64,000 bases of DNA from IMGVR_UViG_3300025141_000016:124001-188000; one strand, 5' to 3'; positions 1-64,000 are shown, counted from the first letter of the stretch. The notes: a model not told the origin generated them from the letters alone. Numbers and translations: made by a program.

Positions 1-474
1 AAGCCCCTGTTCGGGGGAGACATTCGCCACGGCGACGTGGCTCTGGTCCTCGATGCGGGTGGGATCAAAGGTCAACTGGTCAAGGTGGAGTACACCGAGC
101 GTTGGGCCGAAGCCAACCCCGAGCAGACTTCCTACATCGCAGGCGAGGGGTGGCGAGAGCAGTTCACTTACCCAGAGGACTGCGTTGACGAGGAAGGCTG
201 GGAAGACGACGAGTGCATGGAACGGGCGTACCACGAGGCCGAGGTTGACTCTTTCCTTTGGAAATCCGACGAAGCTGAATGGCTCACGAAGCGGGAGGGC
301 GCTCCTCTCTCTGTAGGCGGGGCAATCACGGGGCTTCTCGTCCCCGATGAGCGCAGCAAGGGACACGCGGAATCACTCATGGGGGGTCTTGGGCTGGACT
401 TGCCGGTATTCATAGGGAGAGGAGCGTCGGCTGTGCGTGTTGCAAAGCGGTTTCTTCTGGGAGATGCCGCATGA
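1..474 (+). CDS. 5'-truncated hypothetical protein ending in the basic RGASAVRVAKRF motif
   Basis: Frame 1 is open from base 1 (KPLFGGDIRHGDVALVLD...); acidic core; the C-terminal motif matches the linker motif of neighbouring proteins. Confidence 0.75.
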   Translation, partial: KPLFGGDIRHGDVALVLDAGGIKGQLVKVEYTERWAEANPEQTSYIAGEGWREQFTYPEDCVDEEGWEDDECMERAYHEAEVDSFLWKSDEAEWLTKREGAPLSVGGAITGLLVPDERSKGHAESLMGGLGLDLPVFIGRGASAVRVAKRFLLGDAA

Positions 475-767
475 CTGCTACTGAAATCCTGAACCAACTC
501 CAGCAACACAACCCCGAGGCGCTGCTCTTGGAGCCCCGCGAGGTCTACGACAAGGCTCTGGTTGGGGTCACGAACACCCCTGACGACCATTGGCCGCGCA
601 CTAACGGCATCTGGGTAGCGGTGTATGACGAGGAACTGTGCCTGGAAGCCATCATGGAATGGCATGAGTGTGGTTACAGCGATGCCGCTGACTGGTTCGG
701 CCACAACACTTCCGGGGCATGGGCTGGGGAGGGCACTCCGACGTTCCGCTCACACGGCGAGGAATGA
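471..767 (+). CDS. Conserved phage hypothetical protein
   Basis: ATGA overlap with upstream stop; pattern ALVGV..VAVYD..C..AI..DAADWF.HN..GAW.GE.TP.F resembles a common small phage protein family (recognised from memory). Confidence 0.8.
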   Translation: MTATEILNQLQQHNPEALLLEPREVYDKALVGVTNTPDDHWPRTNGIWVAVYDEELCLEAIMEWHECGYSDAADWFGHNTSGAWAGEGTPTFRSHGEE

Positions 768-789
768 CCCAGAGCGCCCCCCTCGGGGC

Positions 790-804
790 GGTACTTCCTT
801 TATG
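790..804 (+). promoter_or_regulatory. Putative late-promoter motif GGTA-N6-TTATG
   Basis: Same spacing as copies at 10083, 15682, 18893 and 49744(-); each lies 22-35 nt upstream of a start codon. Confidence 0.5.
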
Positions 805-829
805 GGAAGGTAGGGTGGCAGGAGTGTGA

Positions 830-3800
830 ATGGAATCCCTACCCAAAATGCAGGCCGTTGTAGATCGGCTTCATATAGACGGGGTGTTGTGGCCTCACAT
901 GGATGTGTATTTCGACTACCAGCGGGTTCCCGCAAAGTTGAAGGATCATGCCGCATGGTGGGTGTATAGAGGCTCGCACAAAGATATGCTGTTCAAGGCT
1001 TGGCGTGCGCTCCCCCCAGAACAGAAGGAAGCCCTCGACATCGCCAACGAAGCCGCCCATCAAGGATCTACGCTGACCCTCTACCGAACCCCCACCGGAA
1101 CAGAGCACACCGATCATGCAGGGGCCTCCTTCACGACGGACAAGAGCTTGTGGGGCGACGAAGGCTACGCGGTGCGTGTGCCCGTGGGTGATGTGTTGAT
1201 CTCCTACAAGACTCCGGGCTTCGAGGACATCTTCAACAACCAACGATACGGGCACGAGAAGGAGGTCATCCTCAAACCGACCGCATCAGCCGCTCGGGTC
1301 GCTTCCCGGTACATTCGGGCAGGTGGGTCGTTTCCTGCTATGCAATCCGCTGTGGACCGGCTCTACAATGAGGGTGTCATCGACTACCCCATCGAGGTCC
1401 GGTACTTCGGCCCCAGTGGTAGTGGGAACGTCGAGATTCAACTCCTCAAAGACGGTCGCCCCGGTGACTACGCTGGTCACTTCTTCACGTCCAAGCACGC
1501 GGATGGGTGGGAATCTCCGAGCACCTTGCGGGGGATCTCCGATCCATGCTTGAAGGCATACCGTAAGGTGCGGCGCAAGAACAAAGGCGCAGGTCTATGG
1601 TCAGTCCAATGGGCTTTCCTGAAGGACAAGGCCCTGTGGGGTCACGGGCTTGGCAAGATGGCCTACGAACAGATCCTCAAAGACGCGGGCAAGTTTGGGG
1701 CTGTCGTGTTCCCTGCATGGTGCGCCACAGGAGGGTCCACTACTCCGATGGCACAGCGAGTGTGGGACTCCGTAGGGAAACGCCATAGCACCGAAGGGGT
1801 GGTTGTCATCCCCAAGAACCTCCGGGTCGCTTCGACGGTAGGCGTTGCGACTCGGTACGCGAACCGCACACTCACCCAACAGACCCAACGGCTGGAGAGT
1901 GCCGTCACAGCCTTCATGGACGCTCTGCGGGAAACGGGGCGAGCCATCGGAGGGTGGAGGCGCAAGCCAATGCCCCCAGGCACCCCGGCTGCTATGCGGG
2001 CTGCTGCATCCACCCTCTATGACCTGCTCGACATTCAGTTTGAGCGCGAGTACGACGCTGCCCGGTTGAAGAAGTACCTCCGCAGGGCCAAGAACCTGCG
2101 GAAACTGGTGGGGCAGTACCGTCAGGTGGCCGACGCAGAGGAGTTGGAGGAGGTCTACCGAGCACAGTCATCCAAGACCAAGGATGCCTGGGAGAAGATC
2201 AGGGACTACACCAGCGAGGTCATTTCTCTCCTCACCACTTTCGACTCGGAGCCAGCCGGAGGATTCCGCGTCGGGGGGATGAGGGTCGCCTTGATCCAGC
2301 AAGGGGGTGCGTCATGGAACGACGAGATGATCGAGAAGTTGAAGGCGGTCCTCGCAAAGACCGATGCTTTCCTCAAAGGACGAGGGCTCGGAGTGCTGAC
2401 CAAGGGTCTTCTCGTCTTTGCGTACCCCACCTCTGGGATCCCTGGCATCGGTTCGGCAAACGCCTTCTACAACCGGGCAAAAGATATTGCTGCCATCGCC
2501 GCAGGGTCCAACTGGTTCCGCAAATCTTCCGTGAACCGGATGGTTCAAACCATGGTTCACGAGTTGGGTCATCGAGCCTACTACCAGATCATCGGGAACA
2601 CAGGTCGCGGGGCCTGGGAAGGGTTCTTTGAAGCCATGCAGAGCCCTCCCGATGTGGATGGGATGATCCGACGGTGGAAGGCATGGGTGCAGCAAGCCAA
2701 TGACCCCAAGGAACAGCGCCGACGCAGCCATTTCGGCATGTGGTTCCCCGAGTTGTCAGGCCAGGACGCGGAAGCGGCTCAATGGTTGCTCATGGCAGTC
2801 CGATCACTGGGGATCCAGAAAGGGGAGAAGTTCGACTCGTACCGTGGGAACCCTACCCCCACCTCGGTAGCCGCTTTGGACGTGCTGGAAGACCGGAAGG
2901 ATGAGGTCAAGGTTTTCGCGGAGCCCGTTACCGCCTACTCCGCGACCAACCCATCGGAGTTGTTCGCGGAAGTGTTCGCCCACTACATCGCCCACGGTCC
3001 TCGCACCCTTTCACCACGAGTACGGGCCGAGTTCAAGCGGAGCATCCCCCAGATGAAGGTGGGCCGAGCCTCCATGACTCACCGCTTCGCCTATCAAGGG
3101 GGACACACGCCCCCCGACGACGGCGCACAGGCACACGATCTTGGTGCGGGCACCCATTTCCCAGCGGACATTCTGACCCACCCCGAGTGGTACACCGGAT
3201 TTCGGGGTCATTTACGGTCGTTCTGGGACTCCATTCTCAAAGCGCAAGGCAAGCCGGGGTCACGCATCTCGGTTTACCGAGCACTTCCCGGTCAGCACAC
3301 CACGTTTTCTTCGGGAGATTGGGTCACCCCCTCCCTCCGCTACGCACAGGATCACGCTGCGGGTGAGGAGGGATGGCACATCATCAAGGCCACTGTTCCA
3401 GCCCGAACCCTTCGATTTGCTGGAGATGACCTCGTGGAGTGGGGCTACTGGGGTCCGACCGTCGAAGGGAAGGTCGTTGGTCACGCACGAGCAGCGAACA
3501 GGAGTATCCCAATGAAGGTAGCCCTCACACGACGTATGGCAGCACGAGTCGTAGCCCGACACGTCCGAGACAAGATTGACTGGCACGGTCAGGTGGCAGA
3601 CCTGCGGTCACAGGTCGAGAACCTGCGGGTGCTCCGACAGGGCTACCGCAAGCAGATCGGAGACATTCGACGGGCGGTTGGTGCTCTGGATAAGTCACTG
3701 GCGGGTTCCTCGATGCACCGGGACATTCGGCAGGGGTTGTCCAGAGCGGTTCAGTCGCTCGATGGCCATGATCCCCGCACCACGTCGTTCCTGGGTCAAC

Positions 3801-3847
3801 TTGACTACCTCACAAGTCAGTACGACCAGATCGGGATGGGGCTGTGA
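830..3847 (+). CDS. Polyvalent multidomain protein (ART-like / GNAT / zincin metallopeptidase / ART-like / coiled coil), putative virion-packaged effector
   Basis: TLYR..SFTT..HEKEV (R-S-E ART pattern); LWGHGLGKMAYE (GNAT motif A); MVHELGHRAY plus ELFAEVFAHY (HExxH zincin); VYRALP..GDWVT..YAQDH (ART-like); domains separated by RVAxR[YF]-type linkers; RBS GCAGGAG. Confidence 0.8.
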   Translation: MESLPKMQAVVDRLHIDGVLWPHMDVYFDYQRVPAKLKDHAAWWVYRGSHKDMLFKAWRALPPEQKEALDIANEAAHQGSTLTLYRTPTGTEHTDHAGASFTTDKSLWGDEGYAVRVPVGDVLISYKTPGFEDIFNNQRYGHEKEVILKPTASAARVASRYIRAGGSFPAMQSAVDRLYNEGVIDYPIEVRYFGPSGSGNVEIQLLKDGRPGDYAGHFFTSKHADGWESPSTLRGISDPCLKAYRKVRRKNKGAGLWSVQWAFLKDKALWGHGLGKMAYEQILKDAGKFGAVVFPAWCATGGSTTPMAQRVWDSVGKRHSTEGVVVIPKNLRVASTVGVATRYANRTLTQQTQRLESAVTAFMDALRETGRAIGGWRRKPMPPGTPAAMRAAASTLYDLLDIQFEREYDAARLKKYLRRAKNLRKLVGQYRQVADAEELEEVYRAQSSKTKDAWEKIRDYTSEVISLLTTFDSEPAGGFRVGGMRVALIQQGGASWNDEMIEKLKAVLAKTDAFLKGRGLGVLTKGLLVFAYPTSGIPGIGSANAFYNRAKDIAAIAAGSNWFRKSSVNRMVQTMVHELGHRAYYQIIGNTGRGAWEGFFEAMQSPPDVDGMIRRWKAWVQQANDPKEQRRRSHFGMWFPELSGQDAEAAQWLLMAVRSLGIQKGEKFDSYRGNPTPTSVAALDVLEDRKDEVKVFAEPVTAYSATNPSELFAEVFAHYIAHGPRTLSPRVRAEFKRSIPQMKVGRASMTHRFAYQGGHTPPDDGAQAHDLGAGTHFPADILTHPEWYTGFRGHLRSFWDSILKAQGKPGSRISVYRALPGQHTTFSSGDWVTPSLRYAQDHAAGEEGWHIIKATVPARTLRFAGDDLVEWGYWGPTVEGKVVGHARAANRSIPMKVALTRRMAARVVARHVRDKIDWHGQVADLRSQVENLRVLRQGYRKQIGDIRRAVGALDKSLAGSSMHRDIRQGLSRAVQSLDGHDPRTTSFLGQLDYLTSQYDQIGMGL

Positions 3848-4326
3848 TGAGCGGAGCCTCTGCCCGTCGAGTCGCGTCCCGCGCTGTCGGGAAACGTCTC
3901 CAGCAGTTTTTCCACTCCCCCGAGATTCGTGCTCTTGCACCACCCGCAACCCGGAGTGGAGGTTCCCCCTGGATGCTGGGTGGGTGTCTGATCGCCGCAG
4001 AGGCCATCCAGAACATCTATGGGGGGAAACTCATTGGCTTGGATGCAGATGGTGGGGAGAAGCCGGGTGATGATGTAGTCCATGTCGTTGTCACTCACGG
4101 GGGCGGCTACCTTGATGCCCTCGGCTTCCATCGGAGCCTTGACGACATTCAAACCATCTTGGATAACAAATACCATTTGGATCAGCCGGTCTACCCGGTG
4201 CCCGGACGCTACGCGCTGAAAAGTGGAATCAAGCAAGACAGAGGGCTCTCTGACACCCTCGCGGACCTTTTCACCACGCCCAAGACAGCCCGAATGACGA
4301 AACAGATCGGGAAGGTGTTGCGGTGA
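3847..4326 (+). CDS. Putative papain-like (Cys-His-Asp) fold protein with N-terminal RRVASR motif
   Basis: GGCLIAAEA, HVVVTHGG and YLDALG give a C/H/D triad in order; TGATG overlap (alternative GTG start at 3844). Confidence 0.6.
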   Translation: MSGASARRVASRAVGKRLQQFFHSPEIRALAPPATRSGGSPWMLGGCLIAAEAIQNIYGGKLIGLDADGGEKPGDDVVHVVVTHGGGYLDALGFHRSLDDIQTILDNKYHLDQPVYPVPGRYALKSGIKQDRGLSDTLADLFTTPKTARMTKQIGKVLR

Positions 4327-6137
4327 TCCTCTACAGGGCCACGACCGACTCTATTGCCCGCCAAGGTGCTCATTTCACCGAGCACCTTGAGGATGCCGTC
4401 GCGTACACGGACAACCCCGGATTCGGGGGTTCCACCGTGTATTCGTATCGGGTGAGCCCCCGGAACGCTCTGGAAGTTGGCGATCGGGAAGACCTCGCAG
4501 AAGCCTACCTCGACCTGCTCGATGACGACCAGAAGTGGGAGTGGGACTACAAACTGGGTGAACCCCCGACCGCCCACCTTCTCGCACGCTTCTGGCAGGG
4601 TAGCGGCCTCATCTTTGTGTTCCATGTCCTTGAACACTTGGAGCGGGGTGTTCCAGATGTGGAGGAAGTCTTGGCAGACAAGTACGATTGGATCTCGTAC
4701 CCCGATGACTTCCCTGCGGGGTCTACGACATGGAAGTACCTTGGCACGGGGTCGTTGAAGCCGGACAGTAAAGACCCTCTCCACCGCAGAGCCTCTGCCT
4801 CCCGTGTTGCTCTCCGGTTCGCCACGGCCCGTGGCAAGACCTTGTGGCACATCACAAAGGATCGGAACTTCCGGCCTGACCCCGACTTCCGACCTGTCTC
4901 GGGAGGGGGTTGGGACACAGCCCGAAAGCCCATGATCTACGCGACGACCAGCCCACTCTACTGGCACAGAGTGAGTGGTGGGGGTGAGGGTCCGTGGACG
5001 AAGGGTCGTGCATGGGCAGCGGAACTGGAACTGTTGCCCGGTCACCCTCCGGTCAAGCGGGAAAACCCCTTGCGTCCACAGACGATCCTCGACCCGGAGT
5101 TCGTTCGGGTCAAGCGCGTGATCCCGGTGGAGCACGCCATCGCAGAGGAGACGGGGTATCTGGGCAACGAGTACGTCGGTGGCGATTACATCTACGGAAA
5201 GACCGCTGCCCCCTTCGTGGACGAAGGCATGGTCGGAGAGGATTGGGGGTCGTCCGCCTCCGGTCTGCTCGTCACGGACGGCGACCGGGTGCTCCTGCTC
5301 AAACGGTCGCCCTACGTTCAAGACCCCGGCTTGTGGGGAATCCCCGGTGGAGCCGTCCCGGTGGACTACGACACCGGGAAGCGGAAGGACGCCAAGAAGT
5401 CTGCACTGGACGAGGCCCGTGAGGAGATGCGGGGCATCCCGTCTGGCTCTGTGGTCGGCAAGCATGTGTTCCGCAAGCCTTCTGGTTTCTCCTTCACGAC
5501 CTTCGTGTGGGAGACGGACCCGGACTCTCTGGACCAGTTCACGCCCCGGCTCAACTGGGAGCACACCGACTGGAAGGTCGAGGACATTGGAGACGTGGGG
5601 TCAGGGACTCACCCAGGAGTGGTGTGGGTGTTGAAGAAGATGGGTCCGGGCCGAGTGGCGAGACGTGCCGGTCGCGAGCATTACCCCGGTCAGGTGGACA
5701 AGGGGAAACTCAACGCCTTCATGTCAGACTACAAGGGCATGACCTACCCGCCATTCATGCAGGACATGAGGATCTGGACAGACGACCCAAAAGACCCAGA
5801 CGCTCCTTTCGTGATGACAGAACTCAAACCCTTCGATGGCTACATCTCATTCCATGCCATCTACTCCCCGGACAAGCAGGGAGCGGGGCTCGCGAGCGGC
5901 GTTATCAAGAAACTGACGGCGATAGCAGACAAGCATGGTGTGTCCATGACGCTCGATGCCAAGCCCTTCAGCACCATCGACAACCAACTGAAAAAGTCTG
6001 ACCTCATTGGTTGGTACAAGAGGCACGGCTGGATTCGGCGGCCTGACTACGGCGACTCGTCGTCTATGATTCGCTACCCTGGCGGAAGTCGAACGCCACC
6101 CGCTCGTACAGCTTCCTTCACCCATGGGAGGGCGTAA
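4323..6137 (+). CDS. Polyvalent protein: two ART-like domains, NUDIX hydrolase, GNAT
   Basis: ILYRA..HFT..AVAY; LWHIT..IYATT; LLLKRS..LWGIPGG..SALDEAREEMRG (NUDIX box variant); QGAGLASGVIKKL..LIGWYKRHGW (GNAT); GTGA overlap. Confidence 0.8.
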   Translation: MILYRATTDSIARQGAHFTEHLEDAVAYTDNPGFGGSTVYSYRVSPRNALEVGDREDLAEAYLDLLDDDQKWEWDYKLGEPPTAHLLARFWQGSGLIFVFHVLEHLERGVPDVEEVLADKYDWISYPDDFPAGSTTWKYLGTGSLKPDSKDPLHRRASASRVALRFATARGKTLWHITKDRNFRPDPDFRPVSGGGWDTARKPMIYATTSPLYWHRVSGGGEGPWTKGRAWAAELELLPGHPPVKRENPLRPQTILDPEFVRVKRVIPVEHAIAEETGYLGNEYVGGDYIYGKTAAPFVDEGMVGEDWGSSASGLLVTDGDRVLLLKRSPYVQDPGLWGIPGGAVPVDYDTGKRKDAKKSALDEAREEMRGIPSGSVVGKHVFRKPSGFSFTTFVWETDPDSLDQFTPRLNWEHTDWKVEDIGDVGSGTHPGVVWVLKKMGPGRVARRAGREHYPGQVDKGKLNAFMSDYKGMTYPPFMQDMRIWTDDPKDPDAPFVMTELKPFDGYISFHAIYSPDKQGAGLASGVIKKLTAIADKHGVSMTLDAKPFSTIDNQLKKSDLIGWYKRHGWIRRPDYGDSSSMIRYPGGSRTPPARTASFTHGRA

Positions 6138-6139
6138 CC

Positions 6140-6448
6140 ATGGCACGATGCGGACGATGCGGGTTGTGGAACAAGTATCCAGACGACCACCACGAGCAGA
6201 AGCACGCGGGCGTGTGCATGTGGTATCAGATCCGACTCCAAGAGACGGACGTTTGGGAACCCCGTGAGTGCTCGGATTTCTTTGAACGCATCCCTGGCCT
6301 CCATGCGTTTGACCACTTCAAGTACAAGATTCAGCGGGACAACATCGGAGATGCCTACCGCACAGCGCGGTTCTCCAAACGTCTCGCCATCCTGGGGGCA
6401 ATCATCTCGGTGGTGAGCATCCTCCTTTCCTTGTGGGGTGCTTTATGA
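6140..6448 (+). CDS. Cys-rich small protein with C-terminal transmembrane helix
   Basis: CxxC at the N terminus plus further Cys; hydrophobic tail LAILGAIISVVSILLSLWGAL. Confidence 0.7.
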   Translation: MARCGRCGLWNKYPDDHHEQKHAGVCMWYQIRLQETDVWEPRECSDFFERIPGLHAFDHFKYKIQRDNIGDAYRTARFSKRLAILGAIISVVSILLSLWGAL

Positions 6449-7071
6449 CCAAGAAGATTAGCCGCCTCCGGGGCCTGTACGGAAAGCCCCTGTTAGCCCA
6501 AGGGACTACAGCCCAGGTCAGCCAAGACAATCTCAAAAAGGCTGCTGCCATCATCTTGAAGGCAATCAAGGCCGAGATTCGTCGTGACATAGCCAAATCC
6601 AGGGGGCTGCGCGGGGGCACCTATCCCCAACCCTACACGGATCGCGACCCTGTTCCTCTCCCCCAGACGGAACGCTTCGTCCGGTCTTTCTTCTGGAGGA
6701 TCAGCGGAGTCTCCACCGTCGAGTTCGCCTCGTCGTGGCCCACAGCCGTTGCTCATACGGAAAAGCCCACGACAACCGGCTTGGCAAAGCGAAACCCCCC
6801 AAGGACCACCCGCGCCCGTTTTGGCGCGGGCATCCCCATGAAGTGGCTCGTTCAACCCAAGGTCAAGATTGTCCCCATCATCACCCGTGATGGACAGGTC
6901 ATCTTTCGGACAGCCCCGCTTTCCTTGGACAAGGCTTGGATTCATCCGGGGTTTATGCGCTACACCTTCATCGAACGGGGCATCCGTAAGGGCAAGATCA
7001 AAGCCGTCCATGAACTCAAAGACGATCTTGTGCAGACGTTCCTCAACCAAGGAGCTTTGTTCCCACCATGA
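6445..7071 (+). CDS. Basic protein, possibly HK97-gp10-like neck/tail-completion protein
   Basis: ATGA overlap; C-terminal WIHPGF..FIERGIRKG resembles the HPG..PF pattern of gp10-like proteins; function tentative. Confidence 0.45.
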   Translation: MTKKISRLRGLYGKPLLAQGTTAQVSQDNLKKAAAIILKAIKAEIRRDIAKSRGLRGGTYPQPYTDRDPVPLPQTERFVRSFFWRISGVSTVEFASSWPTAVAHTEKPTTTGLAKRNPPRTTRARFGAGIPMKWLVQPKVKIVPIITRDGQVIFRTAPLSLDKAWIHPGFMRYTFIERGIRKGKIKAVHELKDDLVQTFLNQGALFPP

Positions 7072-7811
7072 CCCAAGGATACCGATTGGATGCGCCAGAG
7101 CCCGTGCTGGTGAAGGATCTCAACCTTATGGTTGGGAAGGAACCTGTGTGGGTGAGCCGGGAAGACATGCAGGGTTCCGACTGCCTCCAGGCTCTCCTAC
7201 GCATGGGAAAAGTGAGGGTATGGTCAGGACAGAGGTGTAGAGTGGCCAAAGAACCGAAAAGACCAGTTGCTCGGGCCGTTCTCATGTCACGCCCCTCGCG
7301 GGTAGCGCGAACCACCCCCACAACATCCACCTCAATCCCCGCAGCAGCCGCGACCCCTCCCGCGACCCCTCCCGCGACCCCAGCCGCATCGCCCACAACA
7401 ACCATTGTCCACACTGGGATCACGCCAGAAGAAGCAGCCAAAATGGCGCAAACCGCAGCCGAGGAGGCCGCCAAACAAGCGATTGCTTCGATGACCCCGC
7501 TCATGCAGTCCATGTTGGACACGATGCAGAAGTCGCAGACTCCCTCTGCAACCCCCGAGGATTTTGAAGCCCGCATCGAGCAAGCCATGGCCCGAGCCTT
7601 GGGGTCAGTTCAGATCGGCCACATCGCGGGCACGGATGGAAAGGCAGCCCCAACGGACGGCCCTGACGAGCCCGTGTTCATCCCGACGGGTATCGTGAAA
7701 GCTGACGCGGAGAGTCTGGATGTGCAGTCCAAGTCATCGGAAGATGATGGGGGACTGGACGACGCGGCCTCGGCCCTGAAGGCCCTTCGCAATCGAAAAC
7801 GGAAGAAGTAG
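7068..7811 (+). CDS. Hypothetical protein with Pro/Ala/Thr-rich linker and basic C-terminal helix
   Basis: ATGA overlap; ATPP repeats from a 12-bp tandem (GCGACCCCTCCC x~3 at 7350-7381); ends ALKALRNRKRKK. Confidence 0.75.
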   Translation: MTQGYRLDAPEPVLVKDLNLMVGKEPVWVSREDMQGSDCLQALLRMGKVRVWSGQRCRVAKEPKRPVARAVLMSRPSRVARTTPTTSTSIPAAAATPPATPPATPAASPTTTIVHTGITPEEAAKMAQTAAEEAAKQAIASMTPLMQSMLDTMQKSQTPSATPEDFEARIEQAMARALGSVQIGHIAGTDGKAAPTDGPDEPVFIPTGIVKADAESLDVQSKSSEDDGGLDDAASALKALRNRKRKK

Positions 7812-7821
7812 GAGATTTCCC

Positions 7822-8835
7822 ATGGCATCAAAGAAAGCAGCCCCATTGGGTGTCGGTTTAGACATCGGCACCATGAATCTTGTCTCGGCTCGTCGCACAG
7901 CGGACGGCTCGGTGGAGACGACCCGGATGCGGGATGCGTTCCTCGATCTGGATGCCAGCGCCAAGAAGATGTTGAAGCTCTCTGGGGTCAACTTCATCGA
8001 CCATGGGGAGGACGGGATCATCGTCGTTGGAGATGCAGCCATGGAGATGGCCAACGTGTTCGGACGCGAGGCCCGACGACCTTTGTCGCAGGGTTTGATC
8101 TCGGCAGGGGAGATGGATGCCCTTGATGTGTTGGGCGTTCTGGTCAAGAACGTCATCGGTGAGCCCGCCAAGGCAGATGAAGTCTGCTACTTCTCTGTCC
8201 CCGCAGCCCCCGTGGATGAGAGCCGTGATGTGGTGTACCACCGAGGCGTGTTTGAACGCATCGTGACCGAGTGCGGATACGAGCCCTACGCCTCCAACGA
8301 AGCGATGGCGATCATCTACGCCGAAACAGCCGCCGACGGGTTCTCGGGCCTTGGCATCTCTTTCGGGTCAGGGATGTGCAACCTCGCCCTCGCTGTATCT
8401 GGGGTCGAGGGGATGGTGTTCAGCGTGGCTCGGGGTGGTGACTGGATTGATGCTGGAGCCGCGAAGGCCACTGGGTCAACCCAAAGCCGGATGTGCGCCA
8501 TCAAAGAACGGGGGGTGGACCTCATGGACCCGAAGTCTCGGGAAGAGGAAGCCCTCATTCTCTACTACAAGAGTCTCATCGAGTACGCCCTGGACCAGAC
8601 GACCCGTGAGTTCATCAAGATCAAGGACCGCTTCTCTCTCCCCCGACCAATCCCCATCGTGGTGTCGGGTGGAACAAGCCTCGCAGGCAACTTCCTGCCG
8701 TTCTTTGAGCAGGTCTTTGAGAAGAAGCGTCGGAAGTTCCCCATCGAGATCAGCGAGATTCGGCACGCGAGCGATCCCATGAACGCCGTCGCCCGAGGTC
8801 TGCTCATCCAGGCTATGCAAGAGTATGAGGACTGA
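7822..8835 (+). CDS. Actin-like ATPase (MreB/MamK/FtsA-fold, ASKHA superfamily)
   Basis: Phosphate-1 GLDIGTMNL, connect NEAMAI, phosphate-2-like ISFGSGMCN, adenosine VSGGTS; RBS AGGAG. Confidence 0.85.
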   Translation: MASKKAAPLGVGLDIGTMNLVSARRTADGSVETTRMRDAFLDLDASAKKMLKLSGVNFIDHGEDGIIVVGDAAMEMANVFGREARRPLSQGLISAGEMDALDVLGVLVKNVIGEPAKADEVCYFSVPAAPVDESRDVVYHRGVFERIVTECGYEPYASNEAMAIIYAETAADGFSGLGISFGSGMCNLALAVSGVEGMVFSVARGGDWIDAGAAKATGSTQSRMCAIKERGVDLMDPKSREEEALILYYKSLIEYALDQTTREFIKIKDRFSLPRPIPIVVSGGTSLAGNFLPFFEQVFEKKRRKFPIEISEIRHASDPMNAVARGLLIQAMQEYED

Positions 8836-9412
8836 ACGGTAGAATCCTACGCTTCCACAGGTACAGGCGAAGACGGGTCTTTCCCTTCCAGCCCATACGA
8901 CAAGTGAGGTTGTAGAGCCGTTGGGTATCTCGGGCATCTTTGAGGGCGGTGTGTGCCCCTTCCTTTCCCCATCCGAGGAAGTCGCGGATCGGGTCTAACC
9001 CCAACCGAGGAAGCCCCAAGGGGGTCAGATGCTCATGGGCGAGAGTCACGGTATCTACCTTGTGGTAGGGAACACGCTTCTGGAATCCAGCCCGTTTCAG
9101 GTTGGAGTTGATCATCTCCTCGTCAAAGGAGACGTTGTGACCGCACAGCGCACTTCCTTTGAGGAAGGCCAAGAGGTCAACCCCCACTTCCTTCATGGTG
9201 GGGGCATCCTCCCATCGTTCGGGGGCAGCGGCGTACCCATTGATTTCCAGTGCTTTGGGATGGGCTGTGTGGATGTGCTCCGGGCGGATGAGAGTGTGGA
9301 AGACACGCTCGTTCCCCCCTTCCACCCGGATAGCAGCGACTTCGATGACCTCGGCTACGGAAGAATCGAGCCCGGTGGTTTCAGTGTCTATGAACGTAAT
9401 GGCCTTTATCAA
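8813..9412 (-). CDS. DEDDh 3'-5' exonuclease (DnaQ/PolIII-epsilon-like)
   Basis: ExoI FIDTETTGLD, ExoII GHNVSFDEEM, ExoIII HTALKDA; start re-chosen as TTG at 9412 behind AGGAGG. Confidence 0.9.
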   Translation of the reverse strand: MIKAITFIDTETTGLDSSVAEVIEVAAIRVEGGNERVFHTLIRPEHIHTAHPKALEINGYAAAPERWEDAPTMKEVGVDLLAFLKGSALCGHNVSFDEEMINSNLKRAGFQKRVPYHKVDTVTLAHEHLTPLGLPRLGLDPIRDFLGWGKEGAHTALKDARDTQRLYNLTCRMGWKGKTRLRLYLWKRRILPFSPHTLA

Positions 9413-9541
9413 GAACCCTCCTGTGTTCCTTATTACACGAAAAGCCTCGCCCACGGACCCCCCCTTGCAAGGCTCCCTGTGGGGGTTGGGGGGTTGGAGT
9501 TGGCGCACAGCGGGTAAAGAGGGAGAGGGAGAGGAGTATCC

Positions 9542-10087
9542 TTGACTCGGAAAATGAAACCCATCGAGATCCCAGTACCAGGGACGATCAGGGAGGCTGT
9601 GTTCTCCGTGGCCGTTCCTATTGGCGATGGCACGTTCACGACCGTAGGCACCCTGATTGAAGAAGCGCAGCGTGCGTTGGGCAGAGCGAACGAAGTCCTC
9701 TCCACCAACGCCCTGGTTGCCCTTGCAGCCCAGGACATGGCCCGCCAGTATCGGCGCAGAGGACACTCTTCCATCTCCATCCGTGCTGACGGTGAAGTGG
9801 TGTTTCGGGTTCAGTACACGGACCCCCAGGATCCCCTTCCCCCCGAGCCTCCGAGTGCTCCTGGGGGTGCGGGCCTCCCTCTCCTCTCGGCCTTGCGTGA
9901 GAGGGCGGGCGAGTTGGGGGTAGACATTTCCGACCTGGGTCGCCAGAAGCGCAAGATCATGCGGAGGTTGGCGGAAGCCTCTCTCCCCCCAGACTCCCCA
10001 AAGACAATGGAAGAACCCCCCCCACGACTACGGGATGAGGTCACGACAAGCACTCCCCTCCACACGACGAAGTTGCCCGGTCGGTAG
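9542..10087 (+). CDS. Hypothetical protein
   Basis: TTG start with strong GAGGAG RBS; 181 aa. Confidence 0.65.
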   Translation: MTRKMKPIEIPVPGTIREAVFSVAVPIGDGTFTTVGTLIEEAQRALGRANEVLSTNALVALAAQDMARQYRRRGHSSISIRADGEVVFRVQYTDPQDPLPPEPPSAPGGAGLPLLSALRERAGELGVDISDLGRQKRKIMRRLAEASLPPDSPKTMEEPPPRLRDEVTTSTPLHTTKLPGR

Positions 10088-10097
10088 TACGTCTATG
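10083..10097 (+). promoter_or_regulatory. Putative late-promoter motif GGTA-N6-CTATG
   Basis: Exact-spacing match, 22 nt upstream of ATG 10120. Confidence 0.5.
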
Positions 10098-10119
10098 GGA
10101 ATCAACAGGGGGAGTCACT

Positions 10120-10494
10120 ATGTCTGAATATGGCTATTGGAACTATGGGGGGAAGAACGGGCTGGAAGGCGCGGAGTCCACCATCGAAGAACTCCCCGAC
10201 GGGACCGAATGGTTGAAGAAAGACCCAGATCACCCGTGCGTATTGGAGGATGAGTTCATCTTGTTCGCCGTGCGAAACGACCATCAAGCCCTCACCCAGT
10301 TCCACCAACTGCTACCCACCATGGATGCTGTGAGCCAAGAGCGACTACAAGGTCTTCTGGCGAGGCACCCCGCTTCTTTTCAACCTCGTCCTGATGAGAC
10401 GACCACTTCCGACAACATCCAGCGTAAGGAAGCCCAAGCGGGCCTCCATGTGGATCTCAAACGCCTACAAAGTGGTGTCAACCGACACCGATAG
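10120..10494 (+). CDS. Hypothetical protein
   Basis: RBS GGGGGAG; 124 aa. Confidence 0.7.
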   Translation: MSEYGYWNYGGKNGLEGAESTIEELPDGTEWLKKDPDHPCVLEDEFILFAVRNDHQALTQFHQLLPTMDAVSQERLQGLLARHPASFQPRPDETTTSDNIQRKEAQAGLHVDLKRLQSGVNRHR

Positions 10495-10502
10495 GAGCAA
10501 TC

Positions 10503-10775
10503 ATGGCCCGTATCCCGTCAGTCACAATGTCCCGGCCCAGCCGGGTTTCCCGTATCCGCCCAACGGCAGCACCGGCTCCCGCAGCAGCACCGGCTCCCGC
10601 TCCGGCAGCAGCAGCACCGGCTCCCGCTCCCGCTCCGGCAGCACCGGCAGCCGAGCAGTTGACCATGGCCAACACCAAGGCCGAACTGACCGCCGCAGCC
10701 GAAGCCGCTGGGATCGATGTGGGTTCTTCGGACACCAAGGCCCAGATCCTTGCAGCCCTCTACCCGGACTCCTAA
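10503..10775 (+). CDS. Small protein: Ala/Pro linker plus C-terminal HeH/LEM (Rho-N-like) helical domain
   Basis: RBS AGGAG; APAAAPAPA repeats, then TKAELTAAAEAAGIDVGSSDTKAQILAAL. Confidence 0.65.
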   Translation: MARIPSVTMSRPSRVSRIRPTAAPAPAAAPAPAPAAAAPAPAPAPAAPAAEQLTMANTKAELTAAAEAAGIDVGSSDTKAQILAALYPDS

Positions 10776-10787
10776 TCGGAGGAGTCC

Positions 10788-11207
10788 GTGCCCTTGATGC
10801 GGATAGACCTATACTCCGTGGACCAGGGTTATGGCTTCTGCCTCCCACTCCAGGGGGACAGCCCCCGTGTGTTCTTCCGGGTCGAGGACTTCACGCGGTT
10901 GAAGGCGGGTGGCCCACTCCCTATCAGTGGGGAAGAGGTAGAAGTTCCCGAAGTGATCGAGGGTAGCCCGTCTCCACGAGCCAGGACAGTTCTGCGGGTC
11001 ACGGAGCCCCTACTTCTACGCGGACGGGTAAGGTCTTTCGACTCCAATAAGGGATGGGGGTTTGTTGAGGTTGGCTCGGAGGTCTACTTCCTCCATCGGA
11101 GTGACCTTCAAGAGCCTTTCCTCCCGGTGATCGGAACCACTATCTCATTCTACGCTGGCTCACGGCGGCAACGACCTCGCGCCTGCTACGTCCATCGAGA
11201 CGGGTAG
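10788..11207 (+). CDS. Tandem cold-shock-domain (OB-fold) nucleic-acid-binding protein
   Basis: GTG behind GGAGGAG; two RNP1/RNP2-like sets (GYGF..VFFRVEDF; KGWGFV..YFLHRSDL). Confidence 0.8.
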   Translation: MPLMRIDLYSVDQGYGFCLPLQGDSPRVFFRVEDFTRLKAGGPLPISGEEVEVPEVIEGSPSPRARTVLRVTEPLLLRGRVRSFDSNKGWGFVEVGSEVYFLHRSDLQEPFLPVIGTTISFYAGSRRQRPRACYVHRDG

Positions 11208-11229
11208 GGTGTACAAAGAGGGAGATCCC

Positions 11230-11907
11230 ATGAAAGAACAAAACCCATTCGGCGGCTTGGCAACCAGCCTCTACACCCCCATGTCCGAAGACGAGCAGGA
11301 AGTCCTGTCCCGGTTGAAAGCCGCCAACGACTTTCGGATCATCGTGAAGGGGTGGGCTACGATTGACCAGCCCCGAGTGATTGTGGGCGATCTGCGCCTT
11401 GCACTCCACTTCCGGCTGAACATTACGAAGCCGGAAATCCCTGTGCCTGTCCATTTCTTCGACCTTGAACTCCGCACGGGGGCCGGGATCCTCTTGTTCA
11501 AGGAACGGCAATCAGTCGTTTACGACGGGAAGCCCATCATGGTGGGGGACGGGTTGTTCTTCGACATGGCCTGGGACATAGCCATCACAGCCATGGACCC
11601 GAAGCTGGTGAAGATGCTCAAACCCGGAGCCACCGGATTGACCTCTCGTTGGACAGACCGGGACACCGGGGACCTGACTGTGCTCGGCAACACTCGCATG
11701 ACCTCCGAGCAACGCCAGTTGGTCCACAAACTACGGAGCGGCGAAGCGGGAAGTCGCCAAGACACCCAACGACAAGTAGCAAAGGCGACTGCCCAGGCAA
11801 AGGGGCCAAAGGCCACGGAAGGGGTAGTAACGCTTGGGCAGGGGAACGCAGAGGCGGAATCCGTGGCGGGCACGACGGTAGAGGTTCACCGACACACTGA
11901 CAAGTAG
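11230..11907 (+). CDS. Hypothetical protein
   Basis: ATG behind GAGGGAG; protein-like composition. Confidence 0.75.
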   Translation: MKEQNPFGGLATSLYTPMSEDEQEVLSRLKAANDFRIIVKGWATIDQPRVIVGDLRLALHFRLNITKPEIPVPVHFFDLELRTGAGILLFKERQSVVYDGKPIMVGDGLFFDMAWDIAITAMDPKLVKMLKPGATGLTSRWTDRDTGDLTVLGNTRMTSEQRQLVHKLRSGEAGSRQDTQRQVAKATAQAKGPKATEGVVTLGQGNAEAESVAGTTVEVHRHTDK

Positions 11908-11908
11908 G

Positions 11909-12082
11909 TCAGTGCCAGACAGACCCCACACAGGGGTTGCCTCCCCAACAGCGCAAAAGCAACTCCCATGCCTCTACGGGCAGCGATTTTGCATGGCGTT
12001 GGGCCAGGATCATCAGGTAGATGGTGATTTCTCGTGAGCCCAACCCTACAAGGTTACGGCTGGCGGTCCATTCTGAAAGCAT
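11909..12082 (-). CDS. Small hypothetical protein (57 aa)
   Basis: Strong GGAGGT RBS 4 nt before ATG. Confidence 0.45.
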   Translation of the reverse strand: MLSEWTASRNLVGLGSREITIYLMILAQRHAKSLPVEAWELLLRCWGGNPCVGSVWH

Positions 12083-12120
12083 GGTTACCTCCACGTCGAG
12101 GATACCTCTAAACCCCCCCA

Positions 12121-12149
12121 GCCCGAAAGTAAATCCTTCACTTTCGGGC
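12121..12149. terminator. Perfect 10-bp inverted repeat GCCCGAAAGT-N9-ACTTTCGGGC
   Basis: Lies just downstream of the minus-strand Hc1-like gene; no U-tract, so it could instead be an operator. Confidence 0.4.
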
Positions 12150-12192
12150 CAAAGGGTTCAACTTTCACTTCTCATAGGACCATTACCGAGGT

Positions 12193-12606
12193 TCAGCCCT
12201 TACGAGCCTCCAGAACGGCTTTGCGAAGTTCGGACAAGTCCTTCCCCGCTCGTGTGGCGACTTTACGGAGCCGGGTGCCGGGACTTCCGGCCTTTCCGCT
12301 GTCTACCTTTTCAGCGTCCTCGACGGCGGCCTGGAGGTGGTGGATGATCTCGTTCAACTTATCGGTGATGCTCATGGGGCACTCTCTCTGGTAATAGGGC
12401 GAAAGCCCCGGTTTTGGGATCGGGTTGGTCCGAATGACCTCGGTGCGGTAATCGCGTGCCGTGGCATACGGTTCCTCGTTGCTGCCGATCATACCCTCCA
12501 ACCACTCGGAAGCAGCGGTGAGAGCCGCTTCCAAGCCGATGTAGGTGCAGGGGAGTTCCCCTGACGTGCTCTCGGTGCTCCACACGATCTTGTAGGTAGG
12601 GGTCAC
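12193..12606 (-). CDS. Histone H1-like Hc1-family small protein (ATG 12375, 60 aa), in frame with a 77-aa upstream extension from GTG 12606
   Basis: AEKVDSGKAGSPGTRLRKVATRAGKDLSELRKAVLE resembles the Hc1-family pattern EKF..GNKAAGTR.RK....K..A..LR. Confidence 0.6.
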   Translation of the reverse strand: MTPTYKIVWSTESTSGELPCTYIGLEAALTAASEWLEGMIGSNEEPYATARDYRTEVIRTNPIPKPGLSPYYQRECPMSITDKLNEIIHHLQAAVEDAEKVDSGKAGSPGTRLRKVATRAGKDLSELRKAVLEARKG

Positions 12607-12917
12607 TCCTCCCCCCTGATCAGGTGCTCCAATCCGAACTGGCGAGCAAGGTCGTTTGCGAGCCCCCGTACATGGGTGACAAGAAGTTCAGCCTCGTACT
12701 GTGTCTCGGGAGGTCGGAGGGGAAGGCTCTCTCCCCCTCGACGGCGAGCCTCCAGATCAACGACCAAGGCGTTCCACCCGTACACCTCTGGACCCCAGAT
12801 GACTTCAACATAAGCCAGGGGTTCGGTGTCGAGGTCCGGGGCTCCCGGCTTCCCTTCCAGGGCGAGTCGGATGCGGTGTTGGTCGAGATCAACTACTTTG
12901 GGGGGATCGTCGCTCAT
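12603..12917 (-). CDS. Hypothetical protein
   Basis: 104-aa ORF; its stop overlaps the next GTG (GTGA). Confidence 0.7.
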   Translation of the reverse strand: MSDDPPKVVDLDQHRIRLALEGKPGAPDLDTEPLAYVEVIWGPEVYGWNALVVDLEARRRGGESLPLRPPETQYEAELLVTHVRGLANDLARQFGLEHLIRGEE

Positions 12918-12925
12918 GGGGAAGT

Positions 12926-13207
12926 CTACCCGCGTGGGGCAGCGAGCCCGAGTCTGCGGTGGAGAGATTGGAGTTCACGGAGGCCATTCCCATCCGCGAT
13001 AAGGCCACCCAAACGCTTCAACAACGCGAGGGCCTTGTCGGCATCGAGGGGCTTGCTCTCCTTTTCCAGCAAGCCATCCCGCTGGTAAAGAGTGGTGCCG
13101 GGAGAGTAGCCGTCCCCGTCACAGGGATGGACACAGAAGGCCACGCGCCCTTCCGGGCCTTCGACCTCAAATCCCACGCAGTCACAATCGTAGACGCGAA
13201 ACTCCAT
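12926..13207 (-). CDS. Hypothetical Cys-containing protein
   Basis: ATG 13207 behind GGGAGG. Confidence 0.65.
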   Translation of the reverse strand: MEFRVYDCDCVGFEVEGPEGRVAFCVHPCDGDGYSPGTTLYQRDGLLEKESKPLDADKALALLKRLGGLIADGNGLRELQSLHRRLGLAAPRG

Positions 13208-13288
13208 GTGTGGCCTCCCTATGTGTGGCACCAAGGTTTACCCGAAAGGACACGGAACCGACCCCCCCTCCCAAAAAAATCTCCCGAG

Positions 13289-13322
13289 GGGGGTTCAACT
13301 CCCCCTGGTATCTCCGTATGTG
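13289..13322 (+). promoter_or_regulatory. Repeated early-type promoter GGGGG-TTCAAC-N17-TATGTG with hairpin
   Basis: One of five copies (others at 53.67, 54.48, 54.97 and 55.59 kb on the minus strand); preceded by an A7 tract; upstream of gene 13371. Confidence 0.75.
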
Positions 13323-13370
13323 CGTGTACCCCCAATCCTGCGCCCCACCGAGGGGCCAACCGGAGAAGCC

Positions 13371-13637
13371 ATGTCACCCTCTTTCACTGTTGCCCCTGAC
13401 GGCACCGTCACCCCGTACCCACCCGCGAACGGCACCCACTTCACCCTTGAAGAGATGCAAACAGCGGTGGGCGGCTACGTTCAAACCGTCGGGATGGCTG
13501 ATGGTCGCTTGATGATCGTCCACGAGGACGGTCTTCTCATTGGACTCCCGCGCAACGCGATGGCATCGGCTCACTACGGCGAAGGCGCGAACATCGTTGG
13601 CACCATCCTCGTATGCCCGAGTTCGATGCTTCGGTAG
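13371..13637 (+). CDS. DUF3846-like phage protein
   Basis: FTLEEMQTAVGGYVQTV..MIVHEDGLLIGLPRNAMAS..IVGTILV pattern; RBS GGAG. Confidence 0.75.
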   Translation: MSPSFTVAPDGTVTPYPPANGTHFTLEEMQTAVGGYVQTVGMADGRLMIVHEDGLLIGLPRNAMASAHYGEGANIVGTILVCPSSMLR

Positions 13638-13652
13638 GTGCGTCAGGTCACT

Positions 13653-13672
13653 GACCCCGAGGGGGGTCTTTC
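13653..13672 (+). terminator. Rho-independent terminator
   Basis: GACCCC-GAGG-GGGGTC followed by TTTC, 15 nt after the stop. Confidence 0.6.
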
Positions 13673-13807
13673 ATCGTGCAGCACCGGTATAGGGCACACC
13701 CCGGACTGCTGTGCTGATCGCCAACTGTCAGAAATATGAGTTTTTCGTGTCCGATTTCCACCCATCACGTCGTTCACACAAGTAGCAACCCCCAGGAGTC
13801 TTCTCTC

Positions 13808-14731
13808 ATGCACGTTCTTCACGCACCCACAGCCGACCTCGCCCGTTCCATCGTACTGCCTGTCCTCACCGTCGAGGCCGAGTACGGTTCCTACGTCTGC
13901 GAAGGTCGCTTCTACACGGCAGCGCACCACCAAGGGGAAGGCCCCTTTGCGGGTCGCCACCTCCCCGGCCACGAGGGTACGGGTCGTCCCGCGCCCTGTA
14001 ACGACGACGGAATCACCATGATTGGTGAGGAAGACGTGGTTGTGGTTTCCCACATCGACCTCGACACCCTGGGCGGCTGTCTCCGTGCCACGGGTCGCCA
14101 CAACTCCCTCTTTGCAGGTGAGTTCGGCTCCTTTTGGGAGTTGGCCGAGTTCGTGGACGTGACCGGTCCTCACCACATGGCTCCTGATCACCCCGAGGCC
14201 CCACGCCTCCGAGCAGTCTGGGCGTGGCTCCAAGAGCACCGTCCCCGCTACCCTCGCGACGAGATCGTGGAAGTCACGGACCTCGTGTTGGCATTCGGTG
14301 ACGTTCTCCAGGCCATCCTCGCCGGGAACGAGGACTTCCTCGCCGCAGGTCAGGCGATGGCGGATGCGGAAGATACTCTCAACGAGGCTTCCTTCCGTTC
14401 CACCACGGATCCCGTGTGCGATGCGTACATCGTGGCGCGTGAGGCAGGTCAGTTCGTCAACCACCTCTACCGCACCCCCACAGGCATCGTCGGCTCCGCT
14501 GTCGTCGCTCTCAACACCACGATGAACAGCGTCACGGTTTCCCTGGCGAACCCCATCGAGGGTGTGAACTGTTGCGATCTGGTCCAGTCCCTCTGGGGTC
14601 CAGAAGCGGGGGGCCACGCAGGTATCGCTGGGTCGCCCCGTGGTCAGGTCATGGGATGGACTGACGTGGAAGAACTGTGTGGTGCCGTCCACGGCGCTCT
14701 CCGCGCAACCCTCAACCCCCGAGAGGCATGA
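13808..14731 (+). CDS. DHH/DHHA1-like phosphoesterase-family protein
   Basis: SHIDLDTLGG, DVTGPHH and C-terminal GGHAGIAGS (DHHA1-like); RBS AGGAG. Confidence 0.6.
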   Translation: MHVLHAPTADLARSIVLPVLTVEAEYGSYVCEGRFYTAAHHQGEGPFAGRHLPGHEGTGRPAPCNDDGITMIGEEDVVVVSHIDLDTLGGCLRATGRHNSLFAGEFGSFWELAEFVDVTGPHHMAPDHPEAPRLRAVWAWLQEHRPRYPRDEIVEVTDLVLAFGDVLQAILAGNEDFLAAGQAMADAEDTLNEASFRSTTDPVCDAYIVAREAGQFVNHLYRTPTGIVGSAVVALNTTMNSVTVSLANPIEGVNCCDLVQSLWGPEAGGHAGIAGSPRGQVMGWTDVEELCGAVHGALRATLNPREA

Positions 14732-15219
14732 TGAAAACTATCCTCAAACGCTGCACTATGACCGACGATGGGGACTTCCACGGGCACTCTTGCGAGAAGT
14801 GCGACCACGAAGTGGGGGGGAACGGTCCTGACCCTTACGTCCTCACGGACGATGAGTCCATCGTATGTGTGGTCTGCGCGTTGGGGGCACCGGAAAAACC
14901 CGTCTTCATCCTCGACCCAGCGACAACCCACGAAGAGGACACCGTAGATAAAGTCCTCACGGCTGGGTTGTGGGAACACTCCTACCTCACAGGACTCCGT
15001 GCGGCCCAGGCAGACCCCGAGTACCAAGAAGCCCAGCGCCGATGGTTCAACCTGGGCCGCGCCAGGAATGGGGAGCCCCTGGAAGGGGAGGGTGTCTGGG
15101 ACGAGGACACCGAAGGGCCGTTCTGGAGATGGTGTGACCGGCACCATCGTCCTTTCCTGATGGCTGCGTTCAAGTCCCTGTGTGACCAACTCATGGCCCC
15201 GGAGACTGCCGAGCCCTGA
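14728..15219 (+). CDS. Hypothetical protein with CxxC pairs
   Basis: ATGA overlap; CEKC, CVVC. Confidence 0.7.
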   Translation: MMKTILKRCTMTDDGDFHGHSCEKCDHEVGGNGPDPYVLTDDESIVCVVCALGAPEKPVFILDPATTHEEDTVDKVLTAGLWEHSYLTGLRAAQADPEYQEAQRRWFNLGRARNGEPLEGEGVWDEDTEGPFWRWCDRHHRPFLMAAFKSLCDQLMAPETAEP

Positions 15220-15251
15220 TTCACCACCCCAGCCCCTTCACTGATCCCGTT

Positions 15252-15292
15252 AGCCCTCCTATCCCCTCTCTGGGGGTAGGAGGGCTTTTCTT
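15252..15292 (+). terminator. 15-bp hairpin terminator overlapping the nuclease RBS
   Basis: AGCCCTCCTATCCCC-TCTCT-GGGGGTAGGAGGGCT (one G.U pair) followed by TTTCTT. Confidence 0.8.
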
Positions 15293-15294
15293 GT

Positions 15295-15669
15295 ATGGCC
15301 GAGACACCTACCCCATACGTCTACCGAGCCCAGGTCTTGTCGGTCTACGACGGGGACACCATCACGGTGATGATCGACCTGGGGTTGAGCATCAAGGTCA
15401 AAGCCTCTTGTCGGTTACTGGGGATAGACACCCCGGAGATCCGCACCAAGTCCGCTTCCGAGAAGAAACTTGCCTATGAGGCACGAGATCGGTTGCGGGG
15501 GATGGTCCTCGACAAAGAGGTGACCCTGCACTCCGTCGTCAAGCCCGACAAGTATGGCCGACTGACCGTGAAGGTCTGGAGCGACGAGCACGGGTACGTC
15601 AATGGGGTGTTGTTGGACGAGGGGTTAGCCCGCGTCTATGATGGGGGCACCCGCCAACCCTGGGGCTGA
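15295..15669 (+). CDS. Thermonuclease (staphylococcal nuclease-like, SNase)
   Basis: VYDGDTI..RLLGIDTPE..DKYGR..LLDEGLARVYDGG; no signal peptide. Confidence 0.92.
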   Translation: MAETPTPYVYRAQVLSVYDGDTITVMIDLGLSIKVKASCRLLGIDTPEIRTKSASEKKLAYEARDRLRGMVLDKEVTLHSVVKPDKYGRLTVKVWSDEHGYVNGVLLDEGLARVYDGGTRQPWG

Positions 15670-15681
15670 TTCCCCGTTTTC

Positions 15682-15696
15682 GATAGTCCGACTATA
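15682..15696 (+). promoter_or_regulatory. Putative late-promoter motif GATA-N6-CTATA
   Basis: Spacing match; contains the inverted repeat ATAGTC-C-GACTAT; 35 nt upstream of the tail tube start. Confidence 0.5.
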
Positions 15697-15731
15697 CCCA
15701 ACTGTAAGTAGCACCCGACGGAGATTTCATC

Positions 15732-16487
15732 ATGGCCAACACCGACCATTCACCGGGCCTTGGAGTTCAAGGATCCTCACAGATTTACAAGTTCGGAACC
15801 TCACCCAATACCCGGAGTGTGGTGACTCAAAAGGTGCGTGTACTTGCTCCTGCCTACGGCGCTACCAATCCGACACTGTTTCAGATTGGGGTCTTGTCCA
15901 ACTTTGGACCGACCGAGAGCCGTACTATCGAGAACGTGCGCGGAATCGGCTTTGGTGACATCATCGCGGAACTGGTGCCGGGAAATACGGAGCCCATGAC
16001 GGCTTCTATTGAACGCACCATGCTCTACCTATCAAACCTCTGGCAAGCGACGGGCTACGCTTCGGGTGTTAGCGGTCCTGTCCGATCTCTTCGGCATCAC
16101 CGTTGGCCCTTCGACATTGAGCAACAGATTGTGTTCAGTGTCATCGCAGACACAGAGATGGGTGGAGGAACGACCTCCTCAACGGACTTCGGTTCGTATG
16201 GCACCTTGGAATACTCCGGTGCCATCGGAGGTGGCGGCCCCCTTGGAAACGGAAGCGACCCAGGCTCCCACAACATCCTCATCACCTATTACGAAGGTTG
16301 CTGGTGGGGAGACTGGAGCACCGCTTACCAAAAGGACTCCGCTATGGTCATGGAGTCGGGCACGGTGACTATCACCGACGTTCACGACTTCTCCAGCGTC
16401 ACCTACGGTGAGTTCCTGGCAACAGGTAACGACCCGAGCATCGGTGAGTTCTCGTCCAATATCTTTGGGACGACTTTCAGTTCATAG
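15732..16487 (+). CDS. Tail tube protein (gp19-like fold)
   Basis: QIGVLSNF..ESRTIENVRGIG..AELVPG..ITYYEGCWW..SAMVMESGTVTITDV; position ahead of chaperones and tape measure. Confidence 0.7.
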   Translation: MANTDHSPGLGVQGSSQIYKFGTSPNTRSVVTQKVRVLAPAYGATNPTLFQIGVLSNFGPTESRTIENVRGIGFGDIIAELVPGNTEPMTASIERTMLYLSNLWQATGYASGVSGPVRSLRHHRWPFDIEQQIVFSVIADTEMGGGTTSSTDFGSYGTLEYSGAIGGGGPLGNGSDPGSHNILITYYEGCWWGDWSTAYQKDSAMVMESGTVTITDVHDFSSVTYGEFLATGNDPSIGEFSSNIFGTTFSS

Positions 16488-16557
16488 TTCAACGCCCTCT
16501 ACCTCTTGGTAGTCGGGTAGAGTCTTCCGTCGGGTAGTGTACTTTGACGGAGGACTC

Positions 16558-17676
16558 ATGTTGGATCTCAATGCCCTAAAAGAAGCTCTCGCACCGCTCG
16601 CCAAGATCGGTCGGGACGAACTGACTTTTGAATCGGGCGGGATGCAGTTGACCCTGCGCCCACTCCTTCCCATGGAAGAGGTTGCGGTTCAACGCTATGC
16701 GGCCTCCGTCTTGGACAAGATCCAGACGGACGAGGGGTTGAACCCAACCGACCAGATGAGCCGAGCCGCTGCTCTCGACTACTTTGACCGTTTCCGCATC
16801 GAGATCATCGCCTACGCCCTGGTCCAGATTGACGACTTGAACCTCCGCGACGTGGATAAGATCCCCACGGGGGAGACGTTGGAGAATGGCACCCCCATCC
16901 AGATGAGCCGCATGAGGGCGATGAGGGAAGTGGTCTACGACTGGTCCCGCGCCATGCTCACTGTCTGTTTCGCGAAGTACGGTGACCTCGTACAGAAGAT
17001 CGCGACCGAAGCTGACAAGATCGCCAGTTCCTCTATCTCTGACATTGATGCAGAAATCGAGCGCGTTGAGGAACGTCTGCAAATGCTGAAGGAAGACCGG
17101 GAAACCCGAGCCAAGGGTGATCCCACTGTCACCGCAAAGCAGATCACGGATCTGATTCGTGCCGGGGACGAGATGAAGCAGCAGGCTTCCCGATCCGCTT
17201 CATTGGCCCGTGCTCAACATTTAGCCGCCCAAGCAGACGCGCCCGCGCCTCCCACACAAGAGCCCGCGCCTCCACCAGAAACCGCGCCCCGAAAGTCGGT
17301 CATCCCTCCCTCCTCCCCTCCACCCTCTACATCAGGGTGGGCACCACCACAGGCAACAGCAGTCCCCGGTGAAGTCCGTTCATCCTTTGAGGATGGGGAA
17401 GACCCCGAAATAGTGGCCGCCGAGGAAGCCCGAATCATGGCAGCCCGTAAACAAGCCATGAAGGCTCGCCAGGAAGAAGAATCCCGTGACCCCCTCTCCC
17501 GCGCAACTCCAGTAGGCACCGTGGATGGGGTGGAGGCATACCGCCTTCCCTCTGAAGAAGTTTCCCCCCGAGGGAAAACCAAGCCCAAAGGCGGGAGCAA
17601 GGGCAGGGAGTCCAAAACCCAGGTTGACCAAGAATCACAAGGGACAGCGAATCCTCACTACAAGCCACGACAATGA
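16558..17676 (+). CDS. Putative tail assembly chaperone
   Basis: Between tube and tape measure; ATG behind GGAGG; Pro-rich disordered C terminus. Confidence 0.55.
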   Translation: MLDLNALKEALAPLAKIGRDELTFESGGMQLTLRPLLPMEEVAVQRYAASVLDKIQTDEGLNPTDQMSRAAALDYFDRFRIEIIAYALVQIDDLNLRDVDKIPTGETLENGTPIQMSRMRAMREVVYDWSRAMLTVCFAKYGDLVQKIATEADKIASSSISDIDAEIERVEERLQMLKEDRETRAKGDPTVTAKQITDLIRAGDEMKQQASRSASLARAQHLAAQADAPAPPTQEPAPPPETAPRKSVIPPSSPPPSTSGWAPPQATAVPGEVRSSFEDGEDPEIVAAEEARIMAARKQAMKARQEEESRDPLSRATPVGTVDGVEAYRLPSEEVSPRGKTKPKGGSKGRESKTQVDQESQGTANPHYKPRQ

Positions 17677-17685
17677 GGGGGGACC

Positions 17686-18897
17686 ATGGATCGGAAGGCC
17701 ATTCTACGGGAGGCCGCCGAGGAGTCCCTACTTCGTGAGGCAGACAGACGGCGTTTCCTCTACGTTGATGTAGAGACTTTATTGGACCCAGGGTTCCTCT
17801 CCCACACCGTAGAGGTAGAGGAGACTAACTTCACCCTACGGACGATGCTGCCCTCGGACTTGCACAATCTCCTACCGCGCACCCAAAACTCCAGAGGATA
17901 TGACTGGAAGAGATGGTATCTCTGCCACTCCGTCAGGATGATAGGCGGGTACATCATCGAAGACCGGGTAAACGGGCCATACCATCTTTTCCAGACGGTG
18001 AGGGATCTCCGATTGGAGTATGTGGAAATCCTCTTTACATGCGCGATGGGGTTGAGAAAACGCGAGGACAGGGCCTCCAAAATCACCCGAGCCTATTGCC
18101 ACGAGAACTACTCCAGGGGACGTTGGCGGTTGAGGGGAGCCCCCGAGGGTGAGCGCAACTTTATCCAAGACCTATGGGTTGCCCACAATGAGGCCCAAGA
18201 TGAGTTCGATGCAGACCAGCGGAAGTGGGCACACACGCGAGCCATCGCGGGGTCAATGTCCCACAAGGCTGCCAAGGCACTTCGTAAATCCCAAGACGAT
18301 TGGGTCAAAAGGAACGAGGATCTTGGACAGCGCGTCATCGAGGAGGCGGTCAACTGGGTCATCCAGGGGGACAAGAACGAACAGAAGCCGTTGACTGTCA
18401 CCCTTGGCGGGAAGACTTACGATGTTCCCACCGTCCATTCAGCCCAGACGGTCGAGGACTTGCAAGCCGAGATGGACCGGGCGATGCGCGGCGAAAAGGA
18501 CTACCACGATGTGATGGTGGACCAGTACAAGGCGTTCCACCGTGCTCGTCTCGTGGAAGCCAGGAAAGCACGCGAGGAAGCATGGACCAAGGCCACCGAG
18601 GGTGGGGGCGAAGTTGGGGTCACGGGTACGAGCGAGATGGTGGGCTACACCCCGGATCAGTTGGCAGAACTCAACCCAGACCTGCTCAAACACAAGCCCA
18701 CCACACGTCGCGATAGCACCCACCCCAGCCGTGAGGTGTTCGACCGCTACCTCACAAGTGATGAACAGGTGGGATGGATCGGGACTGGGGGGATGCCGGA
18801 ATCAGCCAAGGCTGCCCCTGCCCCCAAGAAACCATCCGATGATGGGGGTTCCCTCCAAGAGCGTGTTGCTCGTCGTAAACCACGCCTGAAATCATAG
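17686..18897 (+). CDS. Putative second tail assembly chaperone / pre-tape-measure protein
   Basis: Synteny; RBS GAGGGGGG. Confidence 0.5.
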   Translation: MDRKAILREAAEESLLREADRRRFLYVDVETLLDPGFLSHTVEVEETNFTLRTMLPSDLHNLLPRTQNSRGYDWKRWYLCHSVRMIGGYIIEDRVNGPYHLFQTVRDLRLEYVEILFTCAMGLRKREDRASKITRAYCHENYSRGRWRLRGAPEGERNFIQDLWVAHNEAQDEFDADQRKWAHTRAIAGSMSHKAAKALRKSQDDWVKRNEDLGQRVIEEAVNWVIQGDKNEQKPLTVTLGGKTYDVPTVHSAQTVEDLQAEMDRAMRGEKDYHDVMVDQYKAFHRARLVEARKAREEAWTKATEGGGEVGVTGTSEMVGYTPDQLAELNPDLLKHKPTTRRDSTHPSREVFDRYLTSDEQVGWIGTGGMPESAKAAPAPKKPSDDGGSLQERVARRKPRLKS

Positions 18898-18907
18898 TCT
18901 CTCTATG
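18893..18907 (+). promoter_or_regulatory. Putative late-promoter motif CATA-N6-CTATG
   Basis: Spacing match 23 nt upstream of the tape measure ATG. Confidence 0.45.
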
Positions 18908-18930
18908 ACCCGTCCCCGGTAGGAGATCAC

Positions 18931-21900
18931 ATGTCAGTTACCACTACCGTCGGCCTGGACTTCATGCTTGGGAGCATCACTGGCCAAGCCCGCTTGGAGA
19001 ACATGATCGAGTCGGCCACGGGGGGTGGTGCGTCCAAGGGACTGACGGGTGCGGTCAAAAGCACCGCAAAGAAGTTGGAATCGGCTTTCGGGGATGCCTA
19101 CATCAACTCTATCCGCTTGGGGGCCAAGGAAGAAGCCAAGCAGTTGCAAGCCTCTTTCAAGGAGCGCGAAAAGAGAATCAAGCGTGCCGCTGGCCTCCAA
19201 CAGAAGATGGAAGAAAAGCTGGAGCGGATCAAAGACCAAGCGGGGCAAGGCAGGCGAGCCCACAATCTACGGGAGCGCATAGCGGCTACGAAAAAAATCA
19301 TTCGGGCTCAACAAGATGGACAAGACAAGCTCATTTCGGACATGGCTGCGGCTCAAAAGGACCAGTTGGCGTTGCTGGATGAGGGGATGAAGCAATCTGC
19401 TAAATCCTTCGGGGACAAGCTGGAAAGTGGAGCAGATAACTTCTCCAGCATTATGAGCCAAGCCCTGTCTGCGGAGAACCTGAACGTCGGGGATCTCGTC
19501 AAGAACATCGGCGGGGCACTCAAAGACGCTGCCCCCAGCATGGTGAAGTTCGGCGCGAAACAAGGCGGAAAGAGCGGCATGATGGGTGGGCTCGGGAAGG
19601 TGATCGGCAAGCTGGGAGCGGCTGCCGGGGTCATCGCGGGAGTCGCTGCCGCTGTGGGAGCAGTCATCGCCCTCTTTATGGCTGCCTATGGGCAGACCAA
19701 AGAGTTCAACAAGGCCATTCTGGAAGGAGCTTCCGCAGTAGACCTGCTCTCGGGCAACGCTCTCTCAAATACGGCAGCGTTCGCAAACGAGTTGGGGGAT
19801 CTCCGCACGGCAGCTATCGACGTAGCCTTGGAGTTCCGGTACTCCGCAGAGCAGGCGCTCGGGCTCGCCAACGAGATGAACAGAGCAGGGCTTACCTACA
19901 AGGAACAAAGGAGCCTGTTTGGGAACTACACGGAATCAATCGAGTTGGCGCTGAAGGCCACCCAATCCTTTGGGGTAGGCGGGGGTGAAGTGGCTGGGAT
20001 GCTGGAAACCATGACCAAGAACATGGGCTTGCAGTTGCAAGGCATCGAGGATGGCTTCAGTAAGATTTTCGCTGGAGCCCAAATGTCAGGTATGGGCGTT
20101 GCATCGTTCTTCACTTCTATCAGTGAGGCCACTTCCGGCATGGCGCTGATGAACTTCCGCCTGGAAGACACCGTTGAACTCCTCTTGGGGATGGAGAAGA
20201 TCCTCGGGGAAGACTTGGCGAAGGAACAGTTGGGGGGCCTGCGCGGGAAGTATGCCGACATGGGCTTCCAAGAGCGGTACAAGACCACCATGCTGGCTGG
20301 AGCCTCGGGGGGGAGAATCATCGGGGCCGCTGCCACGCGCCAGGGGGCCGGGTACATGGACAAGTTGAACGAAGCCCTGGACAACATGAAAGTAGGTGAC
20401 CGGAAGAAGGCACGCGAACAACTCTCACAAGTCCGAAATGCCGACGGCACCATAAACATGGCTGGTTTGGGAGCCCTCAAAGGCCAAGATTTGGGGGTGT
20501 TGCAGAACACGATGGCGGCGTTGGGGCCGGAGTTTGAGCAACTTGCCCGTCAACTCGGAGACATGTCCCAGCTTGCCCGTGGGGTGGACACCACATCCAC
20601 TGGACGGCGAGCAGCAGCCTTGGGGAGCCTTGACGAATCATCCACCCTCGCTTTCAGCATGGTGTCTGCTCTGGGGGACCGCGCTATCGGGGACATGGAA
20701 GGCGTTGACCGGATGGCCTTTGAGGAGCAAACGGGCATTTCCGGCCAGCAGTTTGAACAGTACCAAGAAATCTTCAACCGCTTGGCAGGTCGAATGACAG
20801 CGGGGGAGGAAGGCTTTGAGAAGTTCAAAGGAAAGGAGATCACGACCTCGATGGTTGCCGAGGTCATCGCGGCGGGGGACATGTTGTCTCCCGAGGACAA
20901 GGCGGCCTTGGGGGCAGCCCAAGAGGCGGGCATGTCGGAGATGGAAACTCTCGCCCAGATGCAGTTGAAGGAGACGACCAGCATCCTCCAAACCCTCAAA
21001 AACGAGGTGGTGTCGATACTCAACTCCATCAATGGATGGGTCGAATCGGTATCCTCGTTGTTCGGGGTGGACAGCAAACAGACGCGGAAGCAGGATGCCG
21101 CCGAGATGGCTCAACAGTTTGGCGACAGACAAGCCGCCTTGGACAGAGAACGGGAGGCGGCAGAGGAGAAGGGAGACTTCTCTAAAGCAGCGGAGTTCGA
21201 CTTACGGCAAGAGAAGATCACCGAAGGGTCAGCGTTGGCTCGGGAGGTAAGTCGTTCGGGCGATGTGGAAGGTATGCAGGAACTCCGCACAATGATGTTG
21301 GAGGCGGCTGGGGTCACCCTGGGACCGGATGGGGTCATGTCCGGTCTTGGGATTGTGACGGGACAAAACCCCGTCACCTTCACCGACTTTGAAGGCAACG
21401 CGGTCGATGACCCCTTGACTGTTGGCGGCTGGTCGCAGCAGTACGGCTACGAGGGGGTCTTGACAAGCGGTGTTCCCATCTACGCGGGAACGCGGGAGCG
21501 GTCAACGCACTATCCCAAGATCGATGGGGTGCCGACCGGGATCGGATATGGCGGCAGGATGGTTACTTCGTCGGACTTGGACCCCAGCCAGATTACTAAA
21601 ATCGCAGACTGGCACGAAAACCGACAGGTTTCGACATACTGGGATGACCCTGGCGCTGGTGCCACTGGGAATACCCTTGGTGGGATACCGCTTCTCGACT
21701 TGGACGCGCTCGGGATGGACCTGAGCGGAGGTGAGGCCGATGTAATCACCGCGTGGCTCGACAAAGAACTACCCGAACAGTCTCAATCCCTGGAAGGCAT
21801 TGAGAGTGAGGGCAAGAAGACGGTCACTGGTTTAGCTGGTGTGGAGTCAGCGGTAAACGACCCGGACTGGGCGGGTCAGTTGTTTCTTGCAGAGGCAGGA

Positions 21901-22233
21901 GTCGTTGGAGACGACGAGGTGGCGGCAAGGGCGCGGATGAAGGAGATGGCAGCCGACCCGGCCTACGCTTCTTACATGGGGGCGTACAAAGAATACTTTG
22001 AGGCCCAGTACGGGAAATCCTACGACGACTTCATCTACCGTGGGTCCGGTGGTCCTGGCGGCACCATCCACCCCATCAATGGGCGTGATGTTGTGGGGGC
22101 ACTCCCAGAAAGCTGGAGCGCCATGGGGGGTGGGGGCAACGTGACCATCACCAACCTCACCATCCATGAGTCGGGTGATGCCAACAAGACCTTCGCGATG
22201 GTGAAAGCAGCCATCAAGGCAGCGAAAGTATGA
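18931..22233 (+). CDS. Tape measure protein
   Basis: 1100 aa; Ala/Gly/Leu-rich helical and coiled-coil; hydrophobic Gly/Ala segment; synteny. Confidence 0.8.
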   Translation: MSVTTTVGLDFMLGSITGQARLENMIESATGGGASKGLTGAVKSTAKKLESAFGDAYINSIRLGAKEEAKQLQASFKEREKRIKRAAGLQQKMEEKLERIKDQAGQGRRAHNLRERIAATKKIIRAQQDGQDKLISDMAAAQKDQLALLDEGMKQSAKSFGDKLESGADNFSSIMSQALSAENLNVGDLVKNIGGALKDAAPSMVKFGAKQGGKSGMMGGLGKVIGKLGAAAGVIAGVAAAVGAVIALFMAAYGQTKEFNKAILEGASAVDLLSGNALSNTAAFANELGDLRTAAIDVALEFRYSAEQALGLANEMNRAGLTYKEQRSLFGNYTESIELALKATQSFGVGGGEVAGMLETMTKNMGLQLQGIEDGFSKIFAGAQMSGMGVASFFTSISEATSGMALMNFRLEDTVELLLGMEKILGEDLAKEQLGGLRGKYADMGFQERYKTTMLAGASGGRIIGAAATRQGAGYMDKLNEALDNMKVGDRKKAREQLSQVRNADGTINMAGLGALKGQDLGVLQNTMAALGPEFEQLARQLGDMSQLARGVDTTSTGRRAAALGSLDESSTLAFSMVSALGDRAIGDMEGVDRMAFEEQTGISGQQFEQYQEIFNRLAGRMTAGEEGFEKFKGKEITTSMVAEVIAAGDMLSPEDKAALGAAQEAGMSEMETLAQMQLKETTSILQTLKNEVVSILNSINGWVESVSSLFGVDSKQTRKQDAAEMAQQFGDRQAALDREREAAEEKGDFSKAAEFDLRQEKITEGSALAREVSRSGDVEGMQELRTMMLEAAGVTLGPDGVMSGLGIVTGQNPVTFTDFEGNAVDDPLTVGGWSQQYGYEGVLTSGVPIYAGTRERSTHYPKIDGVPTGIGYGGRMVTSSDLDPSQITKIADWHENRQVSTYWDDPGAGATGNTLGGIPLLDLDALGMDLSGGEADVITAWLDKELPEQSQSLEGIESEGKKTVTGLAGVESAVNDPDWAGQLFLAEAGVVGDDEVAARARMKEMAADPAYASYMGAYKEYFEAQYGKSYDDFIYRGSGGPGGTIHPINGRDVVGALPESWSAMGGGGNVTITNLTIHESGDANKTFAMVKAAIKAAKV

Positions 22234-22248
22234 CCCCAGAGGTGAATC

Positions 22249-22869
22249 ATGGCTGAACAGCCTCCCATCTTTACAGGCGCGTTCCCCTCGGGGGTCGATG
22301 ACGAGTTCTCTGGGCGTGGGGTCAGGCCGGTCGTGTTCGACATTATCGCCCCGGATGGGGTCACTTCCATCCTCCCCGAAGACCTGAAACTGGTCCTCCA
22401 TGTGAACCCCACAAGCATGAAACTCTCCTATCAACGGGTGGTGGAGCGGATGCAGACGAAACGCGGGTTCGTAGAACAGCATTGGGGGGACGGCACCCAG
22501 ACCATTGACTTTGAGGCGGCCACGGGCGGCTTCATGCGGCTGTATGCAGGACTCGCCAACAACACCTCTCCCGACATGACGGAAGGCACGCGACGGGAGA
22601 CACTCGCCTACGATTCCTATCTCGATCTGCTCGCCCTGTTCCACAACAACGGCAGCGTCTACGACATAAACGGGCAGGTTGCCCTCCAAGGGATGATCAA
22701 GGTGTCCTTCGATGGGGGCGTGTACTACGGCTGGTTCACCAACTTCACGGTGACCGAGAGTTCAAGCAAGCCTTTCCAGTTCACCATGTCGGCCAACTTT
22801 GAGGTGAGCAGCGAAGTCCAAGTGTGGAGGACCGCCATCTCCGTCACCACCAACCCTTTCAGCCTATAA
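22249..22869 (+). CDS. Baseplate tube-initiator-like protein (paralog 1)
   Basis: LVLHVNPTSM..GFVEQHWG..IDFEAATGGF..NNGSVYD..YYGWFTNF; follows tape measure. Confidence 0.6.
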   Translation: MAEQPPIFTGAFPSGVDDEFSGRGVRPVVFDIIAPDGVTSILPEDLKLVLHVNPTSMKLSYQRVVERMQTKRGFVEQHWGDGTQTIDFEAATGGFMRLYAGLANNTSPDMTEGTRRETLAYDSYLDLLALFHNNGSVYDINGQVALQGMIKVSFDGGVYYGWFTNFTVTESSSKPFQFTMSANFEVSSEVQVWRTAISVTTNPFSL

Positions 22870-22879
22870 GGAGCCCCCT

Positions 22880-24085
22880 ATGTCTTCTGATACCGAAAGC
22901 AGCGACGAGTCCCAGTACATCGCAAGTCGATATGAAGCGGTCACGTCGGGGCCGGGACTCTCCTCCACTTTTGAGGTGCAGGAAGGGGTGCCTTACGACG
23001 GCACGAACAAACTCGCCCGCCAACTCTCTCCCTTCACCATCCGCATCGTCATCCCCGACCCCATCGCGGACATTGTGGGCACCGATGTAGACGTGAACCT
23101 CCTGGGCCGAGCGGGGCAGGAGTCCAGTGAAAAAACTAACCAAGCGAACGCGATCAGGGATGCGTTGGGCATCCCCCAGGTAACGGGGGCGGCTTCGGGG
23201 GAATCCAATCTCGTTACACTGCTCTCCACCATCTCCGCTGGGCAGCAACTCCAGGGCACCCTGGGAACGGATGCGAGGGCGATGATGGCTGACCTCACGA
23301 CGGTCGCTGACATCAAGTACCAAGTGGAGGTGGCCCTTCAGGTGCCACCACTGACCCTGTTCGTGAACCCCAGCGAAATGTCGATCTCGTACCAGACCGT
23401 CCAGCAGTTCTCGGCCCGGTCACGTCATGGGTTCATCTTTGAGCGGTGGGGTGAGGTGCAGCCGACGATTTCTTTCTCTGGGAGCACGGGAGCGTTCTGC
23501 GCTGGGGTCAACCCCTCCACCGTCACTGGGGTCGTTGCCAACGACGGCACAACGAACACGCCCTCGGGGGTGCAGTTCGCATCGAAGCGAGACTCCGCAG
23601 CCTTCCAGAACTTCGTGGCGCTCTACCAGTTCTACCGGAACAACGGCTACATCTACGACACCGTGAACGGCACCGAGGCCCACCTGATGATTGGGGCGCT
23701 CGCTATCGACTACGACCAGATGACCTACGTCGGCCACATCGACTCATTTGAATACTCCTACACCGAGGAGATGCAGCATCGCATCGAGTGGTCCATGACC
23801 TTCACGGTAGATCGCATGTATGACCATGCCGAGGCACCTGTCGTGGTGCTGCCGGAGTCCTCCCCCACCCCCGCACCAGGGTCACTGTCCACCGAGCAGT
23901 TGAACCGTATCGCGGCGGCCACCCCGAGCCGGACAGACATTGACGGGGCTGGGTGGGGCGCTGGGTTCGCAGGGATCTCGGGGACTACCCAGTTTCAGAG
24001 GGAGACGGATGAGGATGGCCAGCCTGTCTCTACTGCCCCCAACCCCGTCCTCGACTATTTCACCCCCACAGGGCTGCTTGGGTAA
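22880..24085 (+). CDS. Baseplate tube-initiator-like protein (paralog 2)
   Basis: LTLFVNPSEM..GFIFERWG..ISFSGSTGAF..NNGYIYD..YVGHIDSF, collinear with paralog 1. Confidence 0.6.
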   Translation: MSSDTESSDESQYIASRYEAVTSGPGLSSTFEVQEGVPYDGTNKLARQLSPFTIRIVIPDPIADIVGTDVDVNLLGRAGQESSEKTNQANAIRDALGIPQVTGAASGESNLVTLLSTISAGQQLQGTLGTDARAMMADLTTVADIKYQVEVALQVPPLTLFVNPSEMSISYQTVQQFSARSRHGFIFERWGEVQPTISFSGSTGAFCAGVNPSTVTGVVANDGTTNTPSGVQFASKRDSAAFQNFVALYQFYRNNGYIYDTVNGTEAHLMIGALAIDYDQMTYVGHIDSFEYSYTEEMQHRIEWSMTFTVDRMYDHAEAPVVVLPESSPTPAPGSLSTEQLNRIAAATPSRTDIDGAGWGAGFAGISGTTQFQRETDEDGQPVSTAPNPVLDYFTPTGLLG

Positions 24086-24093
24086 GGTGCTGC

Positions 24094-27000
24094 ATGAGTA
24101 TCAAAGACCGGCCATACGTCGGAACATGGCAGATGAACCGCACGGTTGTCCGCTACACCCCCGACGCAAAAGTGCTCATCAATGGGCACGCCGAGTTCGC
24201 GTCCTGTATGACGTGCAACAAGAAGCTGGACTTCAACAAGTACATCACCTCCATCTCCTGTGACCCCACGACGGACCCCATCACCGGGGCAAACTTCTCC
24301 CTGACCGTTCCCGCCGCTGCCTCCGATGTGTTCCGGCATGACGGCAACTATGTACTGGAGCCTGGGCTTGAAGTCGTCATCCTCATGCGGGGCTACTTCC
24401 CCATCACCGGATACGCGGCCAAGGGGCAAGATCCCCCAAAGGGGGGCGGGGCCACCGACGACAGTGTGCCTGTCTACCCCTACTATCAAGTCTTCCGGGG
24501 GGTGGTCACCGAGGTCAGCCACGAGTTCTCTGGGGGCTTCTACACCGCCAGCGTGACCTGCGCGAACATCCTCCACTTCTGGCAGTACCACTACGTCTCC
24601 ACCAACGGGTCTGTGTTCGGAGAAAAGCTGCCGGGTAGCGGGACAGGGATCAACCTGACGGGCCACAAGTTCACTGGGATGAGCCCTTACAGCATCATCT
24701 ACACCCTCATGCGGATCGGGTTTGGTGCAGCCTTCGGCCAGAACTGGACCATCGCCCAGGAGTCCAACCTCGCAGCAGTCGATGAGGGCTCTGGCCAGAG
24801 CCTCTACAAGCACGCAGCCTTGTGGTGGCAGAAGCGGTGGGAGGAGTCCTCCATGCGTCTCCGCATGTACGGCATGGACGGCTCCATCTTCAACGCCTTT
24901 GAGCAGGCATACCTCGGTATGTTCGACAACACCGGAGGCACCTCGGCCCAAGACTTCATCAACTCCTTCAACATCGAACTCCCCGACGAGTACAACCTTG
25001 ACGCGGTGAGCGACTTCAAGGAAGCAGCCCGTAGCGTTGGCTACCGGGGGATGGCCACGCAAGGCGCGGTGATGAACAAGGATGGCACCAAACTCGACGC
25101 GCTGAAGATGCAGGCGTACACCCTGGACCTCGGCTCACTGGGGTCAGTGAATATGTTTGAGGGCGAGTACATGTCCAAGTTGGAGATCGCCAACACTACG
25201 CTGGAGGTCTGTGGCTTTGAGTTCTACCAAGACGTAGACGGAGACATTGTTTTCAAGCCACCCATGTACAACCTCGACACTTCCGGGGACGAGGTGTACT
25301 GCATCAGGGATCGGGATCTCGTTTCCATCTCGGAGTCCGAGTCCGAGCCCGAGGCCACCTATGTCAAGGGGTCAGGAAGCCTCTTCCAGAACTTCAAGGG
25401 AGTCCTGTCGGGTGAGTTCGGGACACGCCAGGGCAAGTTCGTTGACTGGCGGCTCGTAGCGAAGTTCGGTTGGAGAGAGACGACCTTTGAGTCGAACTAC
25501 CTCTCCTCCAGCAAGGCCATGTATATCAGTGGGATCATGCGGATGGATCTGGCAAACGCAGAGATGCGAACAGCCAGCATCACCATCCCTCTCCGGCCAG
25601 AGATGCGACCGGGCTACCCCGTGTGGGTCGAGTGCCTGGATTGCTTCTTCTACGTCAAGGGGATCTCCCACTCCTTCGCAGTGGGGTCAGCGTGCCAGTC
25701 AACACTTACCTGCGTGGCCAAGCGTCCGAAGTTCCTTCCCCCTGGGAACCCTGACCGATCCGAGGGGGACGGCTCCCAGAGGCTCCCCACTCTCGATGAT
25801 GTGAAGCTATCGGCTCCTGGGGAATACCCGCCTATGCCCCTGTACGTTTTTCCAGAAGACATTGAAGGGGCCGAGGGCGGGTCATCCGGGCCACCACGCA
25901 TCCAGGGCTACCCGAACGTCGTTCTGGCCCTTGACCCAGACCGACTCAACATGCGGTCGGTGCCTGGGGGGCTGTCATTCTCATCAGCAGACACGCTGAT
26001 GGATTTTGCCCTCACCATGGGCATCCTGCGCCGTGACCCCGATTCAGTCGAAAGCAGTCCCACCTATCTGTTGAGTGAGGGCAACGACCCCTCCCAGGCC
26101 ATCAAAATCTCCCGAGATGAGATCGTTACCTCTTACGACTCGTACTCGGAAGTCATCTCCAACACCGTTTTCTCGGGCACGAACACACAGGGCACCCTTG
26201 AAGCGGTCAAAGACGAATCCCCGAACTTCGGGGCGCTTCTGGTGGCTGTGCAGCAAAAGAGTGCCAACAACATCGAGGACAGCGCGAACCTCGGCAACTA
26301 CCTTGCTCTCCAAACCGGCCTCAAACAGATGTTCGGTGAGTCCGGTATCACCGGGCAATACCGGTACTTCTCATCCTCTGCCCCTGATGAGTCTGATCAG
26401 TCCCCCTCGGAAGTCATCATAGATGAGGAAGCCTCAACTAAATCCGTGACGCGGATTGGGGAGGCCAAAGACAGCCACAGCGATGGGATCACCGTGCTCC
26501 GTCAGGATGGGGACCGAATCAGGATAGAGTCGGACATGCCGAAGCGCGGGTTCCGCATCTACGGGATCGATGCGGATGACGCGGATGACCAGACAGGCAA
26601 AATCTCCGGCACCAACGCCTACTCCGACGTGACCACAAAGGACATTCGCTTCTTTACCTTCCAGAAGATTCTGGTGCGGAAAGGAGTCAACAACATCACC
26701 CAGGGAGCATCGGAGTTTGCGAGGTTCCCCCTCATCAAAGAGAAGATGGCCGAGGTGTTTGCCTCCCATCTCCGAGTCTATGCCCAGACAGTAGACGCGG
26801 ATGAAGCCGCCACTGTTCGTTTCGGGGAGACGGAGACGGAAGCCGGATATGGGGCTATCAAGGCTTGGATTGACACGTACATCACAGGTTGTGAGATTAG
26901 CACCTCTGGGAGCAGCGAGGACTCCAACGTGCAGGCATTGATCACCTCTCTCGCTACGATAACGGAGCAGGTAAGCACCTTTGGTGGATCCCTCCACCCA

Positions 27001-28125
27001 CAGCAACGACTCCGCGTCGAAGCGGATTCCGAAATCAAGACCGGACGGCTGTGGAGGGAGGGCGATGCCAAGGCAATCGAAAACATCTCGGCCCAGAGCG
27101 GGGAAAAACTCGCAGCTTACCTCGACGCAGCCCAACAACTGTATCTCGCGACCGTCGCGTTGGATGACCCCGACGGGGTGTGGGGGGTGATCAGTGACAA
27201 AGCTGGGGCAGCCCGAGCGGAGTTGCTTACCCACTTCGACTCCTACGAGGAGGACGGGACTGGTGCAATCCGCATCGTCTCCCGAGAATACGAGGAGGGC
27301 GGCAAGGGTTCCTTCACCCCGGTCCTGCCTGTCTCGGACAATGGTGGCTACGAGGTCTACGGCACCCTCCCCTATGGGCGCGGGCTCGACATCACGAGGT
27401 ACAAGAGCCTTTTGAGCACCGCAGGGTCACCCACCACCAACTCTTCCATGCTTGCCGTGGAGACGTTCTTTGCCTCCCTCTCTGGTGGGGCCTCCGTGTC
27501 AAAGGTGTTGGGGGAGATGAGTAACGAGGCAAAGGCCAAGCTGGCAGAATCCGTGGATGTGGCAGTCGGTGATCTGGAGAACGCCCTCGCTGCAATCGCC
27601 ACAGAAGACGACTCCCCCTCGGTATTTATACGGAATACCCCCGTGACCTCACGCAGCAGAGGCATGTCCGTCACAGGTGACGTAGCCGCATCCGCCTTGG
27701 CCTCCCTCCAGGGGGAAGGGAATGAGGTGTGCCTGTGCAAAGGAACAGACGGGTCTTTCTGGCTCCAAGCCTTCACGGGTGAGTTCGTGGAACTGGCTGG
27801 GGACGAGAGCGTCAACGACTTCCTGTCGAGTGAGGCCGAGCATGTAGGTGCTGGTTGGTCCCTCACCAAGCAAGCCCTTGCGGGCCAGATGCTTGATACT
27901 CGTGCCACCAATAAACTGGCGGAAGTGATCCAGAGCACGCAGGACACGGGTTTGTTCGGACAAACGGCAGTGGGTGGAGCGATCACTGAAGCCCAAAAGG
28001 AGAGTGGCGCGGATTGGGAAGAAGCCAAGCAGGCAGCCCGGAAAGCCGCCAGAGGGATCTCAAAAGCGTCCGATCAGATAGAGCAAGACCGCATTGATGC
28101 CAGCGAGGCCGAGGAGGAAGGATGA
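24094..28125 (+). CDS. Baseplate hub protein (gp27/gpD-like) with long C-terminal extension
   Basis: 1343 aa; YQVFRGVVTEVSH, FEFYQDVDGDIVFKPPMY, ASITIPLRPEMRPGYPV..FYVKGISHSF patterns. Confidence 0.7.
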   Translation: MSIKDRPYVGTWQMNRTVVRYTPDAKVLINGHAEFASCMTCNKKLDFNKYITSISCDPTTDPITGANFSLTVPAAASDVFRHDGNYVLEPGLEVVILMRGYFPITGYAAKGQDPPKGGGATDDSVPVYPYYQVFRGVVTEVSHEFSGGFYTASVTCANILHFWQYHYVSTNGSVFGEKLPGSGTGINLTGHKFTGMSPYSIIYTLMRIGFGAAFGQNWTIAQESNLAAVDEGSGQSLYKHAALWWQKRWEESSMRLRMYGMDGSIFNAFEQAYLGMFDNTGGTSAQDFINSFNIELPDEYNLDAVSDFKEAARSVGYRGMATQGAVMNKDGTKLDALKMQAYTLDLGSLGSVNMFEGEYMSKLEIANTTLEVCGFEFYQDVDGDIVFKPPMYNLDTSGDEVYCIRDRDLVSISESESEPEATYVKGSGSLFQNFKGVLSGEFGTRQGKFVDWRLVAKFGWRETTFESNYLSSSKAMYISGIMRMDLANAEMRTASITIPLRPEMRPGYPVWVECLDCFFYVKGISHSFAVGSACQSTLTCVAKRPKFLPPGNPDRSEGDGSQRLPTLDDVKLSAPGEYPPMPLYVFPEDIEGAEGGSSGPPRIQGYPNVVLALDPDRLNMRSVPGGLSFSSADTLMDFALTMGILRRDPDSVESSPTYLLSEGNDPSQAIKISRDEIVTSYDSYSEVISNTVFSGTNTQGTLEAVKDESPNFGALLVAVQQKSANNIEDSANLGNYLALQTGLKQMFGESGITGQYRYFSSSAPDESDQSPSEVIIDEEASTKSVTRIGEAKDSHSDGITVLRQDGDRIRIESDMPKRGFRIYGIDADDADDQTGKISGTNAYSDVTTKDIRFFTFQKILVRKGVNNITQGASEFARFPLIKEKMAEVFASHLRVYAQTVDADEAATVRFGETETEAGYGAIKAWIDTYITGCEISTSGSSEDSNVQALITSLATITEQVSTFGGSLHPQQRLRVEADSEIKTGRLWREGDAKAIENISAQSGEKLAAYLDAAQQLYLATVALDDPDGVWGVISDKAGAARAELLTHFDSYEEDGTGAIRIVSREYEEGGKGSFTPVLPVSDNGGYEVYGTLPYGRGLDITRYKSLLSTAGSPTTNSSMLAVETFFASLSGGASVSKVLGEMSNEAKAKLAESVDVAVGDLENALAAIATEDDSPSVFIRNTPVTSRSRGMSVTGDVAASALASLQGEGNEVCLCKGTDGSFWLQAFTGEFVELAGDESVNDFLSSEAEHVGAGWSLTKQALAGQMLDTRATNKLAEVIQSTQDTGLFGQTAVGGAITEAQKESGADWEEAKQAARKAARGISKASDQIEQDRIDASEAEEEG

Positions 28126-30575
28126 GCAACGGAAACGGACCCCCGGTCACAACGGGGCGCATCAATCTTGAAGTCGCACCCACAGGATTGGCGAAGGCCA
28201 ACATTAGCCGCGACCAACGGTCTTTCCCTATCCGCTTCGCCGTGGTGACACGGGTGGACCCGAAGAAGATGGTGGTGGACCTGAAGCCCCTTTCAGGCGG
28301 TGGTTCCCCTTCATCCAACATCCCCATCACCTTCCCTGCGGCGGGAGCCCGTCACTTCATCGGTGCGATGCCCGAAGTGGGGGACATGTGCGTCGTTGGA
28401 TACGCCCCCACCGAGTCAGGAGCAGGTCAAAGGCCAGTGGTCTTGGGGTGGTATGTGCCCAGCACCCAGTCTGGATATGATTGGCTCAACGTCCGCTCCC
28501 ACTCCCCGGCAGAACTCGGCCTCACCGCCAAAGAGAAGATTGCCCTGGAAGGCGTGGCAAGCGAACGCCGACACAAGTTGCGCCAGATGGAAAAAGGGAA
28601 CGTGGTTGCGTCTTCCTCCCAAGGGGCAGACCTCCTGTTGACCGAGAGTGCCACCCTCGCCAACAGACGTGGCAACGAGGTCATCCTACGGGACCAAGAC
28701 CAAGCCCTCATCGTCAGAAGCCTGCAACAGTTCCACGCGGGGGCTGGGTTCCGCACCTACAGCGGCATGATCCAAAGGGATGCCAACCTCCTCCCCACGC
28801 AACTGGTGGAAACCGCCATCGACTACTGTTCTACACGACAGGTAGATGAAGCAGGGGTGCCTCTCCCCATCCTCGGGCTCGATGCGACCGAGAACGCAGG
28901 ATCAATACGAGCAAACACGGTCTATGACGGCACCGATTTCGCCGCCGATGTGAACTTTGACCCGGCCCAGATCCTCCGGCGAGGTCTATTCGTTGACGGG
29001 GATGGGGTGATGACTCTGGGGGGTGCCTCGGGGACCACCTACGGTGGGAAGCCCATGTACCGCGTATCCGTGGACAAAATGTCCAACTCCGCGAAGCACA
29101 TGAACGGGATCACCAACACAGGAGCAGGGGTCTTCACCGAGTACCGGATCGAGGTGGCCCACACCTCGGATGGTACGTTGCCCGTCACGGAGCAGACCGA
29201 CGGCATCGACATTGATCGTTTCCTTCCCAACGTCCCCAACCAAGACCCAGAGGGATCAGGAGGACCGGCAGGGGGAACCCTTGACCCCCTCAACATGTCC
29301 CCTGCCTCGCCGTTGGTGGAGTTCGTCTTGGGAACAGCCGTGGGGAACGACCCTTTCAACTACCCCGACCAGTACGGCGTGCCCCTTGTGGCCAAGATCA
29401 CCACCGAGTCAGGAAAAAGGCAAACCTCTTTGCGGGCCGCCACACCCGACGACCCCCTGTCGTCTCAACTGGCGTTCCTCATCCGGTCCCGTGACCCGTC
29501 TGATCCCACGAAGGAATCGTTCATCGCGCTTTCCAAGGGCGGGGCATGGCTGACCAACTTTCAAGGGTCGGGGTCGATGACGACCCAGGAAGACCTGCGA
29601 ACCGGAAAGATCAGCTTCTACGGACTCGGGCCTGATGGCGAGAGCAGGCGCATGGAAGCAACAGGCTCCGTCACCATCGCCAACACTGGGGTCGGGCGGT
29701 CAAAAGATAATGTTGGCATCGACATTCGATCTGCTGGAGGGGCCGTCGAAATCTTCGGGGGAGGTGCCACCACAGCCGGGGCAGCGAGCGCGGATAAGGA
29801 CAATCCCAATGCCACCCCTGCGGGCTCCAAGACCGCCTTGTCCCTCATCAGTGCCCAGAGCGCCATCCTGTCAGCAAAGGATAGGGTCAAGGTAACGGCG
29901 AAAGAGGTGGCTATCGAGGACGCCAGCGTCGTCGGGATCCGCGCTTCCTCGACCCTGGAAATGAGTATCGGGGACAGCATCACAATGGCTGCCAAGAAGA
30001 TCGGGGTGACCATCGCCGGGAAGGCCGAGTACACCTATGGCGGTCCCCTCGACTCCGACTCCACCAACGGAGAATCCCGGTCCACGAGTTTCACCGCTAC
30101 TCCCGCATCTGGGGGCATCGGAGGGACCGTTGATAAGTATGAGATCACCTATGGCGACCTGAAAGAGACGTTTACCTCGGGGCGGCGTACTACCGTGTGT
30201 ACTGTAGGCCACTTTGGGGTCTTCACTATGGGGACAGCCCCGACCTCCACTGGCCCTGGTTCGGGCTTTACTGTCAGTACAGGGGCGACAGGGGCAGATA
30301 ACAAGATCGATGCGGGGCTCACGGCCATCGACGTGATTGCAAACGCGGGAAGCGCCTCCCTCAAAGCGACGAAGGGGGCTACCACAGTGTCGGGCACCAC
30401 GGGAGCCACACTGAAATCCCAGGCCAAGGTGACCCTTCAAGCCACCTATGTGTCCGTAACCCAAGCCCCCGGCCCAAAGGGGGGAGTCCTTACTGATGGG
30501 TGTACCGATCCCCTCACAGGCGGGACTTTCCTCGCAGCAGGATCGGTCGGGTGTTCCGGTTTCAGGGTAGCGTAA
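28122..30575 (+). CDS. Central spike protein (gp5/gpV-like OB fold plus beta-helix)
   Basis: FAVVTRVDP..IGAMPEVGDMCVVGY OB fold; Thr/Gly/Ala-rich repetitive C terminus; ATGA overlap with the hub. Confidence 0.7.
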   Translation: MSNGNGPPVTTGRINLEVAPTGLAKANISRDQRSFPIRFAVVTRVDPKKMVVDLKPLSGGGSPSSNIPITFPAAGARHFIGAMPEVGDMCVVGYAPTESGAGQRPVVLGWYVPSTQSGYDWLNVRSHSPAELGLTAKEKIALEGVASERRHKLRQMEKGNVVASSSQGADLLLTESATLANRRGNEVILRDQDQALIVRSLQQFHAGAGFRTYSGMIQRDANLLPTQLVETAIDYCSTRQVDEAGVPLPILGLDATENAGSIRANTVYDGTDFAADVNFDPAQILRRGLFVDGDGVMTLGGASGTTYGGKPMYRVSVDKMSNSAKHMNGITNTGAGVFTEYRIEVAHTSDGTLPVTEQTDGIDIDRFLPNVPNQDPEGSGGPAGGTLDPLNMSPASPLVEFVLGTAVGNDPFNYPDQYGVPLVAKITTESGKRQTSLRAATPDDPLSSQLAFLIRSRDPSDPTKESFIALSKGGAWLTNFQGSGSMTTQEDLRTGKISFYGLGPDGESRRMEATGSVTIANTGVGRSKDNVGIDIRSAGGAVEIFGGGATTAGAASADKDNPNATPAGSKTALSLISAQSAILSAKDRVKVTAKEVAIEDASVVGIRASSTLEMSIGDSITMAAKKIGVTIAGKAEYTYGGPLDSDSTNGESRSTSFTATPASGGIGGTVDKYEITYGDLKETFTSGRRTTVCTVGHFGVFTMGTAPTSTGPGSGFTVSTGATGADNKIDAGLTAIDVIANAGSASLKATKGATTVSGTTGATLKSQAKVTLQATYVSVTQAPGPKGGVLTDGCTDPLTGGTFLAAGSVGCSGFRVA

Positions 30576-31153
30576 TGCCAATCACAGCCACAGCAGTCAC
30601 GAACGCCATCAGGGCAGCAGGCCCGACCCTCACAGGCCCGACATGGATGAAGTTGTCGTCGGCTATCGGGATTGCGGTCGTCAAGTGGTCTACCAACAGG
30701 GCCAATGTGGCACTCACGGGGAGTGGGGGTGGCGTGATGGGTGCGGGTACGGTCAATGGCACCCTCACCATCGTACCTAACGCTGTCCCTGTCACTGGGT
30801 CGCTCGCATCAGCAGGATTCAAGGGGCTCTCGGCCCCGAAAATCGGCGCAGCCGTGGGAATCGGGATTGGGAACTCCTACTCTGCATCAGCGACGTACAA
30901 GGGCCAAAGCGCCGGATGGGGGGTTGGGGCTGACGTTTCCAAGGTTTCAACAGCGATTTCCGCTTCTCTGACCCCGTTGCTGGTGTCGGCCATGGCAGGC
31001 CAGGGCCTCACTGGAACCCAAGCATCCTTACTGGCGGCAGGGCTCTCTCCCGGCATAGCTACTCTATTCCTTACAGGAGTCGGATCTGGTGCCGCAACGG
31101 GCGGTGGTGGGCCGATGGCGGGTACTGGTACAAGCACCAGTGGTGTGGTCTAA
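30575..31153 (+). CDS. Gly/Ala-rich baseplate-associated protein
   Basis: TAATG overlap with the spike stop. Confidence 0.65.
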   Translation: MPITATAVTNAIRAAGPTLTGPTWMKLSSAIGIAVVKWSTNRANVALTGSGGGVMGAGTVNGTLTIVPNAVPVTGSLASAGFKGLSAPKIGAAVGIGIGNSYSASATYKGQSAGWGVGADVSKVSTAISASLTPLLVSAMAGQGLTGTQASLLAAGLSPGIATLFLTGVGSGAATGGGGPMAGTGTSTSGVV

Positions 31154-31168
31154 AAGGAGTACAAATAA

Positions 31169-34100
31169 GTGGGCTTCAATCTCGATGGCTATGTCCTACG
31201 TCCGGCTCGCGTGGCTTCAGGGAACTCCCCTGACACGAACGAGGCGACTACGGGCGTGGATCGCAGTCAAATGGACGGGGCGGAAATGGCGACCCTCGGC
31301 TACACCGTGGCACCCACGGGTGGTCGTTTTACGACAGCCGTAGAACCCTACGGCGATATGTACCGGGCAGCCGTCCTCCAGAAGCCCGAGAGCCGCGAAG
31401 CAGAGGAGACGTACTGTGTGTTCGCGGCCACCACTGGTTCGTTGAGCACAGTGGAAAGCGAGTTCCTGGCGCAGTCTGCATCGAGTGATGCGGTTACCGT
31501 CGTCCCTGGAACCCTCGCCGTAGAGGGTGGCGTTTGGAACGATGGGACCGACACCTTCCTCGTCTTGGACCCTGGGGGGCGAGACATTAGTTCCGTGTCC
31601 TCCCTGGTCATCATCAAGGGACCGATTGTTCCGGGGGCTCCTCCCACCTACGTCACGATCACAGATGGGGGGAGTCCGGGCTTTTTGAGCCAAGACCCCT
31701 CGATTGGGAAGGTCGTCCTTGACTCCACCGCCTTGGACCCCGCCTACCTCAATGGCGGATTCTCCAAGGAACGTGGGGACCAAATCCTCCTCGTCACCTA
31801 CATCCTGGGAGGGCCAACCTTTTGGTGGACGCGGAATGACCAAGACGTGACCCGTTTCGGGTGGGACGGCAAGAACCAACGATGGAGCCCTCTCCAGGGC
31901 AGCCTCCCCCGTGACCTGGGGGCCGTCAATGGTGAGGATGAGTTCAAGTTGACCCCACCCCTCACCCGCTTCGCTGTGGGGGACATGCTCCCTTATGACG
32001 ACACCACTACGGATTCTTATGCGTTGGTTCGGTCTGGGCTCTACCCCGACTCCATCTCGACCCCACTGACCATCCTCGTGGTGACAGACGAGGAAGCCGC
32101 AAGCGGCACATGGAGCGGGTCATGGATAGACCCCGCGACCGGCACCGCTGCGGATGCTGTGGTGGGGGTCTACAGCGGGGATCTTCTCCTGAACCCCACT
32201 TACATCGAGGCCAATGCTGGACGCACCCTCTGGTACAACCCGGAAACCTTCGTCGTTGACGCGGATGGGGATCTGGGGGAAGTGGCCGACTTCTACCCTC
32301 TCGCGTTGGTCCCCACTTCCATCGGCTTTCCAGCCCTGTCTCCAGTTCCCGGTCCAACTGACCGTCCCTTCCTGCGGATCGGGTCGCGCCGTTACTTGAC
32401 CCCATACGCCGTGGACACGGATGCTGATCTCCCCACTCCTGCGGACTTCCCGGCGGGGAACTTCTACTGGTCCCGTATGACAGGCCGCATCGTGTTGTCC
32501 AAACACGACATTGACCGTTGCACGCCTGGGGCATCCACCACGAACCCCACCCCTGACTTTTCTGACTACGACATTTTCTACCTGGGGGCTCGGCTCTACT
32601 ACGACGGGGTGTCTCTCAACACGCAGCCCCTCCCGGTAAAGGCACCCACCCCGGTCTTCGATGAAGCGGGGCTCCCGTTGGACGGCGACCCCGAGACGGT
32701 CCCTATCTTTGGGAAACTCTACATCCCGCGTGCGGTTCCCCTTCCCCCTCCTGGGATCAGTGGGGTGCTGTGGGTGCCGGACGGCTCGGGGGACACACCT
32801 TCCATTGATGAAAAAACCATCCCTCTTACGCGCCCCAACGGGTGCGGAATGATGCGTGAGATCGAGGGTATCGGGGACACGTTCTTCTTCGGTGAATCCT
32901 ATGCCTACGAGAAAACCGATGTAGAGGAGTACGACGAAGACCTCCCCGTTCTGAAGTTCAAGGTGCCCAAGAACACAGTCGCCGTATCCCGGCTGCAAGA
33001 CCCGGATATGACAGGCTCCCCGTTGGAAGAATACTCCCGCCTCCAGATGCGCCGGAGGCTCGTCAAGGGGGAAGCCCTCTACTTCCTACAGGCCCAGATT
33101 ACTCCCTCGGTCTATGCCGACGAGGCCCGCATCTTCTCCCGCTTCGGGGAGCCCTTCACCCTCCTGGGAACGGAAACGCTCACCTTCAATGTGGATGACT
33201 TCGCGGGGGGCTACAAGTGGGTGGCCACCACATTGGGTGCGGGAGAGTTCTCTGCTGCCGAGGTAGCGGCTGACATACAGGCCACCTCCGGTGTCCCCGC
33301 AGGGTCCGTCGGGTCGCTACGAGGTCGTATCTTTATCCGTGACGCTGACCTCAAAATAGGGAAGGTGGAGATTGGATGGGATCAGTCAGACGCGACCGAC
33401 CTGTCTGGACCTGCTGCCCTCGGTTTCTTGCCCGGATGGCGCGTATCCCTCCCCCTTCCCGCAGCCCCAGCACCTAACTTCTGTTGGCTCCCAGACAACG
33501 GGGCCGCGATGGGAGTGTTCCGCAGCCCGGTCAACATGGACCGGAGAGATGACACCCCGGACATTCGTGCCAAGAGCCAGTTCGATGACCTGCTCCTCAC
33601 GGACAACATCACAGGGATGCCTTTCTTCAGCATCAACCAGCCGCCGTTGGAGGACATGCCAGGGTACGACGAGGGAGTTCACTTCCGTATGGCTATCGGG
33701 CTCCTCACGGTGGACTTGAAGAACTACCACACCACTCTCGGGGTTGGGATCAAGTACGACTGGGTGTTTGACCGGCTGGTCTGGACCGAGGAAGGAGAAA
33801 CCTCTGCAACCCAGGTGGCGTTCCCCACCTCAACCCTTCAGTTGGACCACCCTGCCATCCTTCCCGAGACAGTCTCGGCCCTCGCCATGGACGACACCGC
33901 TTTCGGCCTTCGGGTGAAGGGACCGCTGGATGACTCCTATGCCACCAAGATCCGGGGTGAGGATTTCCTCATGCCTGGAGGGGGTCAACCGGGTCAGGCA
34001 CTCTTGGTGTCTGTCGAAGGTGGGGTCAAGGCAAGCGGGGGGTGCGGCCAGTTCACCGCAGGCACCACCACGTTTGAAGACCCCAATGTCCCAGACCAAG

Positions 34101-37100
34101 ACGATCTGGCTGCCGAGGTGTTGGTTGGCTATCTCCTCCACGTCCTCACCGGGGAAGCCGAAGGGGTCTACCAGATCACAAAGGTCACAAGCGGACCCCC
34201 GACCGTACTCAACGTGTTTCCGGCTTTCCCGAGCAGCCAGACGACTGCCCAATGGCGCGTATACGAAGCCAAGCCTCGGGACGAGATCGACAACACTCTC
34301 GTAGCTGATGTGCAACAGCAGGTGATGAACCACCTGCCCTCCGAGCCTTTCAAGATCCGGCTGCTCACCTCCACCGGCACCGTGGGGGGATCCCTTGTGG
34401 CCGAGGTGGCCGATGCCATCTCCTCCAACCGCGTGATCTCGTTGCGTTTCGGGTTGGGGGAGGGTGGAAACGCCAATGAGGCCACCCCTGCCTATCTGGT
34501 GCGCGGGGTAAAGATGGGCACCGTGGTCGCCACCGGCCTGGAAATCCCCGACACTTCAGACCTTCACTTTCAAACCTCCCTTGCGGGTGGGACGGCGTAC
34601 TTCAGTTTCCGGGTGGGCGCTGCGGAGTTCACGAGCGGGGTCAACCTCGTCATGGTGGCCGTAGCAGGGACACCGGCTGCGGGAACCGTAGAGATCGTCG
34701 CGGGCAGCGGAGAAGTCGTCTTTGCCGACGATGTGGTTTCGGACCTCTCTGGGAGCACCGTCTTCTACGACCAACAGTTCCTCAACCCAGACGATCTCAC
34801 CGCAGGTGAGTGTGAGATCAACGCCTCCGACGGAAGCATCAACATCTCGACTTCCGATGCAGGCACCTATGCCGGTGAGACGGCGTACTTCGTGGAGGAG
34901 ATGGTCACGGTCAACGATCTCGACGTGAAGACCTCTCCCGTCAGCGGGAGCATCCTCTTCAAGAAGCCCTTGCGGGCCATGCAGATCGTTGAAACCAACT
35001 ACTTCCAGGCTGACACGAACGGGGACAAGGCCACCGACACCGACGGCAACTACATCGAGGTCACCGAGTTCCTTCCCCTCATCGTGAAGCTGGAGGTGGC
35101 GACTCGGATTGATGACTACACGTTCTCCTTCAACCCGACCGGGAGAACGTACTCCGAGGTAGTCGATCCCTTCATGTGGGTCGGCGTGGAACTCCAGAAC
35201 TTCGCAGGCATAGAGACAGCCTTCATCGAGGTAGACGAAGACCTCGGCATCTACCTCATCAAGTTGACGAGTGCCGTGGAATCCACGGACGAGGTGAAGA
35301 TCAACTACGGCGTGCTGGAAGCCTTTGGAGGCGAGTCAGCGTACACCGTCTCCACACCTCCGGTGTACCGGAAGCCGTTTTTTCTGTTGGAGGGTCAAAC
35401 GTCCTTCGACTTGGAGACTGACCGGTCAGCGGATTTCCCGGTGGGGCATCTCCTCATGCTGGGACCGCAGCCCCTCTACATCAAGACGGTGGCCTACGAC
35501 ATCACCACTGACCTCACGACAGTCACCATCACCCCGGATCCCTTGGGGGAACTCGGGAGCCGTGCGGTGGGACGGGATTCAGGGCTTACCGTCTCCGATT
35601 TCCCGGTGTCTGTGACCCTCTCTCCAACAGACACAGAGGGCTTCATGCCCACGCTGGACACCTCTACTGCAACAGGGACTCCCTTGCTTGCCGTGGATCG
35701 GGGTCAGTTGGAGGTGGTCTTCTACGGGGATGTGCGGCAGTACACCAAGCCCAATCACCTGCTGGAGATTGAGGAGTGCCCCTACATCATCATCAACTCC
35801 TCCATGTCTGATGATGGTCGCAACACCATCGTTGAGATCGCCACCCCAGCCTACAAAGCCCACGACAACAGCAACACGGTGCGGATCAGTATGCGCCCCG
35901 TTTACCAGCCCAGCCCCATGGAGTTTGCTGGGATTGCCCCTTTCGTGACCAGCGAGGAATACAACCTCTTCCTCATGGGGGCGACAGAGAGCGGGGTCGG
36001 CGTACCGGGCAAGGAGTTGATCGAGGGAACCCACTACACGACGGACGCAGCTACGGGGGAGATCATCTTCCAGACCCCCACACAGCCCCCGTTGAACCCC
36101 GGAGAATGGCTCCACTTCCGCTACACACGGCAGGTAGTGGTGAACCCCTTGGTGAAGGATGACGCGCTCCTATACCCGCTCTACAAGGGCAGCTACCTCT
36201 ATATGACGGTCCCCTCGGTCCCCAACAGGCTCCTCGGGAGCGTGTTGCGGGCCAAGTACACCTACCGGAACCCCGATTCTTTCTACTTCTCCACCCTTCC
36301 TATGAGGAACTACCTGGGAGACGTGGCCAAGGTATCCGCCGCCAAGGGCGGGTCAGCACCCTCGGGAGGCCCTGTCCTGGCGTTCCCCGGCGAGTCCAAC
36401 ATGGGAAGCCAGGGAGCCATGGGGTTGCGGGGGGAAGCACAGGACTACCGTGACCAAGACCGGGGAGGACGTGTCTACGTCGAGTTCTTCAACGGGGTCA
36501 TTGTGGCCTTTGAGCAAGTGCTTGAAGCCATGGATGGTCGCATCATCGGGGACAGAGACGGGAAGTTCCTTTTCTTCCTCGGGCGTGACAAGCGGTATCC
36601 ACCTCCCGGCTACGAGGACTCCATCAGCGGGGAGTTGAACCCTCGCCTCATCTGGCGCGAGGTCATCGAGAACTGGTCCCCCTCCGACTACACCGACAAC
36701 GATGGGTGGTACATGGAGGCGGATCCGGTATTTGACCCCACGACAGCGGAGATCCCCGACACGGGGGAACGCCCTGGCGCTCCCGATGGAATAACCCCGG
36801 ACCCCCACTCCCTCTCTTTCTACACGGGTCGGCAGCGCCATCGGGTGAAGAACGACATGGACGACCGCCTGTTGATCGGGTTCGGTCGGCCTCGTGGGCT
36901 CGCTTTCCTGTTCCCAAAGTTCGACGTGCCTGGGAAGTTCAAGGACATGTGGCAGGACCACGAGTACAGCCGCCTGTTCCCAGAGAAGACCACCCACTTC
37001 ACGCGGTTGTTCCCCGGCCTGGAAGCGGTCATGGGGGCAACGGGCTTCACAGATCCGGGCTACTACTCCTCTGGTCGTAAGATCGAGGTGCCTGGACCGG

Positions 37101-40100
37101 AGCCCGGAGAAACCACCGAGCAAAAGGTCAAGACACGCAAGACCGTCAATGGGGTCATCTGCAACCCAGCCCTGGGCGACATTCAGAACATCTCGGATGT
37201 GACTGCCGAGGACCGGCATCCCCGCGCTCGCGTGTGGGCTTACTATCCGTTGGGTAGTGCGGAGTTGGACGCGGCTTTGGGAACCACCACTGCAAGCCCT
37301 CCATCTGCGACATTCGTAGCCACGCCGGTTCCGTTGAGCGAGTTCCCGATCAACCCGGACACGGGGTTCCCTGACATTACGCAGTTGCTTTCGCAAGGTG
37401 GGGGCATTTCTGACTTGGAGTCAGGAGATGCAGCCCTGTCCACGCCAGCCTTTGTGGGGTCAACCACCGCTGGGGAGGCACCCCGAATCAACTTCGGAAA
37501 GCCGGACGGCACCATCTATTCCCTGACAGCGGACTCGGACCTCAACGGGGTCTATATCGGAGAGGTCCAGGCCGGTTGTGTTTTGGTGCTCGTTGATGTG
37601 ACGGGGGCACCGTTGGCTGGGTCCAGCGTCTTCGTCAATGAAACTATCCCCCTGGAAGACGTGATTTCCGCCGATGGTGGGTACGGAGACACGGTGTTCT
37701 GTGGTCCTACCAGCGGAACCCTGGACCCCACTTCCGTCCCGACACAGCCCACCCTGGATGAAACTGCTGAAGCTACCCAGGGGCTTCCCGACTACCGCAT
37801 CCAGTTCGACCTCAAAGTGGGCCGTCGGTCAGGCACCTTCATCGACGCATCGCTTCCCACCGCTGACGATGCGTTCCCGTTCCCTCTGCAAAAGTGGTTC
37901 GGCCAGAACCCTCCCTCTCCGCTGTCCTGCGTCGAGGGAGTGGTCGAGTTCGTCAACACGTCAACGCAGCCGCTCCAACTCCCGTGCCTGTTGGGCGAGG
38001 ACAAGGACGACAGCGGTGACTACCAGATCCCCTACATGCGGACCACGAACACCGAACTCGTGGTGCTCGGGGAAGTAGCTGCCTCACTGGTCCTGTTGTT
38101 CATCGACACGTCAGCAGCCCTGCCCCTCCCGGCAGGTGTTCCTGCCATCGAGCAGCAAGACCTTTCACTGGCGGTCTACCCCAACGAGATCGTCGTCAAC
38201 AACGGCACCATCGTCCAGGCCACCGACTATCCTGGCTATGCCCTCAACCCTGCCACTCTCTATGTGGGGGCTGCCGCCGCTGACGGTGACCTTCGCCCTG
38301 TGGAGACAGCGGGGGCCTACACCGCGAACTCGGGCATCGGAGACGTGCGGCGTTTCGACCTCATCTTGTCGCAAGCTGACCAAGCCCTCGTAGGGGCAGG
38401 AAGCATCCCGGCTGGAATGACCGGCATCTTGACCGTGGGCGACGTGGAGCAAACCGCTCCTTCAACTGACCCCAACCGTCCTTCGACGCTGGAAACCCCA
38501 CGGTTCGTGACCCCAACTGCCACAGGGATGGAACATAAGTACACCATCCGTGGGTTCGCAGCGAATGTGGCTGACGACACAGGGGACAACGGGTTCCACA
38601 TCACCGAAGTCTCGGGCGGTGGACAGCGGGATACCGTTTTCCACTTCGGGACGGTTCCCCTCATCCGACTCACAGAACTCGCAGCCCTCATCCCCGGCAC
38701 GCCTCCCGCCGCAGGTGTGGGAAACGCCCTGGTGATCCGCATCTATGACGCGGACCCCTCACTGGCTCCTGCGACGGACCCCTTCATCGGAGCCCTTGTC
38801 ATCCCCTGGGACGATCCGGGCGAGGTCATGTACGCCTGGAATGAGGCCGCAGCAGCGACAACAGCCATCACCACGGACCCTGCCGGGGTCGGGGTTGTAT
38901 TCACCGCCGACACTGTTTCTATCCAGTGTGTAGTGGCACAGCCGTCAATCATGGTTGCCTTGGGGCTCGTGGTTTCCACCCACTACGACTTCACGTTGGA
39001 CTTCGACACCTACTTCGACCCTGATACAGTGGCCTTCACGTCCGGGGTACTTGTCGGAGGTGCTGGTCTGGGCTCCTTGACCTGTGAGGTCGGGCGAGAT
39101 CGTCTGACCTTCAAAGAGGCGCTGGCCTTCAACCTCGCCAAGCCTCGGGGATACAGCCCCGCCAACGACCCAGGGAATACCAACCACGGACACGAACTCG
39201 GTGTCCAGATTGCCGTGCATGAGGTCACCTGCCAGGGTGTCCAGGGCTTCACGGTGAACTCCCCCGCTGCGATCAACGGAGCCCCGGCTCCGGGGGCGGC
39301 TGGGTTCGGAACCCACTACCTCACCTTGTTGGAGCGCATGGGTCCGAGTCCCGATGCAAGTGTCAGCGCCTTGGTGGAGTACACGGGCACCTGGGACGGC
39401 TCTGACGGCTCCCTCCGACTCATGGCATGGGAAGGGTACGAGAACACCCCCCTCGCCGCCGACGTGTCCACCATCAAGTTCGCCGGAGTCCCTTCATCCA
39501 ACGCCAATGAAACCGCCGAGATTGCGGCTGGGTTTGGAGTCATGGCAGACAAGGGCTTCATCGACACCACCATGGGGCTGGACCTCGATGGCAACCGCGA
39601 CTACATCTACGGGGCGGCTTTGTTCTTCCCCCTCGTACCGGACGTGGAGGCGGGAGACATTGTGGTGGTGGATGCCGGAACCACATCATCCGAAGCCGTC
39701 AAAGCTGGGACGTACCTTGTTCGTCATGCCGTGTCCTATGATGCAGGGGACGCATACGCGACCCCTGCTGCGAGCATCCCCTTCGTTCAGGCCCCGCTCC
39801 GTCCCGCTCGTCAATGGGACGATGCGACCGCTCCGGTCCCCAAGGCTGAAGCAAAGTTGGCGGGCACCCCTTCCGGGTCCGGGGGCTTTGACTGTGTGAA
39901 CGTGGACTTCCCCACCATCTTGGAAGTGGACTCCGTAACCAATGAGGTGACCCTACAGGGCGTAGTCCCCGTGCCTGGAACCCCGAACGGCCACGGATGG
40001 GCAGATCCGGCAACGGTGCCCAACAACCGCCATGTTCACTTGATTTTGGGGGATAAATACGCGGAATACGACAGTGCAACCTCCGCATGGCACATCAAGC

Positions 40101-42625
40101 AAGTCACTGTCCGTTTGGAGTACGACAGTCTGGGGGCCTACGACCCGGATGCTGGGACGTTGGTCCTCAACATGTCACCGGGAGCCACCCCATACTGGAC
40201 AGACAACCTCAACACCAAGGAAGGGCAGCCCACCACCGATGTTGACTGGTACACCTTGGCGGTTAGTGGCACTCGTGTCAGCGGGATCAACTACCTTCCC
40301 ATGCAACAGATGGGGACGCATCTCCCAGCCAATAATGTGGTTGGACCCAATGAGGTCGATGATGGATTCGGGCTCGGAATAAGCCTCATCGCAGGTTTCC
40401 GAAACGTGCTTGTGGGGAACCGGAACCCCGACATTATCGACGCATACATCAGTGATGTAGGCGATGATGTGTTCAAGGACTTCAACACCCCCATCACAGG
40501 CAATCTTCAGAACACCGTATTGGGGGCTGTTGACCCCAACAGTCTTGGGGTGGGGATCCCACTTCCCAAAGACAATACCGACTTCTACCCAGTACGCGGG
40601 GAGGCGGTGTACGGCAGGATCTACGACAACACGGGGGCGGGGACTCAACAGACTGAAATGTCCGGGGTAGCGACCTACTTGGACCTGTCCCAATGGGCCT
40701 CGCTGCTCGTGGACGATGCCTGGAGCCTCATTCACTTTGGCGACACAGACACTCACGGCATCGTATTCTACGACTCCACAAACACCCTCATGGGTACGAT
40801 CCCCCTCCCCCAGCCTCCCATCGTTCCGTGCCTGTTGCCGGGGGACCGGATCGTGTTCGGGGACGACATAGACCCGGCAACAGCGGCTCCTGGCTTCTTT
40901 GCCCTGGCAGGGATCTTCTTGGAGCCATCCTTCCCCCTTCCCACCGCGAACCTTCATTTGACGGCCCCTCGGGTGGTGGCGGCTTCTTACGGGGCACTCA
41001 CCACAGCCGACGTTGGAACACGAAACGTCCACGACTACACCCCCACTGGCTCCCCCAACTTGGACAATGAGGGGGTCCACTACTTCGTGCGGCGTGTCCG
41101 ACGATGGCACGATGCCCAGAATGAGATCATCTCGGGGTTGGATCCTTTGCGGTTCGCCTATGAGATCCGCCGTGGGGTCACCGCTTCCTACTCGACAGCA
41201 TCAACCTCACGGACCTTCGTGGCCGATCTGGCGACGTATGGAGCCGCCACCAACCTGGGAGCCTTCACCAACGAGGACGTGAACATCCACGCCGGGGACA
41301 TGCTTCGGGTCTTTGACTCCACCACGGGGCTTCTTCTCGACACGGCTGAAATCGAGTCCGTTGAGGGCACCGCCACTCTACGGTTGAAGCGTCCTGGCCT
41401 GACCGAAACCATCGTGGGCGGTGAGCCCTTTGAGATTTACCTGAACCAGCCCATCATCCCCCATGAGCAATCCAATGAGCAGTTGATGGACCTCGTGACG
41501 GACTCTGTTGTGTTCCGCCGCACCGTGGACTACGCCGCAGCGGAGACAGAGGGCGGCAAGGTCGTCGCCACGGGTGAACTGTCCGACACCACGACGGGAC
41601 CGGGTGCGATTACCACCTGGGCAGAGGAGGGGGTCGAGGAAGGTGACTATGTGATCATCGACCCAGCCGGTGTCCTCTACGAAGACACCGAGAGGGGAGG
41701 CAGACCTCTTGGCGATCAGAGCGTCACCGGACGCGCAATCCACATCGCAGGTGGCCCCACCAAGCTGGATGATAACCGAGGCTTCTACAAGGTCACGGCA
41801 GTCGATAAAGACTCGTCAGGGGCCAGCTTACCGGGAACTCTTGCCGTGGACGGCGAGTCTCGCTTCTCGGACGGGAGCATTTTCGGGGAAGACCCCACTA
41901 CGGAAGGGTACGTCGTGCTGCCCCTCATCACGCAATCTGACCTAACAGGCGGGGCCGAGGGCCAGCAAGACCTCCGACCCACCGCAGAGCCCGTCCCTGT
42001 AGGCGGCTCTTACTTGGACCGGGTTACCCCCGATGACTTCAAGAGCATCGAGCCTTTCGGGTACGAGATCATCCGGCCCAACAACATTTTCTCCGAGGAC
42101 GCACTGGAACTGGTGTTGTTCATGCGGGAGAGGATGTTCTCATGGATGGAGGAGATCGTGATTTCCCGCTCCCAGAGCGGCGACTACTTCGTCTTCCAGC
42201 GGGACGACCACATCATCGACGTGGGCTCCGCGACGGACCCCCTTGCGGGACTCGGGTTGATCTCCAACATCGTGGCAGAGAGCCTTGCGGGGCTCACCGC
42301 GACGACCCCGTTCGCCAACGTATCCGACTGTTTGAGTGTGCTTGACCGACGCTTCTGGATCCTCGACTTCCGTTTGGATGCCCTGGGCTACACCCAGTTC
42401 GTAGATGATACGTGGGGGCAACGTCCTGTCCTCCCCGACCTCATCGACGGGGTGTTGAACCTTGACGACCGCTTCCGCGACCAGCGGTACTCGTGGGTGT
42501 CCTTCCGTGCCAACCGAGAGGATGGCTCCATTCAAACCGCCCGCCGAGCCGAGAACCGCCTTCCTGGCCGCCTCCAGAAGCAGCGAGAAGCGTTGCTTCG
42601 GAAGAAAGCCTTGGATGAGTCGTAG
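31169..42625 (+). CDS. Giant 3818-aa virion structural protein (baseplate wedge/fibre-like)
   Basis: Uninterrupted 11.4-kb ORF with GTG start; acidic and G/T/P/V-rich, with repeated ..GxIxF-type beta modules; in the tail operon. Confidence 0.75.
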   Translation: MGFNLDGYVLRPARVASGNSPDTNEATTGVDRSQMDGAEMATLGYTVAPTGGRFTTAVEPYGDMYRAAVLQKPESREAEETYCVFAATTGSLSTVESEFLAQSASSDAVTVVPGTLAVEGGVWNDGTDTFLVLDPGGRDISSVSSLVIIKGPIVPGAPPTYVTITDGGSPGFLSQDPSIGKVVLDSTALDPAYLNGGFSKERGDQILLVTYILGGPTFWWTRNDQDVTRFGWDGKNQRWSPLQGSLPRDLGAVNGEDEFKLTPPLTRFAVGDMLPYDDTTTDSYALVRSGLYPDSISTPLTILVVTDEEAASGTWSGSWIDPATGTAADAVVGVYSGDLLLNPTYIEANAGRTLWYNPETFVVDADGDLGEVADFYPLALVPTSIGFPALSPVPGPTDRPFLRIGSRRYLTPYAVDTDADLPTPADFPAGNFYWSRMTGRIVLSKHDIDRCTPGASTTNPTPDFSDYDIFYLGARLYYDGVSLNTQPLPVKAPTPVFDEAGLPLDGDPETVPIFGKLYIPRAVPLPPPGISGVLWVPDGSGDTPSIDEKTIPLTRPNGCGMMREIEGIGDTFFFGESYAYEKTDVEEYDEDLPVLKFKVPKNTVAVSRLQDPDMTGSPLEEYSRLQMRRRLVKGEALYFLQAQITPSVYADEARIFSRFGEPFTLLGTETLTFNVDDFAGGYKWVATTLGAGEFSAAEVAADIQATSGVPAGSVGSLRGRIFIRDADLKIGKVEIGWDQSDATDLSGPAALGFLPGWRVSLPLPAAPAPNFCWLPDNGAAMGVFRSPVNMDRRDDTPDIRAKSQFDDLLLTDNITGMPFFSINQPPLEDMPGYDEGVHFRMAIGLLTVDLKNYHTTLGVGIKYDWVFDRLVWTEEGETSATQVAFPTSTLQLDHPAILPETVSALAMDDTAFGLRVKGPLDDSYATKIRGEDFLMPGGGQPGQALLVSVEGGVKASGGCGQFTAGTTTFEDPNVPDQDDLAAEVLVGYLLHVLTGEAEGVYQITKVTSGPPTVLNVFPAFPSSQTTAQWRVYEAKPRDEIDNTLVADVQQQVMNHLPSEPFKIRLLTSTGTVGGSLVAEVADAISSNRVISLRFGLGEGGNANEATPAYLVRGVKMGTVVATGLEIPDTSDLHFQTSLAGGTAYFSFRVGAAEFTSGVNLVMVAVAGTPAAGTVEIVAGSGEVVFADDVVSDLSGSTVFYDQQFLNPDDLTAGECEINASDGSINISTSDAGTYAGETAYFVEEMVTVNDLDVKTSPVSGSILFKKPLRAMQIVETNYFQADTNGDKATDTDGNYIEVTEFLPLIVKLEVATRIDDYTFSFNPTGRTYSEVVDPFMWVGVELQNFAGIETAFIEVDEDLGIYLIKLTSAVESTDEVKINYGVLEAFGGESAYTVSTPPVYRKPFFLLEGQTSFDLETDRSADFPVGHLLMLGPQPLYIKTVAYDITTDLTTVTITPDPLGELGSRAVGRDSGLTVSDFPVSVTLSPTDTEGFMPTLDTSTATGTPLLAVDRGQLEVVFYGDVRQYTKPNHLLEIEECPYIIINSSMSDDGRNTIVEIATPAYKAHDNSNTVRISMRPVYQPSPMEFAGIAPFVTSEEYNLFLMGATESGVGVPGKELIEGTHYTTDAATGEIIFQTPTQPPLNPGEWLHFRYTRQVVVNPLVKDDALLYPLYKGSYLYMTVPSVPNRLLGSVLRAKYTYRNPDSFYFSTLPMRNYLGDVAKVSAAKGGSAPSGGPVLAFPGESNMGSQGAMGLRGEAQDYRDQDRGGRVYVEFFNGVIVAFEQVLEAMDGRIIGDRDGKFLFFLGRDKRYPPPGYEDSISGELNPRLIWREVIENWSPSDYTDNDGWYMEADPVFDPTTAEIPDTGERPGAPDGITPDPHSLSFYTGRQRHRVKNDMDDRLLIGFGRPRGLAFLFPKFDVPGKFKDMWQDHEYSRLFPEKTTHFTRLFPGLEAVMGATGFTDPGYYSSGRKIEVPGPEPGETTEQKVKTRKTVNGVICNPALGDIQNISDVTAEDRHPRARVWAYYPLGSAELDAALGTTTASPPSATFVATPVPLSEFPINPDTGFPDITQLLSQGGGISDLESGDAALSTPAFVGSTTAGEAPRINFGKPDGTIYSLTADSDLNGVYIGEVQAGCVLVLVDVTGAPLAGSSVFVNETIPLEDVISADGGYGDTVFCGPTSGTLDPTSVPTQPTLDETAEATQGLPDYRIQFDLKVGRRSGTFIDASLPTADDAFPFPLQKWFGQNPPSPLSCVEGVVEFVNTSTQPLQLPCLLGEDKDDSGDYQIPYMRTTNTELVVLGEVAASLVLLFIDTSAALPLPAGVPAIEQQDLSLAVYPNEIVVNNGTIVQATDYPGYALNPATLYVGAAAADGDLRPVETAGAYTANSGIGDVRRFDLILSQADQALVGAGSIPAGMTGILTVGDVEQTAPSTDPNRPSTLETPRFVTPTATGMEHKYTIRGFAANVADDTGDNGFHITEVSGGGQRDTVFHFGTVPLIRLTELAALIPGTPPAAGVGNALVIRIYDADPSLAPATDPFIGALVIPWDDPGEVMYAWNEAAAATTAITTDPAGVGVVFTADTVSIQCVVAQPSIMVALGLVVSTHYDFTLDFDTYFDPDTVAFTSGVLVGGAGLGSLTCEVGRDRLTFKEALAFNLAKPRGYSPANDPGNTNHGHELGVQIAVHEVTCQGVQGFTVNSPAAINGAPAPGAAGFGTHYLTLLERMGPSPDASVSALVEYTGTWDGSDGSLRLMAWEGYENTPLAADVSTIKFAGVPSSNANETAEIAAGFGVMADKGFIDTTMGLDLDGNRDYIYGAALFFPLVPDVEAGDIVVVDAGTTSSEAVKAGTYLVRHAVSYDAGDAYATPAASIPFVQAPLRPARQWDDATAPVPKAEAKLAGTPSGSGGFDCVNVDFPTILEVDSVTNEVTLQGVVPVPGTPNGHGWADPATVPNNRHVHLILGDKYAEYDSATSAWHIKQVTVRLEYDSLGAYDPDAGTLVLNMSPGATPYWTDNLNTKEGQPTTDVDWYTLAVSGTRVSGINYLPMQQMGTHLPANNVVGPNEVDDGFGLGISLIAGFRNVLVGNRNPDIIDAYISDVGDDVFKDFNTPITGNLQNTVLGAVDPNSLGVGIPLPKDNTDFYPVRGEAVYGRIYDNTGAGTQQTEMSGVATYLDLSQWASLLVDDAWSLIHFGDTDTHGIVFYDSTNTLMGTIPLPQPPIVPCLLPGDRIVFGDDIDPATAAPGFFALAGIFLEPSFPLPTANLHLTAPRVVAASYGALTTADVGTRNVHDYTPTGSPNLDNEGVHYFVRRVRRWHDAQNEIISGLDPLRFAYEIRRGVTASYSTASTSRTFVADLATYGAATNLGAFTNEDVNIHAGDMLRVFDSTTGLLLDTAEIESVEGTATLRLKRPGLTETIVGGEPFEIYLNQPIIPHEQSNEQLMDLVTDSVVFRRTVDYAAAETEGGKVVATGELSDTTTGPGAITTWAEEGVEEGDYVIIDPAGVLYEDTERGGRPLGDQSVTGRAIHIAGGPTKLDDNRGFYKVTAVDKDSSGASLPGTLAVDGESRFSDGSIFGEDPTTEGYVVLPLITQSDLTGGAEGQQDLRPTAEPVPVGGSYLDRVTPDDFKSIEPFGYEIIRPNNIFSEDALELVLFMRERMFSWMEEIVISRSQSGDYFVFQRDDHIIDVGSATDPLAGLGLISNIVAESLAGLTATTPFANVSDCLSVLDRRFWILDFRLDALGYTQFVDDTWGQRPVLPDLIDGVLNLDDRFRDQRYSWVSFRANREDGSIQTARRAENRLPGRLQKQREALLRKKALDES

Positions 42626-42666
42626 CCGGTAATGTGGCTGTATCGGAGCAACAGGGAGAGAGCACC

Positions 42667-42894
42667 ATGAACGCAGACGAAATCAAGAAGAGGTTGAAGG
42701 ACATGGGCATCCCTGTGGGTGAGTTCGGTCAAACGACCGCGAGGGACAATCTGGAATCTCCCGTCTTGAAGCGTCAAAAGGAAGCCCTCTCCAAAATCGA
42801 AGTGCTCCTTGATGCCGAGTTGAGGCAAGAGCAAGAGAAGATGGCGACCGCCCATGCGGCCCTCCAGCGATTGAAGCACGGCGGGGGAGGGTGA
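42667..42894 (+). CDS. Small coiled-coil protein
   Basis: ATG behind GGGAGAG; heptad-like C terminus. Confidence 0.7.
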   Translation: MNADEIKKRLKDMGIPVGEFGQTTARDNLESPVLKRQKEALSKIEVLLDAELRQEQEKMATAHAALQRLKHGGGG

Positions 42895-42897
42895 TTT

Positions 42898-45426
42898 ATG
42901 GCTGAAAAGGAATGGATCACTATCCAGCCCAGCCTGGAGCCCATCATGGGGCCAGTCATCGCAGTCATCGAAACGATTGACTCGGTGCTCTCGGCCCTCA
43001 TTGTCATCCTGAACATCGTCCAGACCATCCTGAACATCGTCAAGGTGTTCCTCGTTGGGTTGCTTGACCCCATCCGCGCCATCGTAGAAGCCATCATCGA
43101 GGAGATCAGGAACATCATCCATGACCTCCGGCAGATGGGGTTCTACCTCCACGGGGATTGGGATCTGACAAAGAAGCCCTTTGATGAGTTGCGCGGAGGG
43201 TTCCAGGCATACGAGCGGCGGATGCTCAAACGCTTGCTGGACCGACGTGACCCCAACCGCCCGGACTTCTCCAGTTCCTCGGCAGCCTTGGCCATCTTCG
43301 CGTACCTCTCGCTGGAAGATGTGACCCTGATGGTCGAGTTCATCATGCGGCTGAAGGCGTTTTTCGGAGCCAAGGCCCCGACGAGTGGCCAACTCTTCCC
43401 AGCACCCACAACCCCGGAGATCAAGTTTGGCTCCTATTCGGCTGGGCTCGCGTCCTTCAAGAACCTGGGAGCATCGTTCGGAAACGCTCCTGACTCGATG
43501 ACAATAGAATGGACGATGCCGAGCACGGGAGCCCTCTTTTCCCCAGGCCCCACCGGTTTCCTTATCCATGTCTCCACGGAACCAGATGGATTCGGCGTGC
43601 AGGGACTCAAAGTCAAAGCCGACACGACGGACAAGATCGAGAATCTACCGGCACTGTTCCCCGTGGGGATCAACCCAAACACCGGCACCCCCCTACGCCT
43701 GTACGGTGGGGTGTGTGATTTGGAGTGTGACATCCCAGATTCGGTCTACGAGGCCGAACAAGGGAACAAACTCTACCTCACGTTGGGGTCCAACTCTCCG
43801 CTCATCTGGCCCTCCCAACTGGAAGGGGACATTCCCCTTGGGGCAGCGACCTACTTTATGAAGCCTCCGGGGGGTCTGGCGAAACTTGGCCCTGGCCAGA
43901 CCCTCTCAACCACTCTCCAGTGGGATCAACTCCCCAAGAAGATCACCGTGACCAACAACGGTGGGGCCAAGCCCGACATTGAAGAGGAGGATGCCTACAC
44001 TTTCTACGTCCGGGTCCGCGCCTTGACCAAGACCTATGTAGACGGGGGGTCATCCCTGACGGGCGGTCCTTTCGCCCCTTCCATTATCGGGAGCAGTGAG
44101 ATCAAGCCCTACCGCATCCTGGGCAGCACCCTCACAGAAACCACGGGGATGATCCTCAAACCCATCAACCCAAAGACTGCTGTGTCAGCCAGCAACTTCG
44201 GGGAAGCGTCCGAAGCGGGAATAGCCTCTTTCCCCACCGACTCGATGCTCGACTTCATAGAGGCGACCAAGGCGGCTCTGGCTCTCCTCTACCTCACCCG
44301 ATCCGACTTCACAGAGGTCATCGAGGAAGAAGGGGACCAGAAAGCAGCCGTGAACACCTATGTAGCGGGAGCCGAGACAGGTCTGGAAGGGTTCACCGAC
44401 ATGCTCGCCAAGTACGGTGACCCCATGAGCACCCTGTACAAGAACAGGGATGCTCCTTCCTTCCGACGGAAGATCCGCAAGCGCATCGCGGGACACACGA
44501 TGCGCTTCCTTTCCCAGCCTCCCCCCGAATCAGTCTGCGCCCATGTTGCAGAGGTTGGAGCCGACCTCCTCACCTTCAAGTGGTCGGACATAAACAGCGG
44601 GTGGCCTGACATGACCATCATGGAGACGATGCGCTCCAACCAAACGATGTTCGGGATCGCAGCAAACCCTCTTGGGATCGGGGGGCGCTCCCCCGCCCGG
44701 TTGCGTCAGGGTCGGCTCACCACTTCGGAAGCCCTGTGGATTAGCCGCACAAATGTATTCCCACTGACCCCACGGGGAGAATCCCTGGCAGCAAAGTCCG
44801 GCGGGTTCTTCAACGACATGGGGTATTCCGATTGGGCTCCGGTCCTCTACGAATGGACGGAGCCCTTCGACAGTTGGGGGGTGGTTGATAGTCCCCTCAA
44901 CATCGCGTACATCCGCAAGCTGCTGCTCGACTACGAGGATGGGAAAATCCTCCAGCAAGCCCAGGCAGTCTTGCAGGTGGCAGGAGCCACCGGATCCCGC
45001 TCTCCCTCCGAGGGGGAGTGGATTACCGTGCGCTTCTTTGACGCAGCCCTTGAACCTCTGGACGGCATACTGACAGACATTGAGAAGTTCCTCTTGGGGA
45101 TTCTCGACGGCCTCCAAGGGATGATCGACAAGATCGTTGCCTACATTGACGCTATCCAGGCCCGCATCTACCAGATCCAGGCCCTCATCGAGTTGATCCG
45201 GTCGATCCTCAACTCCCTCAAAGTGTTTGACCTGCCCTCCTTCAACGCCCTGGTGCTGGTAGAGAACGGGACAGACGGGCTCATCACAGGGCTCATCACA
45301 GCAGAGAACAAGCCTGATGACGGGGCCGCCGCATACGGCGGCGGGGTGGTCGCCATCGCAGGCGGGTTGCCCACCGTCATCTTGGAGATCCTGGCTCTAC
45401 TCTTTCCCCCCAGCGGAGGTGACTAA
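42898..45426 (+). CDS. Putative virion protein with amphipathic helical N- and C-termini
   Basis: 842 aa; Ile/Leu-rich helices at both ends. Confidence 0.7.
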   Translation: MAEKEWITIQPSLEPIMGPVIAVIETIDSVLSALIVILNIVQTILNIVKVFLVGLLDPIRAIVEAIIEEIRNIIHDLRQMGFYLHGDWDLTKKPFDELRGGFQAYERRMLKRLLDRRDPNRPDFSSSSAALAIFAYLSLEDVTLMVEFIMRLKAFFGAKAPTSGQLFPAPTTPEIKFGSYSAGLASFKNLGASFGNAPDSMTIEWTMPSTGALFSPGPTGFLIHVSTEPDGFGVQGLKVKADTTDKIENLPALFPVGINPNTGTPLRLYGGVCDLECDIPDSVYEAEQGNKLYLTLGSNSPLIWPSQLEGDIPLGAATYFMKPPGGLAKLGPGQTLSTTLQWDQLPKKITVTNNGGAKPDIEEEDAYTFYVRVRALTKTYVDGGSSLTGGPFAPSIIGSSEIKPYRILGSTLTETTGMILKPINPKTAVSASNFGEASEAGIASFPTDSMLDFIEATKAALALLYLTRSDFTEVIEEEGDQKAAVNTYVAGAETGLEGFTDMLAKYGDPMSTLYKNRDAPSFRRKIRKRIAGHTMRFLSQPPPESVCAHVAEVGADLLTFKWSDINSGWPDMTIMETMRSNQTMFGIAANPLGIGGRSPARLRQGRLTTSEALWISRTNVFPLTPRGESLAAKSGGFFNDMGYSDWAPVLYEWTEPFDSWGVVDSPLNIAYIRKLLLDYEDGKILQQAQAVLQVAGATGSRSPSEGEWITVRFFDAALEPLDGILTDIEKFLLGILDGLQGMIDKIVAYIDAIQARIYQIQALIELIRSILNSLKVFDLPSFNALVLVENGTDGLITGLITAENKPDDGAAAYGGGVVAIAGGLPTVILEILALLFPPSGGD

Positions 45427-46223
45427 TGCCGTCCTTCACCTATATGGACACCTTCCGCGAAGGCCAATGGAGGGCCTTGCGGCGTTTCGTGCTGGATGAG
45501 CGTCGTGACGCTGGGAGCCGCGAAGCCGCTATCGCTGCCGAGTTGGACCGCATCGGGAAGATTCGACTCCTCTACGCCACGGACTCGGAGACAGGAGTGG
45601 TCAGCCAGACCCGTTTTGGTATTGCAGTTGAAGGAAACCCCAACGCTTCTCTGGTCAAACTCATGCAGGCGTATGTGTCGTTTGGGGGCAACCCCCTCGA
45701 CATTAGCCTTTTCCTCTACTCCAACGATGCCGAGTGCCCTGGAGGGGGCTTTGCCTATCCAACGGGGTACACCTACTCGATGCAGGGTGCGGAAACCGAC
45801 TCTGATTCCAACATCGACAAGTACAAGCCGAGCGTGGTGGGGGGGACCATCGAAACAGGCTCCGAACTTCTGACGACGAACATGCAACTCATCCGCTCTT
45901 GGGTCACCAAGGAGATGTACTACAAGCGTATTCTCATCGAGGAACGCATCATCAAACTGTCTGACCTCTATGAGCAGTTGCAGCAAGAACTCATTGATCT
46001 CACCCGTGCCGTCCGGGGGGAAGGGATGAAAGAGCCCTACACCACTGACGAGTATCAGGAGAGCCACAGTATCCCGTCGTTGGTTTTCCTCTTTGACAAG
46101 ACATGGCGTGTGGCCGAGGAAGACGGTCGTGTCCCCGAGGATGCGGAGCCGAACACGGCTGCTCTGGGATCATTCCCCTTCCTGATAGACGACGGGGATG
46201 GCGACACGAACAATGCGCTCTGA
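45426..46223 (+). CDS. Hypothetical (probably virion) protein
   Basis: TAATG overlap; 265 aa. Confidence 0.7.
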   Translation: MPSFTYMDTFREGQWRALRRFVLDERRDAGSREAAIAAELDRIGKIRLLYATDSETGVVSQTRFGIAVEGNPNASLVKLMQAYVSFGGNPLDISLFLYSNDAECPGGGFAYPTGYTYSMQGAETDSDSNIDKYKPSVVGGTIETGSELLTTNMQLIRSWVTKEMYYKRILIEERIIKLSDLYEQLQQELIDLTRAVRGEGMKEPYTTDEYQESHSIPSLVFLFDKTWRVAEEDGRVPEDAEPNTAALGSFPFLIDDGDGDTNNAL

Positions 46224-46286
46224 CCCCCCTGACGGTAGGTAGTCGATAACCCTCCAAGGACACAAACCTCCTGTGAGGAAGCCACG

Positions 46287-48839
46287 GTGTCTGGGAAACG
46301 TCGCCAACCATCGCCCTCGCGGGTAGCCAAGAAGTGGAAGAAACTCCCGAAGGGGTGGACAGAGGAGTCCGTCGAGAAGTTCTGGGACACGCTGACGGGG
46401 GGCACCCCGGAGCACAAGGTCTGGGACTGCATCGACAAGATGACCAAGCCCTTCGGAGATGGTGCGGGTGCTTTCTGTGGTGGGCTGGCCGACTGGCAGA
46501 TGCCTGGATGGAGACAGAAGAACAAGAAAGAGTCTCCTGACGCTCGCTCCGATGCCAAGTCCTACTGGAAGGGCAAGATCAAAAAAAGGGCCAGCGCAGA
46601 GCGCGTGGCCGAGGAATGGTTTTCTGGAGCCCGAATGGCAAGCGCATCCGCACCCGTATTGAAGTTCCTCCAACGACTTCGGGGGAAGGGCAAGGGGGCT
46701 CTGAACATCAATGTGTTGGAAGAAGCCCTCCCGCTTCTGGGCTGGTCAATCACCAAGACCACAGCACCCCTCCGCATCGCTGATCCTGACTCGGTGAAGC
46801 CCCTACTGGAAGCCATGCTGAACCCCTCTTTCATCTGGGGGTACAGTGGGACCAAAGAGCCCAAGCGCGTTGACTTTGATAGCGTGGAGGAGGCCGAAGC
46901 AGGGCTGCGGAAATGGCAGAGGGAAGCCCAGAAAGGGAAGCCTCCCCGTCACCCCACCTTCAAGAAGTTCTACTACACCCAGGCTCTCTACCCGGTGGAG
47001 GAGAGAGCGGGCGGCTCCCGATTCAAGACGGGCTACTTCTTCGACATTATGGGCCTGTGGCTCGGGGTGGAAGCCTATGAGGTCACGAACCCCTCGGGAG
47101 CCTCGGTCCTCTTGCCCCTCAAACCTGACTACCGGGGTCGGTTCAAGGTCGATCTCCTACGCTGGAAGATGGCCACGTTCTGGACCTGGGCCTACAAGAA
47201 CGGCATCCAAGACGACGCAGCCGCATACCTCGATACCATCGGGGCCGAGGAAGTGGCGCGGGTCACAGCACCCGCCAGCGCCCGGTCCCTCGACGGCACT
47301 GGGACGTGCCCCGCGTGCTTCAATAATGTGAAGCTGCGGCGGGGCGAGAGAATCATGCGGCATGGCTGGCAGGTACAGGGTCAACGCCAATGGGGTTCCT
47401 ACGGGAACACATGGCACACCGGTCCCTGTTTCGGCACGGGCTACGTTGCTTTTGAGTTGAGCCCCGACGGGACCAAGGACTACCGGGACCAAGTTGTGAT
47501 CCCCTACAAGGGCAGCGTGGAGAACGAACTGGCCCGCGTGAAGCGGGGGGCCGACCCCATCACAGTGGATAAGGGTCGTCGTTGGGAGAGGACACTCCAA
47601 CCCGGCGACCCCGAGTATTCCCGGTATCAAGACATATCTATCAAGCAGGGGACCAAAGCTGTCTCCGACCTTGAGCAAGACATTCGGACCCTGGACTCTC
47701 GGATCACGGGCTGGAAGGAAGCACCTCTGCCTGGAGCGCGGATGGCGAGTTCCGTCCGGGTGGCTCTCCGGTTCGCCGTGAGGAAGGCACCTCCCATGCA
47801 GATGGGGTCAGCCACCATGCTCAAAAAGCAGGGGCTTACCCCTGTGGATGTGTTTTTCGGTGAGGCACGACCCCACAACAGGCCGACCCTGCAACTACTG
47901 GATTCTGTGCAAGACCGGAAGGGGGACGTGTACTTCTTTGTGGGGGTGGCCCCAGACGGGAGTGCCATCCTCGCTGAAACCGAAGGTGAGGCGAAGCGCA
48001 AGCACCGCAAGATCATCGAGGATCGGAAACACTACGAGTCGCGGATGGCTGACGGAAGTCCGCTCATGCTCCAACCCGACTACGGCACATCGAACGCTGC
48101 CCTCCCCCGTGAAGGAGCACGAACCAAGGGAAAGAGTCTGCCCGAGACGGGGTACACCCTCTCCGTAGCTTCCATCTATCGTGCCGTTCCCGCTGGGGTC
48201 ACCACCATCGAGCCGATGGACTATGTGACCCGCACCAAGAAATGGGCGCAGGGCCATGCTGACCATGTGGCTGCGGTGGAGGAAGACGAAGCAGTCGTCC
48301 TCAAAGCCATGGTCAAGGCAGCAGACGTGTATGAAGCCTCCAACCCCGGTGAATACTTCTACGATGGGCCTGCCGTGCGGGGCCGCGTTGTCTACCGGCA
48401 ACGGTATGCGTCGGTCCACAAGACCGCTCGGGACTTCCAGTTGACCGAGTTGGAGATCACCCCTGGCCAGGAACCCGCCTCCCCCGACATTGACTTCGCG
48501 ACGGTGATCACCGCCGAGTTCCTGTTGGACGGGAAGCCTCTGGCAAAGGTGCTCGGGGTCCAGCAACGGACCCTGGAACGGCACCTCGCCAAGCACTCGT
48601 CACGGAAGCTGCTTCACGCCCTTTTCGATTCCAAGGAAGGCGAGCGCATCCTGACGGCTCTCCAGCCCAAGATCAAAGCCATCCTGGCTGACCACGGCGC
48701 GGAACAGGGGCAAGGTCATCCCCACCATCTCTCTATCGAGTGGGACGCAGGGAGCAGCATCAACTCGGCTGCGGCTCGTCCGGGCCGTGGGGTCCACTAC
48801 ACGGTGGAGATCGACGCGCATGGAGAGTGGTCAGAATAA
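46287..48839 (+). CDS. Multidomain protein with RVAx[RKE][FW]-type linkers and a Cys/His zinc-binding-like module
   Basis: SRVAKKW, KRASAERVAEEW, RMASSVRVALRF linkers; GTCPAC..HG..HTGPCFG module; GTG start behind GAGGA. Confidence 0.8.
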   Translation: MSGKRRQPSPSRVAKKWKKLPKGWTEESVEKFWDTLTGGTPEHKVWDCIDKMTKPFGDGAGAFCGGLADWQMPGWRQKNKKESPDARSDAKSYWKGKIKKRASAERVAEEWFSGARMASASAPVLKFLQRLRGKGKGALNINVLEEALPLLGWSITKTTAPLRIADPDSVKPLLEAMLNPSFIWGYSGTKEPKRVDFDSVEEAEAGLRKWQREAQKGKPPRHPTFKKFYYTQALYPVEERAGGSRFKTGYFFDIMGLWLGVEAYEVTNPSGASVLLPLKPDYRGRFKVDLLRWKMATFWTWAYKNGIQDDAAAYLDTIGAEEVARVTAPASARSLDGTGTCPACFNNVKLRRGERIMRHGWQVQGQRQWGSYGNTWHTGPCFGTGYVAFELSPDGTKDYRDQVVIPYKGSVENELARVKRGADPITVDKGRRWERTLQPGDPEYSRYQDISIKQGTKAVSDLEQDIRTLDSRITGWKEAPLPGARMASSVRVALRFAVRKAPPMQMGSATMLKKQGLTPVDVFFGEARPHNRPTLQLLDSVQDRKGDVYFFVGVAPDGSAILAETEGEAKRKHRKIIEDRKHYESRMADGSPLMLQPDYGTSNAALPREGARTKGKSLPETGYTLSVASIYRAVPAGVTTIEPMDYVTRTKKWAQGHADHVAAVEEDEAVVLKAMVKAADVYEASNPGEYFYDGPAVRGRVVYRQRYASVHKTARDFQLTELEITPGQEPASPDIDFATVITAEFLLDGKPLAKVLGVQQRTLERHLAKHSSRKLLHALFDSKEGERILTALQPKIKAILADHGAEQGQGHPHHLSIEWDAGSSINSAAARPGRGVHYTVEIDAHGEWSE

Positions 48840-48853
48840 ACATCTGACCTGTG

Positions 48854-49714
48854 TTACTCGGTCACCAGTGAGGTGAGCACCGTCCTTCGGGATTGGCTGC
48901 CTTTGGGGAGAGCAGAAGCCAGTCGAATGAGGGCTTGGCGGGCTTGGCGGGAAGCGCGACGATGCTTGGCGGCTTCTCTTTCAGGCATATCGACCACGCC
49001 CTGCGCCCACACCTCTCCGACCTTTCCGGTGGGTGTGAGATAGACGCGCTTGGCGCTCTCCACAGGGATGTTCCAGTCCCCGGTTTCGGGATCCTGGCGC
49101 ATGAACCAAGTCATCCCTTCATGGGGGTTGTACCGAAGTTGAGTGTCGGTCTTACGACCCCCGCCCATACCGCCGTACTTCCCAATGATTCCCGCGTGAA
49201 CGGTCTTGTTCCCATCGTCCTCTGCCATCTTTTGACCTCCGGCTCGGACGATGAAGGTCGCATCACTGATGACGGTGGAAGGGACGTGGGCAACGGTGCG
49301 GCCCGAGAGGTTGGGGTTCTCTTTGACGGAAAAGGATTTGAGGTTGTAGTGCTTCTTCTTGTAGCCGAGGTTGAGATGGACAGCGACTCGGGAACCGCGC
49401 TTGGCAACATCGAAGTAGTAAGGGCTCGTGAGGAGAGCCTTGCGTTCTGCCTCGGACACATCTCCTTTGAGGGCTCGCTTGATGAGATCAGCATCCTTCG
49501 ATGCGTCCCACCTACGGTTGGCGGAATCTTCGATCTCCTGGCGTTGCTGTTCGGTGAGCCCATCGACGTTGAACCCTTCAGCGAGGGCATCACTGTGGAG
49601 GTCGGGGTGGCGCAAGGTGGCGAGAATGACCCGGCGCTCGGCATCACCGGGCGGGAGGGCAAGAGCCACCCGCACGAGAGTCTTTCGGGTAGATGCTGTG
49701 AGAGAGCGTGGCAT
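48854..49714 (-). CDS. Phage protein with duplicated N- and C-terminal ~25-aa helical motif
   Basis: RKTLVRVALALPPGDAERRVILATL vs RQALIRLASALPKGSQSRRTVLTSL; core HLNL..SFSVK..KTVHAGIIG..YNPH resembles a known phage family of unknown function. Confidence 0.75.
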   Translation of the reverse strand: MPRSLTASTRKTLVRVALALPPGDAERRVILATLRHPDLHSDALAEGFNVDGLTEQQRQEIEDSANRRWDASKDADLIKRALKGDVSEAERKALLTSPYYFDVAKRGSRVAVHLNLGYKKKHYNLKSFSVKENPNLSGRTVAHVPSTVISDATFIVRAGGQKMAEDDGNKTVHAGIIGKYGGMGGGRKTDTQLRYNPHEGMTWFMRQDPETGDWNIPVESAKRVYLTPTGKVGEVWAQGVVDMPEREAAKHRRASRQARQALIRLASALPKGSQSRRTVLTSLVTE

Positions 49715-49743
49715 AGAGGGAACTCCTGTTGATCTACCTCACC

Positions 49744-49758
49744 GATAGGGAGGATACC
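49744..49758 (-). promoter_or_regulatory. Putative late-promoter motif GGTA-N6-CTATC
   Basis: Spacing match 29 nt upstream of the minus-strand ATG 49714. Confidence 0.5.
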
Positions 49759-49812
49759 GCTTTACCGAGTCGTCTCACGGGTAGAGTAGAGGCCCACCCA
49801 GGAGGAAGCCCA

Positions 49813-50070
49813 GTGTATGAGAGTCGGGATCAACGAGCGCAAGTAGAAGCGTGGATCAACGCACAACCTACCTGCCCCACACGGAAGCAAACCCAACGGC
49901 AGTTCCCCGACGTGCTCCAAAAGCACGTTAGGGCAGCCCTCCAGTCCCGAAAAGATCGGGACAAGAAAGCTGCCCAAGGTGTGTGTACGCGATGTGGGGG
50001 TGAGGTGCCTGCGGGTAACGACTACGCCGTGTGCCCTGCGTCGAACTTCACCCTCCCGTGTGTGGCATGA
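49813..50070 (+). CDS. Small protein with C-terminal CxxC..C..C zinc ribbon
   Basis: GTG behind AGGAGG; CTRC..CPASNFTLPC. Confidence 0.65.
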   Translation: MYESRDQRAQVEAWINAQPTCPTRKQTQRQFPDVLQKHVRAALQSRKDRDKKAAQGVCTRCGGEVPAGNDYAVCPASNFTLPCVA

Positions 50071-50183
50071 AGTTCTACGGCCCGCGTGGAGAAGGGGTCA
50101 TCCGACCCGACTGGAAGGTCATCCTCCCCACCATCATCATCCTCTTGCTGTTTACTGGTGCCCTCACCTACTGGTTTCAATAG
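50067..50183 (+). CDS. 38-aa membrane peptide (not in ORF track)
   Basis: ATGA overlap; MKFYGPRGEGVIRPDWKVILPTIIILLLFTGALTYWFQ. Confidence 0.55.
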   Translation: MKFYGPRGEGVIRPDWKVILPTIIILLLFTGALTYWFQ

Positions 50184-50244
50184 AAAGTGTATGTCTGCAA
50201 GGAAGTGTCGCGAGGATACGCGGCTGTCCTGAAGAGAGTTCCCG

Positions 50245-50436
50245 ATGCCCCTGTTTGAATACCGTTGCGAGAACAAGGCTTGCGACCACAGATTTGAGCG
50301 CCTTGTTGGCCACACCGAGCGTGACAAGCCCCAAGAGTGCCCCAAGTGCAAGGCAAAGCACACCCAGAAACTCATCTCGCAGACCTCGTTCGCTCTCAAA
50401 GGAGGGGGTTGGGCAGCGGATGGATATGCCAGTTGA
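50245..50436 (+). CDS. FmdB-family zinc-ribbon protein
   Basis: MPLFEYRCENKACDHRFE..CPKC..KLISQTSFALKGGGWAADGY signature. Confidence 0.85.
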   Translation: MPLFEYRCENKACDHRFERLVGHTERDKPQECPKCKAKHTQKLISQTSFALKGGGWAADGYAS

Positions 50437-50538
50437 CCTGTGCGTAGAGGTGGAGGCAGCCCTATTCGCCTTGTGTGGGTGTGTTTCATCCTTGGGGGAG
50501 ATAGCCAAGGGTAGTGTGCCTGGGGCACAGGAGGTTCA

Positions 50539-51615
50539 ATGACTGTTTACGCCGAGTACATCTGGATCGATGGGGTCCAGCCCACACAAACGGTACGGTC
50601 GAAAACCAAGGTGCTCTGGGGGCACAACGACGGGGAAGTCTTTTGCGACAACCCCCTCGATCCTGACTGCTACCCCCATTGGGGGCATGACGGCTCCAGT
50701 ACCGGACAGGCCGAGGGCGGTGACTCCGATTGCGGGTTGGTCCCCGTCCGGGTCTTCAAGGATCCCATCCGAGGGGGCAACCATGTCCTCATCATGTGCG
50801 AGGTCACTGATGCAGACGGCACCCCTCACGAGTCCAACTCCCGAGCCCTGCTGCGTGAGGTCATTGACTGCGTTGGGGTGGAAGCCCAAAAGTGCTGGTT
50901 CGGCATGGAGCAGGAGCACACCCTGTTCCGAGGTTCACGCCCTCTGGGTTTCGGGGATGACCGCCGTTTCCCCCCATCGCAAGGCCCCTACTACTGTGGG
51001 GTCGGAGCCGATGAGGTCTATGGGCGCGATCTCATTGAGGAACACATGCGGGCATGTGTCGAGGCGGGCATCAGAATCAGTGGCATAAACGCCGAGGTGA
51101 TGCCCGGACAGTGGGAGTTCCAAGTGGGGCCGTTGCCCCCGCTGGAGGCAGGGGATCATCTCTGGGTGGCCCGCTGGCTCCTCTACCGACTCGGTGAGAA
51201 GCACGGAATCCACGCCACACTTGACCCCAAGCCTGTAGCTGGAGACTGGAACGGTGCCGGGATGCACACCAACTTTTCTACGGCGGCGATGCGAGAGGCA
51301 GGCGGCATCCAACACATCGAAGATTGGTGCCTCCGGGCGCGGGATCACGTCGAGGGACACCTCGCGGCCTACGGAGACGGCATCGAAGCCCGTCTCACCG
51401 GGAAGCACGAAACGTGTTCCTACCACCAGTTCAAGTGGGGGGTGAGTGACCGCACCGCCAGCATCCGAATCCCGATGGGAACAGCCAAGGATGGTTACGG
51501 GTACTTGGAAGACCGTAGGCCCAACGCAAACGCTTGCCCCTACGAAGTGGCATCCGTCATGCTCCGCACAGCCTTCAGTCAATGGCCCCAGAACGTAGTC
51601 CGACCTGCGTGTTGA
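50539..51615 (+). CDS. glnII: Glutamine synthetase, type II (GlnII/eukaryote-like)
   Basis: AEYIWIDG, DGSSTGQA, GPYYCGVG, NAEVMPGQWEFQVGP, DWNGAGMHTNFST, RLTGKHET, RTASIRIP, YLEDRRP; RBS AGGAGG. Confidence 0.95.
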   Translation: MTVYAEYIWIDGVQPTQTVRSKTKVLWGHNDGEVFCDNPLDPDCYPHWGHDGSSTGQAEGGDSDCGLVPVRVFKDPIRGGNHVLIMCEVTDADGTPHESNSRALLREVIDCVGVEAQKCWFGMEQEHTLFRGSRPLGFGDDRRFPPSQGPYYCGVGADEVYGRDLIEEHMRACVEAGIRISGINAEVMPGQWEFQVGPLPPLEAGDHLWVARWLLYRLGEKHGIHATLDPKPVAGDWNGAGMHTNFSTAAMREAGGIQHIEDWCLRARDHVEGHLAAYGDGIEARLTGKHETCSYHQFKWGVSDRTASIRIPMGTAKDGYGYLEDRRPNANACPYEVASVMLRTAFSQWPQNVVRPAC

Positions 51616-51624
51616 GGGGGGTGC

Positions 51625-51825
51625 ATGACCAAGAGCCAGATGTGGGCACCATCCGTAGGGAACCCTCTCTTTGCACGGCTCCCAAAGAGGTTTCAGTGGG
51701 CTTTCCACAACCTCATCGCTCATCCCTTGTCCGAGATCCTGTTCCAGTTCGGGTGTGAGGAAGCGGGCAACCGGCTCCACGACTGGTCGGTCCCTCTCCA
51801 TGAGAGAGGGACAGGCAGGGGGTGA
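51625..51825 (+). CDS. Small conserved hypothetical protein
   Basis: HNLIAHPLSEIL..LHDWSVP pattern; RBS GAGGGGG. Confidence 0.7.
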   Translation: MTKSQMWAPSVGNPLFARLPKRFQWAFHNLIAHPLSEILFQFGCEEAGNRLHDWSVPLHERGTGRG

Positions 51826-51908
51826 GAAAAGATCCAGTCCCTCTCCCGCTTCCCGTTTGTTCCGAACGCCTGGGGTGTCAGGAAGTGGTGAGGGGGGCTC
51901 TGCTCCCG

Positions 51909-52202
51909 TCAGATGAACAGGGGAGGTTGGTCGTCCAGGGGCCTCACCACAGCCTGGGCGTATTCAGCAGGTGACAGTTCGACCTCGTTGCCATTAGGGT
52001 CTGTCGCTGCCATGACCCAATAGGGGGCCGTCTTCCACTCCAGGGAGTCCAGAGGCACCCCATCAGAGGTGTGGGTGCCATCGGGGGGTCCAAGGACCAC
52101 ACGCCCGTTGCAGACGGCCCAGGGGAACTGGTCACCGACGGCAAGGTGAACGGTCAGACGTTGGTCCCCCCGTCGGAGGGTGATGGTCTTATCCGGCATC
52201 AT
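51909..52202 (-). CDS. Hypothetical protein
   Basis: Its start overlaps the end of the 52189-53610 gene. Confidence 0.6.
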   Translation of the reverse strand: MMPDKTITLRRGDQRLTVHLAVGDQFPWAVCNGRVVLGPPDGTHTSDGVPLDSLEWKTAPYWVMAATDPNGNEVELSPAEYAQAVVRPLDDQPPLFI

Positions 52203-53610
52203 TCGCTGTCTCCTCGCCCAACATGTAGGTGTGGGACTCAACGGCTCCGGCTTCTGTGCGGGAACCTTTCTGATAAGGCATTACCCACCGACGCTTGGCT
52301 GCGAGTTTTTCCCGCTGCTCATTGGCGCTCTTTTGGGCCTGTTCATGGGCCTTCCGCAACGCCGTCAGGTGAGGGAGATGGACCGCAAGGTCTTCGGGCT
52401 CTGACAGCCCCTCGGTACTCTGCACCATCTCGTCGTATGCTTCGGAAGCTGCCTGGACCTGGGCTTCTGCTGCCGCGATGCGACGGCGGATGGTATCCCG
52501 ACGAGGCCACCAGTGACCACGGACCCAATGCCTACGCTGGGGTGACCCAGAGGCGTTCTTGGAGCCTGTCGTCCCCCCAAAGGCCACAGAGCGACCTATC
52601 CAGACCACGTTGTCCACGGGCAGGGCAGCGAGACGCTTACGGAGATGCCGTCCCTTACGCTTCCGCTGATTCTTCATGCGGTCCAGGGCGGCTTGAATCT
52701 TTGAGCGTTCCTGGGTTGCTTCGACACATTCCGGGTCCACCTGTTGATCGGCACCCTCGGAGTCGAGGTAGAGCAGCGCGTTGAGGATGATACGGACCAC
52801 CGTGAACACACTGTCCGCGATCTTCTGGTCGTGGTCAGTTCCGCGACCCCAGGTAGCCGCGAGTCCCGGTGCATCCACAGGGCCGAGAGCCATGGGGTCG
52901 AGAGTCATAGGGGCAGTTCCCCCCAAGGCGACCGTGGGCTCACCCTGTTCGTTGCGGTACAGCCCCCGGAGCGCATCAGTCTGGTCCCTGCCGCCCTTCG
53001 CCAAGACGGAGAGGAGATAGGTTTCCACGTCCATCTTTCCCATCTCGTTGAGGTCCAGGGCCAACCAGATCGACGCATCATCCCCTGGCATCATGGATGC
53101 GTCATTTTCCATGCCCCAAAGGTAGAAGTGAATCACTCCCTTGTCTTGGTCGGGGGAGGGGGGAATCACGAGTGCAGACTTCCCGTCTGCACCCATCTTG
53201 TACCCTTCCTCGCCATGGCTGTGGCGAAGGAAGACTCCCCCCACCTTATGCCAACGGGTGTCTTCGCCGCCCCATATCTCGTGCTCACATCCCGGCAGCG
53301 CGATGTACTGGCTCGTGTAGGGGATCCGAATGTCCTCCACCCCCACCTCTTCCAGTGAGGTACGCGCCAGTGCTTCCTGCATAGGGGCCGGGATCACGAA
53401 CGACTGATTCCCTGACAGCCGGTAGTGGGCGAGGTGCAGCGTCAGGCAGTAGAGGGATCGGTGAAAGCCCACTCCTGGCACGTTGAAAAGGGCCTGGAGA
53501 GAACGAGGGTCAACCTCCCCTCTGACCAAACCGTCGATGATCCGCTCGTGAAACTCATCCCGAGGTACTTCGCGGGGCATCATTCGGATTTCGTTGAGTG
53601 CAGTGCTCAT
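52189..53610 (-). CDS. Conserved phage protein with RRHWVRGHW..RWVMP motif
   Basis: ATG behind AAGGA, downstream of a repeated promoter; motif resembles a widespread phage family of unknown function. Confidence 0.8.
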   Translation of the reverse strand: MSTALNEIRMMPREVPRDEFHERIIDGLVRGEVDPRSLQALFNVPGVGFHRSLYCLTLHLAHYRLSGNQSFVIPAPMQEALARTSLEEVGVEDIRIPYTSQYIALPGCEHEIWGGEDTRWHKVGGVFLRHSHGEEGYKMGADGKSALVIPPSPDQDKGVIHFYLWGMENDASMMPGDDASIWLALDLNEMGKMDVETYLLSVLAKGGRDQTDALRGLYRNEQGEPTVALGGTAPMTLDPMALGPVDAPGLAATWGRGTDHDQKIADSVFTVVRIILNALLYLDSEGADQQVDPECVEATQERSKIQAALDRMKNQRKRKGRHLRKRLAALPVDNVVWIGRSVAFGGTTGSKNASGSPQRRHWVRGHWWPRRDTIRRRIAAAEAQVQAASEAYDEMVQSTEGLSEPEDLAVHLPHLTALRKAHEQAQKSANEQREKLAAKRRWVMPYQKGSRTEAGAVESHTYMLGEETANDAG

Positions 53611-53653
53611 AGTGTTCCTTGACCGCTCAATGCGGAACTGGATGGGGGTTTCT

Positions 53654-53688
53654 CCTATACGGAGAAGCACGGGGGAGTTGAACCCCCC
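53654..53688 (-). promoter_or_regulatory. Repeated promoter TTCAAC-N17-TATAGG
   Basis: Reverse complement reads GGGGGG TTCAAC TCCCCCGTGCTTCTCCG TATAGG. Confidence 0.75.
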
Positions 53689-53690
53689 CA

Positions 53691-53734
53691 AACGAAGAAA
53701 ACCCACCCCTCCCCAAAATGGGGGTGGGGTGGGT
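53691..53734 (-). terminator. Rho-independent terminator directly upstream of the promoter
   Basis: 13-bp GC stem with one mismatch (53701-53734) followed on the minus strand by TTTTCTTCG. Confidence 0.7.
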
Positions 53735-53883
53735 TCCCTCGCGAGGTGGTCTACTGGTCACTGGGACGGAGGACAGTCCCCTCCCAGATCGTGGACCCGC
53801 AAGCGCGGGAGATAACAGGCGAAGGGGGCTGGGCTTACACGGCTCAACTACCGAGGCTCAACGGCCCCCTTCGCGATAAGGGT

Positions 53884-54252
53884 TCAGATGGTACAGGCTT
53901 CGGCCAGTGCGACCATCTCGGCTCGGGCGGCTCGCCAGTTACGGCCAGCCACTCGTCCCTCCCAAGACCGGCCCTCGCTGCCGAGGCCGAGGCCGACGAA
54001 CACGTCAGGGTAGGAGTCGTAGTGCGCGGAGTTGCACAGGGTCGTGAGCCGACCCTCGACGGCTTCGTCTCCGGTCAAGAGACGGGCCAGTTCGTAGCGC
54101 ACCGGGAAGTCCGGTCGGCCCTTGTCGTAGTGCTTACGACGCGGCCAGGACACCACGAGCACACCGTTGGCGGCTTCGTGGAGGATAGTGAGGTCACCAC
54201 CAACGCAGTTGACGGTGAGCCGGTCGCCTTCACGGCGGGCGATGATTCCCAT
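53884..54252 (-). CDS. Hypothetical protein
   Basis: ATG behind GGAG; protein-like composition. Confidence 0.65.
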   Translation of the reverse strand: MGIIARREGDRLTVNCVGGDLTILHEAANGVLVVSWPRRKHYDKGRPDFPVRYELARLLTGDEAVEGRLTTLCNSAHYDSYPDVFVGLGLGSEGRSWEGRVAGRNWRAARAEMVALAEACTI

Positions 54253-54464
54253 GTCAGTCTCCAAAGCAGGGGGTCAAAGAAAGCGCAGATGCCGCCACCC
54301 AGCCCGATGCCTCGGGCATCTTGGGTGTCGTCGTGTGCATCCCGCATAAATGTCGCTTCAAGGTATCAACCCGCTTGAGGCACCGGGCGTTGCTCTACCG
54401 TCATCCCTGCTCTGGCAACCGTCAAGCAGGGGGCTTTGGCTGGTCGTTGAATCCCCCGTCCACT

Positions 54465-54500
54465 CTTATAGGGAGATAGGGGGGGTGAGTTGAACCCCCC
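54465..54500 (-). promoter_or_regulatory. Repeated promoter TTCAAC-N18-TATAAG
   Basis: Reverse complement GGGGGG TTCAAC TCACCCCCCCTATCTCCC TATAAG; upstream A7 tract. Confidence 0.75.
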
Positions 54501-54522
54501 TACAGCGTTTTTTTCGCGAAAA

Positions 54523-54903
54523 TCAGAGGGTCATCATCATTTCGCTGTTTCGCCGTGCCGTATCCTCGGCATCAAAGTTCCAGTTTCTCCAGTTGAAGGT
54601 GTGGAATGTGAGCCGTCTCGTCCGACCACCCCGTCCAGGGTCAACAGTGACAGTCTTCTTGCCGACGCTCACGATGGTTCCCGTGTACGACAGGTTGTAG
54701 CTGTCGTACTCGACCGTATCCCCGACCCGGAACGTGCGCGTGTAGGGGTGGGTCACCATCTCACCGATTTCGGCCATCCATCGGGGCTTGGTACCGTGGA
54801 GAGTGATTTCGGCTCCGGTCCCTCGACCGGGGGTGACAGTCGCATATCCGGTGGCTTCGTCGCCCCGGTATTCGACCGCAACCGTTAGGGTTTTGGTCGT
54901 CAT
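54523..54903 (-). CDS. Conserved phage protein (YDSYNLSYTG motif, SH3-like beta barrel?)
   Basis: FRVGDTVEYDSYNLSYTGTIVSVGKKTV..FNWRN; ATG behind GGAGG. Confidence 0.75.
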   Translation of the reverse strand: MTTKTLTVAVEYRGDEATGYATVTPGRGTGAEITLHGTKPRWMAEIGEMVTHPYTRTFRVGDTVEYDSYNLSYTGTIVSVGKKTVTVDPGRGGRTRRLTFHTFNWRNWNFDAEDTARRNSEMMMTL

Positions 54904-54945
54904 TGGTAACCTCCAGTGGGCAGAAAGAGTAGAGGGGAAGGGAGC

Positions 54946-54989
54946 CCCCTCCACTTATATACGGAGATAGGGGGGCGAGTTGAACCCCC
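54946..54989 (-). repeat. 44-bp promoter repeat, copy A (TTCAAC-N17-TATATA)
   Basis: Identical to 55568-55611. Confidence 0.9.
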
Positions 54990-55004
54990 TTCGGGGAAGA
55001 AATG

Positions 55005-55538
55005 TCAGACAGGGCAGGTCGTGTCGGCAGGGGCATAGGTGAGCCAGATCGCACGGGCATCGCGGGGGGACAGTTCATCCAGCGCAGCCCGGAGTTCGCG
55101 CATCTCACGCTCGCCCGCTGCCCAACACCTATGGTCATCAGACATGTGCGAGTACCAGTCCATGCCTTCCAGCAACCGTCGGGCACGGTAGGCCGGTTCA
55201 GCGGCTCGCCGCGCCGACTCGGCATCAGCATCGGCCAGGAGTGAGAGAACCGCAGCGGCAGCGTCGGCAGCAGTCGCTCCCGTCGAGTAAACGAGGTGAC
55301 GGGTGACGGGGTTCATTGCCGTCCCTCCCCATTCACCCGTAGCCGGAGCGAGGGTGACATGGGCGATAGCCCCATGGTCAGTGGCGAGCAGCCGCAGGAT
55401 GCCAGTCACATCAGAGTAGTCCATCGGGATCAAGGTGCCATCGGCCAGGACCAACGCCCCCCGTGTGGGACCACAGTAGGGTCGCGAGGAGAGGGAGCCG
55501 GAGCGGAGCCAGCATCGAATGTTGCGTGCGTAGAGCAT
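55005..55538 (-). CDS. Ala-rich hypothetical protein flanked by the 44-bp repeats
   Basis: ATG behind GGAG; lies between two identical promoter repeats. Confidence 0.7.
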   Translation of the reverse strand: MLYARNIRCWLRSGSLSSRPYCGPTRGALVLADGTLIPMDYSDVTGILRLLATDHGAIAHVTLAPATGEWGGTAMNPVTRHLVYSTGATAADAAAAVLSLLADADAESARRAAEPAYRARRLLEGMDWYSHMSDDHRCWAAGEREMRELRAALDELSPRDARAIWLTYAPADTTCPV

Positions 55539-55567
55539 GGGGAATCTCCAAAAAGGCGAAGGGAGAA

Positions 55568-55611
55568 CCCCTCCACTTATATACGGAGATAGGGGGGCGA
55601 GTTGAACCCCC
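55568..55611 (-). repeat. 44-bp promoter repeat, copy B (TTCAAC-N17-TATATA)
   Basis: Identical to 54946-54989. Confidence 0.9.
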
Positions 55612-55667
55612 CGCAGCGAGAAATCTTGAAAGAAATCATGGTCTTATGGCTCGGTCAACCGCAGCCA

Positions 55668-56021
55668 CTAACCCCCAGACGAGGGGGACTGAATCTGACG
55701 GACAAACCACCGTAGGTTCTGGACCAGACCCTCAAAACTCCCGTCCTCTTTCGTGCCCTCATCGTCGTGTTCCCCATCCCATGTCTCATCGTCGTATTCC
55801 TCATCCTCCTCGGCCTCCTCAACAGGGGGAGGGATGATGGTTTCATCCCTGCGGAGGTCTTGGGCCTGCCTCATCAAGAGCAACGAGGCTGAACCCCCCT
55901 CGGGCCTTTCCTCCTCCACCACATAGGAGAGGGCTTCCAACACCGAGGCAATACGGTCAGGGTTGTTGGGGTAAAATCGGAGGTCTGAACACGCATCCAA
56001 GAGGTACTTCCAGTGGTCCAT
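55668..56021 (-). CDS. Hypothetical protein with acidic tail
   Basis: TGATG overlap; EEAEEDEEYDDE tract. Confidence 0.65.
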   Translation of the reverse strand: MDHWKYLLDACSDLRFYPNNPDRIASVLEALSYVVEEERPEGGSASLLLMRQAQDLRRDETIIPPPVEEAEEDEEYDDETWDGEHDDEGTKEDGSFEGLVQNLRWFVRQIQSPSSGG

Positions 56022-56467
56022 CACGCAGTCCATAGGTGGGGGACAGGACACGCCTCCGCGTCCTGTCGGGGTTTGGGTGTCTCCAGTAGGACAGTGATGG
56101 CTTCGGGGATCCAACCAACACGTCCACATGGCGTACCGGCCAATAGGGGATCAAACCACGCACATTCAGGACACGCGGTACTGGGCCACACAACGTCTTC
56201 CCTGCCGACCCCGAGAAGTGCCAGTCGTTCGGCCTCTTGCTCCGGGGTCTGCCTCTCCGCAGGGATGAGGTCTACCTCACACCCAAAGGATCGGATGGTG
56301 TCGAGGAGCCGAGAAACGTGGGCGGTCCCCAAGACTAAAGGAACTACCGTACTCCCCCCGCCATGTTCGATGGGAGGGTTATACGGGACTTGGATTTGGA
56401 AAGGGCTGCCCTTTCGGACCCACAAACGAAAGAGGTTGGGTGGCGGCTTTTCTCCATCGTTTGACAT
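56021..56467 (-). CDS. Hypothetical protein with C-terminal Cys cluster
   Basis: CPEC..C..CP; RBS AGGAG. Confidence 0.65.
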   Translation of the reverse strand: MSNDGEKPPPNLFRLWVRKGSPFQIQVPYNPPIEHGGGSTVVPLVLGTAHVSRLLDTIRSFGCEVDLIPAERQTPEQEAERLALLGVGREDVVWPSTACPECAWFDPLLAGTPCGRVGWIPEAITVLLETPKPRQDAEACPVPHLWTA

Positions 56468-56762
56468 GATCCGTCTCCTCTGTCGTCAGTACCCTACCCC
56501 CGTTGCACACCACCACACCCACGGAACCCCGATACGCGGGCACCGGGTCTTCGTACCGCTTGACGGAAAAGGTGCGGCCATCAGGTGTGCGCCACACAGA
56601 ACCCGTACAGGAAGACCCGTCAGGGAGCACCGAGCCCAGAACCTTACGGACCTCCGTCACGTCTTCCGAGGACGTAAGGAGAACGAGTTGACGGACGCTC
56701 TTACGGAGCGCGTTCCGAGCAATACGGCACGCGCAACTGGTCGCATGGTGATGGTCATTCAT
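56379..56762 (-). CDS. Hypothetical protein
   Basis: ATGA overlap; 3' end overlaps the next gene by ~90 nt. Confidence 0.55.
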   Translation of the reverse strand: MNDHHHATSCACRIARNALRKSVRQLVLLTSSEDVTEVRKVLGSVLPDGSSCTGSVWRTPDGRTFSVKRYEDPVPAYRGSVGVVVCNGGRVLTTEETDHVKRWRKAATQPLSFVGPKGQPFPNPSPV

Positions 56763-57811
56763 GGCTTACTCCTCGGACCCGCTACGAGGGTCCAACCGAA
56801 TCGTCTGTCAGCGATTCCATTGTAGGGACCAACTCGGATGCAAACCTCCGAGTGGTCTTGGATGAACTTGTACACGTCGTCGCACAGGGAGCCAATGGCC
56901 AGCGAGATTGGGTTGAAGTCCCCGCTCAAATCCTCGGCTCCCCACACCTCCATGGCCCACTGGGTCGAGACAGCGGTGTCTACATGGGGCTCTCCAGCCA
57001 CGGCATTGACTCCCCGTGCTCGGAGTTGGTCGATCACCCCTTTCTGCACCACAGGGGAAATAGACACACGCCCTTGCGTAGTCCCCAGGGACATGTAGAC
57101 GTACCGCGCCCGTTGTTCCTTGTTCAAGGCGAGGGCGGAAGCTGGATTGAGGACCACCTTTCGGAGCGCAGGCTTCTGGCCCGCCATGTATTTGGGAACG
57201 CCGACCGGGACGGGTGGGAGGTTCTTCTTGGCAACCTCCAACGCCGTCTTCCGGTAGTCTTGGTCCTTCCCATCAATCTCTTTCTCGACCCTGCCCATGA
57301 TCCGCAAGCACACGTCAGAGTGGTCCTCAATGGCTTGCTTGATCTCCCCCTCCACTTCTTTGGAGGCTCGTTCCAACTGCATCCCTACGACCACCGGGTC
57401 ATGGGAATCGGTAAGGACAGGCACAGCCGGGTAACCCCCCTCGGGGATCGCTCCTACTCGTGCCTCGGGTACATCGCCATCAAGGGTGGACCGCTCTGCC
57501 AGAGCAGCCTCCAGCAACGGGTTGAGCATGTCCATCCCGTTGTCGTGCTTCATCAGGACAGGGATGCCATCAGGGTTGTCGGCCCCCTTCACCGTGATGT
57601 TGAAGGTATCGGTCAGCTTGCTCGATGCTCGGACCAGAGCCTCCCCATGACCTGCTTCCAAAGCCAGTTCGGACAGCTTGGTCATCGCCTCCATCGGGTC
57701 AATCGTGCCGGTGCGAAGCGCATCCAACACAGGAACGGCACCGGGGGTGCCTTCCAGCAAGCGGGTCACTTCAGCCATCACCTTCAAGGCTTCGCGGGTC
57801 TTATTGTCCAT
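56759..57811 (-). CDS. Hypothetical protein
   Basis: Long ORF with helical composition; start behind GAGAGAG. Confidence 0.75.
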   Translation of the reverse strand: MDNKTREALKVMAEVTRLLEGTPGAVPVLDALRTGTIDPMEAMTKLSELALEAGHGEALVRASSKLTDTFNITVKGADNPDGIPVLMKHDNGMDMLNPLLEAALAERSTLDGDVPEARVGAIPEGGYPAVPVLTDSHDPVVVGMQLERASKEVEGEIKQAIEDHSDVCLRIMGRVEKEIDGKDQDYRKTALEVAKKNLPPVPVGVPKYMAGQKPALRKVVLNPASALALNKEQRARYVYMSLGTTQGRVSISPVVQKGVIDQLRARGVNAVAGEPHVDTAVSTQWAMEVWGAEDLSGDFNPISLAIGSLCDDVYKFIQDHSEVCIRVGPYNGIADRRFGWTLVAGPRSKP

Positions 57812-58013
57812 CTCTCTGCTCCTTGTCTTTCCCACGGCCCCAGGGGAAAGGCGCGACTGTGTGGCCGCGTGTCACGAATACGGCGCGAAGGGTGCCTCGT
57901 TTGTTATTCCGTCGGATACGGATTTCGCTCTCGGGGGGGAAAGCCATCCCTCGGGCCTCCAATGCTTCCCGCAAGAGGGCTTCAATCTCATCATGTTCCA
58001 GCACGAGTTCCAT
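57801..58013 (-). CDS. Small hypothetical protein
   Basis: TGATG overlap; MELVLEHDEIEALLREAL.. Confidence 0.6.
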   Translation of the reverse strand: MELVLEHDEIEALLREALEARGMAFPPESEIRIRRNNKRGTLRAVFVTRGHTVAPFPWGRGKDKEQRDGQ

Positions 58014-58408
58014 CACATTTCCTGCCCTGGACCGAACAGGTCCAACAAAAGGGTGCCTTCCAATGGAGATCCTTCCCCATCCATAGGGTGCTCTTGGAAG
58101 TCGTTGGCGACCGACCTGCGACTGGCGATCACCTTCACCATCAGACTGATCTCCTCGACCCATGACGGGGGGTAGACCGCTTTGAGATGGGTGCCGTTGC
58201 CAAACCGCTTCTGGATGAGGGCGAAAGGAGGGTGCGACAGCCCTGTGCGTTCTTTCCACCGCGAGGCCATACGGCTTCCGACCTCCCATGCCTCACGCTT
58301 GGTCAGGTCACGTCCGAGCACCGTTTCTCCAACGATGCACACGTCCACCCATCCGGGGAGCACAGAGAGAGCCTTGATGACTTCTTTCTCGCTGACGCTT
58401 TGACCCAT
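58013..58408 (-). CDS. Hypothetical protein
   Basis: ATG behind AGGAGG. Confidence 0.7.
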   Translation of the reverse strand: MGQSVSEKEVIKALSVLPGWVDVCIVGETVLGRDLTKREAWEVGSRMASRWKERTGLSHPPFALIQKRFGNGTHLKAVYPPSWVEEISLMVKVIASRRSVANDFQEHPMDGEGSPLEGTLLLDLFGPGQEM

Positions 58409-58419
58409 GTGTGCCCTCC

Positions 58420-59412
58420 TTATTTCTTCTTCTTACCGGAGCCGAAGGTCACGCGACCCCCCACTTCAATGACGCGATCCTTTGGCTTGGCCGGAGCCCA
58501 TGGGTCAGTCTCCTCGGCAACAGGGGGAGGGGCCTCCCCTCCGACCATGATCCCCCCTTGGGGAACAGAGGTGTTCATCCTCGTGGGGACGGGTTGAACC
58601 GGGGCAGCCACAGGGGGCGGGGAAGGATCATTGGCGGGCTCCACTACCTCGCGGGGTGCGTTCGCGATCCGAAAGGCGAGATCGCGAGCGTGCTTGCATG
58701 GGTTCTCCCGTGACGGGCACCCACATTCCCACCGCTCATCGGCATGGAGCACCACCTCGTAGATGGGGTGCTTGCCATCCTTCCCCACGGAGTCTCCCCG
58801 AACCTTCCATTTCCCCTCGATCTGGGGCTGTGTCGATTCCGACACTTCCGATTCTCGGCGTTCAACCTCCGCTTTCGGGGAGGGATAAGATTTCTTATCC
58901 TCGGGTAAGATTTCTTGTGCTGCCGAAGAGTCGGACTTGTCCGACTGTGGGGTCACTGTTGTAGGGGGCGTGGGGTCATTAGTGGGGTCAGCCTGGGGCT
59001 CGGGATCAGGCTCGTCAACTGGAGGGGATTCCGCCTGAAATGCAGCGGGGGGAGTCACCACTCCCATCATCTCCGCAGCCGCTCGGCCTACCTCGGCATC
59101 GGTGACGGGTTCCCAGTCTCCCTTCCTGTCTGAAATCTCCAACGCGATAGCGTGGCGCATCATGTCTCGGAAGTCGGGAAGGCCCATGTCCTCGGCAGTC
59201 CCCGGAGGGGCGAACTGCGGATTGTGGAGTAGGCGGTCTTCCTGGGTCAGCATCCGTTGGCTCCACTTCGATCCCCCTCCCCGACTGTTGCTACAGCCTG
59301 GGTTCAGACAGACGTTGCAGAACATCTGCTTGAACTGCTCGGGGGCCAACAGCTTCCGGTGCTCACCGTCGTAGCAACCGTCCCATAGGTCGGGGAGGGT
59401 CTTCTTGGCCAT
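58420..59412 (-). CDS. SWIM zinc-finger protein with Cys-rich N terminus and Pro-rich linker
   Basis: WECGCPSRENPCKH (CxC-x6-CxH); TGATG overlap with thymidine kinase. Confidence 0.7.
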   Translation of the reverse strand: MAKKTLPDLWDGCYDGEHRKLLAPEQFKQMFCNVCLNPGCSNSRGGGSKWSQRMLTQEDRLLHNPQFAPPGTAEDMGLPDFRDMMRHAIALEISDRKGDWEPVTDAEVGRAAAEMMGVVTPPAAFQAESPPVDEPDPEPQADPTNDPTPPTTVTPQSDKSDSSAAQEILPEDKKSYPSPKAEVERRESEVSESTQPQIEGKWKVRGDSVGKDGKHPIYEVVLHADERWECGCPSRENPCKHARDLAFRIANAPREVVEPANDPSPPPVAAPVQPVPTRMNTSVPQGGIMVGGEAPPPVAEETDPWAPAKPKDRVIEVGGRVTFGSGKKKK

Positions 59413-60026
59413 CAGCCTCTCCTCCCCCTCGCCCAACAGAGACGGCAACGGGCCTCATAGACTCCCGCTGCCCCAACCTGTACCAGTTCCCCCGTCGAGC
59501 GTTCGGGGATCCTGTACGAGCGCGTGGCTGGGTTCCCGCACACGGGACGGTCATACTTATCGACCACAGCCACGCACACGGCGGTCAGTTTGGTCACCTT
59601 GTCAGCACGAGCGAGGAGTTCGGCCATCGGCCCAAAGGGCTCGCCATTGGAATCGAGATCGAGCCCCGCCACAATGACCCTACGCCCTCGGTTGGCTTGG
59701 TCCTCCAACACCTCTACGACCTCGGGGTCCATGAACTGCACCTCGTCTACGCCCACTACCTCACCCGTGAGCGAGAAAGGATGGATAGCCAACGCCGCTT
59801 TGAGTTCAGCCACGGTAGAGACAGGGATCGCCCGAAAGGACTCGGAAGGTGTTTCCACACCGCTCACCACGACAGGGTGCGTGGCGATGCCCTCGGTCAC
59901 ATAGCGGTCATCCAGCGAAGGCTTGAACGCTTGGACATGCTGACCCGCGATCACACATCGTCGGAGCCGACGGATCAGTTCCTCGGACTTCCCCGAATAC
60001 ATGCAACCAGCAATCACTTCCAACAT
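59412..60026 (-). CDS. tdk: Thymidine kinase (type II, Zn-binding lasso)
   Basis: GCMYSGKSEEL P-loop, VDEVQF, VAGLDLD..PFG, KLTAVC..C..ATRS..YEARCRLC. Confidence 0.93.
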   Translation of the reverse strand: MLEVIAGCMYSGKSEELIRRLRRCVIAGQHVQAFKPSLDDRYVTEGIATHPVVVSGVETPSESFRAIPVSTVAELKAALAIHPFSLTGEVVGVDEVQFMDPEVVEVLEDQANRGRRVIVAGLDLDSNGEPFGPMAELLARADKVTKLTAVCVAVVDKYDRPVCGNPATRSYRIPERSTGELVQVGAAGVYEARCRLCWARGRRG

Positions 60027-60388
60027 CACCCACCCACCTGCTTGTAGAAACGACTCGTGCCGCTCTGTTCATCCAACACACCCACAGGACAACGGGGGAC
60101 GCACCCCCGTCGGCACCCTGGAAGGTGCTGGAGGATGAGATTCCCCGGCCACCTGCCTTGCTTCTGGCCTTTGGTCTGGTGGGTGGTGAACCCACCCTCA
60201 TACTTGCCGTACACCTTGTCATCGGCGGTGGCGGCTCCGGCTCCCTGTGTATGGGTCGTCAGCACTTCACCTGTCCGACAGGCGATCCGAGAAGCATCAA
60301 TGTTCAGCCCCCCACACCCATGCCGGAGGGTGTTGGCCGCGACAGTGCCCTCGGACAAGGGCTTCCGTAGGACGTGGACAACCCTCAT
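60026..60388 (-). CDS. Stand-alone DNA methyltransferase variable-region module B
   Basis: VLRKPLSEGTVAANTLRHGCGGLNIDASRI..GRWPGNL..CPVGVLDEQSGTSRFYK; matches the internal segment of phage beta-class N4/N6 MTases; paralog of 61480-61836. Confidence 0.75.
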   Translation of the reverse strand: MRVVHVLRKPLSEGTVAANTLRHGCGGLNIDASRIACRTGEVLTTHTQGAGAATADDKVYGKYEGGFTTHQTKGQKQGRWPGNLILQHLPGCRRGCVPRCPVGVLDEQSGTSRFYKQVGG

Positions 60389-60981
60389 TGGCCGAGTCCT
60401 GGCTTCTCCAGAAACCAGAGACGGTCAGGGTTCGTGTAGGTGTGGGTGAGTTCCTCCCCAGCATCAATGTTCCGCTTGGCATAGAAGTCCACAAACCGAC
60501 GATTGGTGTCAGGGTCAATGTAGGGTTCGTGCCGGAGGTTGGAGTGCATGGACCGTTCGTGGTTGTAGAGCATCCCGTAGCCCAGCAGGAGAACCCGATA
60601 CTTCTTCGTTGTGTCCTCTGCTTCGTCCACGATCCAAGGGAACAACATGTGCCCAAGCCTGATGTTGTCTTTTGAATCCGAATACGGAGCCATCGCCAGA
60701 GCGAGTAAGTGGGGGTTGACTTCCACGACGAACGCGGGGCAGCGTTCTACGAGTGACTTCTCGGGGATAAGGAGCGAAGTTACCACCCCCATCCCGCGAC
60801 CAGAAATATGTCGCAGTTGAAGGTGGCTGTTCTGCCCCAGCGGGATGAAGTCTCGTCTCTGACGATCACCCATGTCCTTCCCGCAGAAGCGACAGTTAGG
60901 AAGCGCATCCGAAAAAGAACTGATCTGACGGTATTCGTTGAGCATCCCACAGTGGGGGCATACAGCTTGCTTTATGTCCAT
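60385..60981 (-). CDS. Zinc-ribbon plus SET-domain protein (putative protein lysine methyltransferase)
   Basis: CPHC..CRFC; GRGMGV..VERCP..LGYGMLYNH..FYAKRNIDAGEELTHTY. Confidence 0.85.
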   Translation of the reverse strand: MDIKQAVCPHCGMLNEYRQISSFSDALPNCRFCGKDMGDRQRRDFIPLGQNSHLQLRHISGRGMGVVTSLLIPEKSLVERCPAFVVEVNPHLLALAMAPYSDSKDNIRLGHMLFPWIVDEAEDTTKKYRVLLLGYGMLYNHERSMHSNLRHEPYIDPDTNRRFVDFYAKRNIDAGEELTHTYTNPDRLWFLEKPGLGQ

Positions 60982-60988
60982 TTCTGCA

Positions 60989-61483
60989 TCACCCCAAGTT
61001 GAATCCGTCGCCACGCACAACGATCACATGGCGGCCTTCCCGCCATGCTGACAATACCCGCAGGAAAGTCTCGGCTACCCCTCTCGGGGTGCCCTCCGAG
61101 AGAGGGGGTTCGTAACATTCGGGGGGGCCTTCCTTCCGCCGATACCCCCTCCCGCTGAATCCCCCCGGTCGGCAGAGGGGGGCCTTCCACCCAATGCAGT
61201 TGCCTTTGAGAGCACACTCCCCTTCCTCGGCACTGACCCGACGCGCACTCGCTCGGGGATCACGCCCGAGTTCCTGTACCAACGGATGAAGCCGCCCATG
61301 TAGGGCATGAGACAACGCCTCGGCGGGGATCTCCTTGATCCCGCCTTCCCATGACGTGCCCCGCACCGACTCCAGCGCCCCCCAGTGGTCCGACTCCTCG
61401 GGGACGAACTCGATGAGCAGCAGCACCTTTTCGGCCTTGTGGTCCGGCAACGGGTCCGGGTCGGTGAGGTCAATGAACCTCAC
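60989..61483 (-). CDS. Hypothetical Cys-containing protein
   Basis: GTGA overlap with module A stop. Confidence 0.65.
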   Translation of the reverse strand: MRFIDLTDPDPLPDHKAEKVLLLIEFVPEESDHWGALESVRGTSWEGGIKEIPAEALSHALHGRLHPLVQELGRDPRASARRVSAEEGECALKGNCIGWKAPLCRPGGFSGRGYRRKEGPPECYEPPLSEGTPRGVAETFLRVLSAWREGRHVIVVRGDGFNLG

Positions 61484-61836
61484 TTGCCACCCCCAACCTG
61501 CTTGAAGAACCGCGATTCACCCAGTGCAGCAACAGGGCACCCTCCAGCGCAAACACCCTCACAGCCATCGAGGTGTTGAAGGATGAGGTTCCCCGGCCAC
61601 CGCCCTGTGGGTTGCTGGAAACTCCCAGCGTTGCCTTGCTCCCCCCGCTTGTACCGCCAGTTCTCGGCACCATCCCAACGCTCCGTGGGGTTCTCCGCGT
61701 AGGCCCCCCCGTTGAGGTTGTCATCGGTCGAGATACGAGAAACGCCAATGTTCAAGCCTCCCGTACCGTGCTTCACGGTGTTGGCGGCAACCGTCTTCTC
61801 GGACAGGGGTTTCCGTAGGACGTGGATTACCTTCAT
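61480..61836 (-). CDS. Stand-alone DNA methyltransferase variable-region module A
   Basis: ATGA overlap with the catalytic half; VLRKPLSEKTVAANTVKHGTGGLNI..GRWPGNL..CPVAALGESRFFK. Confidence 0.75.
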   Translation of the reverse strand: MKVIHVLRKPLSEKTVAANTVKHGTGGLNIGVSRISTDDNLNGGAYAENPTERWDGAENWRYKRGEQGNAGSFQQPTGRWPGNLILQHLDGCEGVCAGGCPVAALGESRFFKQVGGGK

Positions 61837-62696
61837 GCGGGCTTCCGGCCAACGACAACAGGCTCCCAACTCGGTTTCAAGGCGGTTCCCCACGAAGTCC
61901 ACTGACGGGCTTCGGGTGTATGAGGCAGCGTCACCGGCATCTCGCTCGGCCCATCACTGCTGAAGGCCACACCGGGGACGACTTTCTTGAAACCGATGAC
62001 CTCGCGCTCGGCTTCGGCAAAGAACCCGTCGAGTTCTGCCTCCCTGTCGGTGCCTTCAACCCCCAACACCTGCTTCATCACCTGCCACTTGGCTTGTGAG
62101 GGCAGCACGTTGAACCACGGATCGGGCTGCTTTCCCGGCTCCGGGTACGACAGGTAGTTGCAGGCACGGAACCCACACTCCCGATCAATGGCCTTGCGGC
62201 TCTTGCCCGAAGCATCGAACAGGGCGCGTAGTTCCTTTTTCAAGACCACGATAGAGACATGGATCCGGCCCTGGTGCTTATCGAGAGCCTTTCCTATGGA
62301 CATGGATTTCGGGAACCCGCTTCCGTAGGTCCATGCTTCCAGGCGCAGGTCCACGAGGCCAACCTCGGCCATCGCCGCTGTCATACGGTGAAACGTGCGA
62401 GTCCCACTGAACGCCTTGACCACCCCTCCGGGGCGAAGGACACGGTAAATCTCATCCCACAGCGTCAGGGAAAACGCGATGCCAGTACCATCCCAAGTCT
62501 TGCCCATGAACCCCCGACGATCCGTGCCCACACGAGCGCGTCCATACGGGTTGTCCACGAACTGACGGGAAGACCCCCCACGGCTCACCGAGGTCAGGTC
62601 ATAGGGGGGGTCGCAGACCACAGCCCCAACTGACCCTTCCTCATATTCTCGGAGCACCTTCACGCAATCTCCGTATCGTAAAGTCAACGTCTGCAT
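61833..62696 (-). CDS. DNA N4/N6 methyltransferase N-terminal (catalytic, DPPY) half with HTH-like insert
   Basis: GDCVKVL..VVCDPPY..FMGKTWD..YRVLRPGG..WTYGSGFPKS..GTALKPSWEP..RKP; no FxGxG motif. Confidence 0.85.
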   Translation of the reverse strand: MQTLTLRYGDCVKVLREYEEGSVGAVVCDPPYDLTSVSRGGSSRQFVDNPYGRARVGTDRRGFMGKTWDGTGIAFSLTLWDEIYRVLRPGGVVKAFSGTRTFHRMTAAMAEVGLVDLRLEAWTYGSGFPKSMSIGKALDKHQGRIHVSIVVLKKELRALFDASGKSRKAIDRECGFRACNYLSYPEPGKQPDPWFNVLPSQAKWQVMKQVLGVEGTDREAELDGFFAEAEREVIGFKKVVPGVAFSSDGPSEMPVTLPHTPEARQWTSWGTALKPSWEPVVVGRKPA

Positions 62697-62706
62697 CCCA
62701 CCCCCC

Positions 62707-63522
62707 TCAAAAGCCAAACAGATCGTCAAGAGTCAACGTCACGGGTTTCCCCTCCTGGGCTTTCTTGATGGTGTCCAGATCCGACGTGACCTTCGCAGCG
62801 TTCCACCCAGCTTCACGGGTGTTCCAATGACGAACGCGGCCTTCCGCGATGGTGAGGTATTCCTCCCCCATCTCGATACCGATGAACTCATGCCCCGTTC
62901 GGAGACAAGCGATACCTGTCGTCCCTGACCCCATGAAGGGGTCGGCCACCACAGCATCCTGGGGCACGTCTGCCAACAGCCTCTCCATGATCCCGATGGG
63001 CTTCACGGTCGGGTGGATGTTCCGGCGTTTCTGGACTCGGTTCAGGCCGATGCCTTGGGCCGCTTCGTAGTCCTCACCATCAGAGATGGCCCCTTGTGCT
63101 CCCCCTGACATGCCGAACACCTGCTCGGGGAGATGGTCGAGCCCTTCCTCTCGCTCGGAACGGCTGGCCTTGGCGACGTAATGAAGGTGGTCCCCATCAC
63201 CGGGCTGGTCGGGGACCATGATGCAATCACGGACCTCAAAGCCTCCGTCCTCGGCGTAGCAAGCCCCCGTGTGTCCCGTGGGCTCGTCGTCGGGTGCCGC
63301 CAACATCAGGTGACCCCCTGGTTTCAGGACGCGGTGCGCTTCCTTGATCGCCTGGAGGTCATCGAGAGGGCTCTCCAACACGATGCCGTGGACGCTCTCA
63401 TCCTCATGCCCGGACCAGTCATAGCCAGGAGTTGCATGGATGAAGACCCCATCGATCCCCTCTGGGTCGCCAGGGGTGATCATCGTCCGCAAGTAGTCCA
63501 CCAGTTCAAAGTGCAGGCTCAT
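62707..63522 (-). CDS. DNA N4/N6 methyltransferase C-terminal (SAM-binding) part with degenerate catalytic motif
   Basis: YVAKASRSER..HPTVKP..DPFMGSGTTG..FIGIE..YLTIAEGRV; VLESPL sits where DPPY is expected; ATGA overlap. Confidence 0.85.
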   Translation of the reverse strand: MSLHFELVDYLRTMITPGDPEGIDGVFIHATPGYDWSGHEDESVHGIVLESPLDDLQAIKEAHRVLKPGGHLMLAAPDDEPTGHTGACYAEDGGFEVRDCIMVPDQPGDGDHLHYVAKASRSEREEGLDHLPEQVFGMSGGAQGAISDGEDYEAAQGIGLNRVQKRRNIHPTVKPIGIMERLLADVPQDAVVADPFMGSGTTGIACLRTGHEFIGIEMGEEYLTIAEGRVRHWNTREAGWNAAKVTSDLDTIKKAQEGKPVTLTLDDLFGF

Positions 63523-63845
63523 GCGCCCCCCTTGGGCTTCAAGAGTTCTTTCAGCACATCCATGACGGGTTCTCCCCACGCTTCTTCCGTCATCACCGCT
63601 CGGGTCACCGAGGGCGAAGCGTAGGGGCACGCGGGGCACCCCAAGTAGGTACAGATGCCCTTGCCTCCACGGAGTTGGGGCATCTCGGCATCCACAACCA
63701 CGGAACACAAGTGGCCCCCACAGTTGGGACACGGAGGGGTGTCTGCTGGAGCACGCTCCCAAGTAGGGGTGCCTGTGGGTTCGGGGTCAGGGAGTCCGTA
63801 ATCGCGCAGGCTCATGGCTTGTTCCGAGGTCAGAGGGTGTGCCAT
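63519..63845 (-). CDS. Small zinc-finger protein
   Basis: CPNC..C..C..CPAC. Confidence 0.65.
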   Translation of the reverse strand: MAHPLTSEQAMSLRDYGLPDPEPTGTPTWERAPADTPPCPNCGGHLCSVVVDAEMPQLRGGKGICTYLGCPACPYASPSVTRAVMTEEAWGEPVMDVLKELLKPKGGA

Positions 63846-63879
63846 CTGTACCCGAGAGGGAGGGAGCCACAACCCCCCA

Positions 63880-64000
63880 CTACCAGATGGAGTCAGTGCG
63901 AGGCACCGGCTGGCCGTGCTGGCGCACCATCACGATCCCAACGACAATGAGAACCCCCACGCACAACCCCAGATGGACCGGAATGTAGAGGATCTTCTTC
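63880..64000 (-). CDS. 5'-truncated membrane protein
   Basis: ..KKILYIPVHLGLCVGVLIVVGIVMVRQHG..IW*; runs off the window edge. Confidence 0.55.
   Translation of the reverse strand, partial: KKILYIPVHLGLCVGVLIVVGIVMVRQHGQPVPRTDSIW

What the first reader, a model, noticed from the sequence alone, without database searches (positions are those of the whole stretch)
60026..63522. DNA amino-methyltransferase split into complementary polypeptides, with two alternative variable-region modules
Seen: gene 61833-62696 has motif IV (DPPY, 62601-62612) but no SAM-binding motif and stops at ..EPVVVGRKPA. Gene 62707-63522 has HPTVKP and DPFMGSGTTG, but its DPPY position is degenerate (VLESPL) and it jumps straight to YVAKASRSER. 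Two small paralogous genes (61480-61836, 60026-60388) begin V.HVLRKPL and end SRF[FY]KQV. Established: in intact beta-class phage MTases the order is DPPY..EP..ARKPL-[variable/TRD region: TVAAN..GLNID..GRWPAN..SRFF]-Y.AKAS..HPTVKP..FxGxG. The small genes therefore fill exactly the segment missing between the two halves. The gene order is permuted (C, N, middle), the junction motif RKP is duplicated rather than broken, and the genes are joined by start/stop overlaps or a clean RBS, which argues against decay. Inference: a heteromeric MTase with swappable specificity or regulatory subunits. Split C5 MTases (M.AquI, M.EcoHK31I) and active/inactive pairs (METTL3/14) are known; I know of no three-part version with two alternative modules.
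Basis: partly seen in the sequence, partly recalled or inferred. Interest (0 to 1): 0.9.

Follow-up and report, generated by a model that had tools for sequence, protein, structure and literature searches.

The report
Three-piece phage DNA methyltransferase with hub subunit
A giant phage encodes a DNA methyltransferase as separate, conserved proteins (a catalytic piece, a cofactor-binding hub and two small recognition modules); related uncultured phages carry the same kit, so it looks like a natural mix-and-match enzyme, not a broken gene.

Summary
On the minus strand of a tightly coupled operon lie P1 (62707-63522), P2 (61833-62696), module A (61480-61836) and module B (60026-60388).

P2 is the N half of a beta-class amino-methyltransferase: it has DPPY and YGSGFPKS and stops at ...RKPA. 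The modules match the middle "target-recognition" segment of intact phage enzymes.

P1 is more than a C half. It carries the SAM-binding part (HPTVKP, DPFMGSGTT) behind a second, catalytically dead N-type half, here called N'.

All pieces are under purifying selection (dN/dS 0.09-0.36). The arrangement recurs in every one of about 17 related uncultured-phage loci examined. The P1 family has at least 212 clusters at 50% identity.

Natural fusions link the parts: module-P1 (dozens), P1-P2, and P2-module-P1. One contig has 1 P1, 6 P2 paralogues and 6 modules.

An AlphaFold model of a natural full fusion matches compact solved beta-class enzymes at TM 0.6-0.74 across its whole length. A module-N'-C model without the N half does not (TM 0.2-0.33).

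Best reading: P1 is a hub. Its C half completes P2 into the active site, and its dead half carries a module. Decay is excluded. Whether the two modules act alternately or together is untested. I found no published description.

The parts
62707..63522 (-). P1, the hub subunit (271 aa). It consists of a dead N-type half (N', residues ~1-112), a variable linker, and a SAM-binding C half.
   Evidence: PF01555 E 2.5e-21, profile positions 35-220. The family alignment has invariant ED.GFE.RD, HY..K...ER, N.HPT.K and PF.GSG. dN/dS is 0.14-0.17.
63364..63375 (-). The position in P1 equivalent to motif IV (ESPL); it is not conserved.
   Evidence: It aligns to DPPY of Quico gp82. In 43 family members this loop reads ESP, ESS, EAS, VGD, RGT and so on. 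None of the 120 closest relatives has a conserved (D/N/S)PP(Y/F/W).
62998..63015 (-). The HPTVKP motif of P1, in the region before motif I.
   Evidence: Invariant H, P, T and K. In the relatives L011 and L015 an intein sits exactly between HP and TVKP.
62917..62943 (-). Motif I (DPFMGSGTT), the SAM-binding loop of P1.
   Evidence: Invariant P, F, G, S, G. It matches CcrM, DpnA and RsrI motif I in the intact relatives.
62710..62730 (-). The conserved C-terminal tail of P1 (LDDLFGF).
   Evidence: Conserved across the P1 family after an invariant SD. Its function is unknown.
61833..62696 (-). P2, the catalytic N half (287 aa). It carries LRYGDC, DPPY, VLRPGG and YGSGFPKS, a ~120-aa insertion, and its last strand EPVVVGRKPA. 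It has no SAM-binding motifs.
   Evidence: tblastn to intact phage methylases covers residues 1-286, E 1e-42. phrog_67 E 7e-22. Every one of about 20 P2 homologues seen has DPPY, and each full-length one ends at (R/K)KP or a close variant (GIKQ, GVKG, RRA). dN/dS is 0.10-0.31.
62601..62612 (-). Motif IV (DPPY) of P2.
62304..62327 (-). YGSGFPKS of P2, the motif VIII-like loop after strand beta6.
   Evidence: It aligns to W..(N)PMP of CcrM and DpnA in the intact relatives. An intein interrupts this motif in a P2 paralogue of L093.
61480..61836 (-). Module A (118 aa). Its features are an RKPL strand, TVAAN, GGLNI, GRWPGN, a C-x3-C-x3-C cluster and SRFF.
   Evidence: It aligns to the middle (TRD position) of intact enzymes. 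There are 224 stand-alone homologues of 82-207 aa. It is 82% identical to the L003 module, with dN/dS 0.09.
60026..60388 (-). Module B (120 aa), a paralogue of module A.
   Evidence: 48% identical to module A. Its nearest relative is the module fused to P1 in L008. dN/dS is 0.21 against the L005 module.
60989..61483 (-). A 164-aa protein of unknown function inside the operon. Membership of the system is uncertain.
   Evidence: No Pfam, PHROG, NCBIfam or meaningful PDB hit. Homologues lie near the methyltransferase pieces in L003, L005, L008, L011, L092, L093 and L094. dN/dS is 0.12-0.21.
60385..61020 (-). A zinc-ribbon plus SET-domain protein inside the operon. Its link to the system is by synteny only.
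   Evidence: PF00856 E 5e-5. It is syntenic in L003, L005, L008 and L011 only.
59412..60029 (-). Thymidine kinase, the last gene of the coupled block.
   Evidence: PF00265 E 2e-37. A TK gene also sits next to the pieces in L003, L008, L011, L092 and L173.

Best explanation
The locus encodes a multi-polypeptide DNA amino-methyltransferase of the beta class (PF01555), most likely an N6-adenine enzyme. It presumably protects the phage genome from host restriction.

P2 supplies the substrate-side half of the Rossmann-like fold. This half holds all the catalytic and base-binding loops (GDC, DPPY, YGSGFPKS) and its own last strand.

P1 is a hub made of two half-domains joined by a variable linker:
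- Its C half (HPTVKP, motif I, motif II) binds SAM and packs against P2 to build the one active site.
- Its N' half is a duplicated N-type half that has lost every catalytic motif. It serves as a platform for a small module.

The module starts with a copy of the RKP strand, inferred to slot into the N' sheet. It carries the variable, Cys-rich target-recognition region.

The assembly would be a built-in pseudo-dimer, matching the rule that in beta-class enzymes the recognition domain of one protomer serves the active site of the other.

Two modules (A, B) give two recognition units on one catalytic core. They most likely act as alternatives with different target sequences.

Shown: homology, motif content, conservation, selection, co-occurrence and natural fusions.
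Inferred: which half packs with which (from AlphaFold plus Foldseek only), strand complementation, DNA as the substrate, adenine as the target, and alternation of the modules.
For: 1. Complementary motif content. P2 has DPPY, YGSGFPKS and GDC but no motif I. P1 has HPTVKP and FxGxG but a non-conserved loop where DPPY should be.

2. Purifying selection on every piece, at saturated synonymous divergence.

3. Inteins sit in HP|TVKP of P1 and in YG|SGFPKS of a P2 paralogue in relatives. Inteins typically occupy functionally critical sites (established knowledge; see also PMC9957025).

4. A P2-type gene lies beside every P1-type gene examined: window, L003/4, L005, L008, L011, L015, L042-44, L090, L092, L093, L094, L096, L173, L174, L175 and the P0238 contig.

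5. Natural fusions:
- module-P1: about half of the 120 closest P1 relatives.
- P1-P2: P0291.
- P2-module-P1: L093:9107-10798, P0254, P0315.

6. Structure models:
- The AlphaFold2 model of the natural full fusion has pLDDT 83.6 and pTM 0.84.
- Compact solved beta-class enzymes of ~200-280 aa (M1.HpyAVI, MboIIA, RsrI, BceJIV, PvuII) align across 520-570 columns of it with target-normalised TM 0.6-0.74. CcrM (331-350 aa) gives 0.53-0.56.
- Small viral enzymes give TM up to 0.75.
- So the first ~170 and the last ~100 residues form one canonical domain.
- The model of module-N'-C without an N half reaches only TM 0.2-0.33 and rmsd 17-22 A against the same targets.

7. Beta-class enzymes work as dimers with division of labour (PMC7544214).

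8. L094 has 1 P1, 6 P2 paralogues and 6 modules in one array, as expected for one shared hub.
Against: - No biochemical data exist, and no multimer prediction could be run.
The N+C pairing is read indirectly from Foldseek alignment spans and TM-scores.
- The alignment given to AlphaFold mixed intact enzymes (which carry N-C couplings) with split ones, and this could bias the model.
- Proteins with two or three tandem modules on one P1 (P0266, P0271, P0283, P0302, P0337) do not fit a simple picture of one module strand completing N'.
- L003 manages with one module.
- P1's short HYV segment could itself be the missing strand of N'.
- The substrate (DNA, adenine versus cytosine-N4) is inferred from family membership only.
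Confidence: 0.6

Rival explanations
1. Module plus P1 is the complete folded unit, with N' and C forming the Rossmann-like domain. P2 is a separate second 'protomer' that lends its DPPY loop, or only helps bind DNA. This would resemble an inactive/active pair such as METTL14/METTL3.
For: P1 aligns end to end with small complete beta-class enzymes. Module-P1 fusions are the commonest architecture. The module-N'-C model has high local confidence, with 241 residues at pLDDT >= 90.
Against: N' has lost the GD, DPPY and motif VIII loops, and its motif IV loop is not conserved. P2 alone has no SAM site, so no subunit would be active. The N'+C model does not superpose on any solved beta-class domain (TM 0.2-0.33), whereas N+C of the full fusion does.
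Confidence: 0.15
2. The two modules are not alternatives. They act together in one complex, for example to read a bipartite or longer site or both DNA strands.
For: Two or three modules are fused in tandem to one P1 in P0266, P0271, P0283, P0302 and P0337. Several relatives have one fused plus one free module: L015, L042, L092, L096.
Against: L003/L004 and L173 have a single module. Module numbers vary from 1 to 6 among relatives. By analogy, and from my own knowledge, multispecific Bacillus-phage C5 methylases carry tandem recognition domains that work independently.
Confidence: 0.3
3. The pieces are remnants of a methylase gene broken by rearrangement and insertion of mobile genes, and they are no longer functional.
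For: The gene order is scrambled relative to intact enzymes. Unrelated genes (164-aa ORF, SET, TK) lie between pieces.
Against: dN/dS is 0.09-0.36 at dS 0.6-1.9 for every piece. The break point is identical in relatives 46-89% identical. All catalytic and SAM motifs are intact. Translational coupling is preserved. The P1 family has at least 212 clusters at 50% identity.
Confidence: 0.02
4. The pieces are joined into one polypeptide during decoding (frameshift at the ATGA overlap, bypass) or by DNA rearrangement (a shufflon that swaps modules).
For: P2 and module A overlap by ATGA. A natural chain with P2's end followed by a module start exists (L093). A bypass-like signal exists in the P2 genes of three relatives.
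Against: P1 precedes P2, and other genes separate the pieces here and in L003 (TK between P2 and the module). There is no slippery site at the overlap (read). There are no long inverted repeats. The modules are in direct orientation, with only 74-86% identical short stretches.
Confidence: 0.03
5. The complex is a methyltransferase or SAM-binding machine for a substrate other than phage DNA (RNA, a nucleotide pool, a protein), or it is a decoy against host defence.
For: Some beta-class relatives act on RNA or ssDNA (PMC7544214). The operon also holds a SET-domain protein and a thymidine kinase.
Against: The closest intact relatives are phage orphan DNA methylases. The module corresponds to their DNA-recognition region. 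The best structural matches are DNA methyltransferases bound to DNA.
Confidence: 0.1

Closest known systems
Intact orphan beta-class DNA methylases of actinophages and other phages (PF01555; e.g. Mycobacterium phage Quico gp82, Gompeii16 gp58; the family studied in PMC9957025)
   Same: The same motifs in the same relative order: DPPY ... YGSGFPKS ... EP.VV.RKPL - TVAAN/GLNID/GRWP.N/SRFF - Y.AKA..ER - HPTVKP - FxGSGTT. Identity is 33-37% over P2 and 35-45% over the modules. Inteins and variable insertions occur at conserved sites in both.
   Different: Those are single chains of 400-600 aa with one N half. Here the enzyme is spread over three or four polypeptides, the RKP strand is duplicated, and an extra dead N-type half (N') is attached to the C half.
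Split cytosine-C5 methyltransferases M.AquI and M.EcoHK31I
   Same: One methyltransferase fold is assembled from two polypeptides encoded by neighbouring or overlapping genes.
   Different: They use different chemistry and belong to a different family (C5, PC motif). They have two pieces, not three or more. They have no pseudo-half-domain hub and no multiple recognition modules.
Beta-class dimers with division of labour: M.EcoP15I Mod2, CcrM, METTL3-METTL14, ciliate MTA1-MTA9-p1-p2 (PMC7544214, PMC9852454)
   Same: One unit recognises and another catalyses. One partner has an eroded motif IV (METTL14 EPPL; here ESPL in P1). MTA1c also has separate DNA-binding subunits.
   Different: In those complexes each methyltransferase subunit has a complete fold, and the active one has both the SAM and catalytic motifs. 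Here the SAM motif and the catalytic motif lie on different polypeptides.
Multispecific C5 methyltransferases of Bacillus phages (SPR, phi3T, rho11s) and Type I HsdS specificity subunits (my own knowledge)
   Same: Several recognition domains serve one catalytic core, giving a phage or host several methylation specificities.
   Different: In the Bacillus-phage enzymes the recognition domains are in one chain of a C5 enzyme. HsdS belongs to gamma-class Type I systems. Here the modules are free small proteins (or N-terminal fusions) of a beta-class enzyme.

Membership tests
Beta-class amino-methyltransferase (PF01555 N6_N4_Mtase) | Significant match to the family profile above the gathering score | tested here: met
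   P1 scores 77.1 bits against a cut-off of 26.7. P2 alone scores 15.5 bits, below the cut-off, but aligns over residues 1-286 to family members at E 1e-42.
Beta-class amino-methyltransferase (PF01555 N6_N4_Mtase) | Catalytic motif IV (D/N/S)PP(Y/F/W) | tested here: met
   DPPY in P2 (62601-62612) and in all P2 homologues seen. Absent from P1.
Beta-class amino-methyltransferase (PF01555 N6_N4_Mtase) | SAM-binding motif I FxGxG, preceded by HPT.KP | tested here: met
   Present and invariant in P1. Absent from P2 and the modules.
Beta-class amino-methyltransferase (PF01555 N6_N4_Mtase) | Motif order IV - TRD - I on one polypeptide | tested here: not met
   The motifs lie on three separate ORFs in the order I, IV, TRD. 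The single-chain order is kept only in rare relatives (L093, P0254, P0315), and there with an extra N' half.
Beta-class amino-methyltransferase (PF01555 N6_N4_Mtase) | Methyl transfer to N6-adenine or N4-cytosine in DNA | not testable with these tools
   This needs expression and methylome reading.
Naturally split methyltransferases (M.AquI / M.EcoHK31I type) | Activity requires two or more polypeptides that complete one fold | tested here: inconclusive
   Supported indirectly by the complementary motifs, the natural fusions and the AlphaFold/Foldseek comparison. No assay or multimer model was available.
Active/inactive paralogue pairs (METTL3-METTL14, MTA1-MTA9) | Two complete methyltransferase folds, one with live SAM and catalytic motifs and one degenerate | tested here: not met
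   P2 lacks the whole SAM-binding half. P1 has a live SAM motif but a dead catalytic loop.
Multispecific methyltransferases (several recognition domains per core) | More than one recognition domain associated with one catalytic core | tested here: met
   The window has two paralogous modules. Relatives have 1-6 free modules or up to 3 fused ones. Distinct specificities were not tested.

The most novel reading that the evidence does not exclude
Large uncultured phages carry a plug-and-play DNA methylation kit. One SAM-binding hub protein (P1) can be completed by any of several catalytic half-proteins (P2 paralogues). It can also be armed with any of several small recognition modules. A single operon would then write many different methylation patterns: two in this window, and up to 6 x 6 combinations in the L094 relative. 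This would be the first natural amino-methyltransferase whose SAM pocket, catalytic loop and recognition domain are all on different exchangeable polypeptides.
Probability: 0.4. Interest if true: 0.85.

Novelty: new variant of a known kind. Interest (0 to 1): 0.72.

Why it matters
Methyltransferases are normally treated as single folded units. Here the SAM site, the catalytic loop and the recognition domain appear to sit on separate, evolutionarily stable proteins. If that holds, three things follow.

- It gives a natural test of how a Rossmann-like fold can be assembled from parts, and of the long-standing idea that methyltransferase classes arose through duplication and permutation of half-domains.
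- It suggests how phages can multiply their anti-restriction specificities cheaply.
- It offers a ready-made modular scaffold for engineering targeted DNA methylation.

There is also a practical annotation point. P1-like proteins are annotated as ordinary 'DNA methylases'. P2-like and module proteins are annotated as fragments or hypothetical proteins. As a result the methylation capacity of many uncultured phages is misread.

Tried and rejected
1. P1 as an active enzyme through the alternative TPGY at residues 31-34. Rejected: neither TPGY nor ESPL is conserved in the family.

2. Invertible or shufflon-type switching of modules. Rejected: the modules are in direct orientation, and only short, weak inverted repeats are present.

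3. Further copies of the pieces elsewhere in the window. None were found.

4. PDB sequence search with module A. Only spurious hits to designed repeat proteins. The unknown 164-aa protein likewise gave only a spurious hit to a designed protein.

5. Pfam, PHROG and NCBIfam searches for the modules and the 164-aa ORF. Nothing came up beyond phrog_3008.

6. Profile-driven locus search with the P1 alignment. The patterns chosen were shared with ordinary methylases, so only 3 of 80 loci were informative.

They were removed and the job was rerun.

8. Model coordinates are not exposed. Strand-by-strand contacts, such as whether the module's first strand pairs in the N' sheet, could therefore not be read.

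9. Cultured-phage hits that looked like 'module + C' pieces (Klebsiella phage Kpn BU9, Pseudomonas phage PP9W2) turned out to be intact single-chain enzymes.

10. The huge-phage record LR756508.1 has four tandem single-chain methylase genes (three intact, one degenerate), not the split kit.

11. Literature searches for a described split beta-class or phage adenine methyltransferase found nothing.

Full report
**What is in the window**

The stretch 59412-63872 is one densely packed minus-strand block. In transcript order it contains:
- a 117-aa ORF;
- P1 (62707-63522, 271 aa);
- P2 (61833-62696, 287 aa);
- module A (61480-61836, 118 aa);
- an unknown 164-aa ORF (60989-61483);
- a zinc-ribbon/SET-domain protein (60385-61020);
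- module B (60026-60388, 120 aa);
- thymidine kinase (59412-60029);
- further genes downstream.

The P1 stop and the P2 start are separated by a 10-nt G-rich spacer. P2/module A, module A/164-aa ORF, SET/module B and module B/TK overlap by 4 nt. The window comes from a 297-kb IMG/VR viral contig, IMGVR_UViG_3300025141_000016. G+C is about 60%. Most of its large proteins have no PHROG match.

**What the pieces are**

P2 aligns over residues 1-286 with the N-terminal part of intact mycobacteriophage methylases at about 36% identity and E 1e-42. A six-way alignment with Quico gp82 and Gompeii16 gp58 shows three things:
- P2 stops exactly after the strand EP.VV.RKP.
- Both modules cover the following segment (RKPL, TVAAN, G.LNID, GRWP.N, SRFF).
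- The SAM-binding end (HPTVKP, FxGSGTT) is matched by the last ~110 residues of P1.

P1 is more than that, however. Its residues 41-101 align to Quico residues 27-100, the N half. P1 also aligns end to end with small complete beta-class enzymes of haloviruses and Faecalibacterium phage Mushu. Pfam covers profile positions 35-220 of 221. So P1 is a second N-type half (N') followed by the C half.

In an alignment of 43 P1-type proteins, the loop that should be DPPY is unconserved (ESP, ESS, EAS, VGD, RGT and others). The family-wide N-terminal GD motif is also absent. By contrast, ED.GFE.RD, HY..K...ER, N.HPT.K and PF.GSG are invariant. None of the 120 closest relatives has a conserved (D/N/S)PP(Y/F/W). 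P2, on the other hand, keeps GDC, DPPY and YGSGFPKS in all of the roughly 20 homologues seen.

**Not decay**

Orthologous sets exist in L005 (a 286-kb contig) and L003/L004. Amino-acid identity to the window is 57-85% for the methyltransferase pieces. dN/dS is 0.09-0.36 for P1, P2, both modules and the 164-aa ORF, at dS 0.6-1.9. The break after RKP is the same in relatives only 46% identical. Inteins interrupt HP|TVKP of P1 in L011 and L015, and YG|SGFPKS of a P2 paralogue in L093. Inteins are known to sit at conserved sites in this methylase family (PMC9957025).

**A family, not a one-off**

- Module A has 224 stand-alone homologues of 82-207 aa.
- P1 has 212 cluster representatives at E <= 1e-30 in a library clustered at 50% identity.
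- About half of the closest P1 relatives carry a module fused to their N-terminus. Some carry two or three tandem modules.
- Every P1-type locus inspected also has a P2-type gene close by, often with overlapping stop and start: L003/4, L005, L008, L011, L015, L042-44, L090, L092, L093, L094, L096, L173, L174, L175 and the contig of P0238.
- L173 has the three pieces in colinear order: P2, module, P1.
- L094 has one P1 followed by six P2 paralogues and six modules.
- Most other relatives of P2 in viral contigs and in cultured phages are ordinary single-chain enzymes.

I found no paper describing the split arrangement.

**Natural fusions**

Besides module-P1, there is a P1-P2 fusion, P0291 (N'-C followed by a DPPY half). 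There are also full P2-module-P1 chains: L093:9107-10798, P0254 at 83% identity, and P0315 at 34%. In the full chains the end of the P2 part (...EPIIVCRKQ) is followed a few residues later by the module start (...IYIGRKPL). The 'duplicated junction' is therefore a regular feature of the family and not a scar.

**Which half packs with which**

Two AlphaFold2 models were made.
- Model 1: the L008 module-N'-C protein, with pLDDT 78 and pTM 0.73.
- Model 2: the natural full fusion of L093, with pLDDT 83.6 and pTM 0.84.

Foldseek against the PDB gave the same targets in both cases: CcrM, M.BceJIV, M1.HpyAVI, RsrI, MboIIA and PvuII.

For model 2, the compact targets of about 200-280 residues align across 520-570 columns, nearly the whole 564-residue query. 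Their target-normalised TM is 0.6-0.74. CcrM (331-350 residues) gives 0.53-0.56. Small viral enzymes reach TM 0.75. A ~200-residue domain can span the whole query at that TM only if the N-terminal half and the C-terminal half of the query form one canonical domain, with the module and N' looped out.

For model 1, which has no N half, N'+C reach only TM 0.2-0.33 with rmsd 17-22 A.

This is indirect. It does agree with the motif logic: the half that kept all the SAM-facing and base-facing loops is P2, not N'.

**Mechanism proposed**

P1 is a hub. Its C half plus P2 make the catalytic domain, with SAM from P1 and DPPY from P2. Its N' half carries a module. The module's first strand is a copy of the last strand of the N half, and I infer that it completes the N' sheet.

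This gives a pseudo-dimer. It fits the rule that in beta-class enzymes the recognition domain of one protomer faces the active site of the other (PMC7544214).

Modules A and B are 48% identical. They share the conserved ends and a C-x3-C-x3-C cluster, and they differ in the middle. In a tree, A groups with the modules of L003, L011 and L005-B, while B groups with the module fused to P1 in L008. They are therefore old paralogues. Alternative use, giving two specificities, is my preferred reading. Joint use is a live rival because of the tandem-module fusions.

No inversion system is present.

**Comparison and novelty**

The parts belong to PF01555. The closest intact relatives are the actinophage orphan methylases of PMC9957025. 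Split C5 enzymes, METTL3/14, MTA1c, EcoP15I Mod2 and multispecific phage C5 enzymes each share one principle with this system. None has the SAM motif, the catalytic motif and the recognition domain on separate polypeptides with a half-domain hub.

I rate it a new variant of a known kind, of high interest if activity is confirmed.

Noticed in passing
L008 ~8095-8116; L054 ~8095-8120; L090 ~8785-8810: In three relatives the P2 gene is interrupted right after DPPYG by 8-12 nt that begin with a stop codon and end in GGC (GGC TGA AT GGC CTT; GGC TGA ATAT GGC CTT; GGA TAG TACCAC GGC CTT). Reading then resumes LEFMGK.WD exactly as in uninterrupted homologues. This looks like a short take-off/landing translational bypass (compare T4 gene 60). 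The alternative is a further split that leaves a DPPY peptide of roughly 35-40 aa. The window's P2 is not interrupted.
   Followed up: partly
L094 9563-18701: One P1-type gene is followed by six P2 paralogues and six modules in a single array on a 125-kb viral contig. The P2 paralogues differ mainly in the loops after DPPY (some Cys-rich) and before the last strand.
   Followed up: partly
L011 6164-7999; L015 10001-12559; L093 6172-8082: Inteins are inserted in HP|TVKP of P1-type proteins and in YG|SGFPKS of a P2-type protein. Several database relatives carry Hint and LAGLIDADG domains.
   Followed up: partly
window 62710-62730 (and 62779-62790): The P1 family ends in a conserved tail: an invariant SD, then an acidic stretch, then LDDLFG(L/F). 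This resembles bacterial sliding-clamp-binding motifs (QL[SD]LF) and could instead be the contact for P2. Not tested.
   Followed up: no
window 60989-61483: An unknown 164-aa protein lies inside the operon. Homologues lie near the methyltransferase pieces in seven related loci down to 26% identity. No family or structure match was found. It may be a further component.
   Followed up: partly
window 60385-61020: A zinc-ribbon plus SET-domain (protein lysine methyltransferase-like) gene sits between the two modules. It is syntenic only in the closer relatives.
   Followed up: no
window 61899-62276 (P2 residues ~141-266): P2 carries a ~120-aa insertion between YGSGFPKS and the last strand. The insertion is shared with mycobacteriophage methylases and with L008. 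It is absent from L003, and it is replaced by a different insertion (..AEREVVG.KRGVGGEN..) in L005, L015, L093 and P0315, with a related but shorter form (..AEREVVGTKRG..) in L173. This fits the within-gene recombination reported for the intact family.
   Followed up: partly
L174 12635-13858: A P2-type half is fused to an Eco29kI-like (GIY-YIG) endonuclease domain, next to a module-P1 fusion gene.
   Followed up: no
L176 (LR756508.1 283436-288763): A 484-kb uncultured 'huge phage' carries four tandem single-chain methylase paralogues. One has an intein in the YG|SGFPK motif, and one has degenerate catalytic and SAM motifs. It is the unsplit counterpart of the L094 array.
   Followed up: partly
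window 31169-42625; 830-3847; 46287-48839: There is a 3818-aa ORF, and several proteins of about 800-1340 aa have no PHROG match. Two large proteins contain a ParB C-terminal domain.
   Followed up: no
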